Of a stretch of 64,000 nucleotides of DNA, positions 1 through 64,000 are shown one piece after another (position 1 is the stretch's first letter; every line of letters starts with the position of its first letter). This DNA is from Thermoplasmatota archaeon (GTDB taxonomy: Archaea > Thermoplasmatota > E2 > UBA202 > DSCA01), in assembly GCA_046498345.1 (NCBI GenBank), contig JAWOAW010000017.1:526-64525 (forward strand), given 5' to 3'. Made by a program: the position numbers and the translations under genes. The notes below the pieces were generated by a model. That model was not told where the DNA came from, made no database searches, and was given only the letters and a program-made list of their open reading frames with translations.

Positions 1-2
1 TC

Positions 3-152
3 GTTGACGCCGACCCGGATATCAGGTGTGGGGACGAGGTGGTGGTGGTGCACGACGGCGACATACGGGGGGTCGGCGAGGCGGCCATGAACGGCGACGA
101 GATGCAGGAGAGCACGGTCGGCGAGGCGGTCAAGGTCCGGCATCACCCGTAG
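3..152 (+). CDS. C-terminal fragment of a PUA-domain protein (e.g. archaeosine tRNA-guanine transglycosylase-like); the gene starts upstream of the window
   Basis: Frame 3 translates to VDADPDIRCGDEVVVVHDGDIRGVGEAAMNGDEMQESTVGEAVKVRHHP*, a typical PUA-domain C-terminus (GDEVVVV..DG..GVG.A). The stop is at 150-152. Confidence 0.4.
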   Translation, partial: VDADPDIRCGDEVVVVHDGDIRGVGEAAMNGDEMQESTVGEAVKVRHHP

Positions 153-764
153 CTATTCGTGCCGCACCGTTACCTCGCCATCGAGGTCGATGACCGTGTA
201 GACGCCTCCTTTGCCGATGGTGCAGTTGACGACCAGGGTATCTTTGAGCCATGCGTGCCCCCTGTCCTCGTGCACGTGCCCGCAGATGGCGACGCGGGGC
301 TGCCGCTGCTCTATGAACTGGCGCACCCAGTCGCTGCCGATGTGCCGGCCGAGCATGGCTACGTCTTTGACTCCTTTGGGCGGGACATGGGTGACGAGGA
401 CGTCGCAGGCTGTCTCGTCGAGCTTGATTGGGGTGGTGCCGTCCACGGGCGTTATGTCCGTGGCCTGCGGCGACCCGCCGCCGACGGCGACGAAGGAAAA
501 GCCGTTGTACCGGTATGCCTGGTTGTGTAAAAATATGGCGCTGCCGATGCCGTGTATCCGTTCGCCGATGGCCGGGCTGTCCATGTTTCCGTGGACGACC
601 AGGGTCGGCATGTCGAGGCTTTCGAGCAGTGTAAAAAGAGAGGGGTTGCTGTTGACGTCGCCGGCCAGAACGGCGACATCGGGCTGCTCCGCCGGTATGC
701 CCGTCTGGAATGACTGGTAGCGGGATGCTTCACCGTGGAAGTCCGCGGCTGCCAGGATGCGCAT
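153..764 (-). CDS. Calcineurin-like metallophosphoesterase (YfcE/MJ0936-type)
   Basis: 203 aa ORF with phosphoesterase motifs (RILAAADFHG, GDV, VVHGNMD, GGG, GHVH). Confidence 0.8.
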   Translation of the reverse strand: MRILAAADFHGEASRYQSFQTGIPAEQPDVAVLAGDVNSNPSLFTLLESLDMPTLVVHGNMDSPAIGERIHGIGSAIFLHNQAYRYNGFSFVAVGGGSPQATDITPVDGTTPIKLDETACDVLVTHVPPKGVKDVAMLGRHIGSDWVRQFIEQRQPRVAICGHVHEDRGHAWLKDTLVVNCTIGKGGVYTVIDLDGEVTVRHE

Positions 765-768
765 ATGG

Positions 769-996
769 TTATTCTTCGCGCAGGCTTTGTTCCAGTGTTT
801 CCAGCAGCTCTTCGACCTCGACCTCGCTGAGCATGCCCTCGCGCTGTTCCATGCGGACCTCGGAGAGGCGGAGGCGGATGGCTTCCTTGCAGAGCTCTGC
901 CACGCTGGAGTAGCCCAGTCCCGGGTTGTCCTTTATGAGTGATTCTATCTCGCGGTGCAGGTCCTTGGGTATCGATATGGTGCTATATTCTGGCAT
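769..996 (-). CDS. Ribbon-helix-helix (CopG family) DNA-binding protein
   Basis: 75 aa. N-terminal beta-strand/helix pattern ISIPKDLHREIESLIKDNPGLGYSSVAELCKEAIRLRL with an acidic tail. There is a 5 nt gap to the downstream phosphoesterase. Confidence 0.6.
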   Translation of the reverse strand: MPEYSTISIPKDLHREIESLIKDNPGLGYSSVAELCKEAIRLRLSEVRMEQREGMLSEVEVEELLETLEQSLREE

Positions 997-1008
997 TGTA
1001 TCCTCTTT

Positions 1009-1236
1009 CTAGCGCTCTACCATGAAGTAGAGCTTGATTTTTGTCTGGTAGGAGACGATTTCGTCGTTTTCTATGAGGACTTCCATGTCGTCCACCTTGA
1101 CGCGTCTGATGTTGCGGATGGTTTTTTTCGCCTCGTTTATGGCGGTGTTGACCGCGTCTTCGAATGTGTCGGGTGAGCTGCCCACCAGTTCGATGCTTTT
1201 TATCACAGACATATAATTATTATGGGATATTCGCAT
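1009..1236 (-). CDS. Dodecin-family flavin-binding protein
   Basis: About 70 aa with the pattern VIKSIELVGSSPDSFEDAVNTAINEAKKTIRNIRRVKV..EIVSYQTKIKLYF, as in archaeal dodecins. The ATG is probably at the second Met (MSVIK). Confidence 0.6.
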   Translation of the reverse strand: MRISHNNYMSVIKSIELVGSSPDTFEDAVNTAINEAKKTIRNIRRVKVDDMEVLIENDEIVSYQTKIKLYFMVER

Positions 1237-1260
1237 ATAAACCTTTTGCCCTTTTTTGGG

Positions 1261-2541
1261 TTATGTCCACGGCGCATATTGATAGGCCAGCGTGACGATG
1301 TGTATGTCCATCTCGTCGGTGGCGACGTTGCCCTGGGTGTCGTAGGCGACCACGCGGAGGGTGTGCCGTCCCAGGGGCGGGGCATGTTTTCCCTGTATCC
1401 GCCATTGGTAGGGCGGGCTGCTGTCCCAGGAGATGAAGATGTCGTCGATGCAGAAGGTAACCCGTTCAACCGGATGCTCGTGTTCCACCGACGCCGCGGC
1501 GGTGGCGCTGCCCAGCAGCACGGTGGCTCCCCGGAGCCCGGTGTACCAGAGCCGGCCGCCGCTGATTTGCAGCAGCGGCAGGTCGCCCAGGTAGAGCTGT
1601 CCCTCGCGTGGTGCGGTGAGCCGGACCTGCAGCGGCACCTCCTGGAGGGTCAGTTCTCCGGCGATGGCGGTGAACAGCCGGGTTGCCTTGCAGTGGTAGG
1701 AGGCGTTGATGTGGTCCAGGGTGTCGTTGGCCGAGTGCCCCCAGGGGTAGCCGTCCACGTGGGCGTAGAATGCCGCGTCGTAGCCATAATCCACGAAGGC
1801 CTGGTGGTCGGCCCCCCGGTAGTTGGGGACGACCTCGACGGACATGTCGAGCGCGGGGTATCGTGTGGTCACGCTCTGGGAGAAATCGGCGAGCCATGCC
1901 GCCCGGTCGGGGCAGAACATGCGCGCCGTGGTGCCGCCTTCCGCGGTGTCGGCGTAGCCGATCATGTCGAGGTTGACGACGGCTCTGATGCGGTCGCCTC
2001 GCTGGTAGGCCTGTCGGGCGTATGTGTAGCTGCCGTAGGTGCCGACTTCTTCGCCGGAAAAAGCGATGAACCGGATGGTGTGGGAAAACGTGTATGTGCG
2101 CATGACCTCTGCTGCGGCGAGCAGGGATGCCACGCCGGACCCGTCGTCGTTGGCGCCCGGTGACCTGGGGACGGTGTCGTAATGGGCTGAGAGGATGATT
2201 TCGCTGTCGCTGCTGCCGTTCAGGGTTGCGACCACGTTCTGGCTGCTGTATCCGGCGTAGCTCCATTCGTGGAGGCGGGTGTGGAGCCCCATGGCTGTAA
2301 ACTCGTCGTGTATCCACCGGGCTGCGGCGGAGCAGTTGTCGGACCCGGTGTAGCGGGGGCCGAACGAGACGAGTTCTTCCAGGTATTCGTGTACCATTGA
2401 CTCGTTGACCCGGTCGATCATCTCCTGTATGTCGGGGTTGCCGTGGCTGTTTGTGGCCGCTGTCGGGGGGAGGGCGGCGTATGCTGGCGTGGCCACCGTG
2501 ATGATGCAGATGATGGCAACCAGGCTGGCGCGCGGGTTCAT
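1261..2541 (-). CDS. Secreted M28-family aminopeptidase with a C-terminal Ig-like domain
   Basis: Signal peptide (LVAIICIITVATPAYA). M28 Zn-ligand motifs (HYDT..ANDDGSGVA, FSGEEVGTYGS, NLDMIG). The Arg-rich ORF at 1466-3124 on the same strand, in an alternate frame, is rejected. Confidence 0.8.
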   Translation of the reverse strand: MNPRASLVAIICIITVATPAYAALPPTAATNSHGNPDIQEMIDRVNESMVHEYLEELVSFGPRYTGSDNCSAAARWIHDEFTAMGLHTRLHEWSYAGYSSQNVVATLNGSSDSEIILSAHYDTVPRSPGANDDGSGVASLLAAAEVMRTYTFSHTIRFIAFSGEEVGTYGSYTYARQAYQRGDRIRAVVNLDMIGYADTAEGGTTARMFCPDRAAWLADFSQSVTTRYPALDMSVEVVPNYRGADHQAFVDYGYDAAFYAHVDGYPWGHSANDTLDHINASYHCKATRLFTAIAGELTLQEVPLQVRLTAPREGQLYLGDLPLLQISGGRLWYTGLRGATVLLGSATAAASVEHEHPVERVTFCIDDIFISWDSSPPYQWRIQGKHAPPLGRHTLRVVAYDTQGNVATDEMDIHIVTLAYQYAPWT

Positions 2542-2562
2542 GTGAGCGTAACGTGGTGGTAC

Positions 2563-2618
2563 GTATAAATGTTGCAGCCCGCACTTTTATTAAAAAAATA
2601 GATAAAATTAATAAAATA
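2563..2618. promoter_or_regulatory. Divergent promoter region: GTATAAATG on the minus strand for the M28 peptidase, and an AT-rich TATA-like tract (TTTTATTAAAAAAATAGATAAAATTAATAAAATAG) for the metal ABC operon
   Basis: AT-rich 60 bp islet between divergent gene starts in an otherwise GC-rich stretch. Confidence 0.5.
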
Positions 2619-2626
2619 GCCCGGGG

Positions 2627-3571
2627 ATGTGGGATACTATGGCAGAGGCAGCCAAAAAACGGATGGCTCAACGCGTGCTGCTCGTCGTCGCCGTCGCCGT
2701 GGCCGCAGCCGTCATCGGGGGCACCTTTTACTGGGCGCAGCAGACCGACGAAACCGACGGCAGGACAACCATTATGGCCACCTTCTATCCGCTGGCTTTC
2801 TTCGCCGAGGAAATCGGCGGCGACCACGTCACGGTCCACACCCTGGTGCCCGCAAACACGGAGATACACGCCTGGCAGCCCAGCACCGCGGACATCCTCG
2901 CCGCCGACGACGCAGACGTGCTGCTCTACAACGGCGCCCACCTCGACCACTGGTTCGAAGACGACGTCCTGCCGGCGCTCTCCGCCACGGGCAAGACAAC
3001 CGTCGAGACCACCGCCATCGTCCCGCTGCGGACCATCGACGGGAAAACCGACCCGCATACCTGGGTCAGCCCCCACGTGGCACGGCAACAAGCAGAGGCG
3101 GTCTACCAGGCACTGGCCGAACACGACCCGGCCAACGCCTCAAGCTACGCCGACGCCTGGGGACAGCTGCGGCAGCGATTCACCGACCTCGACGGACGCT
3201 ACCAGCAAGAGCTGGCCGACCGGCAGAAAAACGTCATCTTTGTCACCCATGCGGCCTACGGTTACCTGGCGGAGCGGTATGGCTTCGAGCAGCAGAGCGT
3301 CATCGGGCTGTCCGGCGACGAGCAGCCCGGCTCGGCAGCCATCGCCTCCCTTGTAGACAGGATGCAACGGGAAGACATCTACACCATCTACGTGGACCCC
3401 GTCTACTCGGATACCTACGCCGACACGCTGCAGTCCACCCTCCGTCAGAAAACGGGCCGCGACGCCGAGGTACTCGAGCTGTACCTCATGCTCGGCCCCG
3501 TCGACGGCCTGGACTACTTCCAGCAGCAGGAAGCCAACCTCGACAACCTCAAACGGGGGTTGGACGCATGA
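2627..3571 (+). CDS. Metal ABC transporter substrate-binding protein (TroA/ZnuA/MntC cluster-9 family)
   Basis: N-terminal TM/signal anchor, TroA-like fold signatures (TFYPLAFFAEEIGGDHVTVHTLVP, DPHTW, VTHAAYGYLAERYG). An alternative start at 2639 is possible. Confidence 0.85.
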   Translation: MWDTMAEAAKKRMAQRVLLVVAVAVAAAVIGGTFYWAQQTDETDGRTTIMATFYPLAFFAEEIGGDHVTVHTLVPANTEIHAWQPSTADILAADDADVLLYNGAHLDHWFEDDVLPALSATGKTTVETTAIVPLRTIDGKTDPHTWVSPHVARQQAEAVYQALAEHDPANASSYADAWGQLRQRFTDLDGRYQQELADRQKNVIFVTHAAYGYLAERYGFEQQSVIGLSGDEQPGSAAIASLVDRMQREDIYTIYVDPVYSDTYADTLQSTLRQKTGRDAEVLELYLMLGPVDGLDYFQQQEANLDNLKRGLDA

Positions 3572-4344
3572 AGGCGCCGGCCATCGAAGCCCGGGAGCTC
3601 ACCATCACCCGGTCCGGCTCCCCGGTCATCACCGACGCATCGTTTACCATCAACCAGGGCGACTACGTGGGTATGGTCGGGCCCAACGGCGGCGGCAAGA
3701 CCACCCTGCTGCAGGCGCTCCTCGGCATCATCCCTGCAGCCAGCGGCTCCATCCGGCTGTTCGGCCAGGACAAAAAAACGTTTTCCGACTGGGAGCGCAT
3801 CGCCTACGTGGCGCAGGACGCCATCAACTTCGACGCGTCGTTTCCCCTGACCGTCAGGGAGCTCACCGGGCTGGGCCGCATCACCCGCGACCGGCTGGGG
3901 CGCCCCCTGCGGCGGGAGGACTGGCACGCGGTTGACGAGGCGCTCGGGCTCATGGAGATGGACAGCCTGGCAGACCGGCGTATCGGCCGCCTGTCGGGAG
4001 GCCAAAAACAGCGGGTGTTCGTGGCCAAGGCGCTGGTCCGTGACCCGGAGATTCTGCTGCTCGACGAGCCGGTCACCGGCGTCGACGCAGACACGCAGAA
4101 GCGGTTTTACAAGAAGCTCAGCGACCTGAACGCCGAGTGTGGCCTCACCGTCGTCATCGTGTCGCACGACCTGGCGGCCGTTTTTTGCCGGATGTCCAAG
4201 GTGATGTGCGTCAACCGGGACGTCTACGTCGCGGATATCACGGACGACCTGGAGCCCAACGAGATACTCAGGGAGGTCTACGGCGACCATTTCCATTTCG
4301 TGTTCCACCGACACGAATGCACGGGGGTGTTCGCCGATGAGTAG
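3568..4344 (+). CDS. Metal ABC transporter ATP-binding protein (ZnuC/TroB-like)
   Basis: Walker A GPNGGGKTT, ABC signature LSGGQKQR, Walker B LLLDEP. The ATG at 3568 overlaps the stop of the upstream SBP gene (ATGA). The long N-terminal extension of ORF 2629-4344 is rejected. Confidence 0.9.
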   Translation: MKAPAIEARELTITRSGSPVITDASFTINQGDYVGMVGPNGGGKTTLLQALLGIIPAASGSIRLFGQDKKTFSDWERIAYVAQDAINFDASFPLTVRELTGLGRITRDRLGRPLRREDWHAVDEALGLMEMDSLADRRIGRLSGGQKQRVFVAKALVRDPEILLLDEPVTGVDADTQKRFYKKLSDLNAECGLTVVIVSHDLAAVFCRMSKVMCVNRDVYVADITDDLEPNEILREVYGDHFHFVFHRHECTGVFADE

Positions 4345-5161
4345 CCTGACGCTCCTGGACCTGCCCCGGCTGCTCGGCTACCAGTTTTTCCAGCATGCGC
4401 TGGTCGGCGGGCTCATCACGGCGCTGGTCTGCGCCTGGGTCGGCTTTTTCCTCATCCTGCGGCGGGAGACCATGATCGGGGACGGCATCGCGCATACCGC
4501 CTTCGGAGGTATCGCGCTGGGACTGCTCCTGCATGTCAACCCGCTGCTGACCGCCTGGGTGGTATCCACGCTGGCCGTGGTCACCATTGCCTACATGCGG
4601 CGGAAGGGCATCGCTCATTCCGATGCGGCCATCGCGGTGATGCTGGCCATCGGGTTCTCCGGGGGCCTCATCATCATCAGTCTGGCCGGCGGCTTCAACG
4701 TCGAATTGTTCAGCTACCTGTTCGGGTCCATTCTCACCATCGACCAGACCGACCTGGTCATCGTGTCCGGTCTGGGCATGGCCGCGGCGCTGTTCTTGGG
4801 CATCTTTTACAAGGAGCTGCTGTCCATCACGTTCGACGAGGAATCCGCCAGGCTGATGGGCATCCCGGTGACGCCGTTATCGGTGGGCTTCCACGTACTG
4901 GTGGCCACCACGATAACGCTGTCGATCAAGGTCATCGGCATCATCCTCGTCGTCGCCTTGATTGTCCTGCCCGGCCTGACGGCGCTGCAGCTCGACCTGT
5001 CATTCCGGCGTACCACGATGGCGGCCGTCGGTGTCGGCCTGCTCTCCATGTTCCTGGGCATCTCGCTCTCAGCCGTCTACGACGTGGCGACCAGCGGGGT
5101 TATCGTGTTCACCGCCGCCGGGCTCTTCCTCTTCGCCGCCCTGTACCGGAGGCTGTCATGA
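4337..5161 (+). CDS. Metal ABC transporter permease (ZnuB/TroCD-like)
   Basis: 274 aa polytopic membrane protein typical of cluster-9 metal ABC permeases. It overlaps the ATPase gene by 8 nt. Confidence 0.9.
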   Translation: MSSLTLLDLPRLLGYQFFQHALVGGLITALVCAWVGFFLILRRETMIGDGIAHTAFGGIALGLLLHVNPLLTAWVVSTLAVVTIAYMRRKGIAHSDAAIAVMLAIGFSGGLIIISLAGGFNVELFSYLFGSILTIDQTDLVIVSGLGMAAALFLGIFYKELLSITFDEESARLMGIPVTPLSVGFHVLVATTITLSIKVIGIILVVALIVLPGLTALQLDLSFRRTTMAAVGVGLLSMFLGISLSAVYDVATSGVIVFTAAGLFLFAALYRRLS

Positions 5162-5583
5162 CCCGGCGGAAACGGGAAAACCGGCAGGCTCGGGTGGTGT
5201 CCATGAGCATCCCCGCCGAGATGGACGAGGCCATCAGCGCGGCAGCGGCGGACATGGGATACCGGAGCCGGTCGGCGTTCGTCCGCGATGCAGTGCGAGC
5301 CCTGCTCAGGGAAAAAGCCGGCCTGGACGGGCGCCGGGGTACCGTGGAGGGAGTCATCACCCTGCTCTACGAGCATGACGCCGCGGCCCAGGTATCCACA
5401 ATCCGCCACCGGCACATGGACATCTTCCGGAGCTTCATGCACTCGGATTTCGATGCCGCCGCCTGCTCATGCTGCGAGGTGCTCATGTTCTCCGGGGACA
5501 TCGAAGATGTCAGCGCCGCATACCATCGACTCAGAGCGATAGACGGCGTCGACGAGGCACACATCTACGTGGCCTCCCGGTAA
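5158..5583 (+). CDS. nikR: NikR-family nickel-responsive regulator (RHH N-domain plus ACT-like metal-binding C-domain)
   Basis: N-terminal RHH (RVVSMSIPAEMDEAIS..GYRSRSAFVRDAVRALL). C-domain carries NikR His/Cys ligand positions (TLLYEHD...IRHRHMD...HSDFDAAACSCCEVLMF). ATGA overlap with the permease stop. Confidence 0.7.
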   Translation: MTRRKRENRQARVVSMSIPAEMDEAISAAAADMGYRSRSAFVRDAVRALLREKAGLDGRRGTVEGVITLLYEHDAAAQVSTIRHRHMDIFRSFMHSDFDAAACSCCEVLMFSGDIEDVSAAYHRLRAIDGVDEAHIYVASR

Positions 5584-5613
5584 AAACAGGTACGCCGTGC
5601 CGTCACCCGGACC

Positions 5614-8310
5614 TCATTTTTTGGCGGGCGAAGAAAACGGCCAGCGGCGATGATACCACAGGTAGGCGGTGGCGCCGGCCAGCGCGCCGATAATAACGGC
5701 GGCAATCCACCATACGGCGCCTGAGGCTCCGCCCGCACCGCCGCTTTCCACATCGACGGGCCAGGGCTCCGTCTGCGCGGCCAGCGCGTAGACATGCCCG
5801 GCGGCGCCGACATAGCAGGTCTGGTCCGCCAGCGCCGGCGTCGAGCGGACGGCCGTGGTCACATAGTTGTAGACGTCAGCCTGCATCTCATATGCCGGGG
5901 CGTGGCTCCACCCGGCGGCGCCGGTCGTCCGGTTGACCGCGTAGACGTGGCCGTCGTCGCAGCCGTAGAACACGTAGTCGCCGTACAACACCGGCGAGGA
6001 ATGCACGGCGGAGGCATGGCTCCGCATCCATTCCAGGTCGCCCGACGCGGCGTCCAGGCAGTAGATGCCGTTGTCCATGGAGCCGACGTAGACATGGTCG
6101 TCGTCGACCGCCGGCGTGACGTCGACGCCCCATCCTGTCGCGTATCTCCATAGCTCGTCCCCGGTTTCTCCGTCGAGGGCATAGACGTGGTTGTCCCAGC
6201 TTCCCGCGTATACGGTGCCGTCCCGGGCTGCCGGCGCGGCGGTCATCGGCGCCATGGCGGCAAACGTCCAGGCGATGCTGCCGTCGTCGAGGTCTATGGC
6301 GTAGCAATGGGAGCCCGCGGCGACATACACGCGGCCATCGTCCACCGGGGAAACATATGCCGTGCCGTTGACCTGCGTCGTCCACCGGAGGGTGCCGTTT
6401 GACGACGTAACACAGGAAACCACGCTGTCTCCCCCCGCGATGACCATGCCCTGGCTGTACACGGGCCGCGAGCATACCATCCCGTCATGGCTCCATGCGA
6501 CGCTGCCGCCGTCGAGCGCGTAGAGACCCGTGCTGCTGCCTGCGTATACGATGCCGTCGTGGACGCAGGGCTGTACCGCCTGCTCGCCGACCCGGTGGCT
6601 CCACTGCCGGCTGCCGCTGTCGGCGTCCAGGGCCATTATCATGCCGTCGCTGGCCACGTAGAGCATGTCGCCATCGGCGGTGACCAGGGGGCTGCCGTAG
6701 CGCGGCGTGGAGGTGTTCACCGTCCATTTGAGGCGGCCTCCGCCGGTGGCGTTGACAGGCCGGTACCTGAATGAGGCGCCGTCCGCCATGCCGTACATGC
6801 GGACCCATCCCGCCGGGGGGACGTCGACGATGCCGCGGAGGTTGGGCTGCAGATGCGAGGTATTCCATATCCTGCCGCCGGTGTTCCCCCAGAAGGCCCA
6901 CAGGCCGTTGTCCGCCAGCAGGGAGCTGTCGGTGAGCTTGCAGTCGCTGGTGAAATCGGTCATCGGAGGCGTGGACATGATTTTTTTGACCACCTCGGCG
7001 TCGATGCTGCCGTAGTATTCGTTGCCCATCTCCTCGAACCTGATGTCCCGGGGCGAGGGATGATACCGCAGCGTGTAATATTCGTAGCCGGAGGTGTTGA
7101 ACAGGATGTTGAACACTCGGAAGAGCACGCCCTTGGCGCTCTCCAGCCGGAGCTGCTCCCGCCTGACCGAGGCGTCCATGGGATTGTTGGCCGACCAGTA
7201 GAAGCCGTTTGTGGTCCGCCAGACGGCGCTCTCGTAGAGGCCGAGCTCAAACCGGGCGATTTCGCCGGTGGTGGCGTCGCCGATGAGCCAGACAGCGTTC
7301 ATGATGCCGTTGTTGTTGCCCCGCAATGCTTCGATGGCGTCGTCGACGGTGCTGCCGTACTGCATCGCGGTGCGGGCCCGGACGGCCAATGGCAATCCGT
7401 TTTTTTTCCAGAGACCCTGTGGGCAGGTGGTCTCGATGAGCACCAGCCCCTGGTCGTTCTGGTAGTAGTCCTCGTCGCTCCATATGAGACCGGGCGAGGT
7501 GCCCATGACGACGCGGTTGCCCCTCGCCGGCTTGATATCCATGATGACGTTCCAGCGCTGCGCGATGTAGTAGCTGTACCACCAGCTTCCGAACCAGACT
7601 GAGTCGGATGCAACCATCTGGCCATTGGTGGTGGCGTCGCCGGTGGCGATGAACCCGTTGCAGTGGTGCGCCGGGGGCTGGTTGACCAGGGAGGTGATGA
7701 ACGCGGCCTGTTTTTCCTCCAGCTCCGGTGCGACGCCGAGCAGGTCGTAGTAGAGGCTGCGGAGCGGATGGATGCTCTTCGCCGGGTTGACCAGCATGGA
7801 CATGAACTCGTACATCTCGTTGAGCGTCAGGATGTCCTCGTGGGTGACGGGTTCGCCGAACAGCTGCCCGCCGCGGTTAGCGACGCCCTGCGCGATGCCC
7901 TTGACCTCCTGCTGGTATTCCACCGGGTAGTTGTCCCAGAAGATGTCCATGGCCCGGCTGCGGCAGAAATTCCACCATCGTTGCGATATCTGCTGGTAGC
8001 GCTCCGATGTCTGGTTGACGTGCAGGCTGCCCATCACCGGGGCGTTGTGGATGGTGTTCGCCCACCGGTGGAGCATGTCCATGATCTCCGGGTAGAGCAG
8101 GTGGCCGTGCTGCCGGCCGCGCTCCAGCGCGTCGCCCTCTATGTGGACGTAGATGAGCCCCTGGACGTTGTACCGGTAGCCCTGGCCGTACCGGGCGGCG
8201 CTGTCGGAGGCCAAGGGAACGTCCTCGCCGGAGCGCATCTCTTCGGGGGTGAATGCCACGGCGGCTCCGGACAGCAGAAAGACGGCGATGGCGAACGCGG
8301 CCACGTGTTT
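5614..8310 (-). CDS. Large secreted, C-terminally membrane-anchored protein: N-terminal Ntn-hydrolase-like domain plus PQQ-type beta-propeller repeats
   Basis: True start is at MKHVAAFAIAVFLLSGAAVA (signal peptide), which lies inside the longer ORF 5614-8538. N-terminal domain has a candidate nucleophile in HHCNGFIATGD. The C-terminal half has at least 6 PQQ/WD-like repeats (VYAGS..LYALD...W). The final hydrophobic helix VWWIAAVIIGALAGATAYLWY is followed by HRRW. Antisense Arg-rich ORFs are rejected. Confidence 0.7.
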   Translation of the reverse strand, partial: KHVAAFAIAVFLLSGAAVAFTPEEMRSGEDVPLASDSAARYGQGYRYNVQGLIYVHIEGDALERGRQHGHLLYPEIMDMLHRWANTIHNAPVMGSLHVNQTSERYQQISQRWWNFCRSRAMDIFWDNYPVEYQQEVKGIAQGVANRGGQLFGEPVTHEDILTLNEMYEFMSMLVNPAKSIHPLRSLYYDLLGVAPELEEKQAAFITSLVNQPPAHHCNGFIATGDATTNGQMVASDSVWFGSWWYSYYIAQRWNVIMDIKPARGNRVVMGTSPGLIWSDEDYYQNDQGLVLIETTCPQGLWKKNGLPLAVRARTAMQYGSTVDDAIEALRGNNNGIMNAVWLIGDATTGEIARFELGLYESAVWRTTNGFYWSANNPMDASVRREQLRLESAKGVLFRVFNILFNTSGYEYYTLRYHPSPRDIRFEEMGNEYYGSIDAEVVKKIMSTPPMTDFTSDCKLTDSSLLADNGLWAFWGNTGGRIWNTSHLQPNLRGIVDVPPAGWVRMYGMADGASFRYRPVNATGGGRLKWTVNTSTPRYGSPLVTADGDMLYVASDGMIMALDADSGSRQWSHRVGEQAVQPCVHDGIVYAGSSTGLYALDGGSVAWSHDGMVCSRPVYSQGMVIAGGDSVVSCVTSSNGTLRWTTQVNGTAYVSPVDDGRVYVAAGSHCYAIDLDDGSIAWTFAAMAPMTAAPAARDGTVYAGSWDNHVYALDGETGDELWRYATGWGVDVTPAVDDDHVYVGSMDNGIYCLDAASGDLEWMRSHASAVHSSPVLYGDYVFYGCDDGHVYAVNRTTGAAGWSHAPAYEMQADVYNYVTTAVRSTPALADQTCYVGAAGHVYALAAQTEPWPVDVESGGAGGASGAVWWIAAVIIGALAGATAYLWYHRRWPFSSPAKK

Positions 8311-8353
8311 CATTGGTATAGTGCATCTGCTGGCGGTAAAAATAGTCTTCGCT

Positions 8354-9193
8354 TCACTGCTGCCAGAGCTGCCGTCGCTGCGCCTCGAGCAAGCGGTTGT
8401 CCCGCCCCAGGTATTCTGCGTAGCTCTGTATGCGTTCGCCGTGGCGCTCGTACAGGTGGGGCAGATGCTTCCGGTATCCGAGATCCCGGAGCAGGTGGTG
8501 GTCGAGCAGCAGCTGGCAGCCGGTTTCCTCCATGACATGGCACATGTTTGCCTCCGCTTTTTCCAGGTTGGCGTGGGAGAAGCGCCAGCCGAGCAGGTAG
8601 GTGGGCGGTCCGTCGGCCACCACGATGTCGGGCTGCTCGTGGATGATGTAGTCTGCTGCGGCGTGGTCGACGGGCCCCTGGACGTCGGAGGTGTACAGCA
8701 GGCGTTGCCCGTTGCTTTCCACGGTGAGCATTAGCACGTAGCCGAGGCGGGTGCCCGGCGGCCCGTGGGGCATGGGCGGGGAGAATTGCAGTGTGGTGTC
8801 GCCGTGCTCGTAGGTCCGGCCGTCGGAGGATATGGGGGCGGTGTCGTCGAGCTGGCCGGCGAACGCGGCGCCGCGCTGCTGCTGGCTCTTGTTGACGTGG
8901 TGATCGGTGGCCTTGGCGTAGATGGTTTTGCCGCTGTAGACGGCGCCGTCGCGGGCCACGTGGTCGTAATGGTAATGGGTTATGGCCACCACGTCGGAGT
9001 CGTCGAGATGGTCGGCGATATGCTGGTGCGCCTGGTCAAGCGCTTCGAGCTCGCGGGGATGGGGCTGCAGCCCGTATCGCTTGGGCCCGAGCGCGGCTGC
9101 AGGGTCGATGAAAATGGTGATATCCGGGGTGTTCACGTAGAGGGCCATGGAACGGACGCCGAGGGACTCCGCCGCTATCGGCGTCAGCTTCAT
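8354..9193 (-). CDS. MBL-fold hydrolase, archaeal UPF0282 family
   Basis: HYHYDH metal-binding motif and further conserved His/Asp positions. 279 aa. There is a 4 nt overlap with the upstream gene. Confidence 0.7.
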   Translation of the reverse strand: MKLTPIAAESLGVRSMALYVNTPDITIFIDPAAALGPKRYGLQPHPRELEALDQAHQHIADHLDDSDVVAITHYHYDHVARDGAVYSGKTIYAKATDHHVNKSQQQRGAAFAGQLDDTAPISSDGRTYEHGDTTLQFSPPMPHGPPGTRLGYVLMLTVESNGQRLLYTSDVQGPVDHAAADYIIHEQPDIVVADGPPTYLLGWRFSHANLEKAEANMCHVMEETGCQLLLDHHLLRDLGYRKHLPHLYERHGERIQSYAEYLGRDNRLLEAQRRQLWQQ

Positions 9194-10467
9194 TGTTCCA
9201 GATGGAGGTCGTCTGTGTGGCAGTCGTTCATCTGCGCGAAGCCGTACCTGAGGTTGAGGTTGATGTGGAGCACGGCCCAGGTTGCGGCTTCCTCGGCGGT
9301 GATGACCCCGTCCTCGTTGAGGTCGGCCGTGTCATCCATGCGGTCGGTGATGCCCTGCAGGGCGCCGGCCATGAGCATGGTGAGTATGCCGCCGTCCTCG
9401 GTGGCGATGGCCCGGCTGAATGTGGTTGACGCGGTGACCAGCACCCGGCCTTTTTCTTCCATGTTGGGGTCGTCGCTGAACAGGTTTGCCACACTTTCCA
9501 GGTCGTCGGGGCCGCCGAACTCTCCGGAATAGCAGGTGTCCACGATGGAGAGGATGTGCATGGAGCCGGTGTCGGCGAAGAAGGTGGCGATGTCGCCGTC
9601 GTAGAGCACGCCGTCCCATACCTGGATGGTGCCGTCGCGCGGCTCCCTGTCGTCGTCGCCCCACCATTCGATGCCGCCGTGCCCGGATATCCAGAACACC
9701 AGCCGGGACGCCTGGCCGGTATGGCTGCCCAGCCATTCCATGGCATTGCTTATGTTTTGTTTTGTGGCGCAGCCGTTGGACAGGTACATGATGTTGTCGC
9801 GGGGAAACCCGTAGTGGTTGTACAGGGTGTCGAAGGCCATGACGCCGTCCTTCCACGCTGCGATTTCGTTTCCCACCGGGTCGGTGCCGATGATGAGGGC
9901 CCATCGGTCGTCGTCTGTCTCCGTATGGTCCACGGAGATGTTGCGGCTGATGTGGGCTAGCCGGGTGCCGTTGGCGTCCTCCAGGTAGCATTCGATGCTG
10001 TGGACGCCGTAGCTGGCGAACCGGTAGGGCCACCGGAACGTGTACACCACGTCCTCGTTCAGCATCCGCCGTGTCTGGGTGGCCGCCGGCAGGCCCAGCA
10101 TGTCGCTCTGGCTGATGTCGGTGGGCAGGTAGGTGTGCTCCGTATCCCGGGATGAAAGCCGGTGTCCGTCGACCAGGCAGTGGGCTGTTCCTTCGAAGGA
10201 TTCAACATTGTGCAGAAAAACGCGGTAGGTAAGAAACACCAGGTCTCCGACGCTGACGTTGCTCATGCTGTCCCCTGCGTACTGGTAGCGCACGTCTACC
10301 TCGGGGAGCCCGTCCTGCCGGATGTCGGAGATGTCGCTGACGGGGCGATATATCTCGGCGTAGCACTGCCGGGCGATGCCCGCTGGCTCAGCGTCGCCGT
10401 TGTCGAGGCAGCCGGTGAACGGCAGCAGGAGCAGCAGGAGCACGAGCGCGGCGGGGAGGTTCCGCAT
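9190..10467 (-). CDS. Secreted caspase-fold cysteine peptidase (C13 legumain / C11-like), putative lipoprotein
   Basis: Signal peptide with a lipobox-like LLPFTGC. His/Cys dyad context WISGHGG ... IVDTCYSGEF. C-terminal DLNEDGVITAEE Ca-binding / dockerin-like loop. Confidence 0.6.
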   Translation of the reverse strand: MRNLPAALVLLLLLLPFTGCLDNGDAEPAGIARQCYAEIYRPVSDISDIRQDGLPEVDVRYQYAGDSMSNVSVGDLVFLTYRVFLHNVESFEGTAHCLVDGHRLSSRDTEHTYLPTDISQSDMLGLPAATQTRRMLNEDVVYTFRWPYRFASYGVHSIECYLEDANGTRLAHISRNISVDHTETDDDRWALIIGTDPVGNEIAAWKDGVMAFDTLYNHYGFPRDNIMYLSNGCATKQNISNAMEWLGSHTGQASRLVFWISGHGGIEWWGDDDREPRDGTIQVWDGVLYDGDIATFFADTGSMHILSIVDTCYSGEFGGPDDLESVANLFSDDPNMEEKGRVLVTASTTFSRAIATEDGGILTMLMAGALQGITDRMDDTADLNEDGVITAEEAATWAVLHINLNLRYGFAQMNDCHTDDLHLEQ

Positions 10468-10540
10468 GGCGCAATAACGCTGACTGTGCTAATAAAATTA
10501 ACGGAGGCGCACCGCCCGCCGGGAGCACCATAAATATTTT

Positions 10541-13357
10541 ATGGGCATAACTCATATTAATCCAAATATGATTGCAGACGGAGCAGGGGCGGAGGACGGC
10601 ATAAACCCGGCAGATACCTGCCAGCATACCCCCGTCAACATGGCGGACCCCCTCAGCCAGCTTGAACAGGCAAAGCCGCTTTTCAACGTGCTCTCCGAAC
10701 ACGTCGTCTTCCAGGACACCGAACACACCATACTATGGGCCAACAGGGCGGCCGCCCGCTCCGTCGACAGCACCGCCAGCGACCTGCAGGGAAAACGCTG
10801 CTACCGGATATGGGCCCACCGAAACAGGCCCTGCCCCGCCTGCCCCGTCGAAACAGCCCTGCGCACCGGCGAGCCGCAGCAGGGCGAAACCGCAACGGAG
10901 GACGGAAAAACCTGGCTGGTGCGGGCCACGCCGCTCCGAAACGCAGACGGCGATATCGTCGGAACCATCGAAACCACGCTGGACGTCACCGAGCAGAAAA
11001 AAAGGGAGCAGCGCATCCGGGCATCGGCGGAGGAAATGCGGGTTATATCGGATACGGCCATGCAGCTGAACACGTGCGGCACCATCCGGGAGATATGCCG
11101 GCTGACGGGAGACGCCATCCGGACCTTCAACCCCGATGCCTACGTCATCGTGACCGCCCCCGACAGGCTGGGCGGAGACATCAGGATACAATACACCACC
11201 GGATTTTCACCGTTCCTTGAACGGCTTACCCGCCTGGTCGGCATGAACCCCCGGCATATGACGTTCTCCGTCGAAGACATGACCGAAGCGGAGCGGGAAC
11301 TGTTCACAGCCGGTCGACTGGTCGAGATGACCGGCGGCCTCTACGCGCTCTCCACCCGGAAGATGCCGCGGCCGGTCTGCCAGGGAATAGAGCGACTGCT
11401 CGACATCGACGCCATCTACACCATGGGGTTCGCCATCGACCACACCCCGTTTGGCGGCGTCATCCTGCTGCTGCCGGCGGACGGCGACCTCCGGCACGTG
11501 GACGGCGTGGAAGCCCTCGTCCGGCAGGCGGCAGCCGTGGTTGAACGAAAACTGGCACAGGAAGCACTGCAGGCAAGCGAGGCACACAGCCAGGCGGTGC
11601 TCGACGCCATCCCCGACCTCATGTTCCATTTTGACGGGCAGGGCACCATCATCGCGTACCGGGGCGGCCGCGAGGACCTGTACCGCGACCCCGACGAGTT
11701 CATGGACAAAAACATCCGGGACGTGATGCCCGGAGACCTGGCGGAGCTCACCCTGGTACATATCGAACGGGCGCTGGACACGGGCCGGGTACAGCGCTAC
11801 GAATACGACCTCCCGATACAGGGAACCATGCGCCACTTTGAGGCGCGGATGGCCGCCGCCGATGCCGACAGCGTCGTGGCCGTCGTCCGCGACATCACCC
11901 AGCGGAAACGGACGGAGAAGGCGCTCCAGCAAAGCGAGAAAAAATTCAGGCTCATCGCCGAGAACACCAGCGACTACATCGCCATCATCAACTGGAAGGG
12001 AGAATACCTGTATGCCAGCCCGTCGCACCGGCAGTTGGGCTACGAGCCGGAGGAGCTCATCGGGAAATCCGGGCTGTCCATGGTGCATCCAGACGACAGG
12101 AAAAAGCTGCTGCCGCTGCTCAAAAAATATGCGGCCATGAAGCTGCGCGACGCCGTCGGGCTATACCGGAAAGACATCACGGAACGGCTCAGCTTCCGGT
12201 TTCCCGACGTCGAGGGCACATGGCATCACGTCGAAGCCACCGCCGACCTCATACAGTCTCCGGATGGAAGCGAGCTCCAGATACTGCTCGTCTCACGGGA
12301 TGTCACGAAGCAAAAAAAGCTGCTGGAAGAGCTGAAGGAAAGCGAGGAACGCTTCCGGACCGTGTTCGAGCATGCCATGGTCGGCGTCTACAAGACCACG
12401 CCCGACGGCCACATTTTGATGGCCAACCCGGCGATGCTTGACATGCTGGGCTACGACTCATTTGAAGAGCTGGCGCAGCGAAACCTCGAACGGGAGGGCT
12501 TCGAGCCGGGCTACGACCGGGAGCGGTTCAAGCAGGAGGTCGACGAAAACGACGTCGTCAGGGGCCTGGAGTCCTCTTGGACGCGGAAGGACGGCACCAC
12601 CCTGCACGTCCGGGAAAACGCCAAGGCCATCCGGGACGACAGCGGCGACATACAGTACTACCTGGGCACCGTGGAAGACATCACCGAGCGAAAGCAGGCA
12701 GAGGAACAGGTCGCCCGGCTCAACGACACCCTCCGGCTCATCAACAAGATCATGCGGCATGACCTTCTCAACCATCTCAACATCGCGCAGAGCGCCCTCG
12801 AGCTTTTCGAGGAGGACCGGGACATGTCGTTCTGCGAAAAAGCCCGCAGCCGGATGCTGCAGGGCATGCAGCTCATCAAGCGCATGCGGGAGCTGGAAGC
12901 ACTCGTCGGCTCCGGCGGCAGCCTCCGGCCCTACGACCTCCGCGACGTCGTGGAGGAAGCCGTGGCCGGCTGCCCGGTGGACTGCGCCACACGCGGCCGG
13001 GGAGTCATCCGCGCCGACGACGCCATCTACCCGATGGTGGAAAACCTGGTGCGCAACGCGGTCGAACATGCAGACGCCACCAGCATCGACATCTCCATCA
13101 CCCGCAGCAACGGCCGCGGCAACGTCGAGCTCCGCATCGCCGACGACGGCACCGGCATTCCCGACCCTCTAAAAGAAAAAGTGTTCGAGGAACAATACAG
13201 CTACGGCAGCAGCGCCGGCTCCGGCCTGGGATTGTACATCGTCAGGCAGACCGTCGAGCGCTACGGCGGCAGCATCCACGTCGAGGACAACAAACCACGG
13301 GGGACGGTGTTCGTCATGACATTGCCGGGCGGGAAGCCGGCAGAGGCGACGGCATGA
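10541..13357 (+). CDS. Multi-PAS sensor histidine kinase
   Basis: Several PAS/PAC blocks (repeated DITQRK / DVTKQKK boundaries), a HisKA motif MRHDLLNHLNIAQSALE, and HATPase_c (LVRNAVEH, DDGTGIP, GSGLGLYIV). The real start is probably at the Met at 10568, downstream of the TATA-like CATAAATATTTT at 10527-10540. Confidence 0.85.
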   Translation: MGITHINPNMIADGAGAEDGINPADTCQHTPVNMADPLSQLEQAKPLFNVLSEHVVFQDTEHTILWANRAAARSVDSTASDLQGKRCYRIWAHRNRPCPACPVETALRTGEPQQGETATEDGKTWLVRATPLRNADGDIVGTIETTLDVTEQKKREQRIRASAEEMRVISDTAMQLNTCGTIREICRLTGDAIRTFNPDAYVIVTAPDRLGGDIRIQYTTGFSPFLERLTRLVGMNPRHMTFSVEDMTEAERELFTAGRLVEMTGGLYALSTRKMPRPVCQGIERLLDIDAIYTMGFAIDHTPFGGVILLLPADGDLRHVDGVEALVRQAAAVVERKLAQEALQASEAHSQAVLDAIPDLMFHFDGQGTIIAYRGGREDLYRDPDEFMDKNIRDVMPGDLAELTLVHIERALDTGRVQRYEYDLPIQGTMRHFEARMAAADADSVVAVVRDITQRKRTEKALQQSEKKFRLIAENTSDYIAIINWKGEYLYASPSHRQLGYEPEELIGKSGLSMVHPDDRKKLLPLLKKYAAMKLRDAVGLYRKDITERLSFRFPDVEGTWHHVEATADLIQSPDGSELQILLVSRDVTKQKKLLEELKESEERFRTVFEHAMVGVYKTTPDGHILMANPAMLDMLGYDSFEELAQRNLEREGFEPGYDRERFKQEVDENDVVRGLESSWTRKDGTTLHVRENAKAIRDDSGDIQYYLGTVEDITERKQAEEQVARLNDTLRLINKIMRHDLLNHLNIAQSALELFEEDRDMSFCEKARSRMLQGMQLIKRMRELEALVGSGGSLRPYDLRDVVEEAVAGCPVDCATRGRGVIRADDAIYPMVENLVRNAVEHADATSIDISITRSNGRGNVELRIADDGTGIPDPLKEKVFEEQYSYGSSAGSGLGLYIVRQTVERYGGSIHVEDNKPRGTVFVMTLPGGKPAEATA

Positions 13358-13626
13358 TCGAGGAAAGCGAAGTGGTGGTGCTCCTGCTGGGGCTGGCAAC
13401 CCTGCTGTTCATGACGGTAAACCGTCGCCGGCTGCGGCGGCTCCCCCGGCTGAAGGTGCTGGCATCCAGCTTTCTCCTCCTGCTGGCCGGCTGGACGCTG
13501 ACCATACTGGAGGGGTTTGTTCTCCACGAACACCTCAACCTCCTAGAACATGCCTGCTACGCGGCCAGCGCCCTGATGATAGCGGGATGGATATGGACCG
13601 TGTTTACCCCAGGAGTGGATGGATGA
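13354..13626 (+). CDS. Small 2-3 TM membrane protein coupled to the histidine kinase
   Basis: 90 aa hydrophobic ORF whose ATG overlaps the HK stop (ATGA). Unknown family. Confidence 0.45.
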   Translation: MIEESEVVVLLLGLATLLFMTVNRRRLRRLPRLKVLASSFLLLLAGWTLTILEGFVLHEHLNLLEHACYAASALMIAGWIWTVFTPGVDG

Positions 13627-14072
13627 TAGGGGCGGTGGGCGCGGCCGACCTGGTATCCCTGTTCTCCCTGGCGCTGGCACTTCTCCTGCTGTGGCGGGGA
13701 TGGCATCGGCAGCTGGGAGACGATGCGATGCTGTCGCTGGCCGGCGAAGCCGCCGTGGAGACATACCGGGAGGGACTGGAGGCCGGGCAGCCGCCGTCAC
13801 TGGTGGTTATGGACCTCAACCTGTCGGGAAGCAACGCCGACGAAGACATCGTGTACCGGCACCGGGAGGGCGAAGACGAAAAAATGGACGGGGTTCGCAC
13901 CGCGATGGCCATCTACGCCGTTGACGGCAGCGCAGTGATATGGGGGTACACGGCCTGGGCGGACACGCCCTGGGCTGACCGTCTGGATGACGTCGGTGCC
14001 CATAAAATCATTGATCGTATCGTGCCGTTCAAGGCGTTCGCTGAAATGGTGGCCGGCCATCTGCGGGGATAG
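13623..14072 (+). CDS. Membrane-anchored receiver (REC)-like domain protein
   Basis: N-terminal TM (LVSLFSLALALLLLW) followed by a degenerate CheY-like core (SLVVMDLNLSG ... KIIDRIVPFKAFAEMVAGHL). ATGA overlap with the upstream ORF. Confidence 0.45.
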   Translation: MIGAVGAADLVSLFSLALALLLLWRGWHRQLGDDAMLSLAGEAAVETYREGLEAGQPPSLVVMDLNLSGSNADEDIVYRHREGEDEKMDGVRTAMAIYAVDGSAVIWGYTAWADTPWADRLDDVGAHKIIDRIVPFKAFAEMVAGHLRG

Positions 14073-14083
14073 CACCCTCAAGG

Positions 14084-15109
14084 CTACCGGGTGAGCGGTG
14101 ACAGGTCAAGCTGCTCCGCAGCCGCCTTGATTTTTTCAACCTTGGCCGCCTCATCGGGCAAAATGATGGATTCGATGGCCTCCACCTTTTGAGCGGCGGT
14201 GTAGGTGTCCAGCCGGACGGACAGCAAGGGTACGTCGTTTTTGTCGGCCCGCGCCGTGAGATTGGAGGGCGGGATGATGTTGTTGGTCAGCAGGATGCAC
14301 GAGGTGTTGGGGTCTTTGAGCGAGGCGGCGATGACGTCGGTGCGGTCGCCGCCGGTGATGATGAGCTTGTTTTTCTTCTTGAAATCGGGATGCCGCTGTA
14401 TCTGGCTGGCGGACAGCGCTCCGATGAGGATATGCTGGATGGGGTTGCCGAGTCCGCCGCTGCCGGCCACGACCTTGGCGAACAATTTGTCGGCCAGGTA
14501 GCTGGCCTGCATGGTGTCGAGCTCCTCGATGTGGGGCATGACGCCCAGCAGGGGTATGTTTCGCTCCTCCAGGGCCTCCTCGACATGGTGCAGGTCGTCG
14601 TCCTTCGGGCGGTCCAGCACGGCGCCGATGATGGCGACGTCGTCGCTCTCTGCCACCCGATGGGCGAAGACAAGGTCGTCCAGCATGTCGGAGGCTTCGC
14701 CGGTGAGCGCGAGCACCACGCCTGCATCGAGATGATGGGCCACGGAGAAGGTGTCCAGGCCGAGCGACCGGCCGTGGGCGAGGTCGTAGCTGCCTTCGAC
14801 GAGAAACACGTCTCGGCCCGCGGACAGGGCTTCGGCCCGCCGCGTCAGCTCCCCGGGGATGTCCGGGAACGCATGCGCTATCTTGGAGTAATGGAATCCG
14901 ATGGTGAACTCCTCTATGGGCTGGTCGATGGCGAACACCTTTTTGAACAATGCTGCATCGTAGTCAACCAGCCGTTTCTTTTTGTATATCTGGTTGTCGC
15001 CCAGCGGTTTCATGTATCCGATGGAGGCGTCCAGCTGCTGTGCGATACCCAGTGCAACGGTGCTTTTTCCCGCGTTGGGGGACACCGAAGCCAGAACTAT
15101 TGTCTTCAT
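14084..15109 (-). CDS. DRTGG plus AAA (CobQ/BioD-like) domain protein, resembling the N-terminal regulatory half of bacterial phosphotransacetylase
   Basis: P-loop VSPNAGKST at the N-terminus and a DRTGG-like motif (IITGGDRTDV) in the C-terminal half. The ATG at 15109 overlaps the TGA of the upstream ACS (ATGA on the minus strand). Confidence 0.7.
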   Translation of the reverse strand: MKTIVLASVSPNAGKSTVALGIAQQLDASIGYMKPLGDNQIYKKKRLVDYDAALFKKVFAIDQPIEEFTIGFHYSKIAHAFPDIPGELTRRAEALSAGRDVFLVEGSYDLAHGRSLGLDTFSVAHHLDAGVVLALTGEASDMLDDLVFAHRVAESDDVAIIGAVLDRPKDDDLHHVEEALEERNIPLLGVMPHIEELDTMQASYLADKLFAKVVAGSGGLGNPIQHILIGALSASQIQRHPDFKKKNKLIITGGDRTDVIAASLKDPNTSCILLTNNIIPPSNLTARADKNDVPLLSVRLDTYTAAQKVEAIESIILPDEAAKVEKIKAAAEQLDLSPLTR

Positions 15110-17208
15110 GTTTCTTCCACCTCTATATTTATACAAGCGTCTATAACTTTTGCCCCGTCTTCGTAGACCATCAACGGGTTGATATCCAGCTCGGATATCT
15201 CCGGGAAGCGGTCCACCAGCACGCCGATACGGTAGATGGCGTCGATGACCGCCGGGATGTCCTTCCGCCCCTCGCCGCGGACGCCGAGCAGCAACGGGAA
15301 GGAACTGGTCTCCCGCATCATTTTCGCTATCTCTTTTTTGCTGACCGGTGCCACGCGGAACGCCACGTCCTTGAGCACCTCCACATAGATGCCGCCCAGG
15401 CCGAACATCAAGGTCTTGTCGAACGACGGGTCGGTCGTCGAGCCGATGATGGTCTCCACTCCCTCCGGCACCATCTTTACTACCTCGACGCCGCGGATGT
15501 TGGCATCCGGCATGTACTGCCGGCAGTTCCGGATGATCGCCTCATATCCCTCGACCACCTCGCCCTCGTTTTCCAGGTCCAGCAGCACGCCGCCGCAGTC
15601 CGTCTTATGCACGATGTCCTCCGAGACCACCTTCATGACCACCGGGTAGCCGATGTCGTTGGCCGCCTCGACCGCCTCGTCGATGTTCCGGGCCACGCTG
15701 AACGATGGCACATGCAGGCCGAGCGCGTCCATGATCTCCTTCGCCTCGGTACCCAGCAGCTGGCTTCGCCCCTCATCTGCCACCCGGGCGATGACCCCGG
15801 CGATGCGGTCCTCGTCGAACGAGACATCCTCCGCAGCCTCGGCTTCCCGGGGGGCATATGCCTGGTAGAGCGCGTTGAGCGACGACACCGCGTCCTCCAC
15901 GTCGTCAAAGGCCGGCAGCCCGTTGGTCGTCAGGTCGCGGAGCACCCTGTCGGTCTGGTCGCCGCCGAACAGCGAGTACACGATAGGCTTTTTATCGCCA
16001 TATTTTTCCTGGATGTCCAGAAAGGTCTCCTTGACGGGGTCCAGCGGCGACTGCCCCGTCTGACAGTACAGCGCGATAACCGCGTCGATGTCATCCCGCT
16101 GCAGGGCTCGCTCCAGCGCCTCCCGGTATTCGTCGCCGCCGGCCTGCCCGGTCAGGTCGACCGGATTCCGGTATGAGCCAAACGCTGGCAGGACGTCGCC
16201 GAACGTGTCCTCCAGGATTTCCATGTCGCTCAGCAGGTCAACGCCATATTTTTCGCAGGCATCCGCCGCGAGCACGCCGATGCCGCCGCCGTTGGTCACG
16301 ATAACCACGTTTTTGCCCGCCGGCCGGGGGCAGGCGGACAACGTGGCCACCCAGTTGAATCCCTCCTCCAGGCTTTCCGCCCTGAGCACCCCGGCCTGCC
16401 TGAAAGCCGCGTCGAAAATCCTGTCGGAACCGGCCAGCGAGCCCGTATGCGAGGCGACGGCCCGGGCACCCACCTCCGAGCGGCCGGCCTTGATGGCCAC
16501 CACGTTCATGCCCTCCGGCTTCCGCTGTACCAGGTCCATGAACTCCCGCCCGTTGTCCAGCCCCTCCATGTAGAGAAACACGACGTCGGTGATGTCGTCC
16601 TCGAACACATATGAGAGCAGCTCCGCCTCCGTGATATCGGCCTTGTTGCCGATGGAAACAATGGTGGAGAGCCCCATGTTCTCCTCGGCCGTCTTGCCGA
16701 TCATGGCGATGCCCAGCGCACCCGACTGCGATATCACGGCGATGTTGCCGGGCCGGATGTCGGAGGGGCCAAAGGTTGCATTGACGGGAGCTGCGGCGGA
16801 ATACAGGCCAAAGACGTTGGGCCCCAGGATGCGCATGCCGTGCCCGTGGGCAGCCCGGACCATCTCCCGCTCAGCCTCGATGTTACCGATCTCTGAGAAG
16901 CCTGACGTGATGACGATGGCAAATTTAACGTGGTGCTCCGCGCACTCCCGGATGACCTCCACCGCGATCTTGGCGGGGACCACGACGAGCGCGAGGTCGA
17001 CGGGTTCGTCGATGCTGCTGACATCCTCGTATACCTCGTGCCCCAGGATTTCGCCGCCCCTGGGGTTCACCGGGTAAATGGCGCCCTGGTATCCCGAGTC
17101 GACGATGTTTCTGAGGACCGTATGCCCTATCTTTCCCTCGTCGTGTGATGCACCGATAACGGCCACGTTTCGAGGGTTGAACAGGGGAGCAAGGTCGGTC
17201 GATGTCAC
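15106..17208 (-). CDS. Acetyl-CoA synthetase (ADP-forming), fused alpha/beta subunits
   Basis: CoA-binding N-terminus (NPRNVAVIGAS), succinyl-CoA-synthetase-like flavodoxin domain, ATP-grasp C-terminal half. I place the start at the GTG (VTSTDLAPLF), because a minus-strand TATA (AAATTTATAATA at 17231-17242) lies inside the longer ORF. Confidence 0.85.
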   Translation of the reverse strand: MTSTDLAPLFNPRNVAVIGASHDEGKIGHTVLRNIVDSGYQGAIYPVNPRGGEILGHEVYEDVSSIDEPVDLALVVVPAKIAVEVIRECAEHHVKFAIVITSGFSEIGNIEAEREMVRAAHGHGMRILGPNVFGLYSAAAPVNATFGPSDIRPGNIAVISQSGALGIAMIGKTAEENMGLSTIVSIGNKADITEAELLSYVFEDDITDVVFLYMEGLDNGREFMDLVQRKPEGMNVVAIKAGRSEVGARAVASHTGSLAGSDRIFDAAFRQAGVLRAESLEEGFNWVATLSACPRPAGKNVVIVTNGGGIGVLAADACEKYGVDLLSDMEILEDTFGDVLPAFGSYRNPVDLTGQAGGDEYREALERALQRDDIDAVIALYCQTGQSPLDPVKETFLDIQEKYGDKKPIVYSLFGGDQTDRVLRDLTTNGLPAFDDVEDAVSSLNALYQAYAPREAEAAEDVSFDEDRIAGVIARVADEGRSQLLGTEAKEIMDALGLHVPSFSVARNIDEAVEAANDIGYPVVMKVVSEDIVHKTDCGGVLLDLENEGEVVEGYEAIIRNCRQYMPDANIRGVEVVKMVPEGVETIIGSTTDPSFDKTLMFGLGGIYVEVLKDVAFRVAPVSKKEIAKMMRETSSFPLLLGVRGEGRKDIPAVIDAIYRIGVLVDRFPEISELDINPLMVYEDGAKVIDACINIEVEET

Positions 17209-17230
17209 CGAGAGCGAAAGAAGGACGCTA

Positions 17231-17242
17231 TTATAAATTTTG
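17231..17242 (-). promoter_or_regulatory. TATA box for the acetyl-CoA synthetase / DRTGG operon
   Basis: The minus strand reads AAATTTATAATA, about 25 nt upstream of the proposed GTG start. Confidence 0.45.
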
Positions 17243-17304
17243 TGTGTACAGCGAACGGAGGTATACACGCTCTGGACGGTGGCTTCAGGCCGGAAAAAAC
17301 GTGG

Positions 17305-17748
17305 TCATATGGTCGTCGAAAAAACGTGGAACGGAGCCCGCTTCATGCCCAGCTTCCGGTAGATGGCCGCCGCCTCCCGGTTTGCCTCGTGCAGATACAA
17401 TCTGACGGCGTAGACGTTGTTTTTCATGGCTCGCCGGTGCACCTCAGCGAAAAGCTTTTTGAGTATCCCGCTGTGCCGCCAGGCTTGTTTCACGTAGATG
17501 CGGTGCAGCCACCATATGTCCCTGTTCCGCCAGTCGCTCCATTCATGGGTGACGAGCACCTGGCCGACAATCTCGCCGTCATGCCGCGCCACAAGGTAAA
17601 ACCCGCGCTCCTCGCTGGCAATCAGCGCCCGGGTGCCTTCGATGGCCACCTGGGAGTCCATCTCCACGTGTTCGGTTTCCATGCGAAGCTGCACGTTGTT
17701 CCGGGCGATGGCCTCCGCGTCCTCCATGGACGCCGTTGATAGAAACAT
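17305..17748 (-). CDS. GNAT family N-acetyltransferase
   Basis: 147 aa. Acetyl-CoA binding motif (VARHDGEIVGQV ... RHSGILKKLF). Confidence 0.8.
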   Translation of the reverse strand: MFLSTASMEDAEAIARNNVQLRMETEHVEMDSQVAIEGTRALIASEERGFYLVARHDGEIVGQVLVTHEWSDWRNRDIWWLHRIYVKQAWRHSGILKKLFAEVHRRAMKNNVYAVRLYLHEANREAAAIYRKLGMKRAPFHVFSTTI

Positions 17749-17825
17749 GGACGGACAACGGCCGGGTGCACAAAAACATTCGTATACCCGCGTATACCCG
17801 CGGCCAGCGCGTGGTCAGTCCGCGG

Positions 17826-18524
17826 TCAGTCGAGCCATCCCTGCACGGCTCGCGTGGCCATGTCCACGTGGCGCTGTCCGTCATCTTCGATATGTGGGCC
17901 ATGCCCCGGGTAGAGATTGGTGACGGGCATGTCCAGCATGTGAATGGAACGGGCCAGCGCTGCCGGGTCGCCCCCCTGGAAGTCGGTGCGGCCGACGCCG
18001 CCGTGGGCGAATATGAGGTCGCCGGAGAACAATGCTGCCGTTGCTGTCTCGTAGAGGCAGATGCTGCCCGGGGAATGACCCGGGGTGTGGATGACCTGCA
18101 GCGACGTGCCATCGAGCGGTATCTCGTCGCCGTCCTGCAGCTTTCTGTCAACCTGGGTGGGCTCCTGGGAGGCGCCGAACCAGCCGGCTGACCAGTCCTT
18201 GCCCTGCTCGACGACGGCTGCGCCTGCCTCGTGCATGTATACCTGGCTGCTGCAGCGCTCCCGCAGGTCGGCGACGCCGCCGCAGTGGTCGTAGTGTTCG
18301 TGGGTGAGCACGATGGCGTCGAGGACGCCGGGGTCGATGGACGCCGCGAGCTTTCTGTATACGTATGCGCTGTTCACGCCGGTGCCGGCGTCGACGAGGA
18401 TGTGACGGTCGCCACTGACCAGGTAGATGTTGGCGTCGAAGCCGGCGCCCGGGATGGCTGTCACCTGCATGCGCCGGTAAATGGCCCGGGCTATATATTG
18501 CTTTGTGGCTTCATGGAACGTCAC
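17826..18524 (-). CDS. MBL-fold hydrolase (glyoxalase II / hydroxyacylglutathione hydrolase-like)
   Basis: THEHYDHCGG motif plus downstream His/Asp ligands. 232 aa. Confidence 0.8.
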   Translation of the reverse strand: MTFHEATKQYIARAIYRRMQVTAIPGAGFDANIYLVSGDRHILVDAGTGVNSAYVYRKLAASIDPGVLDAIVLTHEHYDHCGGVADLRERCSSQVYMHEAGAAVVEQGKDWSAGWFGASQEPTQVDRKLQDGDEIPLDGTSLQVIHTPGHSPGSICLYETATAALFSGDLIFAHGGVGRTDFQGGDPAALARSIHMLDMPVTNLYPGHGPHIEDDGQRHVDMATRAVQGWLD

Positions 18525-18565
18525 GGCGAGGCGAAACGTTTTATCCCGCTCATGTATAGTGGTGT

Positions 18566-18769
18566 ATGGACAAAAAACGGCGGAAGTACGTCGAAAAGAT
18601 AGAGGATTTAAACCAGCAGCGGGCCATCATCGACGACGACCTGCGCTCGCTGAAACGGCGCCGGGATGAGCTCTCGGACAAAAAATATGACCGGATGAAA
18701 AAAAAGTATGAACGGAAAAAGGAAAAGATAAAGCAGAAGATACGGAAATACGAGGAAAAAATCTGCTGA
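18566..18769 (+). CDS. Small Lys/Arg/Glu-rich coiled-coil protein (hypothetical)
   Basis: 67 aa ORF in a distinctly AT-rich islet, with AAA/AAG/GAA codon bias and TATA-like ATGTATAG upstream. No recognisable family. Confidence 0.35.
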   Translation: MDKKRRKYVEKIEDLNQQRAIIDDDLRSLKRRRDELSDKKYDRMKKKYERKKEKIKQKIRKYEEKIC

Positions 18770-18775
18770 GCCGGG

Positions 18776-20650
18776 TCAGTCGAAGTGCATCCGGATGTGG
18801 TATACCCCATCCTTGAGTTCTTTTTCCATCGTGAAATCCATTTTTTCAAACAGTTCGAGCATGCCCCGGTTGTTGGCCAGCACGTCGGCGGTGAAGCCGT
18901 AGAGGCCGCGCCGCTTGGCTATCTGCGTGAGATATTTGAGCAGCTCGGTGCCCACGCCCTGCTGCTGCCAGTCGTCCCGGACCACGAAGGCGACCTCGGC
19001 GCTGTTGGTGTTCTCGTCGAGACCCCAGCGGCCCACGCCCACGAGCTCCTCTTTATCCTCTTCGCCGGTGACCGCCACGATGGCCATGTTTTTGCTGTAG
19101 TCGACGTTGGCCAGCTCGTGCAGCTGCTGGCGGGGCAGATAATGCTTGACGCCCATGAACCGCTTGTAGATGGTCTCGTTTGAAAGATTGTAGAACATGT
19201 CCTTGAGCAGTTCCTCGTCGGCGGGTTTGACCGGCCGGAGCAGCACCCGCGTGCCGTCGGGGAGATGCACATATTTTTCCAGGTCAACTGGATAGATGCC
19301 ACCCCGCCCGGTTACCATCATCTGGTCCTGGTAGACCAGGTTGTATTTTTTGGCCTCCTCCAGCAGCTGCTCCCGGAACCTGGGATGCGCGATGCTTATC
19401 AGCGCCACGGCCCGCTCACGGATGTTTTTGCCGTGCAGGTAGGCGCTCCCATATTCAGTAACCACATAGTGCACGTCGCCCCGGGTCAGGGTAACGCCGG
19501 CGCCCTCCTTCAGGAAGGGGACGATGCGGGATACCTCGCCGTTTTTCGCCGTGGCGGGCAGCGCGATGATGTTTTTGCCGCCCTCGCTCAACGCGGCGCC
19601 GCGCATGAAGTCGGCCTGGCCGCCGATGCCGCTGTAGAACTCGTGGCCGAGCGATTCCGCGGTGACCTGGCCGGTGAGATCGATTTCCAGGGCGGTGTTG
19701 ATGGCCGTCATCTTGTAGTTCTGGGCGATGACCGTGGGCTTGTTGGTGTACTCGATGGGCCGGAACTCGAACTCGGGGTTGTTGTTGAGATAGGCGTAGG
19801 TTTTCTGGTGCCCCATGCAGAACGAGGCGATGGCCTTGCCCCGGTGTATCGATTTTTTTTCGTTGGTGACCACGCCCTTTTTCATGAGCTCGACGACGCC
19901 GTCGGTGAGCAGCTCGGTGTGGACGCCCAGGTCCCGCTTGCCCTGGAGGCTGGCGACGATGGCGTCGGGGATGCTGCCGTAGCCGACCTGGATGGTGGCC
20001 CCGTCCTCGACCAGCCGGGCCACGTTTTTGCCGATGGCGTCGGTGGTTTCATCCACCTCGCCCGTCTTGTATTCCAGCAATGGCTCATCATGGGGGATGA
20101 CGTAGTCGACGTCCTCGATGTGGATGAAGCTTTCCCCGAGCACGCGGGGCATGTTTTTGTTGACCTGGGCGATGACCACGTCGGCGTTTTCCACCGCCGA
20201 CTTGACGATGTCCACGCTGATGCCGTAGCTCATGTAGCCGTGCTCGTCGGGCGATGACAGCTGGATGAGCGCCACGTCCACGGGGATGACATCCCGGTGG
20301 AACAGGTCAGGGACGGCAGACAAAAAAATCGGGGTGTAGTCGGCCATCCCCTTGTTGACCGCGCCCCGGGTGTTGTCCCCGATGAAAAAGGCGTTGTGTC
20401 GGAAGTTCATCTCGAACTTGGGTTTGACGTAGGGGGCCACACCCAGCGTCCATACATGGAAGACTTCGGCGTCGGCGAAGGCCTTGGGATTGTCTTCCAC
20501 GTACTCGGCCAGTTCCTTGACCAGATGCGACGGCTTGCCGCAGCCGGTGCCGATAAATATTTTGTCGCCGCCGTGGATATGCTCGAACACCCGTTCCAGG
20601 TTGGTGGCAAACTTTTTGGGATACTTCCGCCGGAGGGTCTCCATGCCCAT
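18776..20650 (-). CDS. Acetyl-CoA hydrolase/transferase (Cat1/ScpC family) fused to a C-terminal Pat-type GNAT acetyltransferase domain
   Basis: Start at MGMETLRRKYPKKF; the longer ORF extending to 20947 is rejected. The CoA-transferase family fold spans both halves. The C-terminal about 160 aa matches the GNAT of bacterial protein acetyltransferase Pat (YPVDLEKYVHLPDGTRVLLRPVKPADEELLKDMFYNLSNETIYKRF). Confidence 0.8.
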   Translation of the reverse strand: MGMETLRRKYPKKFATNLERVFEHIHGGDKIFIGTGCGKPSHLVKELAEYVEDNPKAFADAEVFHVWTLGVAPYVKPKFEMNFRHNAFFIGDNTRGAVNKGMADYTPIFLSAVPDLFHRDVIPVDVALIQLSSPDEHGYMSYGISVDIVKSAVENADVVIAQVNKNMPRVLGESFIHIEDVDYVIPHDEPLLEYKTGEVDETTDAIGKNVARLVEDGATIQVGYGSIPDAIVASLQGKRDLGVHTELLTDGVVELMKKGVVTNEKKSIHRGKAIASFCMGHQKTYAYLNNNPEFEFRPIEYTNKPTVIAQNYKMTAINTALEIDLTGQVTAESLGHEFYSGIGGQADFMRGAALSEGGKNIIALPATAKNGEVSRIVPFLKEGAGVTLTRGDVHYVVTEYGSAYLHGKNIRERAVALISIAHPRFREQLLEEAKKYNLVYQDQMMVTGRGGIYPVDLEKYVHLPDGTRVLLRPVKPADEELLKDMFYNLSNETIYKRFMGVKHYLPRQQLHELANVDYSKNMAIVAVTGEEDKEELVGVGRWGLDENTNSAEVAFVVRDDWQQQGVGTELLKYLTQIAKRRGLYGFTADVLANNRGMLELFEKMDFTMEKELKDGVYHIRMHFD

Positions 20651-20731
20651 CGCTTCTTCATGGCAGCCGGCTATTAAAAGGTTTAGTGTACGGGGGGCAA
20701 GCAATATAACCCGATAGCCCATTACACGTAT

Positions 20732-21001
20732 ATGACTGTCGGCTACATTCTTATCTCTATTGCGCCGGCGAAGGAGCAGGCGGTGCACGAGGCGCTGGCC
20801 TCCATCGACGAGATAACCGAGCTGTACTCTCTTTTTGGTCCCTACGACGTCATCGCCAAGGTGGCGGTGGACAGCGAGGACGTCCTGGCCAGCGTGGTTC
20901 TCAACCACATTCGGCCCATAGACGGCGTCGCGGACACCAAGACGCATACCGTGGTGCCGCTCGAGCAGCTAACGCCGGGGCAGGAAGCATCGGAGGGGTA
21001 A
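20732..21001 (+). CDS. Stand-alone Lrp/AsnC ligand-binding (RAM) domain protein
   Basis: 89 aa: [40 protein letters not shown], the RAM-domain pattern without an HTH. Confidence 0.6.
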
Positions 21002-21066
21002 CATGCACCGGCGGGAGAGCGTCACGTTTAAATACGGAGAGCCCATGTGAGGGCAGAGGCGAGCTT

Positions 21067-22098
21067 ATGAAAGCTGGCATTGTTGGTTATGGGGCGTATG
21101 TCCCGAAGTATAGAATTAAAACAGAGGAAATCGCCCGTATGTGGCGGGGCGACGGGGCAGCGATCGCTGCCGGCCTCATGGTCTACGAGAAATCGGTGCC
21201 GGCGCTCGACGAGGACACCGCCACCATCTCGGTTGAGGCGGCCCGCCGGGCTGTTAAGCTGTCGGGCATCGACCCCCAGGACATCGGAGCATTGTATGTC
21301 GGGTCGGAGTCGCATCCCTACGCGGTCAAGCCCACCGCCACCATCGTCGCCGAGGCGATACAGGCCACGCCTCATCTGGCCGCGGCGGACTACGAGTTTG
21401 CCTGCAAGGCCGGCACGGCGGCCATGCAAAACTGCCTGGCCCTGGTCAGGGCGGACATGATTACCTACGGCATGGCCATCGGCGCCGACGTGTCGCAGGC
21501 GGCCCCCGGCGACGCATTGGAATATGCCGCAGCGGCGGGAGGCGCCGCGTTCATCCTGGGCCGGGACAACCTCATCGCCGAAATAAATGAAACCCTGTCG
21601 TTTACCACTGACACCCCGGATTTCTGGCGTCGGGAGGGAGAGCCCTACCCGGGCCACGGCGGCCGTTTCACCGGCAAACCCGCCTATTTCCGGCATGTGA
21701 CGGCCGCCACGGAGCGTCTCATGGAGGAGATGGGCACCAAGCCGGGAGACTACGACTACGCGGTCTTCCATCAGCCCAACGGCAAGTTTCCATCCCGGGT
21801 GGCCCGCAAGCTCGGGTTTACGAAGGAGCAGATCGAGGAGGGATTGCTCTGCTCGATCATCGGCAACACCTATTCAGGGTCGACGCCCCTGGGCCTGTCA
21901 GCGGTGCTCGACGTCGCCGAGCCCGGCGACCGCATCCTGGCCACCTCGTACGGCTCCGGGGCCGGCGCCGACTCGTTTGACATCACGGTCACCGACGGCA
22001 TCGAAGGCTACAAGCGAAACAACATACGGCGGATGCTGGAGGACAAGGAATATCTTGACTACGGCCTGTACATGAAACACAGAGGTGAGTTTGCATGA
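21067..22098 (+). CDS. Hydroxymethylglutaryl-CoA synthase (archaeal type)
   Basis: [16 protein letters not shown]-terminus and the catalytic Cys context (EFACKAGT) of archaeal HMGCS. TATA-like TTTAAATA upstream. Confidence 0.9.
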
Positions 22099-23261
22099 GA
22101 GACGTAGCGCTCATCGGCGGCGGTCTCACCCAGTTCGGCGAGCTCTGGGAGAAGTCGCTGGCTGACCTGGTGGCGGAGGCCGGCATCGGCGCCATCATGG
22201 ACGCAGGCATCGAGGGCGAGGACATCGAGGCCATGTACATCGGCGGGATGTCCGCCGGGCGGTTTGTCGGCCAGGAGCATCTGGGCTCGCTGGCAGCCGA
22301 AGTGTCCGGATTGAGCGAGCTGCACATCCCCGCCACGAGAGTTGAGGCGGCCTGCGCGTCGGGCAGCTTGGCGCTCCATAACGGCTACCTGGCCGTCGCC
22401 TCGGGCATGTACGACGTGGTGGTGGTCGGCGGCGCGGAGAAGATGACCGACGTGGCCGGCACCGAGGCGACCAACATCCTGGCCTCGGCGGCAAACCGGG
22501 AATGGGAGGCCTTTTTCGGGGCCACGTTCCCCGGCCTGTATGCGCTGATGGCCCGCTACCACATGCACAAATATGGAACAACGGGGGAGCAGCTGGCGCA
22601 GGTGGCGGTCAAAAACCATCACAACGGCACGCTGAACCCGAAGGCGCAGTACCGGCGGGAGGTATCCGTGGAAGACGTGCTCACCTCGACCATGGTGGCC
22701 GACCCGCTGCACCTGCTCGACTGCAGCCCCATCACCGACGGCGCCGGCGCCGTCATCATCGCATCCATGGACCGGGCACAGGAGTTCACCGACCAGCCAA
22801 TCAGGATCGCCGCCTCGGAAACCGTGGCGGACAGCATCTCGCTGAGCGAGCGCAGCCGGTTTGATGGCATCCCGGCGGCGATGACGGCATCCCGGCGGGC
22901 ATACCAGCGAGCCGGCATCTCGCCGGTCGACCTCGACGTGGCGGAGGTACACGACTGCTTCACCATCGCCGAGATCATGGCCATCGAGGACATCGGCTTC
23001 GTCGACAAGGGCAAGGGCGGAAGCGCCGTGGAGGACGGGCTGACCGCGCTGGACGGCGAGCTCCCCGTCAACACCTCCGGCGGCCTCAAGTCCAAGGGGC
23101 ATCCCGTGGGGGCGACCGGCATCGCGCAGGTACATGAGCTGATGTTGCAGCTGCGCGGCCAGGCGGGCCAGCGCCAGGTTGACGATGCCTCGCTCGGGTT
23201 GACGCACAACGTGGGCGGCTCGGGGGGAACAGCCGTCATTCACATCCTGGAGGCGATATAG
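22095..23261 (+). CDS. Acetyl-CoA C-acetyltransferase (thiolase), partner of archaeal HMGCS
   Basis: Thiolase fold ([26 protein letters not shown]). ATGA overlap with HMGCS. Confidence 0.9.
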
Positions 23262-23663
23262 ATGGGTGTACCACGATATTGGAGAGAGATACCACAGCGC
23301 TACAACATCATTGGAACCAAATGCGGGGCCTGCGGCCAGGTGTATTTTCCACCCCGCTCGATGTGCCCTGAATGCAGGCGGGCTTCGGTGGGCAAGATGG
23401 AGGAATACCGGCTCAAGGGCACGGGCACCGTGGAAACCTACACCGTCATCTACGCCCCGCCGCCGCATTTTGAGCACGAGGAGCCATATGTCATCGCGCT
23501 CATCAGGATGGACGAGGATACCTATCTGACGGCCCAGATCGTGGACACCGACCCGGACGAGGTGTCTATCGGCATGCATGTCGAGTCCTGCTTCCGCCGC
23601 ATCTACCAGGACGGAAAGGCGGGTGCCATCCATTACGGCTACAAGTTCAAGCCCGTGGAATAG
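23262..23663 (+). CDS. DUF35 OB-fold / Zn-ribbon protein (scaffold of the thiolase/HMGCS complex)
   Basis: CGACGQVYFPPRSMCPECRR zinc ribbon followed by an OB fold. Immediately follows the thiolase stop, as in the conserved archaeal three-gene module. Confidence 0.85.
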   Translation: MGVPRYWREIPQRYNIIGTKCGACGQVYFPPRSMCPECRRASVGKMEEYRLKGTGTVETYTVIYAPPPHFEHEEPYVIALIRMDEDTYLTAQIVDTDPDEVSIGMHVESCFRRIYQDGKAGAIHYGYKFKPVE

Positions 23664-23702
23664 GCCGCAGGAAGGCCAAAAAGTTTATGTGCCCCCTGTT
23701 GC

Positions 23703-23733
23703 ATATATAAAAGCATATAAAAGGTATAAAAGG
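23703..23733 (+). promoter_or_regulatory. Three tandem TATA-like repeats (ATATATAAAAGC / ATATAAAAGG / TATAAAAGG) upstream of tbp
   Basis: Direct read of CATATATAAAAGCATATAAAAGGTATAAAAGGTGGATAAAATG. Confidence 0.5.
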
Positions 23734-23741
23734 TGGATAAA

Positions 23742-24284
23742 ATGGCTGATATTAAAATACAGAATATGGTCGCATCGACCGTGATAGCAGAAGAACTGGA
23801 CCTGGACAAGATCAACGAATCCCTGGATGACACCAAATACAACCCCGACCAGTTCCCCGGGCTGGTCTACCACATCAAAGAGCCAAAGATAGCGTTTCTG
23901 CTGTTCAAAAGCGGCAGAGTCATCTGCACCGGCGCCCGCAACAAGGAGGACATCGAAACAGCTGTCGGCAAGCTCTACCCCAAGATGAAGGAACTCGGGT
24001 TCAACGTCATCAAGCCGGAGGTCAACATCCAGAACATCGTGGCCTCCGTCGACCTGCACGTACATCTCAACCTGCTGGAGCTCTCCCTGGCACTCGGCCT
24101 GGAAAACATCGAATACGAGCCCGAGATATTCCCGGGCATGGTCTACAGGCTCAAGGACCCCACCGTCGTGTTCCTATTTTTCGGCTCCGGTAAAATCGTC
24201 TGCACCGGCGCCAAGCGACGCGAAGACGTCGAGCGAGCCGTGGACGTCATCACCGAGGAGCTCGACAAACGAGGATTCCTGTAA
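23742..24284 (+). CDS. tbp: TATA-box binding protein
   Basis: Two direct repeats of the TBP fold (IQNMVAS...FPGLVY...GRVICTGA repeated). An alternative GTG start at 23733 is possible. Confidence 0.95.
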   Translation: MADIKIQNMVASTVIAEELDLDKINESLDDTKYNPDQFPGLVYHIKEPKIAFLLFKSGRVICTGARNKEDIETAVGKLYPKMKELGFNVIKPEVNIQNIVASVDLHVHLNLLELSLALGLENIEYEPEIFPGMVYRLKDPTVVFLFFGSGKIVCTGAKRREDVERAVDVITEELDKRGFL

Positions 24285-24310
24285 ACGGTTACGCCAGCAG
24301 ACAGCGTGGC

Positions 24311-25360
24311 TTACACGGCCTCGGCGTCCACCGTTACCGTCCCGCCGTTTCGGAACGCCTCGACTTCTTCCAGCGACGGTAGCTCGATATGCGAGCTCTG
24401 CTGCTGCTCGTTGTACTGCTCCCGGCCCAGCCGGTCGATGGTCTCCAGACCCTGCGCCCTGAGCATGTCCAGCTTGGTGTTCACCACGTCAACCGTGGTG
24501 CGGAGCGCAAACAGCACCGGAACCAGCAGATGCCTGAACATGAGCGGGAACCCTTCAAACCGGATATCGGAGGTGAGCACCCGGTCCCGCCAGGTGGGCT
24601 CCTCGCCGAACGAGGTGATGGGCAGCCCCATGCCCGCCTCCAGCTCGTCGGAAAACGTTGAATCCAACGGGATCCACTTTCCGTCCACCAGGGCCTCGGT
24701 CTCCCCGTGCAGCGAGTCCAGGAAGCCCAGCATCTCAAGCGTCTCGCTCAGCAAAAGGTCATCTTTTAGCACGGTGTCATAGAACTGCTGCGACGGAGAC
24801 AGCGCATACAGCCGATACCTGGCCGACACGCCGCCGGCGCGGAGCAGCGCCGCCATCAGAGAAAGCTGGTCCAGGCAGACGCCTCCCTTGCTGCGGAAGG
24901 TGCCCAGCGCCCCCCGCATGGTCTTGAACACCAGTTTTTTCTCGTTTTTCACGAACTCGTATACGGCCCGGGTGAACTCCAGCGGGCTTTTCTCCCCGGC
25001 GCCGAGCTTGACCGCCATGGCCCGTATCTCCGGGGCGTCGCTCTCGCAGAGCCGCGTGGGCCGCAGATATTTTTCGGTTCCCACCGGGGGCAGATCCTCG
25101 TAGTCCTCCGGGGACAGCAGCTGCCGGGAGTCATATCTGGACTCGTCCTCCAGATGGCCCCAGGGAGGCTTTGAACGGCGAAGGCGGGCCATCCACCCCG
25201 GCACGTTGGCCAGCGTAGCCCGGGGATGCTTCGCCATGACGAAGATGAGCGCACCGACCGCACCACCCAGGTTCCGCAGCATCGGCAATGGAATGAACAA
25301 TCCCTTGTCGAATTCCTCTCTCAGTTCCGCGAGCATGGTATCACCGCAGCTCCTCGGCAA
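24311..25360 (-). CDS. Transglutaminase-like cysteine protease superfamily protein (paralog 1)
   Basis: TGL core Cys context GGVCLDQLSLMAALLRAGGVSARY plus downstream His/Asp (HGETEALVDGKWIPLD). Overlaps the upstream LuxE-like gene by 20 nt. Clear paralog of the CDS at 39842-40816. Confidence 0.7.
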   Translation of the reverse strand: MPRSCGDTMLAELREEFDKGLFIPLPMLRNLGGAVGALIFVMAKHPRATLANVPGWMARLRRSKPPWGHLEDESRYDSRQLLSPEDYEDLPPVGTEKYLRPTRLCESDAPEIRAMAVKLGAGEKSPLEFTRAVYEFVKNEKKLVFKTMRGALGTFRSKGGVCLDQLSLMAALLRAGGVSARYRLYALSPSQQFYDTVLKDDLLLSETLEMLGFLDSLHGETEALVDGKWIPLDSTFSDELEAGMGLPITSFGEEPTWRDRVLTSDIRFEGFPLMFRHLLVPVLFALRTTVDVVNTKLDMLRAQGLETIDRLGREQYNEQQQSSHIELPSLEEVEAFRNGGTVTVDAEAV

Positions 25361-26720
25361 TCAAGTCCCGCATCAGGTTGCCGCATCCCTTCGCCTCGGC
25401 CCCGGCCATCCGGCTGATGTCGGAATCCATGACCACGCCCGGCCGGTCGCAGACAGGGCAGCGCTCGTAGAGCTTGACGTGGTCCCCGGTGACGATGAAG
25501 CCGGGGTAGCTGTGGGAGACGGGGTCGAGAAACGCGAAGCGTCCCTCCTCGCCGTATCCCTTGGGCTGGTTGTCTTCGTCCAGCACCATGGGGTAGAGCC
25601 AGGGATGCAGGTGCTTGTAGCGTCCCTCGCAGTCCATGCCCAGCGCGTTCATCTCGGACATGCCGTAGATGTCCTTGTAGTGCTCTGGAGGAATGCCCAG
25701 CGTGTCCTCTACCATGCCGGCGAAGGTCTGCGGGGACACCTTTTTGCCCTGGTGTATCTTCCATCCGCCGCCGGTGATGACGATGCCGTTGTGGTCGCCG
25801 AGCGACAGGCTGACGCCCTCCTCCCGCATGATCTCCATGAGGTCGTAGAGCTGGAATGGAAAGGTCAGGATGATGACCTGTTTCCCGGCGCTGTTGAGTT
25901 TTTCCAGCAGCTTGATGAGCTTATATTGCCCTTTTTTCATGACCCGCTGCAGCAGCTTCAGCTTCATCTTGTCCTTGAACCCCCGTATCTGGCCGGACAT
26001 CAGCCGGACGATGTCCATGGTCAGCTCCCGCTCGGTCAGAAAATGGCGCTGGCCGTCATCCATGATCTTGGTCGCCTCTGAAATCCAGTGCCCCATGGTG
26101 AGATAGGTCTTGACCGGGCCGGGGTAGACGAACTGCACGTCGTCGTCGGGGTGGACGACGGAGAACAGCAGGGTTTTGTCAGCCGCATAGAACCACCGCC
26201 TCGTTGTCAGCTCATCCCTGAACATGATGCTGAAGTTTCCCGTGGTGCCCGAGGAATGGGTCACGATGCCGCGCAGGCGGCTTTCAGCCCAGTGGAGAAA
26301 ATCCTGCAGGCTGCCCCCGGAAAAATCATAGTCGCCGATGTCCACCGAAGACACGCGGTACAGCCATTCATAGACGCTCTTGGGGTCCTCCTCCGGGTAG
26401 TCCTTGAAAAAACTGTCGGGAACCCTCGGGATAGCAGTGAGGTCCTCCTCCGATGTGACATCGCCAGGCTGGACGTTGCTGTCCCTGCAGTACCGATGGT
26501 AAAACAGGTTGTTGGAATAATGATGGTCAAACGCCTCGCGGATGGCCTGCGTTCTGGCTTCCCTGACACTCGCCGGGTCATACTCATAATAGTTGTCCAT
26601 GCCATAGATCATGGAGTCAACGGTCGTCCACTTTTCCCGGGGAACCGAGAACCGCTCCGTAAGGTTGTTCCACAGCTGCCCCGTGGTCTCAGCTATCGCT
26701 CGCATGGCCCACAACAACAT
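25341..26720 (-). CDS. LuxE-type acyl-protein synthetase / F390-synthetase-like adenylate-forming enzyme
   Basis: LuxE-like N-terminus (FDHHYSNNLFYHRYC...TSEEDLTAIPRVPDSFFK), adenylation motif SSGTTGNFS, and a C-terminal CPVCDRPG Cys cluster. Confidence 0.6.
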   Translation of the reverse strand: MLLWAMRAIAETTGQLWNNLTERFSVPREKWTTVDSMIYGMDNYYEYDPASVREARTQAIREAFDHHYSNNLFYHRYCRDSNVQPGDVTSEEDLTAIPRVPDSFFKDYPEEDPKSVYEWLYRVSSVDIGDYDFSGGSLQDFLHWAESRLRGIVTHSSGTTGNFSIMFRDELTTRRWFYAADKTLLFSVVHPDDDVQFVYPGPVKTYLTMGHWISEATKIMDDGQRHFLTERELTMDIVRLMSGQIRGFKDKMKLKLLQRVMKKGQYKLIKLLEKLNSAGKQVIILTFPFQLYDLMEIMREEGVSLSLGDHNGIVITGGGWKIHQGKKVSPQTFAGMVEDTLGIPPEHYKDIYGMSEMNALGMDCEGRYKHLHPWLYPMVLDEDNQPKGYGEEGRFAFLDPVSHSYPGFIVTGDHVKLYERCPVCDRPGVVMDSDISRMAGAEAKGCGNLMRDLIAEELR

Positions 26721-26778
26721 CAGGCCACATAAAACCGTTCGTTAAACGCCGCTTGAACACCGTTAAAGCCCGGTTTAC

Positions 26779-27861
26779 CTACTCCTGCGGCATCCACAGG
26801 AAATCCGTCTGGTCGCTCACCCGCCGCTCCCGGATGCCCTCCAGCACCTCGGCGATGTCCAGCCCCATCTGGGACAAAAAGTAGCGCTTGTCCTCGTCCT
26901 GCTTGATGACCCCATCGTCTTTCAGCTTCTTGAGATGAAAGCTGAGCTTCGGGTTATCCTTGATGTCCAGCAGCTGCGCGATGGTGGTGAAGCTGTAGGT
27001 GTCGCCGTCGGACAGCGCCTGGATGACCCGCCGGCGCAGGTAGTTGGAGATGGAGTCGGAGAACAGGCTCAGGCGGATGTCGGCGACGACCTCCCGGATG
27101 TCGTCGGCCATCTTGTCGTCGACCCCGCTGAAATCGGTGGACAATATGAGCCGCCCCTTGTGCAGCGACGCCATGCGGTAGAGCCAGCGCAGGAAATCGC
27201 GCACTTGGCCGACGGGATGCTTGTCGAGAAGATATGCGACATCGGCCAGGGCGATGACCACGTCGTCGGCGAGGGCTGCGTCCACGTCTTCCTGCACCGC
27301 CGGCAGGTCCCGGGGCTCCCAGTCGGCGAGCAGCGAAATCGTTTCCACGTCCATGTCTTTGACCCGTTCGACGTCGGTGCCGATGTAGATGCCGTGCGCC
27401 TCGTCGGCCAGCTTCCGGAATTTTTCGATGTAATCGCCGCTTTCCCGTCCCACCTGTTTCAGCCGCTCGAACTTTATCTCCTCGATGGCTGCCAGGATGC
27501 TGCCCTCCAGCTCGTCCATGTCGAACGGCTTTCGGATGTAGTCGAAGGCGCCCTCTTTCATGGCCTCGATGGCGCTGTCCACCGTGGCATACGCCGTTAT
27601 CATGATGACCGGGATCGATGCATCGCGCTGCTTTATCTGTTTCAGGGTTTCGATGCCGTCCATATCCGGCATCTTGATGTCCAGGAAGACCAGGTCCGCC
27701 TCGCCCAGCCGCTCCAGGCAGTCCTCACCCGACTCGGCGGTGACCACCTGGTAGCCGTAGGATTCGATGGCCGTCTTGGCCGCATCGAGAATGGACGGGT
27801 CGTCGTCGACGAACATGATACGCGTGAGCCGCTCGGGGCTGTCACCTGCTTTGGCATTCAT
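26779..27861 (-). CDS. Response regulator: CheY-like receiver plus DUF835-like middle domain plus C-terminal winged HTH
   Basis: REC motifs (IMFVDDD, DLVFLDIKMPDMDG, PVIMITA, KPF). C-terminal HTH-like ANYLRRRVIQALSDGDTYSFTTIAQLLDIKDNPKLSFHLKKLKDDGVI. Confidence 0.75.
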   Translation of the reverse strand: MNAKAGDSPERLTRIMFVDDDPSILDAAKTAIESYGYQVVTAESGEDCLERLGEADLVFLDIKMPDMDGIETLKQIKQRDASIPVIMITAYATVDSAIEAMKEGAFDYIRKPFDMDELEGSILAAIEEIKFERLKQVGRESGDYIEKFRKLADEAHGIYIGTDVERVKDMDVETISLLADWEPRDLPAVQEDVDAALADDVVIALADVAYLLDKHPVGQVRDFLRWLYRMASLHKGRLILSTDFSGVDDKMADDIREVVADIRLSLFSDSISNYLRRRVIQALSDGDTYSFTTIAQLLDIKDNPKLSFHLKKLKDDGVIKQDEDKRYFLSQMGLDIAEVLEGIRERRVSDQTDFLWMPQE

Positions 27862-27945
27862 ATTGCACATCCACGTGGCTTCATGACATAAAAGCGGATG
27901 GTTATATGGAGTTTACGCCGAGGGCCCGGGGAGCCAGGCCGGATA

Positions 27946-29748
27946 TCACGAGGGCGAACCCCCGGCAAGCCGGATGTGAAAGGTGGCTCCTTCGCCCGGA
28001 GGGCTTTCCACCCAGACATCGCCGCCGTGGGCCTCTACGATGTTTTTCACGATGGACAGGCCGAGGCCCATGCCCCCGCTTTCACCGCCGGTGTAAAAGG
28101 GGTCGAAGACCCGGTCGATGTTGTCCTCTGAGATGCCCGGGCCCGTATCCGTAATCATGAGATGTGTCTGCCTGCCCTCCTGCAGGCCGGCTACCCTGAC
28201 CTGGCCCCCCTCCGGGGTATGGCGAACCGCGTTCACCAGGATGTTTTTGACCGCCTTCCCCAGCAGGTTTTTGTCGCCGTGCAGGGACAAGGCATCGGGG
28301 ACATCGACGGACACCGACAGCCGTTTTTCATCCGCGATTTCCCGGCAGTCCGCCACCACGTCCGCTATCATCTCCCGGGCTCCAAAGGTCTCCTTGCGCA
28401 GCTCGAGCTCCTTCACGTCTATCGACGGAATCTCCAGCATGTCGTTGATGAGCGCCGTCAGCCGGTCCACGTTCTGCGCCATGATGCCCAGTTTTTCCTT
28501 CTGCACCCCCGACAGCTCACCCAGCCGTTCCTGTTTCAGCAGGTCGACGTAGGTCTTGATGGAGGTCAATGGGGTGCGCAGTTCATGGGCGATGACATCC
28601 AGAAACGTGGTCTTCATCTTGCCGAGCTCTGCCTCCGCCAGCTCCCGATATGCTTGCTCCAGCTTTTTCCGCCGGTCCAGCAGCTCCTCTATCAGGCGCT
28701 CCCGGCTGAGCAGGGTCACCTTTTCCTCCTCCAGGATGCCCTCGGGCAGCTGCTCGACCAGCCCCTCGCCGTACAGGCGCTCCTTGATGTTGGTGGGCAT
28801 CGCCCGGAAATGCTCCGTTATCATGGCGTTCGCCCGGTCGGGCCCCATGCTCTGCTTCAGGATGAGATACATCCGGTCGAGCGCGTGGAGAAACCGTTCG
28901 ATGATAAACTGAACCGGGTCGTCGGCGTCGCTGCTGCGGCGGTAGAGCGCCCGGACGTCTATCTGCCCGCCGGGGCGTATCTCGATGCCGCTCTTGCTCC
29001 GGTTGAGCATGATGGCGATTTCGTTGATGTCGTCGGAGCGGCACCGGCGGAGCACCGGCTCCAGCACCAGCCGGAACAGGACGATGGGCAGCGACCAGGT
29101 GAACAGACCCTCGTTCTGCTGGACCGCCTCGGCGATGGCATGCCGCCATTCGTCGGTGGCCTGCTTCCAGGGGACAAAGGCCGAGTAGAGGTCGATGAGC
29201 CCGGCGATAAAATCATAGAATGCCAGCCCCAGGTCGTCCATGTCCAGCTTGTCGACGACCTCCTCCAGAGCCGTGGTGCTCAGCCGCTCGTCGACGTCGA
29301 TGTAGCTGCCGGCCAGCACGGGATGCTCGTCGATGCGGCTTTCCAGCAGCTCCTCGATGCTCGCGGTGCCGATAAGCGGCGTGATCTTCCGGATGAACAC
29401 GTTGGCCACCTGCTCGTAGCTGCGCAGCAACGCCACGTCGTCCCGCAGCAGCATCTGATGTTCCTCGCTGGCCCCGCCCCGGATGGACATCAGCAGGTTT
29501 TTCTGCGCCAGAACGAAGCCGACCTCGATGACGATGACACACAGGGGAAACACCACGATGCCCATCTCCGTGGTGCCGGGCAGCGGCCAGACCAGGCTAT
29601 AGAGAAACATGAACGGGACCACGGCGAAGGAAAGCGAAAACCACAGGATGTACTGCCGCCGGTAGATCAGATACACCCGGGCGATGACCACCACGATGGC
29701 AATGGCCAGCGCCACGTTGAGCAATGCCAGCACGTGCTCCAGCATCAT
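27946..29748 (-). CDS. Membrane sensor histidine kinase
   Basis: 4 N-terminal TM helices, HisKA (HELRTPLTSIKTYVDLL), HATPase_c (LVNAVRHT, DTGPGI, GMGLGLSIV). Confidence 0.85.
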   Translation of the reverse strand: MMLEHVLALLNVALAIAIVVVIARVYLIYRRQYILWFSLSFAVVPFMFLYSLVWPLPGTTEMGIVVFPLCVIVIEVGFVLAQKNLLMSIRGGASEEHQMLLRDDVALLRSYEQVANVFIRKITPLIGTASIEELLESRIDEHPVLAGSYIDVDERLSTTALEEVVDKLDMDDLGLAFYDFIAGLIDLYSAFVPWKQATDEWRHAIAEAVQQNEGLFTWSLPIVLFRLVLEPVLRRCRSDDINEIAIMLNRSKSGIEIRPGGQIDVRALYRRSSDADDPVQFIIERFLHALDRMYLILKQSMGPDRANAMITEHFRAMPTNIKERLYGEGLVEQLPEGILEEEKVTLLSRERLIEELLDRRKKLEQAYRELAEAELGKMKTTFLDVIAHELRTPLTSIKTYVDLLKQERLGELSGVQKEKLGIMAQNVDRLTALINDMLEIPSIDVKELELRKETFGAREMIADVVADCREIADEKRLSVSVDVPDALSLHGDKNLLGKAVKNILVNAVRHTPEGGQVRVAGLQEGRQTHLMITDTGPGISEDNIDRVFDPFYTGGESGGMGLGLSIVKNIVEAHGGDVWVESPPGEGATFHIRLAGGSPS

Positions 29749-30047
29749 GCTATGACCTCGCGCCAGTCACGGTAGATGCGTATCACGCCGTAGAACAGGA
29801 TGGCCAGCGCCACCAGTATGAACCCGTAGGAGAGCTGCTCCATGATGGCGACGCTCCGGCCGATGGTAATCCAGGGCAGGATGAAAAACACGTAGCCCAC
29901 GAACAGGAACACGGCGCTCCCGGCCAGGATGCTCCCCCGCCGTATCTTTATGACCCGCATCAGCCGGACGAAATAGTACAGAGAGATGACGGCGAGTGTC
30001 AGCACTGCCCCGTTGAGCAGTATCATGGCCAGCTGTATCTCTTCCAT
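29745..30047 (-). CDS. Small 3-TM membrane protein coupled to the sensor kinase
   Basis: 100 aa hydrophobic ORF. Its stop overlaps the HK start by 4 nt. Confidence 0.45.
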   Translation of the reverse strand: MEEIQLAMILLNGAVLTLAVISLYYFVRLMRVIKIRRGSILAGSAVFLFVGYVFFILPWITIGRSVAIMEQLSYGFILVALAILFYGVIRIYRDWREVIA

Positions 30048-30336
30048 CGATGAAAAGAAGACCTGCCGCTTTTTAAATATTTAGATGTGCAGCGGCCTGG
30101 AAACATATTCCGTAAATAGAAGGACGAGGGGGTAATGACCGTGAGAAGTGTGTGGTTGGAGGCGACACACATGCCCACAGGGATTATCTCCCTCGCCCTC
30201 ATATAATAAGCTGCCGGTTGCATATAAGACTTGTTGTATATGACGGCAAAAGAGACGGGAACGGGCGATACCACGCCCTTCCCTAGGTTACAAAAAGCTG
30301 CTAAAAAAAGAAAAAACGGGAAAAAAGAGGGGGAAG

Positions 30337-30675
30337 CTATTCCTCGAGCTCCTCCAGCGCGTCCTTGACCTCTGCCACGTAGGTCATCGCCGGGCCGCCG
30401 CCCATCAGGATTGAAACCGTCGCGGCTTCAAGGATTTCCTCCCTGGTTGCGCCTGCCTCAAGACATTTTTTCACGTGAATGGCGATGCAGTACTTGCACC
30501 GGGCCGTGATAGCCGTGCCCAGCGCGATGAGCTCCTTGGTCTTGGTGTCCAGCGCATTGGGCTCCAGCACGCTTCCCATGAACTGCTGGAAATGGCGCAT
30601 GGTGTCCCTGTTGGTCCGGGAGAGCTCCTTCATCATGGCCTGCACTTTTTCTATGCTGTCGAGCATTTCACCCAT
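30337..30675 (-). CDS. Carboxymuconolactone decarboxylase family protein (AhpD-like)
   Basis: Start at MGEMLDSIEK. CMD core TKELIALGTAITARCKYCIAIH. The N-terminal extension of ORF 30337-30792 is rejected. Confidence 0.7.
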   Translation of the reverse strand: MGEMLDSIEKVQAMMKELSRTNRDTMRHFQQFMGSVLEPNALDTKTKELIALGTAITARCKYCIAIHVKKCLEAGATREEILEAATVSILMGGGPAMTYVAEVKDALEELEE

Positions 30676-30707
30676 GGTTTCACCTGTGTGGATATGCCGC
30701 CCTGGCA

Positions 30708-31952
30708 TTAATAGCTTTGGATGGGCGCCTTCATGACCTCGCGGAGCAGGCAGGTGGCGTAGCAGCCCTTCGGCAGCGAAAACGACAGCCATGCCATGTC
30801 ATCCGCCATGCTCATCCGAAGACTGGTGAGCGGCGCCAGGACGGCCCGGCGGAGACCCCGGGAGGACAGCGAAGGCATCTCTGAAATGGTAAAGTCGTCC
30901 CCGGAAACATTCTCCTGGTCGAGCACCGCCTGCTCCACCTCGCCCATCTCCCCGGCGGCCAGCATCGCCTCGGTGCCGATGAGCACCGCGGACGGCAGGC
31001 ATCGATGCCGGGCAATCTGCCGGTTGACCTTGTCCAGGTTTCGCCCTGTGACGGGAATCCCGTTCTCCTGCTGCATGTCCCCCCGGTCCATGGGGAGCAC
31101 CACGTCGCCGGACACCGCCATGTCGATGGGGATACCCCGGCGTATGCGCTCCGACACCATGCGGTTGAACAGCCACGACTGGTAGGCGTGCACGAACATT
31201 TGGAGCAGTCCCCCGGGGAGCTGCCGCAGCGCTCCGGTCCAGTCCCCGGGATGCTCGGCCAGATAGGCTACCATCCGCCGTTCAAAGTTCAGCCGGGCCG
31301 GGTATCGCTCCAGCGCGCCGGCGAAATCCCGGGTTTCCTGGAGCCATCGCCGCGCCCCGCAGCAGACGTCATCCTCGCCGGGCAGGGGATTGGCGGCGTA
31401 GGTCATCACCGCCTGCTCATAGTCGCCGGCCACCATGTATCTGCCGACCACGTGCGTTATCGGGCGGAGGATGCCGAAGCGCTGCACGCCGAAAAAGTTG
31501 GGGAACCCGCCGGTGCTGTGTATCTGCCGCTGGATGGCCTGCGCTTGCTCCTCTGAGCCGGAGGCGTCCCGTATGGTGACATGGAAATGGTTGCCGGCCA
31601 GCTGGCCCCGGTAGACCGGCTTACGTGATCGGTAGAGCACCTCGACGGTGACGCGCGGGATGTCCAGCATTCTGACCCGCTGGAGCGACACGGGAAACGA
31701 CATGTACTGCGAGGTAACAGCCTGCTTGTCTTTCATGCCGGCGAAGCCGATGTATCCGGCGGGGATACCCAGCCGGGATGCAATGTTTTCTATCAGGTCG
31801 TTGGTCTCCCATCGGGCTGCGGTCACCCGGGCGATGACCTGTTTGCCGTCCCCGGGCGGGGGAAGCCGCGGCTGCTCCTCGACGATGAAATCTTCCGGCC
31901 GTGTTTTGATGCACCCGCCGATGCCCGGGCCGTCGGTCAAAAAAACCTCCAT
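30708..31952 (-). CDS. truD: tRNA pseudouridine(13) synthase TruD
   Basis: TruD motifs IGFAGMKDKQAVTSQ and FPNFFGVQRFG. Start at MEVFLTDGPGIGG. Confidence 0.8.
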   Translation of the reverse strand: MEVFLTDGPGIGGCIKTRPEDFIVEEQPRLPPPGDGKQVIARVTAARWETNDLIENIASRLGIPAGYIGFAGMKDKQAVTSQYMSFPVSLQRVRMLDIPRVTVEVLYRSRKPVYRGQLAGNHFHVTIRDASGSEEQAQAIQRQIHSTGGFPNFFGVQRFGILRPITHVVGRYMVAGDYEQAVMTYAANPLPGEDDVCCGARRWLQETRDFAGALERYPARLNFERRMVAYLAEHPGDWTGALRQLPGGLLQMFVHAYQSWLFNRMVSERIRRGIPIDMAVSGDVVLPMDRGDMQQENGIPVTGRNLDKVNRQIARHRCLPSAVLIGTEAMLAAGEMGEVEQAVLDQENVSGDDFTISEMPSLSSRGLRRAVLAPLTSLRMSMADDMAWLSFSLPKGCYATCLLREVMKAPIQSY

Positions 31953-31992
31953 TCCCACGGCGCGCTCCTCCGTGGGCGGGCGGGGTGGCACG

Positions 31993-32256
31993 CTATTCCT
32001 CGAGCTGTTCCTTCAGGCTGGTGATGTCTTCCTGCATTTCCCGGATGGCCGTAACGACGATGTCGCGGGGATTGCCCTCGTTCACGCGGAGGGTAAACCG
32101 GGGGTTGGCCAGCAGGGGATGCGCCACGTTCCAGCCGGCGTAGTCCACCTTTTCATGGGTGAGCAGTCGTTCTTTCAGCGGGTTGAGAATCGTTTTCTCG
32201 GCGATGACCTCGAACACGAACTCGTCGTCTGTTTCCTCGATGACCTTGACCTCCAT
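31993..32256 (-). CDS. rpoL: DNA-directed RNA polymerase subunit L (Rpb11 homolog)
   Basis: 87 aa: MEVKVIEETDDEFVFEVIAE..ILNPLKERLL...AGWNVAHPL...PRFTLR, the RpoL pattern. Adjacent to csl4, the conserved archaeal neighbourhood. Confidence 0.75.
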   Translation of the reverse strand: MEVKVIEETDDEFVFEVIAEKTILNPLKERLLTHEKVDYAGWNVAHPLLANPRFTLRVNEGNPRDIVVTAIREMQEDITSLKEQLEE

Positions 32257-32260
32257 GATA

Positions 32261-32851
32261 TCACTCCCTGTTAAAGCCGCCTTCGCCGTAGTCGGCTGCT
32301 ATCTTCCGGTCCTCTACGTGGCCGCAGCGGGGGCATTCGAGCACGATGCCCTCCTTGCCCTCCGTTTTTTCCAGGGGATTCCGGCATTCGATGCAGTATG
32401 ACCTGAGCGACCCAAGGTTTTTTCCCTTGGTGGTCATGCGGAGCGAGGGCTCCGGCTCGGTGATCCTGGCCCGGATGATGTCCCCGATGCGGAATTTGTC
32501 CTTGGCGTTGACCACGTATTCGTTGGAGATGTCGGAGATATGTATGGCGCCGTCGCCGCCGCCGACGATGGCCCGGTCTACGCCCACGACGCACAGTATG
32601 TCGACGAGCACCATCTTGTCCATCACATGCCTGACCTCCGCGATGACCGTCATGCCCTCCTTGACCACCAGCGGCGTGCTGGTAAGCGGGCGGATCTCAG
32701 CCGAGGATTTTTTCTTATCGACCGTAAAGGTTCCCAGCAGGGTGCCCTTGATCTCGCCGTCTATTTCCACGGTGCCGTATCCCGGGAGAATCTCCTCGGC
32801 AGCGGCTATCCTGTCGCCGGGCAGCACCAGGCTTCCTTCTTTTATCATCAA
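32261..32851 (-). CDS. csl4: Exosome complex RNA-binding protein Csl4 (S1 domain plus Zn ribbon)
   Basis: S1 domain (GDIIRARI) and a C-terminal CIECRNPL...CPRCGH zinc ribbon. Confidence 0.8.
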   Translation of the reverse strand: MMIKEGSLVLPGDRIAAAEEILPGYGTVEIDGEIKGTLLGTFTVDKKKSSAEIRPLTSTPLVVKEGMTVIAEVRHVMDKMVLVDILCVVGVDRAIVGGGDGAIHISDISNEYVVNAKDKFRIGDIIRARITEPEPSLRMTTKGKNLGSLRSYCIECRNPLEKTEGKEGIVLECPRCGHVEDRKIAADYGEGGFNRE

Positions 32852-32869
32852 AAGCGTAATACACCGGGT

Positions 32870-34111
32870 TTATATATGTTCTTTTCCGTCGATTTCGCCG
32901 ACCAGGTGGTTGCCCTCGACGCCCGTGATACGCACCCGCTGCAGCGTACCGGTCTCGCCGTCGGACAGATACACCGAGCGGTAGCAGTCGGTCTTCGCCG
33001 CCACCCCGCCATCCCTCTTTTCCAGGAGCAGCGCGCTCGTCATCGTTCCGACCTGCTGCTCCATGTGCTCCCGCGTGACATCCTGCGCCAGCGCCGCAAG
33101 CGTGCGGGACCGCTGCTTCGCCATCGCGGTGTCCGGCCGCGCCATATCTGCGGCATCGGTGCCCGGGCGGGCGGAAAACCGGGTGACGTTGACCACGTCC
33201 GGCTGCATGCGCCGCACGGCGGTGCAGGTATCCTCGAAATCCCGCCGGGTTTCACCGGGAAAGGCCACGATGACGTCGGTGGAAACCGAGATATCCGGGT
33301 AGCTTTCCCGCGCCCTGGCGACGATGTCCAGGACATCCCGGGCAGCATAGCCCCGGCGCATGCGCTGCAGCACCCGGGCGCTTCCCGACTGCAGGGGCAG
33401 ATGCAGAAAACGGTATACCTTGTCATGCTCGAAGACGTCGAGGACGCCGGGCCGCTGCCTGACCGACAGGGGATGCATCATGCCCACCCGGATCCGGAAG
33501 CTGCCGGGCAGCGCCGCGATGCGGCCGACGAGCGACTCCAGCGACCCATTGGTGTCCATGCCGTAGGCGGCGGTGTCCTGGCAGGTCAGCCGGAGCTCCC
33601 GGCATCCCTGCCGCAATGCCTGCCCTGCCACGGAGACCAGCGCGTCCTCGTCGTAGGAGGTCAGCCGTCCCCTGGCATGGCGGGTAATGCAATAGGAGCA
33701 GCTGTAGCGGCAGCCGTCGGCGATGGGGACATCCAGGCGCAGGCCGACCCGGCGGGGCAGCATCGCCTTGTTTTCGGGGAGCGAGCAGCCGTCGAGCAGC
33801 CGGGCGATGCGGTGTACCTCTCGCGGCCCGAGCATCGAGGCGTGCGGTGCCACCGCCCGTATCCTGTCCGGGTAGACCGCGGGCATGCAGCCGGCCACCA
33901 CGAGGTCGACGTCCAGCCGCGAGAGCTCCCGGAGCCGATGGAGCATCCGCTGCTCGGTCCGGTGGATGACACAGCAGGTGAACAGCACCACGACATCGGC
34001 CTCGTCAGCGCTGTCCGCCAGCCGATGGCCCTGTGCCTCTAGGATGCCGCAGGCGATGGACGCGTCGCCCTGGTTGGCGGCGCAGCCGTATGATTCGACG
34101 AAGACCAGCAT
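32870..34111 (-). CDS. Radical-SAM methylthiotransferase, MiaB/MtaB(e-MtaB) family
   Basis: N-terminal MTTase domain (VFVESYGCAANQ), radical SAM CxxxCxxC (CRYSCSYC), TRAM C-terminus. Start at MLVF; the upstream extension is rejected. Confidence 0.8.
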   Translation of the reverse strand: MLVFVESYGCAANQGDASIACGILEAQGHRLADSADEADVVVLFTCCVIHRTEQRMLHRLRELSRLDVDLVVAGCMPAVYPDRIRAVAPHASMLGPREVHRIARLLDGCSLPENKAMLPRRVGLRLDVPIADGCRYSCSYCITRHARGRLTSYDEDALVSVAGQALRQGCRELRLTCQDTAAYGMDTNGSLESLVGRIAALPGSFRIRVGMMHPLSVRQRPGVLDVFEHDKVYRFLHLPLQSGSARVLQRMRRGYAARDVLDIVARARESYPDISVSTDVIVAFPGETRRDFEDTCTAVRRMQPDVVNVTRFSARPGTDAADMARPDTAMAKQRSRTLAALAQDVTREHMEQQVGTMTSALLLEKRDGGVAAKTDCYRSVYLSDGETGTLQRVRITGVEGNHLVGEIDGKEHI

Positions 34112-34206
34112 CGGTGAAATGATGGCCGGGATGCTAATAAAGATTACCCGAGCGGTATCTGGATCCGAACGTGAGCGTTTTATACCCATATTGCATTCCG
34201 GATGCA

Positions 34207-35451
34207 ATGGGAACAACAGTCCTCGAAAAAATATTTATGCGGCACACCAGCGGCGATGGAACACCGACGCCGGGCGACGTGATATGGCTCGACGTCGACC
34301 TCAGGACGGCGCGCGACTTCGGCGGAGCCAGTGTGGTCAAACATCTGCAGCGCAATTACGACGGCGACTACGTCGCCGACCCGGACAAGACCGCGTTTAC
34401 GTTCGACTGCAACGCCCCGGCGAAGACCCCGGAGTATGCGGACAACCAGCACATCTGCCGGCGGTTCGCCCGCGACACCGGGGTGCCCGTCTACGACGTC
34501 GACATGGGCATCGGCACCCACGTGATGCTGGAGCAGGGGCGCATCGCACCCGGCGTGACCGCCGTTGGAACGGACAGCCATTACAACATCGTCGGCGCCG
34601 TCGGCGCCTTCGGCCAGGGCATGGGCGATATGGACATCGCCTTCACCTTCAAGACAGGGCGGACCTGGTACGAGGTACCCGAGTCCATGCGGATACGGTT
34701 CACCGGCATGCCGGACGGCGAATGGACCGCCAAGGACCTGACCCTGAAGGTGCTGGCCGAGATCGGCAGCACGGGCGCCCTGGGCAAAGCCGTCGAGTTC
34801 GAGGGCGACGTCATCGACGAGCTGGGGCTGCCGGGCCGCATCACGCTGTCCTCGATGATGACCGAGATGGGCGGCATCATCGGCTTCATTCCACCCAGCA
34901 AAGAGGTGCTCCGGTTCTGCCGGGAGCGCAGCGGCGGCGACGTGCAGCCCGTGTACGCCGACGACGATGCATGCTACAGCGAAGAAATCGAGATAGACGT
35001 ATCCGGCCTGGAGCCGCTGGTGGCGGCACCGTACAGCCCGGCGAACGTGAAACCCTTGTCGGAGCTCGACGTGGCCGTCGACACCGTGTTCATCGGCTCC
35101 TGCACCAACGGTCGGTTCGAGGACATGCAGGCCGCGGCCGACGTCCTGCGGGGCAGCCACATCGCCGAAGGAGTCACAGCCAAGGTCGTCCCCGCCACCC
35201 GGGAGGTATGGGACCAGATGCTGCAGAGCGGCGTCCTCCGCGACCTGCACGAAGCCGGCGCGCTGATATCCAACCCGGGCTGCGGGGGCTGCGCCTCCGG
35301 CCAGATCGGGATGACCGGCCGGCACGAGGTCCAGGTGTCCACGTCCAACCGGAACTTCAAGGGAAAACAGGGACCCGGGGAGACCTATCTCGCCAGCCCG
35401 GAGACGGCCGCCCGAGCCGCCCTGACAGGCTACCTGGGAGGTGGCGCATGA
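34207..35451 (+). CDS. 3-isopropylmalate / homoaconitate dehydratase large subunit (aconitase family, archaeal LeuC/HacA type)
   Basis: Aconitase Fe-S ligand context (GSCTNGR, NPGCGGCASG). Start taken at MGTTVLEKIF. Confidence 0.85.
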   Translation: MGTTVLEKIFMRHTSGDGTPTPGDVIWLDVDLRTARDFGGASVVKHLQRNYDGDYVADPDKTAFTFDCNAPAKTPEYADNQHICRRFARDTGVPVYDVDMGIGTHVMLEQGRIAPGVTAVGTDSHYNIVGAVGAFGQGMGDMDIAFTFKTGRTWYEVPESMRIRFTGMPDGEWTAKDLTLKVLAEIGSTGALGKAVEFEGDVIDELGLPGRITLSSMMTEMGGIIGFIPPSKEVLRFCRERSGGDVQPVYADDDACYSEEIEIDVSGLEPLVAAPYSPANVKPLSELDVAVDTVFIGSCTNGRFEDMQAAADVLRGSHIAEGVTAKVVPATREVWDQMLQSGVLRDLHEAGALISNPGCGGCASGQIGMTGRHEVQVSTSNRNFKGKQGPGETYLASPETAARAALTGYLGGGA

Positions 35452-35969
35452 AGCCAACGAGGCTGACCGGGCGGATATGGATGCTCCGCGACGACCAGGG
35501 CGAGCTCATCGACAACATCGACACCGACATGATCTTCCACAACCAGTACCTCCACATCACCGACATCGACGAGATGGGGCAATATGCGCTGGACAATCTG
35601 ACGGGCTGGGAGGACTTCGCCGAGCGCGCCACGCCGGGCGACATCGTGGTAGCAGGAGAAAACTTTGGGTCGGGCAGCAGCCGGCAGCAGGCCGTCGACT
35701 GCTTCATCTCCCTGGGCGTCCAGGCCATCATCGCGAAAAGCTTCGGGGCCATCTACAAGCGCAACGCTATAAACTCGGGGCTGCCCGTGCTCACCGGCGA
35801 CATGCCAGACGATATTGCAAGCGGCGACGTGGTCACCCTGGACCTGGAAAGCGGCGCCGTCACCATGGACGACGAGCCCGTGGCACAACTGGAGCCGATG
35901 TCACAGGTGCAGCTGGACATCTACCACGCCGGCGACCTGTTCGCCTACGGCAGAACCCTCGGTCAGTAG
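35448..35969 (+). CDS. 3-isopropylmalate / homoaconitate dehydratase small subunit (LeuD/HacB type)
   Basis: Swivel domain (GENFGSGSSRQQAVD). ATGA overlap with the large subunit. Confidence 0.85.
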   Translation: MKPTRLTGRIWMLRDDQGELIDNIDTDMIFHNQYLHITDIDEMGQYALDNLTGWEDFAERATPGDIVVAGENFGSGSSRQQAVDCFISLGVQAIIAKSFGAIYKRNAINSGLPVLTGDMPDDIASGDVVTLDLESGAVTMDDEPVAQLEPMSQVQLDIYHAGDLFAYGRTLGQ

Positions 35970-36127
35970 CAGGCGGTCAGTCGAAGGGGCCCTTCACGCT
36001 CTGCTTGCAGTCCCGGCAGACCTCGACCTCGACCTCCAGAAAATCACGTATACGGGTCGACACTTCCTGTATCGACGATTCATCCCATCCCATAAAAAGC
36101 CAATGTAACGACTATATAATACTCTTT

Positions 36128-36463
36128 CTAAATTTTTCGCGGGCAGCCGCATGGCTTTTCCCGCAGCAGGCGGCACTGCACGGCCGGCGTGTCCACGTAG
36201 CAGTCCTGCTCGCCGTTGCCCGTTGCCAGCGACGGGTCCAGCGGGCTCCGATGCCGGTAGCCACGCCGGTTCATCTCCTCGACCAGCAATGCATGGCGAC
36301 GGAACAATGCAGCCAGCTTGCCCTGCCATCGCTGCACCTCGGGGTGACACCGGTAGCCCTGTTTGCCGTTGACCAGGATGCTCCATATGGCGTGGAGCTC
36401 ACGGTGCTCGCCGAGCAGATGCAGGCGGCAGAGCTCAGCCGGCGGGACATCCCAGATGCGCAT
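36128..36463 (-). CDS. Pyrimidine-dimer DNA glycosylase family protein (T4 endonuclease V / DenV-like)
   Basis: N-terminal pattern LCRLHLLGEHRELHAIWSILVNGKQGY.HPEV parallels T4 endoV [29 protein letters not shown]. 111 aa. Confidence 0.55.
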   Translation of the reverse strand: MRIWDVPPAELCRLHLLGEHRELHAIWSILVNGKQGYRCHPEVQRWQGKLAALFRRHALLVEEMNRRGYRHRSPLDPSLATGNGEQDCYVDTPAVQCRLLREKPCGCPRKI

Positions 36464-36503
36464 ATGGCTGCAACGACGGGTATGCTATAACGGTTGCTGT
36501 CCT

Positions 36504-37073
36504 CTACCGCCGCCCGTATGACTCGCCGGTCTTGACGCCCGTTGCGATGAGATGCGCCACGCGGAGCGGCTCCGGCAGCGCACCCCGCATAATGCTGAGC
36601 TTGATGATGTCCGTGGCCTTCTCAATGGAGAGGCCAAAGGACTTGACGTAGAGCGGATAACGCAGCGGCACCCGGTACAGCTCGCCCTTCCGCATGATAT
36701 CCCAGCGGGGCTGCCAGTCATCAAAATGCTGCTGGAGAGCAGCTATGAGCGCCTTCTCGTCGGGCTGGCTCGCGGTGACCGTCATCACCGGGATATCCGT
36801 TGCCTCATGGAGCCGCTGGCCGTCGACAACGTTGAAGCCGCCGAGGGCGCCGCCGTCAACCAGGACGGCGCGGAGCTGCCCGGCATGCTTCGACGACATA
36901 ATCAGCTCGATGAGCTGCGTGGTGGCGTCGAGACCGTCGACCTCGATGTCCGTGGAGAGCACGCCCTCGATGTAATGGTTGCCGCGCATGACCACGCCGA
37001 CCACGCCGACGCGCTGGTCGTCAAACGTGAACGGCATGTCGTCGACGCCCAGTATCCGGATCTCTGATTTCAT
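36504..37073 (-). CDS. UPF0215 / DUF99 family protein
   Basis: Start at MKSEIRILGVDDMPF; family pattern GVVGVVMRG..YIEGVLST.IEVDGLDAT. The upstream Arg-rich extension to 37331 is rejected. ATGA overlap with pth2. Confidence 0.65.
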   Translation of the reverse strand: MKSEIRILGVDDMPFTFDDQRVGVVGVVMRGNHYIEGVLSTDIEVDGLDATTQLIELIMSSKHAGQLRAVLVDGGALGGFNVVDGQRLHEATDIPVMTVTASQPDEKALIAALQQHFDDWQPRWDIMRKGELYRVPLRYPLYVKSFGLSIEKATDIIKLSIMRGALPEPLRVAHLIATGVKTGESYGRR

Positions 37074-37405
37074 TTCAGAGGAAGCTGGCCCGTGATCTTG
37101 TCCACCTTGTGCTCCTGCGCTGGACCGATGGCCAAGGCCGTGACGGTGCCCGGCGGGAGCTCCGTGCGCCCTGCATCCCGTATCAGCGCGGTGCACAGGC
37201 CCATCGACGACGCCGTGCTCTCCAGGCGCTGGATGTCCTCGCCGCCGGTGCCGAGCACCACCTTTTTTTGGCCCTCGTCGAGCCATTTCTGCAGCAGCAT
37301 CGGGTTTTTTTTGCGGAGGCGAAGCGTGCACGCTACGGCTGCATGGGCGACCTGCGCCGCCAGCTTGCCCTCGGATATGGGGAGCTCCGGGGTCACGATG
37401 GCCAT
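37070..37405 (-). CDS. pth2: Peptidyl-tRNA hydrolase, archaeal Pth2
   Basis: GKLAAQVAHAAV ... DEGQKKVVL ... IRDAGRTELPPGTVTALAIGP, a near-canonical Pth2. Start at MAIVTPE. Confidence 0.85.
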   Translation of the reverse strand: MAIVTPELPISEGKLAAQVAHAAVACTLRLRKKNPMLLQKWLDEGQKKVVLGTGGEDIQRLESTASSMGLCTALIRDAGRTELPPGTVTALAIGPAQEHKVDKITGQLPLK

Positions 37406-37406
37406 C

Positions 37407-37673
37407 TTATACACGCTGTTTCCACTCCTCTGCCATGTCGGCTGCTTTTTCCCAGTGGACAACGCCTTTCACTCGGAGTCCTTCACCGGCGGCGTCCACG
37501 TGTTTGAGCGGAACTGCATAAAAGTCGCCCTCCCGCTTGATGATGAGCAGGTCGTTGTAGACCGAGATGCTCTCGCCGGCGCGGTTGCCGTCTTTGTCGA
37601 CGACGAACCGGGAGAGCAGCGAACGGGCTTTTTTCCGGGTGACGAGGAGCGCCATACACGCGACGGATATCAT
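37407..37673 (-). CDS. Hypothetical small protein (N-terminal hydrophobic segment plus beta-rich domain)
   Basis: 88 aa ORF abutting the pth2 start. No confident family. Confidence 0.3.
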   Translation of the reverse strand: MISVACMALLVTRKKARSLLSRFVVDKDGNRAGESISVYNDLLIIKREGDFYAVPLKHVDAAGEGLRVKGVVHWEKAADMAEEWKQRV

Positions 37674-37713
37674 AACGACGAAGATATAAATAGGGAGCGA
37701 ATACTTAAACCTG

Positions 37714-38814
37714 ATGCGTTACGACGTGGCAGTCATCGGCGCCGGCCCGGTGGGATGTACGGCAGCCCGGCTGCTCGCCATGCGTGGCCATCGCACCGTG
37801 GTGCTCGAGGAGCATCCCCGGGTGGGTGAACCGGTTCGCTGCGCCGGACTGGTGACACCCCGGGTACTCGACCTGGCCTGCGTGGACGGCGACGTCGTCC
37901 GGCAGGAGGTCTCCGGCGCCGTGGTGCATGCACCCGGCGGGGCAACGGTGCATGTCGGCGGCGACCGGACCCATGCGCTGGCCGTCGACCGGCGCCTGTT
38001 CGATCGGCGTATGGCGGAGCGGGCCAGGGCGGCGGGCGCCGAGCTCCGGTGTTCGTGGAAGGTGTCCGGTGTACGGGGCTGCGACGGCGGCTTCGTGTTG
38101 TCGGATGGGAGCGGCCGCAGCCTGCGCTGCCGGTATGTGGTGGGAGCTGACGGTGTGTGCAGCGGGGCTGCATCGGCGCTTGGTTTTCCGGCGCAGCCGG
38201 AGCATGTGCAGACGCTGCAGGCGGTTGTCCCCGGCGCTGGCGGAGGGGAGGATGTGGACATCTGGGTGGGCTCCCGGGTTGCCCCGGGTTTTTTCGCGTG
38301 GCGTATCCCGGCTGACGGCGAGATGCGTGTCGGGCTGGGCGTCTCCCCCGGGCGAGGGGTGATGTATTTTTTCCGGCGGATGCTCGACCGTCTCGGCGTT
38401 GGACGACATGAGCTGCAGGCGGGCCTCATTCCCGTCGGGATGCGCCGGCGGTTTTGCACCGACCGGGCTGCATTGGTCGGTGATGCGGCGGGGCAGGTGA
38501 AGGCGACGTCGGGCGGCGGCCTGTACCCGGGGCTGGTGGCCGCATACTGTCTGGCGGATGCGCTGGACGACGGCACGGCGGACTACCGCCGGTTGTTTAT
38601 GCGCCGCTATGGCCGGGAGCTGAAACGGAGCGTGTGGCTCCGCCGACGGTTTGTCGGTCTTTCTGACGGGGAGATGGACCGGCTGCTGGGGGCGGTGGAC
38701 GAGGATGTCGCGGCCGTTGTCACCGCGCACGGGGACATTGACTTTCCCTGGCGGGTGGCGAAGGAGGTGGTGAAACGGCGGCCGGGGCTGCTGCGCTACA
38801 CGCTGCCTTTTTGA
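37714..38814 (+). CDS. Geranylgeranyl reductase family FAD-dependent oxidoreductase
   Basis: Rossmann GxGxxG at the N-terminus (YDVAVIGAGPVGCTAA) and GGR-family blocks (GDAAG..GGGL). Very high local GC, with spurious overlapping ORFs. Confidence 0.8.
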   Translation: MRYDVAVIGAGPVGCTAARLLAMRGHRTVVLEEHPRVGEPVRCAGLVTPRVLDLACVDGDVVRQEVSGAVVHAPGGATVHVGGDRTHALAVDRRLFDRRMAERARAAGAELRCSWKVSGVRGCDGGFVLSDGSGRSLRCRYVVGADGVCSGAASALGFPAQPEHVQTLQAVVPGAGGGEDVDIWVGSRVAPGFFAWRIPADGEMRVGLGVSPGRGVMYFFRRMLDRLGVGRHELQAGLIPVGMRRRFCTDRAALVGDAAGQVKATSGGGLYPGLVAAYCLADALDDGTADYRRLFMRRYGRELKRSVWLRRRFVGLSDGEMDRLLGAVDEDVAAVVTAHGDIDFPWRVAKEVVKRRPGLLRYTLPF

Positions 38815-38870
38815 AAGAATATATGTAATCTATATATATGACACTAGCGATATAGCGTCTGGAGGAGTAT

Positions 38871-39509
38871 ATGAAATCTATTCTGTTTGTATGCGGACTG
38901 GCAACGATGGCGCTGCTCTGCAGCGGCCTGGCCGACGCGGCGACGGTTGACGATGACACCGGTGACGTGTTTCACTGGAGGTGGAGCGAAAACCTGGGCA
39001 CGTATTCGTGGGCGCATGCGGTGACCGACAAGCCGAACATCGACATCACGGAGCTGTCATATGATGTCAGCGGAGACATGCTGACGCTGACCATGACCGT
39101 TCAGGGCGAGATAGAGGATTCCGAGGACGTATGGTACTGGGCGTCTTTCAACACCAGCGATGCCACCTATTATATGAACTATGTCAACGGTTCCGGTACC
39201 TGTATGGGCACCGGGGCGAGCAACTTTAGCTTCGGGAATGTCTCCGTCGCCGGCGACACGGTCACGGGTACCATCGACCTGCTGGGTACCGATGAAACCG
39301 TATCGTTCTGGGGCTGGGCGGCATCCGGGTATTCCCAGGCCACGAACACCGAGTACTGGCAGGATTGGGCGCCGGAGGAATATGAGCCCGATATCGACAA
39401 CGGTGGAAGCGGGGGCGACGATGGCGGTGGAACCCCCGGTTTCACGGCGCTTCTGGCACTCGGCGGCATGGGTGCCGTGCTGGTGATGCTCCGCAGACGG
39501 CGCGGCTAG
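38871..39509 (+). CDS. Secreted protein with a PGF-CTERM archaeosortase sorting signal
   Basis: Signal peptide (ILFVCGLATMALLCSGLADA). C-terminal GGSGGDDGGGTPGFTALLALGGMGAVLVMLRRRRG is a textbook PGF-CTERM (PGF motif, TM helix, Arg cluster). Confidence 0.75.
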   Translation: MKSILFVCGLATMALLCSGLADAATVDDDTGDVFHWRWSENLGTYSWAHAVTDKPNIDITELSYDVSGDMLTLTMTVQGEIEDSEDVWYWASFNTSDATYYMNYVNGSGTCMGTGASNFSFGNVSVAGDTVTGTIDLLGTDETVSFWGWAASGYSQATNTEYWQDWAPEEYEPDIDNGGSGGDDGGGTPGFTALLALGGMGAVLVMLRRRRG

Positions 39510-39565
39510 ACTGGCTGGCATAAAAGCTTTAAGACCGGTGCCGTTGCTGGCTGTGAGGTGACACC

Positions 39566-39769
39566 ATGAAAATAACGCTTGATGAGGAAAGTGTTGAAAA
39601 CATCGTGAAATATGCGAAGTCGCATCCCGAGGAGATAAAGGAGCTCATGGAGGTGGTCGGGGAGCAGGCGCTCGAAGTGCTGACGGAGCGACATGTGCTG
39701 CAGGAGGGCGCGAAGCTCTACCGGGCCATCCAGCGGGAGATAAACTATACCTACCGGGAAAGCGACTGA
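39566..39769 (+). CDS. Hypothetical small acidic protein
   Basis: 67 aa ORF with an upstream GGTGA RBS-like element. No family recognised. Confidence 0.35.
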   Translation: MKITLDEESVENIVKYAKSHPEEIKELMEVVGEQALEVLTERHVLQEGAKLYRAIQREINYTYRESD

Positions 39770-39841
39770 GACAGAGAGACAACATTTATAATTGACCCGT
39801 CATTATACGGGCACGTTGCAGTGATATGCAGGGGACACGTC

Positions 39842-40816
39842 ATGACCACGCTTACAGAGATAAAAAAGAAGGGCTACATGCCGTCGAGGGCATATCTGCA
39901 GTTGATGGTGAAGGGGCTTTCCTCGCTGGGCACGGTGCTCCTCTCGAACATGGGGGCGCTGCGCGGTCTGCGGGAAAGCGATGGCGATGGAGGAGCGGGG
40001 TATGTGCGTCCGCCGCGCCGGTATGAGCTACCCGCCTACGAGGCGGATATGCGGTACTGCGACCGGGATGAGCGGTATCTGCGGCCCACGCTGTACTGCA
40101 ACTCGCATGCGCCGGAGGTGGTGGCGCTGGCCAACGAGCTCGGGGCGTTTGAGGTATCCGACCGGGTGTTTGCCGAGCGGGCGTTTGATTTTGCGAAGCG
40201 GAAGCTGACGCTTGAGATGGTGCCGATGGGCGACGTGGCGGCGACGCTCCGCCGGGGGACGGGGACCTGTCTGCACGAGATCTCGGTGTTCGTGGCGCTG
40301 TGCCGCGCCGCTGGCATCAAGGCCCGTTATAAGCTGTATGCCCCGGAGATGATCGAGGCGTGGAGCAACACGTTTATCGTGGACCCGTTGATGCAGGAAT
40401 GGTATGACGCCATGGGGTATTTTATGTTGCACGGCGAGGGCGAGGCATATGTGGATGGCTCCTGGGAGGTGGTGGACGTTGGGCCGACGCCCGAGCGTCA
40501 GGTGGCTGCGGGCATCCCGATAACGGCGTTCGGCGAGGACTCCATCGGCGTATGGTTTTTTCCGAAGCCGGACTCGGTTATGCATCTTGAGTCGTTTCCA
40601 TATGGGCTGGGCCTGCTGCTGAAGCTCGCCCACGTGGTGGCCCCGGGGACGATTGAGAAGGTGAACGCCAACATCCAGCAGCAGATCGAAGCAGGAAAGC
40701 AGGTGCTGGAGGAAGCGGGCGGCGAGGCGGCCTACAACGAGGCGGTCCGGGAAAAGCAAACGCTGTCTCCCAAGATGCAGCTGGAGCCCAGGCAGGAAAT
40801 CGTTTTTGAATCCTGA
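39842..40816 (+). CDS. Transglutaminase-like cysteine protease superfamily protein (paralog 2)
   Basis: Same architecture as 24311-25360: YLRPT..C.S.APE N-terminal block, TGL Cys context GTGTCLHEISVFVALCRAAGIKARY, and HGEGEAYVDGSWEVVD. TATA AACATTTATAATTG at 39781-39794. Confidence 0.7.
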   Translation: MTTLTEIKKKGYMPSRAYLQLMVKGLSSLGTVLLSNMGALRGLRESDGDGGAGYVRPPRRYELPAYEADMRYCDRDERYLRPTLYCNSHAPEVVALANELGAFEVSDRVFAERAFDFAKRKLTLEMVPMGDVAATLRRGTGTCLHEISVFVALCRAAGIKARYKLYAPEMIEAWSNTFIVDPLMQEWYDAMGYFMLHGEGEAYVDGSWEVVDVGPTPERQVAAGIPITAFGEDSIGVWFFPKPDSVMHLESFPYGLGLLLKLAHVVAPGTIEKVNANIQQQIEAGKQVLEEAGGEAAYNEAVREKQTLSPKMQLEPRQEIVFES

Positions 40817-40901
40817 CAGATATGATTGTCCGCCGCCGTGGATATTACACTAGATTCCTATAGAGGACTCCGCATACAGAGTGTACACCGGGAACATATC
40901 G

Positions 40902-42089
40902 CTATTTTTTCGCCACGATGCGGATGATGTCCCCGTTGTGGAGCTCGTGGTCGTGGCCCACGACCCGCTGCGTCCGGGCGTCGATGGCCCGGATGAATCC
41001 CTCGCCGAGGTCGGTGTGCACCTTGTAGGCCAGGTCGATGACCGTGGAGCCACGGGGAACCAGGAACACGTCGGGGAGCACGTTGCCTTTTTTGTCGGTG
41101 AGATGCGTCTCATCTTCAACCGGGTAGACCGCGATGAGGTCGAGCAGGCTGAACACGGCCTGGTTGATACATTTCTGGACGCCGGTGCCGCCATACCGGT
41201 CGAGCACATGCGTGCGGATGTACTCCAGGCCCTTGCGCTGCCGCTCGCTCATGTCGTCGCTGCATATCTCGAAGGAGCCGTCGCCCGGCCGGTAGTCTAT
41301 CATGTCATGCTCGGCTGCATGGGTGAGCGCCAGCTCTGCCTCCGCCGCTGTCGGAATCGCCGTCTCGCCGGCCATCCCGGCGACGACGTCGTCGGGGGCC
41401 TTGTCCACCTTGTTGAGCGACAGCAGGATGGGCTTGCCCGCCCGCCGGATAGCCGAGGCCAGCTGGAACATGTCCGCCTCGCTCCATCCCGTGGGGTTGC
41501 CCTCCAGCCCGGTCTTCCGCAGGGCCAGGGTGATGTCCGCCTCGCTGACACCCAGCCCGGTGAGCCGGTCGGCCAGGGCAGCGCTGGCTTTTTTGTCCTC
41601 CAGGGCGCATTTCCGGCTGATGCGCTCCCAGTCGCGCATGATGATGCCGTGTATCCAGTGGTCGAGCTCTTCCTCCAGAAAGGCGACGTCCTGCCGGGGG
41701 TCGTGTTCGCCTGTCTCGCACATCTCTCCCTCGGCATTGGTGGAGCCGGATGCGTCGATGATGTGGATGAGGCAGGATGCCTGCCGGAGGTCGTCGAGAA
41801 ACTTGTTGCCCAGGCCGCGTCCCTCGTGGGCCTTGGGCACCAGCCCGGCGACGTCGATGGCTTCGATGGGGACGTAGCGGATGCCGTCTCTGCATACGGC
41901 GTTGTGCGGGGTGCAGGTCACGTCGAAATCCTGGCAGGGGCACCGCGTCCGGGCGTACATGACCCCGCGGTTGGCGTCGATGGTGGTGAACGGGTAGGCT
42001 GCCATTTCCCCGCCGGCGTTGGTGGCCGCGTTGAAAAACGTGGTCTTGCCCACGTTTGGCTTGCCCACGATACCGATCTGCATGCTCAT
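40902..42089 (-). CDS. Obg-like GTPase with TGS domain (YchF/Ygr210-type)
   Basis: G1 GIVGKPNVGKTT, G4 NKVD, C-terminal TGS domain (GDIIRIV). Confidence 0.85.
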   Translation of the reverse strand: MSMQIGIVGKPNVGKTTFFNAATNAGGEMAAYPFTTIDANRGVMYARTRCPCQDFDVTCTPHNAVCRDGIRYVPIEAIDVAGLVPKAHEGRGLGNKFLDDLRQASCLIHIIDASGSTNAEGEMCETGEHDPRQDVAFLEEELDHWIHGIIMRDWERISRKCALEDKKASAALADRLTGLGVSEADITLALRKTGLEGNPTGWSEADMFQLASAIRRAGKPILLSLNKVDKAPDDVVAGMAGETAIPTAAEAELALTHAAEHDMIDYRPGDGSFEICSDDMSERQRKGLEYIRTHVLDRYGGTGVQKCINQAVFSLLDLIAVYPVEDETHLTDKKGNVLPDVFLVPRGSTVIDLAYKVHTDLGEGFIRAIDARTQRVVGHDHELHNGDIIRIVAKK

Positions 42090-42093
42090 GGTG

Positions 42094-42363
42094 TCACCCG
42101 AAATAGTGGTCCGGTTTGCCGGCGCTGCTGTGCTGCGTCTCGTGGTCGAGCAGGTCGATGCAGATGATGTTGCCCACGGGTATCACGCGTATCTTGTCGG
42201 CCAGCTCGTCGTGCTCCTCGCCCAGGCGGATGCACAATGCCTCGTCCTTGCCGATGTAGGTGAATCCTTCGAGGTTGCCATGCGATGTGAGCGGTTCTTC
42301 GCTGGCGTCCTGGGAGCGGATGATGCAGCCGGAGCCGTCGGTGAGCTCAATCTCTTCCATCAA
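42094..42363 (-). CDS. Hypothetical small beta-rich protein
   Basis: 89 aa ORF overlapping the upstream regulator by 17 nt. No family assigned. Confidence 0.35.
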   Translation of the reverse strand: MMEEIELTDGSGCIIRSQDASEEPLTSHGNLEGFTYIGKDEALCIRLGEEHDELADKIRVIPVGNIICIDLLDHETQHSSAGKPDHYFG

Positions 42364-42790
42364 GCACCCTCCGTTCGACGAGCTTGTGTAAATGCGTGAC
42401 GGTTTCAGCGTAGTTGTCCATGGCGACCTTGACGTGCGCCTCCACGAAGTTCCAGGCCTTGGCGAGGTTGCCGTAGCGCAGCCGGTAGGTCTTCCGCTGC
42501 GTGGTGCCCTCGCCGGCCTTGCCCTCCTCGAGGATGTCGAGGCCTTTGAGCTTGTTGAGATGCCGGTAGACGGTGGCCTTGGTCGCGTCGAGCTCGACGG
42601 CCAGTTCGTCCACCTGCCATTCTTTGCCGGGGTGCAGCAGGAAGCATTCGAAGAGCCGGTAGGGTATCGACGTGGTGTCGGAGCCCCGTGAAAGGTAGCC
42701 GATGTGCTTGAGAAACTGTACCGCGACGGCTTCGTAGTCGTCCTCCCCGGTGAGCGGGGTGTTTTTTGTTACCTGGAGTTGAAATCCCAT
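42347..42790 (-). CDS. Winged-helix transcriptional regulator
   Basis: wHTH-like segment VDELAVELDATKATVYRHLNKLKGLDILEE. Start at MGFQLQV. Confidence 0.55.
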   Translation of the reverse strand: MGFQLQVTKNTPLTGEDDYEAVAVQFLKHIGYLSRGSDTTSIPYRLFECFLLHPGKEWQVDELAVELDATKATVYRHLNKLKGLDILEEGKAGEGTTQRKTYRLRYGNLAKAWNFVEAHVKVAMDNYAETVTHLHKLVERRVLDGRD

Positions 42791-42847
42791 ATGCGTAATA
42801 TCTTTACGCATTTTAAATTTTTTCTCGAACGCGTAAAGGATTTAGGT

Positions 42848-43273
42848 TTATGCAACCTCGGGGCTGAACCCGCCCTTGCCCTGCTGCTGGGCTCCCTTGT
42901 CCTTGTCGAACTTGACCTGCGGCATGGGAATCGGGGGCGGCAGACGGAGGTCGCGGGACACCATGACCGCCTCGGGGAGACAAAAATGCATGATGGCGGT
43001 ATGGATATGGGAGGCCACCTCTTCGGGCATGTTCTTGTTTTCGCTCCACTGCTCCGCTATCTCCCGGGCGTTGTCAGCCGTGAAATGAAAGTCCCCTGAA
43101 AGCTTGATGAGACCGAGCGGGCCATAGCTGGCCGTATACTGGAACTCGATCGACGCCTCATTGGCACCCTTAGCAGAAAAAAGCGTGACGGTGCTGTTGT
43201 GGTCGATGCGCACGTTCTGCGGTCGCTGCTGCGGCTCCGAGTAGCGGCGCGCTTCGATGGAGGACAGCTTCAT
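42848..43273 (-). CDS. Hypothetical protein
   Basis: About 140 aa ORF. A minus-strand TATA (CATTTTATATAGTT at 43304-43317) lies upstream. No family recognised. Confidence 0.35.
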   Translation of the reverse strand: MKLSSIEARRYSEPQQRPQNVRIDHNSTVTLFSAKGANEASIEFQYTASYGPLGLIKLSGDFHFTADNAREIAEQWSENKNMPEEVASHIHTAIMHFCLPEAVMVSRDLRLPPPIPMPQVKFDKDKGAQQQGKGGFSPEVA

Positions 43274-43328
43274 GTTCGATATATTCATTCGTATCGCAAA
43301 GATGCCGGCATTTTATATAGTTTTGGCA

Positions 43329-43544
43329 TCACTTGACAGAAATACTGACGATGTTGTTGCCGCGCAGCACGACCTTGCCCAGGCGTCGTTCAGCGTCTCC
43401 CTTCGTCTCCCGGGTGTCCTCGATGACCAGGTTCATGTACTGGTCGTAGCCCGACAGCCGGCCCTCCAAAACGCGGCCGTCTTTGAGCAGAAGCGATATG
43501 TCCTTGTTGAGCGAGCTTTCTAGCAAGTCGGTTGGCAGTACCAT
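43329..43544 (-). CDS. Sm-like archaeal protein (SmAP/LSm)
   Basis: Sm1/Sm2 motifs (VLLKDGRVLEGRLSGYDQYMNLVIED...VVLRGNNIVSI). Confidence 0.9.
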   Translation of the reverse strand: MVLPTDLLESSLNKDISLLLKDGRVLEGRLSGYDQYMNLVIEDTRETKGDAERRLGKVVLRGNNIVSISVK

Positions 43545-43562
43545 GGCAAAGAGTATGTGCTG

Positions 43563-43613
43563 TCATTTTATATAGTTGTTGAAAGCGGCTTCCCTGCATC
43601 CACGAACTTTTTT
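43563..43613. promoter_or_regulatory. Divergent promoter with two TTTTATATAG TATA boxes (43566-43575 and 43603-43612)
   Basis: Direct read. CATTTTATATAGTT also recurs at 43304-43317. Confidence 0.5.
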
Positions 43614-43645
43614 ATATAGAACTGCGCATACAGTCTGTGGGGAAT

Positions 43646-44293
43646 ATGGACGTTACATCGATAAAAGGAATCGGCCGGCAGTATGGCAAAAAACTCCGCG
43701 AGGCAGGCATCAACGATGTCGCCGACCTGCGGACGATGCAGCTCGACCGCATCGCGAAAGAGACCGGCATCTCAACGGAACGCCTCACGGAATGGCAGGA
43801 GCGCGCCCGGGACATGAAGCTGCTCACCGACATCCAGGGCATCGGCCCCGCCTACAGCACGCGGCTGCACGAGCAGGGCATCACCACGCCCGAGGAGCTG
43901 GCCGATGCAGACGCCTGCGTCGCCGACGACATCGACATATCCCAAAAACGCTTCAGGCGATGGGTGAAACAAGCCCGGAAGATGACCGCGGGGAAGGCAG
44001 AAAAGCCATCGGTCAAAAAAGCCGTGGTCGCAGAACCTATCGGGCCCGACAACGCGTCGATACACCTGCAGGGCGACAAGGCAACCGTGACCATCAAGGA
44101 CACCGCCCACGAGCGCGTGCCCGTCTTCCGCGGCGACGGCATGGAAGGCATCGCGCAGGACCAGAAGATTGCGGTGCACGTCGACAGCGCCGGAGCCGCT
44201 CATCTGTGGTTCAACGACACCTGGCATACACACGTCCCCGTCGAAAAAGAAGGCCTCCTTGACAAGTTGAAACGCATGCTGGGGATAGGATGA
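43646..44293 (+). CDS. Tandem helix-hairpin-helix (HhH) DNA-binding protein with a beta-rich C-terminal domain
   Basis: Two HhH units (IKGIGRQYGKKLREAGINDVADL and IQGIGPAYSTRLHEQGITTPEELA). Confidence 0.55.
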   Translation: MDVTSIKGIGRQYGKKLREAGINDVADLRTMQLDRIAKETGISTERLTEWQERARDMKLLTDIQGIGPAYSTRLHEQGITTPEELADADACVADDIDISQKRFRRWVKQARKMTAGKAEKPSVKKAVVAEPIGPDNASIHLQGDKATVTIKDTAHERVPVFRGDGMEGIAQDQKIAVHVDSAGAAHLWFNDTWHTHVPVEKEGLLDKLKRMLGIG

Positions 44294-44931
44294 TCAACGT
44301 ACGGTGGCACGGCCATTCATGCTTCGAGCTGACTGACGACGTGACCCTGGTAACGGATCCCCATGACGGCAGCTCGATCGGCATCCAGCCGCCCGGCGTC
44401 CGGGCAGACGTGGTGCTGGTCTCCCACGACCACTACGACCACAACAAGGTCAAGGCGGTCAAAAAGGACGACACGACGGTCGTCCGGGACGGGGAAACAA
44501 CGGTGCACGACATCCAGATTGCCGCATATCCCGGCCACCATGACCGGGAGGACGGCGCAAAACGGGGGGACATATCCATATTCCGCTTTGTCATGGACGG
44601 CATTACCTTCTGCCATCTCGGCGACCTGGGCCATGCCATCGACGACGAGCTGGCTGAACAGATCGGCGACATCGACGTGCTCTTCGTGCCGGTCGGCGGC
44701 GTGTTCACCATCGGCGGCGAAGAAGCTCTGGAGGTATGCAACACCATCAATCCCTCGGTGGTCATCCCCATGCATTACAAGGTCGGCGGGCTGTCGCTGC
44801 CCATCGAACGCATCGACACATTTCTGGATGCCGCCCGCCCCCGTTACGCGATACGGCATGTGGCCAACGAGATAGAGGTGGAGAAAAGCGACCTGCCGTC
44901 CGAACCCGAGATATGGGTGTTCACTCTCTAG
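44290..44931 (+). CDS. MBL-fold metal-dependent hydrolase (UPF0173 family)
   Basis: HGHSCF ... VLVSHDHYDH ... GDLGH. ATGA overlap with the HhH gene. Confidence 0.8.
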   Translation: MINVRWHGHSCFELTDDVTLVTDPHDGSSIGIQPPGVRADVVLVSHDHYDHNKVKAVKKDDTTVVRDGETTVHDIQIAAYPGHHDREDGAKRGDISIFRFVMDGITFCHLGDLGHAIDDELAEQIGDIDVLFVPVGGVFTIGGEEALEVCNTINPSVVIPMHYKVGGLSLPIERIDTFLDAARPRYAIRHVANEIEVEKSDLPSEPEIWVFTL

Positions 44932-45334
44932 ACAGCAGCTTTTCGACTTTTTTGTCCACGTCGGAGTAGTCGCGCTCCGGCTCGATGGATTCCACGGCGG
45001 CGATGTCGGCGGCGCGCGTTTTTCGGTCGGTGACGGTCCGCTCGACGATGGCGTCCACGGCTGCCTCGACACGCCCGATGTCCACGGTTTCCTCGACAAC
45101 ATCGGCATCTGGCTGCTCCCGCTGCTCCGATTGTGGCGTGGATGCTTTTTCCTGCTTTTGTCCCTTTCGTCCCCCGCGGGATGGCTCCGGGGGCTGCGGG
45201 GTCTGCCGGGCGGCGGGGACATCCTCATATATCAGTGAGATGCTGCAGGATGGACATTTTCCGCGGGTGGCGTTGACGTCCACCTCAAAGGAGGTCTCGC
45301 AGTTGGGACAGGTCACAACGGTCTGTGCCATCAT
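44921..45334 (-). CDS. Zinc-ribbon protein (hypothetical)
   Basis: N-terminal CPNCETSF...CPSC ribbon followed by a low-complexity acidic tail. Confidence 0.4.
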   Translation of the reverse strand: MMAQTVVTCPNCETSFEVDVNATRGKCPSCSISLIYEDVPAARQTPQPPEPSRGGRKGQKQEKASTPQSEQREQPDADVVEETVDIGRVEAAVDAIVERTVTDRKTRAADIAAVESIEPERDYSDVDKKVEKLLSRE

Positions 45335-45354
45335 CGTAATATGCGTTCCCTCTA

Positions 45355-45786
45355 TTAATTATTATTGGAGGCCACGTATTCCCGGAGGCAGGCCACGGCT
45401 CGCTCACGGCTGGCCGGGTACACCCGGATTTTGCCTTTCAGCGTGACGACGTTTGTGCCATCCGAGGGCTCCAGATGGCCGTGGAAGGCCGCTTCCTTGT
45501 CAAACCGGAGATGGAAAAACCATTTGTTGTCGACTTTACCCTCGACGTCTTCCTCCGATAGCAGGGGGAGCACCCGCCGGCTGAGAGCGCGGATGTCCCG
45601 GGAGCGCCTCAGCCTGGCATGCATGACGGTGATGGTGTCCCCGAACTGTCCCTCGATGGCTTCCTCGCAGATGTCGCCGTCAGGGTCGCCGTAGGCGACG
45701 TGGGACAGCGCTTCGCGTACCATGTCCTTGTTTTCTGTCTGGTAACAAAACGTGGTGAGCCGGACGTAGTGGAACGGGGGGTCCAT
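45355..45786 (-). CDS. Conserved archaeal hypothetical protein (possibly a UPF0201/DUF54-like RNA-binding fold), co-transcribed with rpl15e
   Basis: 143 aa ORF starting 4 nt after the rpl15e stop. The family assignment is tentative. Confidence 0.35.
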   Translation of the reverse strand: MDPPFHYVRLTTFCYQTENKDMVREALSHVAYGDPDGDICEEAIEGQFGDTITVMHARLRRSRDIRALSRRVLPLLSEEDVEGKVDNKWFFHLRFDKEAAFHGHLEPSDGTNVVTLKGKIRVYPASRERAVACLREYVASNNN

Positions 45787-45789
45787 GCC

Positions 45790-46371
45790 TTATTTGCCCT
45801 TGCCGTCGTGGGCTCCGATGCTGGGCCGTATTTTTTCGGCGCCTTTGCCCTTCCGGCGGAGGCCTCGTCCTTTTTTGCCCGCCGACGTCTTTCCCTTGTG
45901 GACGCGGCTTCGCTCCCCTGTAATCCAGCTGATGTCGTCGTCGTTGACGATGGCGGGATGGCTGGGGTCGACGAGGATGACCTCGTAGTAGTGCTGCCGC
46001 CCGTCGGCGCCGACCTTGTATGAGTTGAGCACTTCCAGGTTGGGATGGCGCTTGGCGGCTCGTTCCTCGGCCATGCGCTGTATCGACTTGGCTCCGGTGA
46101 TTTTTTTGACGCCCATGCGGGCCGGTCGTCGGCCGCCGGTTGGGCGCTGTTTTCTGCGGCTGCCCTTGCGGACTCTGGAGCGGACGATGACGAATCCCTG
46201 TTTTGCCTTGTAGCCGAGGCTCCGGGCTCTGTCCGGCCTGGTCGGGCGTTCAACGCGGACGACGCTGTCGTCCTTGCGCCATTGGATGAGGCGGTTCCAC
46301 TGCGGCGACCGGTGGCCGGTGTCGGGCTGTTTCCATGCTTCTCTGAGGTAGTGGGAGAGTCCTTTGGCCAT
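45790..46371 (-). CDS. rpl15e: 50S ribosomal protein L15e
   Basis: MAKGLSHYLREAWKQP...GYKAKQGFVIVRSRVRKG...EVLNSYKVG..YYEVILVDPSHPAI is canonical L15e. The extension to 46689 is rejected. Confidence 0.9.
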   Translation of the reverse strand: MAKGLSHYLREAWKQPDTGHRSPQWNRLIQWRKDDSVVRVERPTRPDRARSLGYKAKQGFVIVRSRVRKGSRRKQRPTGGRRPARMGVKKITGAKSIQRMAEERAAKRHPNLEVLNSYKVGADGRQHYYEVILVDPSHPAIVNDDDISWITGERSRVHKGKTSAGKKGRGLRRKGKGAEKIRPSIGAHDGKGK

Positions 46372-46542
46372 TTTAACCCTGAAAAGCATTGGGTTATATA
46401 AATTGTTTGGATGGCCTTCGGGAGGGAGGGCGGCGGCAGCACACGATTCCTCTCCATGCATTTCCAGCTGTCTATGAGCGGTACCCGGCGAGTCGGATAG
46501 TTTATAACAAGCCAGAGGATATATCCGGGAGGAGGTATATGC

Positions 46543-46740
46543 ATGCCGATCGTCGAGATAAAGGTATGGGAAGGATTTGGAGCGGACAACGCACGGCAGG
46601 TCATCGAAGAGGCAACCGCGATGTTCGAGCGCAGGGGCATCCCCCCTGAAGCGGTCGAGGTCGTGGTCACCGAGGTACCGAAGACGCATTGGGGCATCGG
46701 AGGGATGCCTGCTTCGAAACGGTTTGCGGGAGAGGACTGA
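46543..46740 (+). CDS. 4-oxalocrotonate tautomerase family protein
   Basis: 65 aa beginning MPIVEIKVWEG (catalytic Pro1 context). GGGAGGAGG RBS-like element upstream. Confidence 0.7.
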   Translation: MPIVEIKVWEGFGADNARQVIEEATAMFERRGIPPEAVEVVVTEVPKTHWGIGGMPASKRFAGED

Positions 46741-46742
46741 CC

Positions 46743-47621
46743 ATGTTCGGCAGCAAAGAAAAGGTCATGGAGAAGGTCAAAGGCCTGCCGTCCGGGGAGC
46801 CGTCGCCCTCGGGACGATACTGGTGTGTGACCTGTAAAAAGCTGTTCCGGCTGGACGAGCCGCGGTGCCCCTATATGCCCAGGATGTGTCTTAACACGCC
46901 CGTCGCCGTTGAAAACCTGCCGCCGGAGACAACGGAGGGGCTGGAGCGTTTCGGGCTGTTCTACCCGAAGATACCGCAGCGGCTGGCCGCGAGACTGATG
47001 CCGGACGGCGTGGAAGAAATCGCCGAGGGATGGGCCGACGGCTACCTTGCATTTCTAGAGGACTGGCACATCCATTACGAAAAGCAGCCATTGCAAACCC
47101 TGAAGAGCTTTATTATCATAGCCAGCGGATGCGAAACCGCACAGCGCGTCGGTGCCGATGCTATTACCTTCGTGGTCATGGACGCGGGTACGGTCTGGGA
47201 CCGGGATGTGCTGTTCAGGCTCCTGGAGCATGCGGTACCCCGTCTGGCTTCGCAGCTCGGGATTTCGAGGCGGATACGATTCGACGACGTAGCCATCCTG
47301 GGTGACAGCCCGATGGGACGGTATTTCTGTCCGATGTGCCAGAAATTTTTCGAATTTTCATTCCAGCGGGAGACGATTACCTGTCCATTGATGCCACAAA
47401 AATGCATGGCCACGCCGCGGGATATAAAGGACATCGATACGTCGGTTGAAGGTCTCGTGCACATGTACCAGGTGACGCCTGGTATCTACCGTCGATTTAT
47501 CGGGCTGTTGCCCGGTAAAGAAAACGGAAAGCAGATGGTGCGCGAAATGCTTGAAGAAGACTGGAATCTGTCCGTTGATGACGCAGTACTGGAGAAGATA
47601 TCGACGCTGCTGGGGATGTAG
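46743..47621 (+). CDS. Hypothetical protein with an internally duplicated Cys motif (two copies of CxxC...CPxMPxxC.xTP)
   Basis: YWCVTCKKLFRLDEPRCPYMPRMCLNTP (N-terminal) and YFCPMCQKFFEFSFQRETITCPLMPQKCMATP (about 180 aa later). Start at MFGSKEK, 3 nt after the tautomerase stop. Confidence 0.5.
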   Translation: MFGSKEKVMEKVKGLPSGEPSPSGRYWCVTCKKLFRLDEPRCPYMPRMCLNTPVAVENLPPETTEGLERFGLFYPKIPQRLAARLMPDGVEEIAEGWADGYLAFLEDWHIHYEKQPLQTLKSFIIIASGCETAQRVGADAITFVVMDAGTVWDRDVLFRLLEHAVPRLASQLGISRRIRFDDVAILGDSPMGRYFCPMCQKFFEFSFQRETITCPLMPQKCMATPRDIKDIDTSVEGLVHMYQVTPGIYRRFIGLLPGKENGKQMVREMLEEDWNLSVDDAVLEKISTLLGM

Positions 47622-47691
47622 CGACGCGATTGCGTGGGCGCAGATGATCCTCCCGGATGGCTGGCGGCCACCGTACGAAGACACCATTCTT

Positions 47692-47760
47692 ATTTCAAAA
47701 TAAGTTTAAATGAAAAAGCTTTTATACCTGCCCGACATACCATTTCAAAATAGGTTGAAA
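47692..47760 (+). promoter_or_regulatory. Two operator-like repeats (ATTTCAAAATAAGTTTAAA at 47692-47710 and ATTTCAAAATAGGTTGAAA at 47742-47760) flanking a TATA box (GCTTTTATACC at 47717-47727) upstream of the ars island
   Basis: Direct repeat of a 19-mer, each with an internal TTCAA-N7-TTGAA imperfect palindrome. The second copy sits where the transcription start is expected. Confidence 0.5.
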
Positions 47761-47770
47761 CAGTGATGCC

Positions 47771-48853
47771 ATGATGGAAATAGCCCAGGCCGGCATCGAC
47801 ATGCTGGCAAGCTACCTGTCCGAGCACGTGCTCACCTGCCTCATCCCGGCGTTTTTCATAGCCGGGGCCATCGCCGCCTTCGTCTCAAAGCAGAGCATCC
47901 TCCGATACTTCGGGGCGCAGGCCAAAAAATACGTCTCCTATTCCATCGCATCCGTCTCAGGGGCCATCCTGGCGGTCTGCTCGTGCACCGTCCTTCCCTT
48001 GTTTGCAGGCATCTACAAGCGTGGGGCGGGCATCGGCCCAGCATCGGCCTTCCTGTACTCCGGGCCAGCGGTCAACGTCCTGGCCATCGTGCTCACCGCC
48101 CGGATACTCGGCTGGCAGATGGGCGCCGCCCGGGCTCTCGCCGCCGTGACGATGGCCATCGTCATCGGGCTCGTCATGGCAACTGTGTTCAAGCAGCATG
48201 ACCGTGACACACAGTCCAACCCCGACTTCCAGTACCAGGCGAGCGACGACGACGAAAAACGGTGGCCGTCGCTCACCGTCTTCGTTGCCCTCGTCGCCAT
48301 TCTGGTTGTTGCGACCACCGGCATCTCCTGGATGACCAAGTTCCCCATCATATATGCGCTCACCATCCTCATCGCCGTCCTCCTCATATTCTACTACAGC
48401 CGGACGGAGGTCAAAGAATGGGGCAGCCAGACCTGGTTCCTGACCAAGCGCATTTTCCCCGTTCTGCTGGGCGGCGTGTTCCTGGTCGGCGTCATCGGCG
48501 GCGTCGCAGCGCAGTTCGTCGATGCGCCGGCGGAGGAAGCGGTCGGCGTGCTGGTCAAGGACTACATCGGCGGGAACAGCCTCACCTCCTGCTTCACCGC
48601 ATCGGTCATCGGCGCCGTGCTGTACATGCCGACGCTGCTGGAGGTTCCCATCGTCAACGACCTGTTCGGCTTTGGCTCTGGTATCATGGGAGCCGGACCG
48701 GCGCTGGCATTGCTCCTCGCCGGGCCCTCGCTGAGCCTGCCCAACATGGTGGTCATCGTCCGGGTGATGGGGCTCCGGAAGGCCGGGGTATACATTTTCC
48801 TGGTCGTCGTCATCTCAACCCTGGTGGGATACCTGTACGGAGGAATAGCATGA
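47771..48853 (+). CDS. ArsP-like (DUF318) permease
   Basis: Multi-TM permease with the conserved VCSCTVLP motif (cf. ArsP TPFcSCS..P). First gene of the ars cluster. Confidence 0.7.
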   Translation: MMEIAQAGIDMLASYLSEHVLTCLIPAFFIAGAIAAFVSKQSILRYFGAQAKKYVSYSIASVSGAILAVCSCTVLPLFAGIYKRGAGIGPASAFLYSGPAVNVLAIVLTARILGWQMGAARALAAVTMAIVIGLVMATVFKQHDRDTQSNPDFQYQASDDDEKRWPSLTVFVALVAILVVATTGISWMTKFPIIYALTILIAVLLIFYYSRTEVKEWGSQTWFLTKRIFPVLLGGVFLVGVIGGVAAQFVDAPAEEAVGVLVKDYIGGNSLTSCFTASVIGAVLYMPTLLEVPIVNDLFGFGSGIMGAGPALALLLAGPSLSLPNMVVIVRVMGLRKAGVYIFLVVVISTLVGYLYGGIA

Positions 48854-49245
48854 AGAAGTGTTGTTCTCTGGAAAACATAGATGTAGAGATCCCCGACATA
48901 ATCGAGCGGGAAATGGAAGCAAAGGGCGGCTTCGATGAGATATACCGGTCGCTGGCGAAGCATGACACGATGGCGATGGCCACCATGACAAAGGTGCTGG
49001 GCGACGAGAAACGGCTGACGATGCTCCTGGCGCTGGCCCGGCAGCGGATGTGCGTCTGCATGCTGGCGGAGCTGACCGGCTGCACCTACTCGAAATGCTC
49101 CTATCACATCGCCAGGCTAAAAGATGCCGGGCTGATAGAGCCGGAGCATCTCGGCAATTATCTCATCTACTCGCTCACCTCCCACGGTCGGGAGATAGTC
49201 GTCCTGCTGGAAAAAATATACGAAGCGGAGGAAAACCATGGATGA
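48850..49245 (+). CDS. arsR: ArsR/SmtB family arsenite-responsive repressor
   Basis: HTH with the classic As(III)-binding CVC motif (RMCVCMLAELTGC) and an N-terminal KKCC. ATGA overlap with the permease stop. Confidence 0.8.
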   Translation: MKKCCSLENIDVEIPDIIEREMEAKGGFDEIYRSLAKHDTMAMATMTKVLGDEKRLTMLLALARQRMCVCMLAELTGCTYSKCSYHIARLKDAGLIEPEHLGNYLIYSLTSHGREIVVLLEKIYEAEENHG

Positions 49246-49462
49246 AACGGCCAAAGAACTAGCTGGCATAGCGGCCTCGATAGCCGGGCACTGCCGCCCG
49301 TGTTTTAGACATCATTTGAAGAAAGCAAAAGAGCTGGAGGTGCCAATGGATGACATCAATGAAGTAGTTATGTTTGCCAGAGACATCAGTGCAGCAGGCG
49401 ACGAGAAAATGTACGCCTTTGCATCCAAGCGCCTGCAACAAAAAAGAGGTGAAAACATATGA
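49238..49462 (+). CDS. Small AhpD-like (carboxymuconolactone decarboxylase family) protein
   Basis: 74 aa with the CxxC-H core (GHCRPCFRHH). Confidence 0.55.
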   Translation: MDETAKELAGIAASIAGHCRPCFRHHLKKAKELEVPMDDINEVVMFARDISAAGDEKMYAFASKRLQQKRGENI

Positions 49463-49827
49463 AAAAGATAGGCATACTGCCCTGCTCGGGGGCCTGCAAC
49501 GTGGGGATGCTGTCCACGAAGACGGTCGTACAAACGCTTGATGAAAGAGAGAATACAGATTTCGTCTGCGCCCTAGGACTCCCCCTGGGCATCGAAGGCA
49601 TCATACATCAGGGAAAAAGCAGCGACGGCTACATCGCGCTCAACGGCTGCCCGGTCAAATGCGCGAGCAAGGCACTCAAAAGCGCGGACATACCAGTCGA
49701 CAAAGAAATAGTCATCACCGAACGATATGGCATAAAAAAGAACAAGAATCTAAACAGCGAAGAAAAACTGGAGGACATCATAGCCGAGGTGAAGCGAATG
49801 GTTGATGAGATGCAAAAAGATAGCTAG
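49459..49827 (+). CDS. DGC-domain putative metal/zinc-binding protein
   Basis: ILPCSGACNVG N-terminus and ALNGCPVKCASKA (the DGC-motif region). Confidence 0.55.
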   Translation: MKKIGILPCSGACNVGMLSTKTVVQTLDERENTDFVCALGLPLGIEGIIHQGKSSDGYIALNGCPVKCASKALKSADIPVDKEIVITERYGIKKNKNLNSEEKLEDIIAEVKRMVDEMQKDS

Positions 49828-49843
49828 ATACAATGAGGAAAAA

Positions 49844-50083
49844 ATGAAGATAGAGATACTGGGAACCGGCTGCCCGAAATGCCGGTCAACGGAAAAAATG
49901 GTCAGGCAGGTCGTCGACGAGCTCGAGATGGACGTCGATATACAGAAAGTCGAAAGCATCGAGCAGATCATGGAGCGCGGGGTCATGATGACGCCCGCCG
50001 TGGCCATCGACGACGACATCAAAATCGTGGGACACGTGCCCGGAAAGGAGGAACTCACACGGCTGCTGGAGGAGGCCGGATAA
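49844..50083 (+). CDS. Thioredoxin-family small protein (redox-active disulfide protein 2 type)
   Basis: MKIEILGTGCPKC ... PAVAIDD. CxxC is CPKC. Confidence 0.75.
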   Translation: MKIEILGTGCPKCRSTEKMVRQVVDELEMDVDIQKVESIEQIMERGVMMTPAVAIDDDIKIVGHVPGKEELTRLLEEAG

Positions 50084-50084
50084 C

Positions 50085-50405
50085 ATGCGGCTGCTGGAGG
50101 AATGGTTCCCCGAGTTCGCCGGAGAACTGGACAAGATAGACGAGCTCTACCGGGAAAAACGAATGATCGACGAAAAAACCTACCAGTTCATCTGCTTCGC
50201 CCTGGCCATCCGCGGCCGGTCGGCACCCTGCGTCCGGAAGCACTTCAAGGCAGCGCTGGAGGCCGGCGCCACGCTCAAGGAGCTGGCGTACATCATGGCC
50301 CTGGTGTTCAGGGAGAGCGCGGGCAACGACGACTGCTGGGTCCACGACGTCCTCGACGACTACACGGAATTGATGAAAAACAATGTCCGATGCTGCCCGG
50401 AGTAG
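50085..50405 (+). CDS. Carboxymuconolactone decarboxylase family protein (AhpD-like)
   Basis: 106 aa: FICFALAIRGRSAPCVRKH (CMD core). Confidence 0.6.
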   Translation: MRLLEEWFPEFAGELDKIDELYREKRMIDEKTYQFICFALAIRGRSAPCVRKHFKAALEAGATLKELAYIMALVFRESAGNDDCWVHDVLDDYTELMKNNVRCCPE

Positions 50406-50412
50406 CGATAAC

Positions 50413-50820
50413 ATGAAGACGCTAGAAATAGAATGGCGGCATCTCGAGTTGGACGGCAGCACATGCATCCGCTGCTCCGGGACGGGGCAGAGCCTGCAGC
50501 AAGCCATCGCGGAGCTGGAAAAGGAGCTGCAGCCGCGGGGCGTCGAGCTGTCGTTCACGGAGACGACACTGCCGGAGGAAAAGCTCCCTCAGTCCAACCT
50601 GATTCTCATAGACGGCCAGCCGCTCGATGACGTTCTTGCCGGTGCAGAATCCGGTGAAAACTATTGCTCGTCGTGCTCCTGCCTGACCGGCAGAGACGCA
50701 TACTGCAGGACGGTATCCTACGACGGGGAAACATACGAGGAGATACCCGAGGAAATCATCCGGGAGGCGGTCTTCACCGCGCTGGACATGGACCCCGCCG
50801 GGGAGGAGACGAAAACATGA
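50413..50820 (+). CDS. DUF2703-like Cys-rich protein
   Basis: CIRCSGTG and CSSCSC motifs. Start at MKTLEIEW. Confidence 0.45.
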   Translation: MKTLEIEWRHLELDGSTCIRCSGTGQSLQQAIAELEKELQPRGVELSFTETTLPEEKLPQSNLILIDGQPLDDVLAGAESGENYCSSCSCLTGRDAYCRTVSYDGETYEEIPEEIIREAVFTALDMDPAGEETKT

Positions 50821-51353
50821 AACACCTGGCAGCCATCCTCATAGCGGTGCTCCTCCTGGCCATGATGGGCGGCTGCCTGGAAGATAATGGAGGCAGCTCG
50901 TCCGACTACACGATAACCCATTCCGTCGGGACGGGAAGCACCGACTTCTGGACGGGATATCCCGCGGGGCATCCACGCAGCGGGGAGAACATTTCTCATC
51001 CCCAGTGGGTGCACGACAGGCTGGAAGATAGACCCCTGCTTATCCTGGCGCACAGCACCGACTGCCAGCCCTGCATCGTACAGCAGTCGGACCTAGAAGC
51101 GGTGCTCCCAGACTACCGGAACCAGATAGAATACGTGGACCTTCTGACCGACGGCAGCGACCCCCGGGCCATGGACGTCTACAACACCTATTACCCTCGG
51201 AGCGGACAATGGTACATCCCGCTCACCGTCCTCGTCTCCCGGGCATCCGTCGAGGGAGAGCAAACAATCATCTGGCACGGCAAGGTGAGCACCACCGGCA
51301 AGGACTGGCTGCGCACCTACATCGAGGATGCCATCGCATACTATGAAGGATAG
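50817..51353 (+). CDS. Secreted thioredoxin-fold lipoprotein (TlpA/ResA-like thiol-disulfide oxidoreductase)
   Basis: Signal plus lipobox-like LAMMGGC; CQPC active site (HSTDCQPCIVQ). ATGA overlap with the upstream gene. Confidence 0.6.
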   Translation: MKHLAAILIAVLLLAMMGGCLEDNGGSSSDYTITHSVGTGSTDFWTGYPAGHPRSGENISHPQWVHDRLEDRPLLILAHSTDCQPCIVQQSDLEAVLPDYRNQIEYVDLLTDGSDPRAMDVYNTYYPRSGQWYIPLTVLVSRASVEGEQTIIWHGKVSTTGKDWLRTYIEDAIAYYEG

Positions 51354-51357
51354 AAAC

Positions 51358-52701
51358 ATGAAGACAAAGAACATCGTTATTCCCGTTGCCGGTCTCGTTG
51401 CCGTTCTTGCCCTCATCGTCCTGCCGACGCTTTCCCATGGAGAAGAGTTTTCCCCGGCCCCTGATTTCACGGCTGAAGCCGTGGACGGCCGGACGTTCTC
51501 GCTGAATGAGAGCCAGGGCAACGTGACCATCCTGCACGTGCAGAACTTCGAGAACCCCATCTGCATCGAATGCGAAAAAGAGCTCCGCGGGCAGATAGAG
51601 GCGCTGGCTGATCTGTCGGCAATGAGCCACGGCAATCTCTCCATCGTGACGCTCAACCTCCGCAAAAATCCCTCCTCCGACGACGGCAAAACGCTGGCCG
51701 AGCGCTGGTACGATATAAACGTGAGCTGGTACTGGATAGAGGAGGAAGCACCCTACCAGGTGGCCGACGACTACCGGGAATATTGGACCGTGGACGGCGC
51801 CTTCGCCAACCCTACCCTCATATTAATCGGTCCCTCGCTGGACGTCATGGGCGTCTACCACGTCTACCGGATGGGAGCCGGGAAACTGGACGGCGTTCAG
51901 CCGGCGACGTCGCTGGCCGACGACGTCGAACAGATATTACAGGGAAACTGGACGACCTTCAAGGGAGAAACGAGCAGCCGGGACATCACCTTCCTGGGCA
52001 TGTTCGGGCTGGGCGTCATCACCGCGCTTTCCCCCTGCTCCATTGCCCTGCTCATCTCCATGATATCCTACGTGGGAGCAACGGCGAGTGGCACGGGAAC
52101 CAAGAGGGAGAGCTTCCGGGGGTTTGGCATGGGCGTGGTCTTTACGCTGGGGATGGCCCTGGTGTTCTTTTTCATCGGGCTGCTGATCTCGTATGCCGGA
52201 TTTTTCGTGGAGATGTCCTCTCTGTTTTATCTCATCGCCGGAGCCATACTTTTCATCTTAGGCGTCAACATCGTGTACCCGTTGAAGGATATGCTGGCAC
52301 CGCTCCTAAAAAAGAGGGACGGTGGGCAAAACATCATGGAGAAAGGCGGACGAGTCTTTGAAAGCCTGAGTAAAAGGTCGCTCGTTCTCGGCGCCTTTTT
52401 CCTGGGCATTCTTTTCGCCGTTGGATGGGCGCCCTGCGCCATCTCGCTGGTCATGCCCGTGTTCATCCTGGTGCTGGCTCAGAAGACGTCGCTGCTGATG
52501 GGTGGTCTGCTGCTCTTCGTGTTCGGCCTCGGGCACGGCGTGCCCGTCATCCCGCTCACCACGCTGACCAGGGGTATGCGCGCCAGGGTGGGAAACGCCT
52601 ATGTGACGGCCGGCCGCTACATCCAGAAGATATTCGCCGTGGCCATCCTGATCATCGCGGTGGTGTTCATGCTCCGCTACTTTGGGATACGGTTGTGGTA
52701 G
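51358..52701 (+). CDS. Fusion of a periplasmic thioredoxin-like domain (CIEC) with a CcdA/DsbD-type transmembrane thiol-disulfide transporter domain
   Basis: N-terminal signal anchor plus TlpA-like domain (FENPICIECEKE). C-terminal 6-TM domain with the two conserved Cys (ALSPCSIALL and GWAPCAISL). Confidence 0.75.
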   Translation: MKTKNIVIPVAGLVAVLALIVLPTLSHGEEFSPAPDFTAEAVDGRTFSLNESQGNVTILHVQNFENPICIECEKELRGQIEALADLSAMSHGNLSIVTLNLRKNPSSDDGKTLAERWYDINVSWYWIEEEAPYQVADDYREYWTVDGAFANPTLILIGPSLDVMGVYHVYRMGAGKLDGVQPATSLADDVEQILQGNWTTFKGETSSRDITFLGMFGLGVITALSPCSIALLISMISYVGATASGTGTKRESFRGFGMGVVFTLGMALVFFFIGLLISYAGFFVEMSSLFYLIAGAILFILGVNIVYPLKDMLAPLLKKRDGGQNIMEKGGRVFESLSKRSLVLGAFFLGILFAVGWAPCAISLVMPVFILVLAQKTSLLMGGLLLFVFGLGHGVPVIPLTTLTRGMRARVGNAYVTAGRYIQKIFAVAILIIAVVFMLRYFGIRLW

Positions 52702-52767
52702 GAAAAGAGAGGTGATTGCATACCTGATGAAAAGCTGGGTTTTTTTGAGCGGTATCTGAGCCTCTGG

Positions 52768-53763
52768 GTGGCACTGTGCATCGTTGCTGGCGTTGTTATT
52801 GGAACAGTGTTTCCCTGGTTCCCGGACATGCTGGACGGGCTGCAGTATGCACGGGTGTCGCTGCCCGTCGCCGTATTGATATGGCTGATGATATACCCCA
52901 TGATGGTCCGGGTGGATTTTTCGAGCATTCTCGAGGTCACCCGGAAGCCGCGGGGGCTGCTGGTTACCTGGGTGACCAACTGGCTGATAAAGCCATTCAC
53001 CATGTACCTGTTTGCGCTGCTGTTCTTCACATATGTATTTGCCGACTTTATCAGCCCGTCGCTGCAGGACCAGTACATCGCGGGGGCCGTGTTTCTCGGG
53101 GCGGCGCCCTGCACGGCCATGGTGTTCGTGTGGAGCTATCTGAGCAGGGGCGATGCGAGCTACACGCTGGTGCAGGTGGCCAGCAACGACCTCATCATCC
53201 TTGTCGCCTATGTCCCCATCGTGTCGTTTCTCCTGGGCATCAGCGGGCTATCTGTGCCCTATGACACGCTGGTGCTCTCCGTGGTATTGTTCGTGGTCAT
53301 CCCGCTCGCGCTGGGCTACCTCACTCGAACATGGGCGCTGAAGCGCAAAGGCAAAGCATGGCTGAACCGCGTATTCCTCCGGCGGATGCACACGGTCACC
53401 ATCATCGGGCTGCTGCTCACCCTGGTCATCCTGTTTTCGTTCCAGGGCGAGAAAATCCTTGACAACCCGCTGCACATTGCGCTCATCGCGGTGCCGTTGA
53501 CCATCCAGACCTACGTCATCTTCGGGCTGGCCTATGGCTGGAGTTTCCTCTGGCATTTGCCGCATCGCATCGCTGCGCCGGCGGCGATGATCGGGGCCAG
53601 CAATTTTTTCGAGCTGGCCGTGGCGGTCGCCATCTCCGTCTACGGGCTGGGCTCGGGAGCGGCGCTGGCCACCGTGGTCGGCGTGCTGGTGGAGGTCCCC
53701 GTCATGCTGAGCCTGGTCGCCGTGGCCAATCGGACCCGCGGCCGGTTCAGGGAGGATGTATGA
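52768..53763 (+). CDS. acr3: ACR3-family arsenite efflux transporter, with its 5' end disrupted or shifted at a T7 homopolymer
   Basis: ACR3 signatures throughout (LWVALCIVAGVVIG, MIYPMMVRVDF). The in-frame codons upstream of the GTG at 52768 read EKLGFFERYLSLWV, with no start codon. The only ATG (52727) is in the +1 frame and reads MKSWVF before a stop. Confidence 0.8.
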   Translation: MALCIVAGVVIGTVFPWFPDMLDGLQYARVSLPVAVLIWLMIYPMMVRVDFSSILEVTRKPRGLLVTWVTNWLIKPFTMYLFALLFFTYVFADFISPSLQDQYIAGAVFLGAAPCTAMVFVWSYLSRGDASYTLVQVASNDLIILVAYVPIVSFLLGISGLSVPYDTLVLSVVLFVVIPLALGYLTRTWALKRKGKAWLNRVFLRRMHTVTIIGLLLTLVILFSFQGEKILDNPLHIALIAVPLTIQTYVIFGLAYGWSFLWHLPHRIAAPAAMIGASNFFELAVAVAISVYGLGSGAALATVVGVLVEVPVMLSLVAVANRTRGRFREDV

Positions 53764-54146
53764 AAAAGATATTGTTCGTCTGCGTGGAAAACGCCTGCCG
53801 CAGCCAGATGGCCCAGGGGTTCTGCACCGCGCTGGCCGACGATGTCGAAGCGGAGAGCGCCGGCACGCAGCCGGCCGAGGAGGTGGATGATATCGCTGTA
53901 GCGGTCATGGCGGAGGCAGGCGTCGACATTTCCGGGCAGCGGCCGACGGCGATGACGGGGGAGATGAACGACCGGTTTGACATTATTGTGACGATGGGTT
54001 GCACCGATGGCTGTCCGATAACACCGAAGGAGAAAACCGTCGCCTGGAGCATTGAGGACCCGCGTGGTAAACCCGCCGGGGTCTATCGCAGGGTCAGAGA
54101 TGACATCCGGTGGCACGTTGAGCGGCTGCTTGCCGACATCCGCTAG
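53760..54146 (+). CDS. arsC: Arsenate reductase ArsC (LMW-PTP, thioredoxin-coupled type)
   Basis: CX5R P-loop ILFVCVENACRSQMA and downstream Cys (GCTDGCPI). ATGA overlap with acr3. Confidence 0.85.
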   Translation: MKKILFVCVENACRSQMAQGFCTALADDVEAESAGTQPAEEVDDIAVAVMAEAGVDISGQRPTAMTGEMNDRFDIIVTMGCTDGCPITPKEKTVAWSIEDPRGKPAGVYRRVRDDIRWHVERLLADIR

Positions 54147-54655
54147 CTTTTTTCTCTGTCGCGCAGCCCGAGGATAATCTCTGCGGTCCACCGGGCGACG
54201 TCGGCTGCCACCTGCGGGCAGGTGTCCCGTGATGCATGATCGGAGAAGGCTGCGGCTTCATCTGCGTCGAGCAAGTCATATGTCCGTCCTAACACCTGCT
54301 GCTGCACGTCGCGGCAGACCGGAGACCCGTATTTTTTTGTGAAGCGGCTGTAGAGCCGCTGGCTGTGGACGAACACCCGTCGCTCTCCCTTTCCGGCTTT
54401 GAAGTCCTCGTAGCTTCTGCCCAGCACGGCGCCGATGGCCAGCATCCCACCGGCGAGGGCGCCGCAGGTGCCAGCCGTGGACAGCGCCGCTCCCCCGGCG
54501 AGGCCGTCGCTGGCCTGGATGACCTCGGGGCCGGCTATCCCGAGTGTTTCGTGGAGCGCTGCCAGGACACACTGGGGGCAGCTGCCGATGGTATGTTCGT
54601 ATTCTCTGGCGAGCGCTGCGGCTTTTCCAACTGGGCTGTGCTCGTCCGATGTCAT
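54143..54655 (-). CDS. C_GCAxxG_C_C family putative redox-active protein
   Basis: GSCPQCVLAAL ... AGTCGALAGGMLAIG ... CRD, the hallmark C/GCAxxG/C/C arrangement. Confidence 0.7.
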   Translation of the reverse strand: MTSDEHSPVGKAAALAREYEHTIGSCPQCVLAALHETLGIAGPEVIQASDGLAGGAALSTAGTCGALAGGMLAIGAVLGRSYEDFKAGKGERRVFVHSQRLYSRFTKKYGSPVCRDVQQQVLGRTYDLLDADEAAAFSDHASRDTCPQVAADVARWTAEIILGLRDREKS

Positions 54656-54695
54656 GGGTAGGACAAGCGGTGACGCTACTAATAGGTTCTGCCGG

Positions 54696-54809
54696 TCAGC
54701 AGCCCTGCTCGCGGACCATTTTTCTGAAGCAGTCCCGGTGCCAGTGTTTTCCGCTGCGCTGTACTCCCGTGCCTTCTATCTCCTGGTTGCAGTAGTCGCA
54801 GGTGGTCAT
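54696..54809 (-). CDS. Possible 37-aa zinc-ribbon micro-protein
   Basis: MTTCDYCNQEIEGTGVQRSGKHWHRDCFRKMVREQGC. Below the ORF-track cutoff. A CxxC...HxxxC arrangement. Confidence 0.25.
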   Translation of the reverse strand: MTTCDYCNQEIEGTGVQRSGKHWHRDCFRKMVREQGC

Positions 54810-54872
54810 TGTTCGTATAACGGAACGTGAGATTAAAAAAAGTGGGGCGCAACGCTTTTATATCCGCTGTGC

Positions 54873-54885
54873 TTAACAATTGTTG
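54873..54885 (+). promoter_or_regulatory. Palindromic operator-like site TTAACAATTGTTG (core AACAATTGTT) between TATA (CTTTTATATCC at 54855-54865) and the ATG of the small Cys-rich ORF
   Basis: Direct read. The same core appears at 55105-55116. Confidence 0.5.
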
Positions 54886-54893
54886 AGGATATC

Positions 54894-55046
54894 ATGAAAG
54901 TATATCTCTGTGGAGAAAAGGGCTGTTGCCCGAGCGTTGACGTCACGGACAGCGGCGTGACCATCGGTGAAGACGACAACACGTGTACACTGACCCACGA
55001 CCAGTTCGACAGCCTGAAGCAGAAAATAAAAGCCGGCGAGCTGTAG
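54894..55046 (+). CDS. 50-aa Cys-rich small protein (hypothetical)
   Basis: MKVYLCGEKGCCPSVDVTDSGVTIGEDDNTCTLTHDQFDSLKQKIKAGEL. It has its own TATA and a terminator-like hairpin. Confidence 0.4.
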   Translation: MKVYLCGEKGCCPSVDVTDSGVTIGEDDNTCTLTHDQFDSLKQKIKAGEL

Positions 55047-55075
55047 GCCGGCTCTTTTTCCTTCTTTTTTTATAG
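55031..55075 (+). terminator. Hairpin (AGCCGGC-N9-GCCGGCT) followed by the T-rich tract CTTTTTCCTTCTTTTTTT
   Basis: Direct read. Archaeal termination at oligo-T after the small ORF stop (55044-55046). Confidence 0.45.
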
Positions 55076-55104
55076 ACCGTAACTCATTTATACAGCCACC
55101 TAAA

Positions 55105-55116
55105 TAACAATTGTTA
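55105..55116 (+). promoter_or_regulatory. Perfect 12-nt palindrome TAACAATTGTTA between TATA (CATTTATAC at 55085-55093) and the nadA ATG
   Basis: Direct read. Same spacing relative to TATA/ATG as the copy at 54873-54885. Confidence 0.5.
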
Positions 55117-55119
55117 AAA

Positions 55120-56022
55120 ATGGACGGCAGACTCGGGCAGCTCAAACAAAAACACAACGCAGTCATCCTCGCCCACAACTACCAGCGTCCCGAAGTACAA
55201 GACGTGGCCGACTACGTCGGCGACTCCCTCGGCCTGGCCATGCAGGCGTCAGAGACAAACGCAGACACCGTCGTCTTCTGCGGCGTCGACTTCATGGCCG
55301 AAACAGCGAAGATACTCAACCCGGACAAAACGGTGGTACATCCGAATGAAGAGGCGAGATGCCCCCTGGCGGCCATGGTGGACGTCGAGGGACTGCAGGC
55401 ACTCAAAGAGAAACATCCATCGGCAGGCGTGGTATCCTACGTCAACACGACCGCCGAGGTAAAGGCAGCCAGCGACATCTGCTGCACCTCATCCAACGCG
55501 GTCAAGGCCATTAAGAGCTTAGCGGAGGAAACAATCATCTTCGTACCGGACGAACACCTGGGCCGATACGCCCAGCGCTTCCTCCCCGACCGGAACCTCA
55601 TCCTGTGGCCCGGCATCTGCCCCACACATCACACCATCACAGCAGAGGACATCCAGGCGCTGCAGCACGAGCATCCCAGCGCGAAAACCATGGTACATCC
55701 CGAATGCCGGCCGGCGGTGATAGACCTCGCCGACGAGGTGCTCTCCACGGGCGGTATGATACGGGATGCCCGCTACGGGGACGCCGACGCGTTCATCGTG
55801 GGCACCGAAAAAGAGCTCTGCCACCGCCTGTCCACCGAATGCCCCGACAAGCGGTTCCATCCCATACACAAGGCTTGCTGCCCGAACATGAAGAAGATAA
55901 CGCTGGAAAAAGTTTTAAAAAGCATAGAGACGTTAACCCCCACGGTTTCCCTGTCCAGGCGTGTCATCAAAGAAGCGCGGCGGCCCCTGCAACGCATGAT
56001 GGACATGGGAAGAGGCGATTGA
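55120..56022 (+). CDS. nadA: Quinolinate synthase A
   Basis: NAVILAHNYQ, three conserved Cys regions, a very typical NadA. A TTG at 55111 is an alternative start. Confidence 0.9.
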   Translation: MDGRLGQLKQKHNAVILAHNYQRPEVQDVADYVGDSLGLAMQASETNADTVVFCGVDFMAETAKILNPDKTVVHPNEEARCPLAAMVDVEGLQALKEKHPSAGVVSYVNTTAEVKAASDICCTSSNAVKAIKSLAEETIIFVPDEHLGRYAQRFLPDRNLILWPGICPTHHTITAEDIQALQHEHPSAKTMVHPECRPAVIDLADEVLSTGGMIRDARYGDADAFIVGTEKELCHRLSTECPDKRFHPIHKACCPNMKKITLEKVLKSIETLTPTVSLSRRVIKEARRPLQRMMDMGRGD

Positions 56023-56023
56023 C

Positions 56024-57175
56024 ATGAAACAGATATACCTCGACCATGCGGCTACCACGCCGGTCGACCCCGACGTGCTCGAAGCCATGACCCCCTATTT
56101 CACCGACACATACGGAAACGCCTCCTCGCTGCACAGCCAGGGGACGGCAGCAAAACAGGCCCTCGAGCAAAGCCGGGAGCAGGTCGCCGGCCTCATCGGC
56201 GCCGACCCCGACGAGGTCATTTTCACGGGAAGCGGCACCGAAAGCGACAACCTCGCAGTCAAAGGCGTTGCCATGCAGCACGGCGGCGGCCACGTCATCA
56301 CCAGCCAGATAGAACACCCGGCGGTGCTGCAGCCCTGCAAACATCTCGAAAAAAAGGGCTTCGACGTAACCTATCTTCCCGTCGACGAACACGGCATGGT
56401 TGACCCCTCCGATGTCGGCGACGCGATACGGAGCGACACCCTCCTGGTCAGCGTCATGCACGCCAACAACGAGATCGGGACCATCGAGCCAGTCAAAGAG
56501 ATAGCACGGATTGCCCACGAGCACGAGGTGGCGGTGCACACCGACGCGGTGCAGACAGTGGGCAAAATCCCCGTGGACGTCCGCGAGCTCGGCGTCGACA
56601 TGCTCTCCCTGTCGGCACACAAAATATACGGGCCAAAGGGAGTCGGCGCCTTATACGTCCGGGAGGGCACCCGACTGGAGCCGCTGCTCCACGGCGGTGG
56701 CCACGAACACGGGCTGCGCTCCTCGACCGAAAACGTTCCCGGCATCGTCGGCCTCGGCACGGCATGCCAGCTGGCCAAGACGCGGCATGATGGAGAACAG
56801 AAGCGCCTCACGGGGCTCCGGGACCGGCTGATAGACGGCGTGCTGGACATCGAGGAAACATATCTCAACGGGCATCCCATCCAACGATTGCCCAACAACG
56901 CCCATTTCCGTTTTACCGCCATCGAGGGCGAATCACTGCTGCTGAGCCTGGACGAAAAGGGCATCGCAGCATCGACGGGCTCCGCCTGCTCCTCGAAAAA
57001 GCTGCAGGCCTCGCACGTCCTGCTGGCCATCGGGCTGGACAAGGTCGACGCCCATGGCTCCCTCCGGCTCACGCTGGGCAGGGACAACACCGAGGAGGAC
57101 GTCGACACCGTGCTCGACGTGCTTCCCGGCGTCATAGAGCGACTCCGCGAGATGTCCCCATTATGGAGCAGATAA
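56024..57175 (+). CDS. iscS: Cysteine desulfurase (IscS/NifS class)
   Basis: PLP-Lys context (SLSAHKIYGPKGVGALY) and the catalytic Cys loop (ASTGSACSS). Confidence 0.9.
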   Translation: MKQIYLDHAATTPVDPDVLEAMTPYFTDTYGNASSLHSQGTAAKQALEQSREQVAGLIGADPDEVIFTGSGTESDNLAVKGVAMQHGGGHVITSQIEHPAVLQPCKHLEKKGFDVTYLPVDEHGMVDPSDVGDAIRSDTLLVSVMHANNEIGTIEPVKEIARIAHEHEVAVHTDAVQTVGKIPVDVRELGVDMLSLSAHKIYGPKGVGALYVREGTRLEPLLHGGGHEHGLRSSTENVPGIVGLGTACQLAKTRHDGEQKRLTGLRDRLIDGVLDIEETYLNGHPIQRLPNNAHFRFTAIEGESLLLSLDEKGIAASTGSACSSKKLQASHVLLAIGLDKVDAHGSLRLTLGRDNTEEDVDTVLDVLPGVIERLREMSPLWSR

Positions 57176-57176
57176 C

Positions 57177-57557
57177 ATGAGCATATATACCGACAAGGTC
57201 ATGGAGCACTTTCGCAACCCCCGCAACATGGGCGAGCTCGAAAACCCCGACGGCGTCGGCAAGGTCGGCAACCCGGTCTGCGGCGACGTGATGACCATCC
57301 ACATCAAGGTCGAGGACGACAGGCTGGCGGACATCAAGTTCAAGACGTTCGGATGCGCCGCTGCCATCGCCACCAGCAGCATGATAACCGAGCTGGCCAA
57401 AGATATGACGCTCGACGAGGCAATGCAGGTGAGTAACGAGGACGTCGCCGACGCCCTGGAAGGGCTTCCCCAGGTCAAGATGCACTGCTCCAACCTGGCC
57501 GCCGAGGGGCTGCACAAGGCCATCCAAGACTACCGGGAAAAACAGGGAAAGGGTTAA
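57177..57557 (+). CDS. iscU: Fe-S cluster assembly scaffold IscU/NifU-like
   Basis: Three conserved Cys (GNPVCGDVM, FGCAAAIA, HCSNLA). Confidence 0.9.
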   Translation: MSIYTDKVMEHFRNPRNMGELENPDGVGKVGNPVCGDVMTIHIKVEDDRLADIKFKTFGCAAAIATSSMITELAKDMTLDEAMQVSNEDVADALEGLPQVKMHCSNLAAEGLHKAIQDYREKQGKG

Positions 57558-57580
57558 ATCACACCCCTGGTTGAAAGGAC

Positions 57581-58006
57581 ATGAAACGACTTCTCGCAGC
57601 GGCGGTGGCCCTGCTTTTCCTGCCGCTTGCTCCCCTGGCAGTGCAGGCCGAACCCGGCGGCGACGCATCCGTAACCATCACCGAGCCAGCCGGCGGCATC
57701 TACTACCACGGAAGCAGGCTGACGCCAAACTATACGCCATCCTGGACCCTCATACTCGGGGCAAGCATCCAGGTGACAGCGGAGACCACCGGCGCCGTCA
57801 TATCCGTCACGTTTATCTTGTACGACGTCAGAGACAAGACAACCGTGGACAAGACCACGGACGTCACCCCGGGCGACGGCTTCTCCGGCACCTTCCAGGT
57901 AATGCCAGCCGGGACCTATCTCGTGGCCGCGGTAGCACTCGTCGCCGACATCGAGGAACCCGTGGCCTCGGACTGGCGGACCCCCATCTTCGTCTTCCCG
58001 ATGTAG
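57581..58006 (+). CDS. Secreted hypothetical protein
   Basis: Signal peptide (LLAAAVALLFLPLAPLAVQA); beta-rich; no family. Confidence 0.5.
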   Translation: MKRLLAAAVALLFLPLAPLAVQAEPGGDASVTITEPAGGIYYHGSRLTPNYTPSWTLILGASIQVTAETTGAVISVTFILYDVRDKTTVDKTTDVTPGDGFSGTFQVMPAGTYLVAAVALVADIEEPVASDWRTPIFVFPM

Positions 58007-58045
58007 CAACGGCAACGGTTTTAATGGCCCGGCGCATGCAGAAAC

Positions 58046-58534
58046 ATGGCGATACGTAACCGTCACCCCGTCCGGCAGAAAAAGGCAGCCGACATCCTCC
58101 AGCATATCAAGGAGACGCTGGGCTGCGACGTCACCGTCGACCGGGTCATCGAGACAGCCGACATCGACGGCCGGGAGATGCTCATCATCGACGGTAACAT
58201 CGACGTCTTCTACCTCGACGGCGAGCCCATGCTGACATTGCCCGGCATCCACCACCACGAGCCATCCCAGCGGTACGTCACCGTCGACCACGGCGCCGTA
58301 AAATTCGTGCTCAACGGCGCAGACGTCATGGCACCGGGCATCACCGACGCCGACCCGGACATCGAGCAGGAAGACCTGGTCTGGATACGCAACCCCGAGG
58401 GGACGGGCATCGCCGTCGGGCGCGCCCTCGTCGACGGCCCCGTGATGGTCGAACAGACAAACGGTAAAGCCGTGGAAACCCTGCACTACATCGGCGACGA
58501 GCTCTGGGAGCACAACGAGACGCTGAAAGCATAG
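58046..58534 (+). CDS. PUA-domain RNA-binding protein (archaeal Tma20/MCT-1-like)
   Basis: The C-terminal PUA block is AVKFVLNGADVMAPGI...LVWIRNPEGTGIAVGRAL. Confidence 0.65.
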   Translation: MAIRNRHPVRQKKAADILQHIKETLGCDVTVDRVIETADIDGREMLIIDGNIDVFYLDGEPMLTLPGIHHHEPSQRYVTVDHGAVKFVLNGADVMAPGITDADPDIEQEDLVWIRNPEGTGIAVGRALVDGPVMVEQTNGKAVETLHYIGDELWEHNETLKA

Positions 58535-58816
58535 CCATGAACCGGAGCTAATCCGTTTTTCGATATCCACAGCAATCTGACCACCGCTCCAAGGAGAGGG
58601 ATGTTACCGAGAATAGTAGATGTTAAACCACATAAAAAGTAGAAACGGTAGAATCGCAGCCATCGGCAGAGCAAAAAAGCTTGCGGTCTTCCCGGCGGAG
58701 CACGGTTCCCTGCCAGATACCTCGTATCTTTTTATATGATTTTTTGTCCTTCCCCCAGCGCATCATCATCGCCGATATCAACAAACTTATAAGCCGTGTT
58801 TATTTCCGGTGGTACG

Positions 58817-61519
58817 ATGAGCAGCGACTACGACCCGATGGCATGGGAGCAAAAATGGCAGCGGCGCTGGCAGGAGATGGAGCTCTACCATTTCGACCCC
58901 GACGATGACAACGTCTACTCCATCGACAACCCGCCCCGGTATGCCTCCGGCGGGCTGCACATCGGTCATGCCGTTCACTACACACACATCGACTTCGTGG
59001 CGCGGTACAAGCGCATGCGGGGTTACAACGTGTTCTTTCCCTTGTGTTTCGACGTCAACGGCATCCCGATTGAGGAGCGCGTGGAAAAACGGCTGGGTAT
59101 CACCCGGAAGGACATCGACCGGCACGAGTTCATCGAGCTGTGCCGGGAGTTCGCCGAGGAGAACATCGAGGAGATGAAACGGCAGTTTACCATGCTCGGG
59201 GAGTCCATGGACCCCAGCATCTACTATCAGACGGATGCGGAGTACTATCGGCGTATCACCCAGCTTTCGTTTCTCGACCTGTATGACAAGGGCCACATCT
59301 ACCAGGGTGAGTTTCCCGTCAATTGGTGCCCCCGCTGCATGACCGCGATGGCGGACGCCGAGATAGAGCACGCGGAGCGGGAGACCACGCTGAACACGGT
59401 CAAGTTTTATTTCACGGAGAAGCAGCCCGAGCAGATAGAAAAATACCACGGCATCGGCCGAGATGCGCGAGGCCAGTACCTCGAGATTGCGACCACGCGC
59501 CCCGAGATGTTTCCCACCTGCCACCTGGTGGCGGTGCATCCCGACGACGAGCGGGCGCCCTGGCTGGCCGACCAGGAGGTCATGGTGCCATTGTACGACA
59601 AGCCGGTGCCCATCGTCACGGAGGACAGCGTGGACCCCACGTTTGGCACCGGGCTGCTCATGATATGCACCATCGGCGACAAGGACGACCTCGAGATGGC
59701 GTTCAAATACGACCTGCCCATGGACATCTGCATCGACGAAGCAGGCTGCATGAACGAGCTCGCCGGCCCCTACCAGGGCATGCCCGTCGAAAAAGCCCGC
59801 GAAACGGTCATCGAAGCGTTGCGTGACAACGACATGCTCCTGGAGCAGCAACCGACGGAGCAGAGCGTCGGTGTCTGCTGGCGCTGCAAGACCCCGGTGG
59901 AGTTCACCCAGGCCGAGCAGTGGTTCCTCAAGCTCCTGCCGTTCAAGGAGCAGGTATTGGAGGCCGCCGACGAGATGGACTGGTATCCCGAATACATGAA
60001 GCTCCGCCTCGAGGACTGGGTGAACTCGCTGCGATGGGACTGGGTTATCTCCCGGCAGCGCTACTTTGCCACGCCCATTCCGCTGTGGGAGTGCGCGGAC
60101 TGCGGCGAGGTCGTCGTCGCAACCAGGGAGCAGTGCTATGTCGACCCGACCATCGACGACCCACCGGTGGACGAGTGCCCGGCCTGCGGCGGCCCGCTGC
60201 ATGGCAGCGAGGACGTGTTCGACACCTGGATGGACTCCTCTATCAGCCCATTGTACAACGCGTTCTGGATGCGGGACGAGCGGCTGTTTGACATGCTGTA
60301 CCCGATGTCGCTGCGGCCGCAGGCCCATGACATCATCCGGACCTGGGCGTTCTACACGGTGCTGCGCTGCCTGCTGGTGACCGGTGAGCGGCCGTTCGAC
60401 GAGGTCATGATGGGCGGCTTTATTCTGTCGTCCGACGGGCGGCCGATGCATACCAGCCTGGGGAACGTCATCGACCCGCTCGAGATTCTGGAGGAGGATG
60501 GCGCCGACCCGTTGCGCTACTACGCCGCCAAGTGCAAGCTGGGGGAGGACAACCCGTTCCGGCCGAAGGACCTGGTGCGGGGCAGGCGGCTGATGAAAAA
60601 GCTGTGGAGCGCCATGCGGTTCGTGGGCACCGCTCTGGAAAGGCATGGCCGCGGCGGCGACCGGGACCCGGCGTCGCTCGGCGACGTGGACCGGTGGATG
60701 CTCTCCCGGTATAGCCAGGTGGTGCAGGAATGCACCGAATACATGGACGCGTTTGACTATGCCGATGCGATACGGGCGGCGGAGCATTTTCTCTGGCATG
60801 AGTTCGCCGACCATTACATCGAGATGGTGAAACACCGGGTCTACGACGAGGGCGACACTGATGCACTGTCTGTTCTCTACGAGGTCGGCCTGGGTGTCAC
60901 CAAGCTCCTGGCGCCGTTTCTCCCGCACATCGCGGAGGAGATATATCACCGGTATTTCAGGCAGCATGACGGCGCGGCGAGCATCCATGTGGCTGCATGG
61001 CCGGAGCCTGTCCTGGAGGACGAGGAGGCCGAGCGGCGCGGGAATCTGGTAAAGGAGGTTATTTCGAGCCTGCGTGACTGGAAGAGCAGCCAGGGCATCG
61101 CGCTGAACGCGCCGGTGGAGAACACCGTGACCGTGTACGGCACCACCGGTGAAGCCTTTGAGATGGTACGGGGGAGCAGCGATATCATAAGGAACACGTT
61201 GAGTATCCCGGATCTGTCCATCGAGAGGGGGGTCCCGGAGACCGAGGAGGTTCCCTCGGCGGTCAGGCCGGACTACGCCAGGATAGGCCCCGAATACGGC
61301 GGGGCAACAGGATATATCGTGGAAAAGCTGCAAGAGCGAGACCTCGACGAGCTGTACCGGGAACGGGAGGAGCAGGGCAGCATATCCCTGCCAGAGGTCG
61401 ACGGTGAAACGGTGACGATCCCCGGCGACTACGTGGCGTTTGACATGGACCATCGGATACACGGCAAAACAGCAGATTTAATAAACGTGGGCGACATCAT
61501 TATCTCCATTGAGGGATAG
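58817..61519 (+). CDS. valS: Valyl-tRNA synthetase
   Basis: Class I HIGH (PPRYASGGLHIGHAV), the ValRS-typical WCPRCMTAMADAEIE block, a KMSKS-region variant (GRPMHTSLGNVIDP), and an anticodon-binding C-terminus. Start at MSSDYDP. Confidence 0.9.
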   Translation: MSSDYDPMAWEQKWQRRWQEMELYHFDPDDDNVYSIDNPPRYASGGLHIGHAVHYTHIDFVARYKRMRGYNVFFPLCFDVNGIPIEERVEKRLGITRKDIDRHEFIELCREFAEENIEEMKRQFTMLGESMDPSIYYQTDAEYYRRITQLSFLDLYDKGHIYQGEFPVNWCPRCMTAMADAEIEHAERETTLNTVKFYFTEKQPEQIEKYHGIGRDARGQYLEIATTRPEMFPTCHLVAVHPDDERAPWLADQEVMVPLYDKPVPIVTEDSVDPTFGTGLLMICTIGDKDDLEMAFKYDLPMDICIDEAGCMNELAGPYQGMPVEKARETVIEALRDNDMLLEQQPTEQSVGVCWRCKTPVEFTQAEQWFLKLLPFKEQVLEAADEMDWYPEYMKLRLEDWVNSLRWDWVISRQRYFATPIPLWECADCGEVVVATREQCYVDPTIDDPPVDECPACGGPLHGSEDVFDTWMDSSISPLYNAFWMRDERLFDMLYPMSLRPQAHDIIRTWAFYTVLRCLLVTGERPFDEVMMGGFILSSDGRPMHTSLGNVIDPLEILEEDGADPLRYYAAKCKLGEDNPFRPKDLVRGRRLMKKLWSAMRFVGTALERHGRGGDRDPASLGDVDRWMLSRYSQVVQECTEYMDAFDYADAIRAAEHFLWHEFADHYIEMVKHRVYDEGDTDALSVLYEVGLGVTKLLAPFLPHIAEEIYHRYFRQHDGAASIHVAAWPEPVLEDEEAERRGNLVKEVISSLRDWKSSQGIALNAPVENTVTVYGTTGEAFEMVRGSSDIIRNTLSIPDLSIERGVPETEEVPSAVRPDYARIGPEYGGATGYIVEKLQERDLDELYREREEQGSISLPEVDGETVTIPGDYVAFDMDHRIHGKTADLINVGDIIISIEG

Positions 61520-61608
61520 CGTGAAGGAGAAATACAGGAAGCTCCTGTGGAAGATCTTGGCCGTGCTGGTGATGCTGTTCATGGTGCTGGCCGGGTTCAC
61601 CGTGATAT

Positions 61609-62436
61609 TTACGTCGTGACATCTGCTCCGGCGTTTTTTACCTGGACATCCGTCTTCGAGCCGTTTTTCACGAATGTGATCTCCCGGCCCTGCCCGGCGA
61701 TGGACATGCCCCTGGTTTTGTCGATGACGACGTGTGCCACGTCAACGTCGGGGATGCCGGGGCGGCCGGCCACCGAGAGGTGCATCGATCCCTCCACGGT
61801 GATGGCAAGGCTTGTCCCCTGTATCACGGCTTCCACGGCGGCCGGCTCCGGTATATCCAGCTGGAGGATGGTGCTCTGGAGCGGCTGGAAGACCGCGTCC
61901 TGTTTCGGCGTTATCTCAACGCGCGTCCTCGAAAACGAGGTCTCCCATCGGAGCTCGTGCAGGGTGGAGAGCATGTTGGCAAACCCCCGTATCCGTTTCT
62001 GCAGGCCGGTCACGGCATGCATCTGCTTCCGCATGGCGATACGCTGCTTGAGGTCGTCGATGCCGGCGATGCGGGACTCCAGGCCGCCGATGACCTTCTG
62101 CATCGTTTCCATCTTTTGGCGGAGGTCGTCTCTCAGCTGGCGGAGCATGGCGGCCGGCAGATGACGCCGGGAAAACGTTTCATGGAGAATACTCCCTGTC
62201 TCGTCGATGACGGAGCGAACCGTGGGCTCCCTGGAGACCAATGGCCCATGCTGCGCTATCATGTCCATGTCCACTATCTCGTCCAGCCGTTCTATGACGG
62301 TGATGCTGGCCAGCAGGTCGTCGAGGTGCAGCGTCGCGCCGGCTTCCAGCCAGTCCCGGGCGGTGGCGTACAGGTCGCGGTAGATGGCGTACAGGTCCTC
62401 GTTTTTGTCCGGGTTGGGGATGTCACCGTTATACAT
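61609..62436 (-). CDS. Hypothetical protein with a central coiled-coil, downstream of pyrG
   Basis: Start at [11 protein letters not shown] overlaps the pyrG stop by 8 nt. The upstream extension to 62541 is rejected. Confidence 0.45.
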
Positions 62437-64000
62437 CGTCGTCTGCCTGTTTTTTGTCCAGGGCTGCCTGCACGAACCCGTAGAATAATGGGGACGGGTC
62501 CAGGGGGCGGGAGGTAAACTCTGGATGGAACTGCGAGGCAATGTAAAACCGGTGGTCGGGGAGCTCGGCTATCTCCATACGCCGGCGGCTGGGCGAGACC
62601 CCGGAGAAGACCAAGCCTGCTGATTCCAGCGCCTCGATGTCGTCGGGGTTGACCTCGTATCGGTGGCGATGGCGCTCCGATATCTCGGTGGAGCCATACA
62701 GGCGATGGGCGAGCGTGTCCTCCCGTATCTTGATGGGCTGGGCGCCAAGGCGCATGGTGCCGCCCATGTTTTCGACGTCGTGCTGCTCGGGCAGGATGGT
62801 GATGATGGGATGCTTTGTGTCGGGGTCTATTTCGATGCTGTTGCACTGCATGCCGAGTACGTTCTGGCCGTATTCGACGACTGCGAGCTGGAAGCCGAAG
62901 CAGATGCCGAGGTAGGGGACGTTGTGCTCCCGGGCGTACCGGATGGCGTCTATTTTGCCGTCGGCCCCCCGCATGCCGAATCCGCCGGGGACCAGGATGC
63001 CGTGCAGGTGGTCGAGGGATTCCCCGCCTGCCTCCAGTTTTTCGGCGTCGATCCATTCGATGTGCACCGTGGCATCCAGGGGAGCACCGGCGTGGTTGAA
63101 TGCCTCCTCGATGCTGATGTATGAGTCGCTCAGCGAGGTGTATTTGCCGACGATTCCGATGGTGACCTCGTGGCTGGCGTGCTTCACCCGTTCAACGAAG
63201 CGTTTCCATCGGTCGAGGTTGTCGCCCCGTTCCATGCCGAAGCGCTGCAGCAGGAAGCCGGTGAGGCCCTGGTCGTCGAGCATGAGCGGGACCTCGTAGA
63301 TGCAGTCGGCGTCCGGGGCCGATATGACGCCTTCCACGGGGACGTCGCAGAACAGCGATATTTTTTCCCGGGTCTTTTGCTCCAGGGGCTCCTCGGACCT
63401 GCCGATGATGATGTCGGGGTCGATGCCGATGGCCTTGAGCTCTTTGACGGAATGCTGGGTCGGCTTGGTTTTTTGTTCGCCGACCACGTTGAGCACGGGC
63501 ACCAGCGTGGTGTGCAGGAACACGACGTCGTCGGGGCGCTCCTGATGCAGCTGGCGCACTGCCTCCAGGAAGGGCATGGACTCGATGTCGCCGACGGTGC
63601 CCCCGATTTCGACGAGGCAGAGGTCTGCGCCGCTTTCCCGCGCCACGTCCTTTATCCATTCCCTGATTTCGTCGGTGATATGGGGGACGATCTGCACGGT
63701 TTTGCCCAGGTAGTCGCCCCGCCGTTCTTTTTCGATGACCCGCCGGTAGACCCGGCCGGTGGTGATATTGTTTTTGCTTGACAGGTTGACGTCCAGGAAT
63801 CGCTCGTAGTTGCCCAGGTCGAGGTCCACCTCGCTGCCGTCGTCGAGCACGAACACCTCGCCGTGCTGGAACGGGTTCATGGTGCCGGCGTCGCAGTTCA
63901 GATATGGGTCTATCTTTATCGCCGTGACATCGTACCCCTGCATCTTGAACAACAGGCCTATCGACGAGGTGGTGATGCCTTTGCCGAGACCGGACAAAAC
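62429..64000 (-). CDS. pyrG: CTP synthase (N-terminus beyond the window end)
   Basis: [13 protein letters not shown]-loop; glutamine amidotransferase domain (GICFGFQL catalytic Cys, HPEF). The ORF runs off the 3' end of the window. Confidence 0.9.

What the first reader, a model, noticed from the sequence alone, without database searches (positions are those of the whole stretch)
54855..55120. Identical palindromic site TAACAATTGTT at the same promoter position of nadA and of a 50-aa Cys-rich ORF
Both promoters have the same layout: TATA (CTTTTATATCC / CATTTATAC), then about 19 nt, then AACAATTGTT, then about 10 nt, then ATG. That places the palindrome over the expected transcription start, the classic position for an archaeal repressor. 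The nadA copy is a perfect 12-mer palindrome, TAACAATTGTTA. Archaeal NAD-biosynthesis regulators are essentially uncharacterised. Shared control with a Cys-rich micro-protein directly upstream of the nadA-iscS-iscU unit hints at an Fe-S/NAD-linked regulon.
Basis: seen in the sequence. Interest (0 to 1): 0.5.

Follow-up and report, generated by a model that had tools for sequence, protein, structure and literature searches.

The report
Conserved operator for archaeal Fe-S/NAD genes
The repeated palindrome is a real, evolutionarily conserved repressor-type DNA site in front of an iron-sulfur-assembly/NAD operon and a tiny cysteine-rich gene, and comparison with other archaea points to an uncharacterised small cysteine-containing helix-turn-helix protein as its regulator.

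Summary
TAACAATTGTT occurs exactly twice in 64 kb, 17-18 nt after the start of a TATA box. One copy precedes a 50-aa Cys-rich ORF. The other precedes nadA-iscS-iscU.

Within the window this is only moderately unusual; the comparative evidence decides.
- Both sites are invariant in relatives while their flanks diverge.
- A close relative that lost nadA keeps TATA plus palindrome before iscS-iscU.
- The palindrome precedes the small ORF in about 12 lineages, down to 58% protein identity.
- The consensus is the 14-bp dyad TTAAC-AATT-GTTAA.

The same dyad sits in or near the promoter of operons encoding one subfamily of a small XRE-like HTH protein with invariant Cys5 and CxxC. This held in 6 of 6 independent loci: TF-nadA, TF-iscS-iscU-nadA-thiI and cysE-cysK-TF. 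It was absent from the other subfamilies examined. That protein has no dedicated Pfam or NCBIfam family, no solved structure, and no literature that I could find.

Best reading: a repressor operator of a cysteine / Fe-S (MIS) / NadA / sulfur-transfer regulon, not an NAD-specific one. The regulator gene itself was not found in the window or its closest relatives. The effector, possibly an Fe-S cluster or thiol status, is inferred.

The parts
54857..54864 (+). TATA box (TTTATATC) of the small-ORF promoter
   Evidence: Read. It is invariant or near-invariant in the alignment of orthologous promoters from the window, L098, L001 and L099.
54873..54886 (.). Operator 1: TTAACAATTGTTGA (12-mer core TAACAATTGTTG at 54874-54885). 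It lies between the TATA box and the predicted transcription start of the 50-aa ORF.
   Evidence: The core is invariant in L098, L001 and L099, with 1 change in L086, while the flanks diverge. The same dyad lies upstream of small-ORF homologues in L100-L105, L107-L109 and L111.
54894..55046 (+). 50-aa Cys-rich ORF (MKVYLCGEKGCCPSV...). Cys6, Cys11, Cys12 and Cys31 are conserved. This is a core regulon member of unknown function.
   Evidence: 18 homologues; alignment A2; 88 cluster representatives. The AF2 model has pLDDT 84 and a b-b-b-b-a fold. No Pfam, NCBIfam or PDB match.
55027..55071 (+). Terminator-like hairpin (AGCCGGC...GCCGGCT) followed by T5 and T7 runs. It separates the small-ORF transcription unit from the nadA promoter.
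   Evidence: -15.8 kcal/mol, z = -1.98, followed by T runs at 55055-55059 and 55065-55071. The hairpin and T run are also present in L001.
55087..55094 (+). TATA box (TTTATACA) of the nadA-iscS-iscU promoter
   Evidence: It is conserved in L001, L099, L002 and (as TATATAAC) L098.
55104..55117 (.). Operator 2: ATAACAATTGTTAA (perfect 12-mer palindrome at 55105-55116). It ends 3 nt before the nadA ATG.
   Evidence: It is identical in L001, L099 and L098. In L098 nadA is deleted and the site precedes iscS-iscU. L002 carries the variant TAACGATTGTGA.
55120..56022 (+). nadA (quinolinate synthase, a [4Fe-4S] enzyme)
   Evidence: Pfam NadA, E=2e-119.
56024..57175 (+). iscS/nifS-like cysteine desulfurase (MisS-type); 1-nt gap after nadA
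   Evidence: Pfam Aminotran_5, E=1e-91. Gene spacing.
57177..57557 (+). iscU (NifU_N scaffold, MisU-type); 1-nt gap after iscS
   Evidence: Pfam NifU_N, E=2e-49.

Best explanation
The two palindromes are operators for one dimeric helix-turn-helix repressor. Each is a 14-bp dyad, TTAAC-AATT-GTTAA, in which TAAC and GTTA are the contacted half-sites and the central AATT is a tolerant spacer.

Each operator lies between the TATA box and the transcription start, at about -13 to -1. A bound protein there would block RNA polymerase recruitment or promoter opening at two separate transcription units: the 50-aa Cys-rich ORF, and nadA-iscS-iscU.

The regulator is most likely a member of one subfamily ('A-type') of an uncharacterised family of small archaeal proteins (about 105-130 aa). 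These have an XRE-like HTH, an invariant N-terminal Pro-Cys-Glu and a C-terminal CxxC. In other lineages this protein is encoded inside operons that carry the same dyad in or near their promoter.

The regulon is centred on sulfur mobilisation:
- cysteine synthesis (cysE-cysK);
- the minimal IscS/IscU (MIS) Fe-S system;
- the Fe-S enzyme NadA;
- ThiI/ThiF-type sulfur transfer;
- the Cys-rich miniprotein.

What is shown: the sites, their conservation, their position relative to TATA and start codons, and their co-occurrence with the regulator gene. What is inferred: that binding represses, that the A-type protein is the binder in this organism, and that its cysteines sense Fe-S cluster, thiol or sulfur status in an IscR/CymR-like feedback.
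For: 1. The site is real and selected.
- Two exact copies against 0.01 expected.
- The TATA box and the dyad are the only invariant blocks in alignments of orthologous promoters whose NadA proteins are 68-76% identical.
- In about 131 kb of high-GC relatives there are 11 sites with at most 1 mismatch. All are intergenic, and I estimate roughly 0.1 expected from base composition.

2. A natural deletion. L098 is 87% identical in DNA to the window. It has lost nadA except for about 40 codons, yet keeps TATA, then 10 nt, then the exact TAACAATTGTTA, then 3 nt, then ATG in front of iscS-iscU. The surrounding promoter is unalignable.

3. The small-ORF promoter carries the dyad in about 12 lineages, down to 58% protein identity and in different genomic contexts.

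4. Site matrix from 27 contexts: T1, A3, C4, G9 and T10 are invariant; the central positions vary (A/G, T/C, ATAT). A 5-4-5 dyad places the half-site centres about 9 bp apart. From general knowledge of HTH operators, that fits an HTH dimer.

5. Regulator link. The dyad lies in or near the promoter of A-type TF operons in 6 of 6 independent loci:
- L007 and L095-97: TF-nadA, exact 12-mer, flanks changed.
- L124: TF-nadA, TTAACAATCGTTAA 8 nt before the ATG.
- L118: TF-iscS-iscU-nadA-PP-loop-thiI.
- L114 and L119/120: cysE-cysK-TF, exact 14-mer with unrelated flanks.
- L108, L109 and L111: the TF lies about 6 kb from the small ORF, with TAACATATGTTA upstream.
I estimate the background in AT-rich control loci at about 1 site per 100 kb.
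Other TF subfamilies lack this dyad but keep the same gene neighbourhood, with their own palindromes at the same promoter position.

6. The TF is a plausible sensor. Cys5, Cys89 and Cys92 are invariant in 28 diverse members. Long forms add a C..H...CxxC segment.

7. Every site that has a recognisable TATA box lies downstream of it. From established knowledge of archaeal regulators such as MDR1, LrpA, Phr and NrpR, that is the position used for repression.

8. The dyad does not fold as RNA (z = -0.27).
Against: - No member of the TF family is encoded in the 64-kb window or in about 50 kb from its closest relatives (tblastn; profile search best E=4.5). Its presence in this organism is an extrapolation.
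- No binding, transcription-start or expression data exist.
- In L086 two sites flank a nikR gene, their position relative to a TATA box is ambiguous, and one site has no TATA.
- Operator-to-TATA spacing falls into two classes, 15-18 nt and 6-10 nt.
- The effector is pure inference. The short L007-type TFs have only three Cys.
- In the D-type clade the ACAATTGT-like sequence at nadA is poorly conserved and overlaps a GTG start codon.
Confidence: 0.62

Rival explanations
1. The palindrome is the operator of an NAD- or niacin-sensing regulator dedicated to NAD biosynthesis. This would be an archaeal counterpart of NadR, NiaR or NrtR.
For: nadA is the first gene behind operator 2. nadA is next to the candidate TF in several lineages: L007, L095, L124, L118 and the D-type clade. 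In B. subtilis, nifS and nadBCA share the NiaR repressor (PMC2330245).
Against: - L098 keeps the operator after losing nadA.
- The dyad also precedes cysE-cysK (L114, L119), a thiN/thiI-thiF divergon (L086), and the Cys-rich ORF in many genomes where nadA is not adjacent.
- The candidate TF has only about 50 residues beyond the HTH. No 3H, Nudix or NMN-adenylyltransferase domain is detected.
- The dyad does not match the NadR box TGTTTA-N6-TAAACA.
- No nadB or nadC was seen among the targets.
Confidence: 0.08
2. A metal(loid) regulator encoded nearby binds the site. Candidates are the ArsR/SmtB proteins at 48850-49245 and 42347-42811, or a NikR (window 5158-5583; also the nikR flanked by sites in L086). 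On this reading the small Cys protein is a metal(loid)-binding accessory of the neighbouring ars-like cluster.
For: - In the window, L086 and L098 the small ORF follows an ars-like cluster: ArsP, ArsR, Trx, DUF2703, DsbD, ACR3, ArsC.
- In L082-84 it lies a few kb from ArsP and two ArsR genes.
- In L086 two sites flank nikR.
- Distant small-ORF homologues (L112, L113) carry a different, ArsR-like long palindrome.
Against: - In L001 and L099 the small ORF, nadA and both operators sit next to sucD and a tRNA gene, with no ars genes.
- No copy of the dyad with up to 3 mismatches lies in front of the window's ars-like operon or near the nikR-like gene.
- A compact 12-14-bp dyad does not fit the two distant half-sites of known NikR operators (own knowledge; not tested).
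- The motif tracks the A-type HTH gene in 6 of 6 loci that lack ars or nik genes at the site.
Confidence: 0.1
3. The 50-aa protein itself binds the palindrome, autoregulating and co-regulating the isc/nadA operon.
Against: - PC4/Pur-type folds bind single strands, not dyad duplexes.
- The dyad occurs at TF, cys and isc operons in loci with no small ORF in up to 16 kb.
- An HTH dimer explains the 5-4-5 dyad more simply.
Confidence: 0.05
4. There is no dedicated factor. The shared sequence is a chance repeat, a generic AT-rich promoter-proximal or initiator element, or a leftover of a duplicated or mobile promoter cassette.
For: - Nine of 2775 promoter pairs in the window share 11-mers or longer.
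- The region between TATA and the transcription start is normally AT-rich in archaea.
- The small ORF with its promoter is found in several different genomic contexts.
Against: - Only these two of about 75 promoters in the window have it.
- The dyad symmetry and its invariant positions are preserved across genomes from 31% to 62% GC, while everything around it changes.
- The two promoters share nothing but the TATA box and the dyad.
- The dyad recurs at unrelated operons next to one TF subfamily.
Confidence: 0.03

Closest known systems
IscR (Rrf2 family) control of isc/suf operons in bacteria; also SufR and RisR
   Same: A Cys-containing DNA-binding protein is encoded with, and autoregulates, the cysteine desulfurase/scaffold operon. 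The logic would be feedback from Fe-S status. Here the TF is the first gene of TF-iscS-iscU-nadA in L118 and lies divergent to iscS in the D-type clade.
   Different: The protein family is unrelated: an XRE-like HTH with no Rrf2 match. The operator differs, being a 14-bp TTAAC-N4-GTTAA dyad. The promoter is archaeal (TATA/TFB). The regulon adds cysE-cysK, nadA, thiI and a miniprotein. Cluster binding is not shown.
NiaR (YrxA) regulon of Bacillus: the nifS-niaR / nadBCA divergon
   Same: The regulator gene is linked to a NifS-type desulfurase and to NAD de novo genes. NifS serves NadA maturation (PMC2330245; PMC13066941).
   Different: NiaR is an HTH_11 + 3H niacin sensor. No such domains are present here. 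The site persists without nadA, and the targets extend to cysteine and thiamine sulfur metabolism.
Archaeal repressors that bind between the TATA box and the transcription start (MDR1, LrpA, Phr, NrpR, TrmB-like)
   Same: A dyad operator lies immediately downstream of, or abutting, the TATA box and overlaps the start site. This implies a block of RNA polymerase recruitment (own knowledge of these systems; position shown).
   Different: The protein family and the motif are different. None of those regulators is known to control isc/nadA.
XRE/Cro-type HTH repressors (e.g. phage 434 Cro/cI, ClgR, R-M controller proteins)
   Same: The HTH_3 signature reaches the Pfam cutoff in the tabulated member (P0078, 26.8 bits against a cutoff of 23) and matches 22 of 28 members at E <= 0.001. 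The weak best structural neighbours are ClgR, C.BclI and HigA. The operator is a 14-bp dyad with a non-conserved centre.
   Different: There is an extra long N-terminal helix carrying the invariant P-C-E, and a helical C-terminal Cys-rich module. There is no significant global structural match (best E = 0.4), and the host is archaeal.
MIS (minimal iron-sulfur) system MisS/MisU of archaea
   Same: The regulated iscS-iscU pair has the MIS make-up: desulfurase plus IscU-type scaffold, with no chaperones or carriers (definition in PMC13066941).
   Different: MIS is the target, not the element. The 2026 review read here describes MIS as the least studied Fe-S biogenesis system; my searches found no report of its regulation.

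Membership tests
Archaeal repressor operator (TF site between TATA box and transcription start) | Dyad-symmetric sequence of about 12-20 bp | tested here: met
   There is a perfect 12-mer palindrome at 55105-55116. The 14-bp consensus from 27 contexts is TTAACAATTGTTAA.
Archaeal repressor operator (TF site between TATA box and transcription start) | Located downstream of the TATA box and overlapping the transcription start | tested here: inconclusive
   The position relative to TATA (17-18 nt from TATA start) and to the ATG (3-8 nt) is shown. The transcription start itself is only predicted from the TATA position; no mapping data exist.
Archaeal repressor operator (TF site between TATA box and transcription start) | Conserved in orthologous promoters while the flanks diverge | tested here: met
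   Alignments A4 and A5; L098 deletion variant; about 12 small-ORF lineages.
Archaeal repressor operator (TF site between TATA box and transcription start) | Bound by a cognate factor, with a repressive effect | not testable with these tools
   This needs EMSA or footprinting, in vitro transcription, or genetics.
Uncharacterised Cys-HTH regulator family, A-type (candidate binder) | Regulator gene co-localised with candidate sites in several genomes (autoregulation pattern) | tested here: met
   Six of 6 independent A-type loci carry the site: L007/L095-97, L124, L118, L114, L119/120 and L108/109/111.
Uncharacterised Cys-HTH regulator family, A-type (candidate binder) | Regulator present in the genome that carries the window | tested here: not met
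   It was not found in the window, L001, L002, L098, L099 or L086/87. This covers only about 5% of a genome, so absence from the organism is not shown.
XRE-family HTH (Pfam PF01381 HTH_3) | HTH_3 profile match above the gathering score | tested here: met
   P0078 scores 26.8 bits against a cutoff of 23. Twenty-two of 28 members match at E <= 0.001. The match covers only about 30 residues (helix 2, turn, helix 3).
IscR / Rrf2 family | Rrf2 winged-helix domain | tested here: not met
   There is no Rrf2 hit in Pfam or NCBIfam for any TF member.
IscR / Rrf2 family | Three Cys (plus one other ligand) binding an Fe-S cluster | not testable with these tools
   Three invariant Cys exist (C5, C89, C92), but cluster binding needs biochemistry.
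NadR / NiaR / NrtR NAD regulators | Effector domain (NMNAT/RNK, 3H, or Nudix) fused to the HTH | tested here: not met
   No such domain is present in the candidate TF or in genes flanking the sites in the window.
NadR / NiaR / NrtR NAD regulators | Known operator consensus (e.g. NadR TGTTTA-N6-TAAACA) | tested here: not met
   The dyad TTAAC-N4-GTTAA differs from that consensus (for the NadR consensus; for this site).
ArsR/SmtB operator | Site in front of the operon that encodes the ArsR protein | tested here: not met
   No copy with up to 3 mismatches lies near the ars-like operon at 47771-54146 or its upstream region. ArsR was identified at 48850-49245.
MIS Fe-S system (regulated target) | Adjacent IscS-like desulfurase and IscU-like scaffold, without chaperones or A-type carrier | tested here: met
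   Pfam Aminotran_5 and NifU_N, separated by 1-nt gaps; the following genes are unrelated. Phylogenetic placement within MisS/MisU was not tested.

The most novel reading that the evidence does not exclude
The dyad and the Cys-HTH protein together form the first described transcriptional circuit for Fe-S/sulfur homeostasis in archaea. On this reading the regulator is an Fe-S-cluster-sensing (or persulfide-sensing) repressor of a protein family unrelated to IscR, SufR or CymR. It would coordinate cysteine synthesis, the minimal MIS Fe-S machinery, NadA maturation and thio-cofactor sulfur transfer. The 50-aa Cys-rich miniprotein would be a previously unrecognised core component of that pathway, for example a cluster or sulfur carrier, or a co-regulator. 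Subfamilies of the regulator would have co-evolved distinct operators: TAAC-N4-GTTA, TTAC-N5-GTAA and GTTA-N8-TAAC.
Probability: 0.35. Interest if true: 0.8.

Novelty: new variant of a known kind. Interest (0 to 1): 0.62.

Why it matters
A 2026 review (PMC13066941) calls the archaeal minimal IscS/IscU (MIS) system the least studied Fe-S biogenesis system. My literature searches found no regulator described for it and none for NAD synthesis in archaea.

This finding supplies three concrete, testable items:
- a cis-element, TTAACAATTGTTAA;
- a candidate trans-factor family: 2881 homologues at E <= 1e-10, with no curated family and no solved structure;
- a predicted regulon linking cysteine supply, Fe-S assembly, the Fe-S enzyme NadA, and ThiI/ThiF sulfur transfer.

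It also flags a conserved 50-aa Cys-rich protein as a likely new player. If the regulator senses an Fe-S cluster through its three invariant cysteines, it would be an independent evolutionary solution to the problem that IscR solves in bacteria.

Tried and rejected
- **Literal motif in the literature**. Only primers and unrelated sequences turned up.
- **Searches for an archaeal NAD or Fe-S regulator, and for COG2522**. Nothing relevant was found beyond bacterial NadR, NiaR and NrtR and a 2026 Fe-S review.
- **Hits in L010 and L023** (T[AC]ACAATTGTTG). These proved to be coding sequence (a ...T-I-V-N-G... segment) and were discarded.
- **ThiR (ThiN-domain regulator) as binder of the L086 thiN site.** The literature search found nothing usable, and this could not explain the nadA, isc and cys sites.
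- **NikR as binder.** Considered because two L086 sites flank nikR. Rejected as the main model: the compact dyad is a poor fit, there is no site near the window's nikR-like gene, and the motif tracks another TF.
- **RNA-level explanations.** The palindrome region does not fold better than shuffles. Rfam found nothing in L108, L109 or L111.
- **Structure of the TF.** No significant PDB neighbour by sequence or fold.
- **Looking for the TF gene in the window lineage.** tblastn and a profile search were both negative.
- **A metagenome-wide scan for TATA plus dyad.** Considered and not run. My estimate was hundreds to thousands of chance hits from AT-rich genomes for a 14-17-base AT-rich pattern.
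Full report
**1. The observation**

The window is a 61% GC archaeal segment. Its closest public relatives are uncultured Thermoplasmatota.

AACAATTGTT occurs exactly twice, at 54875-54884 and 55106-55115. Shuffles expect 0.01 copies. Allowing up to 3 mismatches to TAACAATTGTTA adds only three poor matches elsewhere, which is what chance predicts.

The first copy precedes a 50-aa ORF (54894-55046). The second precedes nadA (55120-56022). nadA is followed at 1-nt gaps by an IscS/NifS-type desulfurase (56024-57175) and an IscU scaffold (57177-57557).

Both promoters have the same layout:
- TTTATATC, 9 nt, TAACAATTGTTG, 8 nt, ATG (small ORF).
- TTTATACA, 10 nt, TAACAATTGTTA, 3 nt, ATG (nadA).

A hairpin followed by T runs separates the two units. 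They are therefore independent transcription units, each with its own site.

With the usual archaeal TATA-to-start distance (established knowledge), the dyads cover roughly -13 to -1.

One caution applies. Nine of 2775 pairs of 60-nt upstream regions in this window share an 11-mer or longer. The window by itself is therefore suggestive, not conclusive.

**2. Conservation**

The nearest genome representative, L001, has 76% NadA identity. It holds both sites unchanged, although the small ORF there follows sucD and a tRNA gene rather than an arsenic-type cluster. The metagenome contig L099 shows the same arrangement.

In alignments of the orthologous promoters, the only invariant blocks are the TATA box and the dyad. 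L002 (68% NadA identity) lacks the small ORF and carries TAACGATTGTGA before nadA.

L098 is the most telling case. It is 87% identical in DNA to the window, but nadA is deleted except for its last ~40 codons. A TATA box, the exact TAACAATTGTTA and an ATG still precede the remnant and iscS-iscU, inside a promoter that no longer aligns with the window.

The small ORF family consists of 50-aa proteins with conserved Cys6, Cys11, Cys12 and Cys31. Its members carry the dyad upstream in about 12 lineages, down to 58% identity and 31-43% GC. Variants seen are TAACAATCGTTA, TCACAATTGTTA, TAACAATTGTTT and the exact 12-mer. In those AT-rich genomes the dyad abuts the TATA box and is followed by a 30-40-nt leader with a Shine-Dalgarno sequence.

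Twenty-seven distinct contexts give the 14-bp consensus TTAACAATTGTTAA. T1, A3, C4, G9 and T10 of the 12-mer are invariant, and the centre tolerates change.

In about 131 kb of high-GC relatives there are 11 sites with at most 1 mismatch. All are intergenic. My composition-based estimate of the expected number is about 0.1.

**3. The regulon is not NAD-specific**

In L086, a relative whose small ORF is 88% identical, five sites lie in 12 kb:
- before the small ORF;
- between a thiN-AIRS-thiI operon and a ThiF-like gene;
- on both sides of a nikR gene, next to an AhpC/thioredoxin/DsbD fusion and a P-type ATPase;
- upstream of a DUF2703 gene.

Together with L098, this shows that nadA is one target among sulfur- and Fe-S-related genes.

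**4. The likely regulator**

In L007 (37% GC, NadA 63% identical) the exact 12-mer lies 18 nt after a TATA start. It sits in front of a 108-aa HTH gene that is directly followed by nadA. Relatives L095-97 keep the 12-mer while the flanks change.

Homologues of this protein lie next to nadA in nine further loci.

Every locus I could fetch for the same subfamily ('A-type', at least 43% identical to the L007 protein) carries the dyad in or near its operon promoter:

| Locus | Operon or arrangement | Site |
|---|---|---|
| L007, L095-97 | TF-nadA | exact TAACAATTGTTA |
| L124 (50% GC) | TF-nadA | TTAACAATCGTTAA, 8 nt before the ATG |
| L118 | TF-iscS-iscU-nadA-PP-loop ATPase-thiI | TAACGATTGTTA |
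| L114 | cysE-cysK-TF | exact 14-mer |
| L119/120 | cysE-cysK-TF | exact 14-mer, flanks unrelated to L114 |
| L108, L109, L111 | TF about 6 kb from the dyad-bearing small ORF | TAACATATGTTA upstream |

That is 6 of 6 independent loci. My estimate of the background in control loci is about one site per 100 kb.

Other subfamilies lack this dyad but keep the same neighbourhood and the same promoter logic:
- D-type: nadA> <TF iscS>, with a conserved ATTACGGTGTAAT between the TATA box and the iscS ATG.
- C-type: TF-cysK-cysE-cysS near iscS-iscU, with CCGTTA-N8-TAACGG after the TATA box.
- One further type lies between thi4 and thiS-thiF.

The family is large, with 2881 proteins at E <= 1e-10. Sources annotate it only as 'predicted transcriptional regulator'. 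It gives a partial HTH_3 match and nothing else in Pfam or NCBIfam. It has no solved relative by sequence or fold.

The AF2 model is all-helical, and helices 2-3 form the HTH. Pro4-Cys5-Glu6 and Cys89-x-x-Cys92 are invariant in 28 diverse members. Longer forms add a C..H...CxxC segment.

**5. Mechanism**

Shown:
- a conserved 5-4-5 dyad between the TATA box and the start codon of two units in the window;
- the same dyad at cys, isc, nadA and thi operons that encode one HTH subfamily.

Inferred:
- A dimer of that HTH protein binds the dyad. Half-site centres about 9 bp apart suit an HTH dimer.
- Binding represses by occluding RNA polymerase recruitment, as for other archaeal repressors that bind downstream of the TATA box.
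- The invariant cysteines report Fe-S cluster or thiol/sulfur status, so the circuit would be a feedback loop on sulfur mobilisation.

B. subtilis uses a dedicated NifS for NadA maturation, and archaeal IscS-IscU pairs are classed as the little-studied MIS system (PMC13066941; PMC2330245). Both points make the nadA-iscS-iscU grouping functionally coherent.

**6. Weak points**

- No family member is encoded in the window or in the roughly 50 kb from its closest relatives. The regulator of this particular organism is therefore extrapolated.
- Transcription starts are unmapped.
- Two L086 sites have an ambiguous position relative to a TATA box.
- TATA-to-operator spacing falls into two classes.
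- The effector is a guess.
- The function of the 50-aa protein remains unknown. It has a b-b-b-b-a fold with only weak structural neighbours, and 88 mostly stand-alone cluster representatives.

**7. Rivals**

| Rival | Why it fails |
|---|---|
| NAD-specific regulator | Contradicted by L098 and by the cys and thi targets |
| ArsR or NikR proteins encoded nearby | The L001/L099 context has no ars genes, and the dyad is absent from the ars and nik promoters |
| Small protein as the binder | Lacks support |
| Chance or a generic promoter element | Excluded by the comparative data |
| RNA structure | The dyad region does not fold better than shuffles |

**8. Verdict**

This is a real, conserved operator.

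The kind of element, a repressor site in an archaeal promoter, is known. The motif, the candidate regulator family and the regulon appear undescribed. They offer a direct experimental entry into the regulation of archaeal Fe-S/sulfur metabolism.

Noticed in passing
window 47771-54146: A long same-strand ars-like cluster lies directly upstream of the finding. In order: ArsP_1 permease, ArsR (48850-49245), CMD-like, DGC-domain protein, Thioredoxin_3, CMD, DUF2703, an unknown gene, DsbD-like, ACR3 (SBF) and an LMW-phosphatase-type ArsC. Relatives L086 and L098 carry versions with parts deleted.
   Followed up: partly
window 54696-54809 (-) and 54143-54655 (-): A 37-aa zinc-finger-like ORF (MTTCDYCNQEIEG...HWHRDCF; Pfam LIM E=6e-5) is transcribed divergently from the small ORF, upstream of a C_GCAxxG_C_C gene. 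It is conserved at protein level in L098. In L086 the C_GCAxxG gene was not called and looks degraded.
   Followed up: partly
L098:2594-2716 (aligns to window 55906-56022): nadA is deleted in this close relative except for its last ~40 codons. These now form a 40-aa ORF starting right after the operator. DsbD-ACR3 (window ~50823-53605) is also missing.
   Followed up: yes
L086:6115 (P0005): The small-ORF copy in L086/L087 has Cys6 replaced by Arg. Its promoter lacks a recognisable TATA box and the operator has one change (TCAC...). This may be a decaying copy.
   Followed up: no
L112:~9930-9990, L113: The most distant small-ORF homologues (44-46% identity) carry a different long palindrome upstream, ATATTCATATATTTGAATAT. 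That suggests control by another regulator.
   Followed up: no
L016:4177-4221 and 8 related loci: In the D-type clade the TF gene sits between nadA (convergent) and iscS (divergent). The 45-nt TF-iscS spacer is almost invariant and contains ATTACGGTGTAAT between a TATA box and the iscS ATG.
   Followed up: partly
L088:7900-8000: The promoter of the C-type TF (RBG_16_62_10, 62% GC) has CCGTTA-N8-TAACGG and CGATAA-N6-TTATCG repeats after its TATA box. The half-sites resemble GTTA/TAAC but in the opposite arrangement.
   Followed up: no
L108:12284-12560, L109:12923-13198, L111:8869-8988: Downstream of the TAACATATGTTA site there is a stretch of up to ~280 nt (to the next ORF in L109) with no ORF. 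It contains a conserved CAAAGGGGACAAA. No Rfam family matches, so it may be an unannotated small RNA or leader.
   Followed up: partly
P0139-P0156: About 214-224-aa proteins consist of two tandem copies of the Cys-HTH module. These would be single-chain 'dimers' of the regulator family.
   Followed up: no
window 5158-5583 (+) and 42347-42811 (-): The window also encodes a NikR-type regulator (RHH_1 + NikR_C) and a second ArsR/HTH_20-type regulator. Neither has the dyad nearby.
   Followed up: partly
window, upstream of 42848-43288 (-) and 43329-43544 (-), and other pairs: Several other pairs of 60-nt upstream regions share exact 11-14-mers. Examples are a 14-mer between the regions upstream of these two genes, and 12-mers for the pairs 34171/52768 and 10541/32870. 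I did not examine whether they are regulatory, coding or chance.
   Followed up: no
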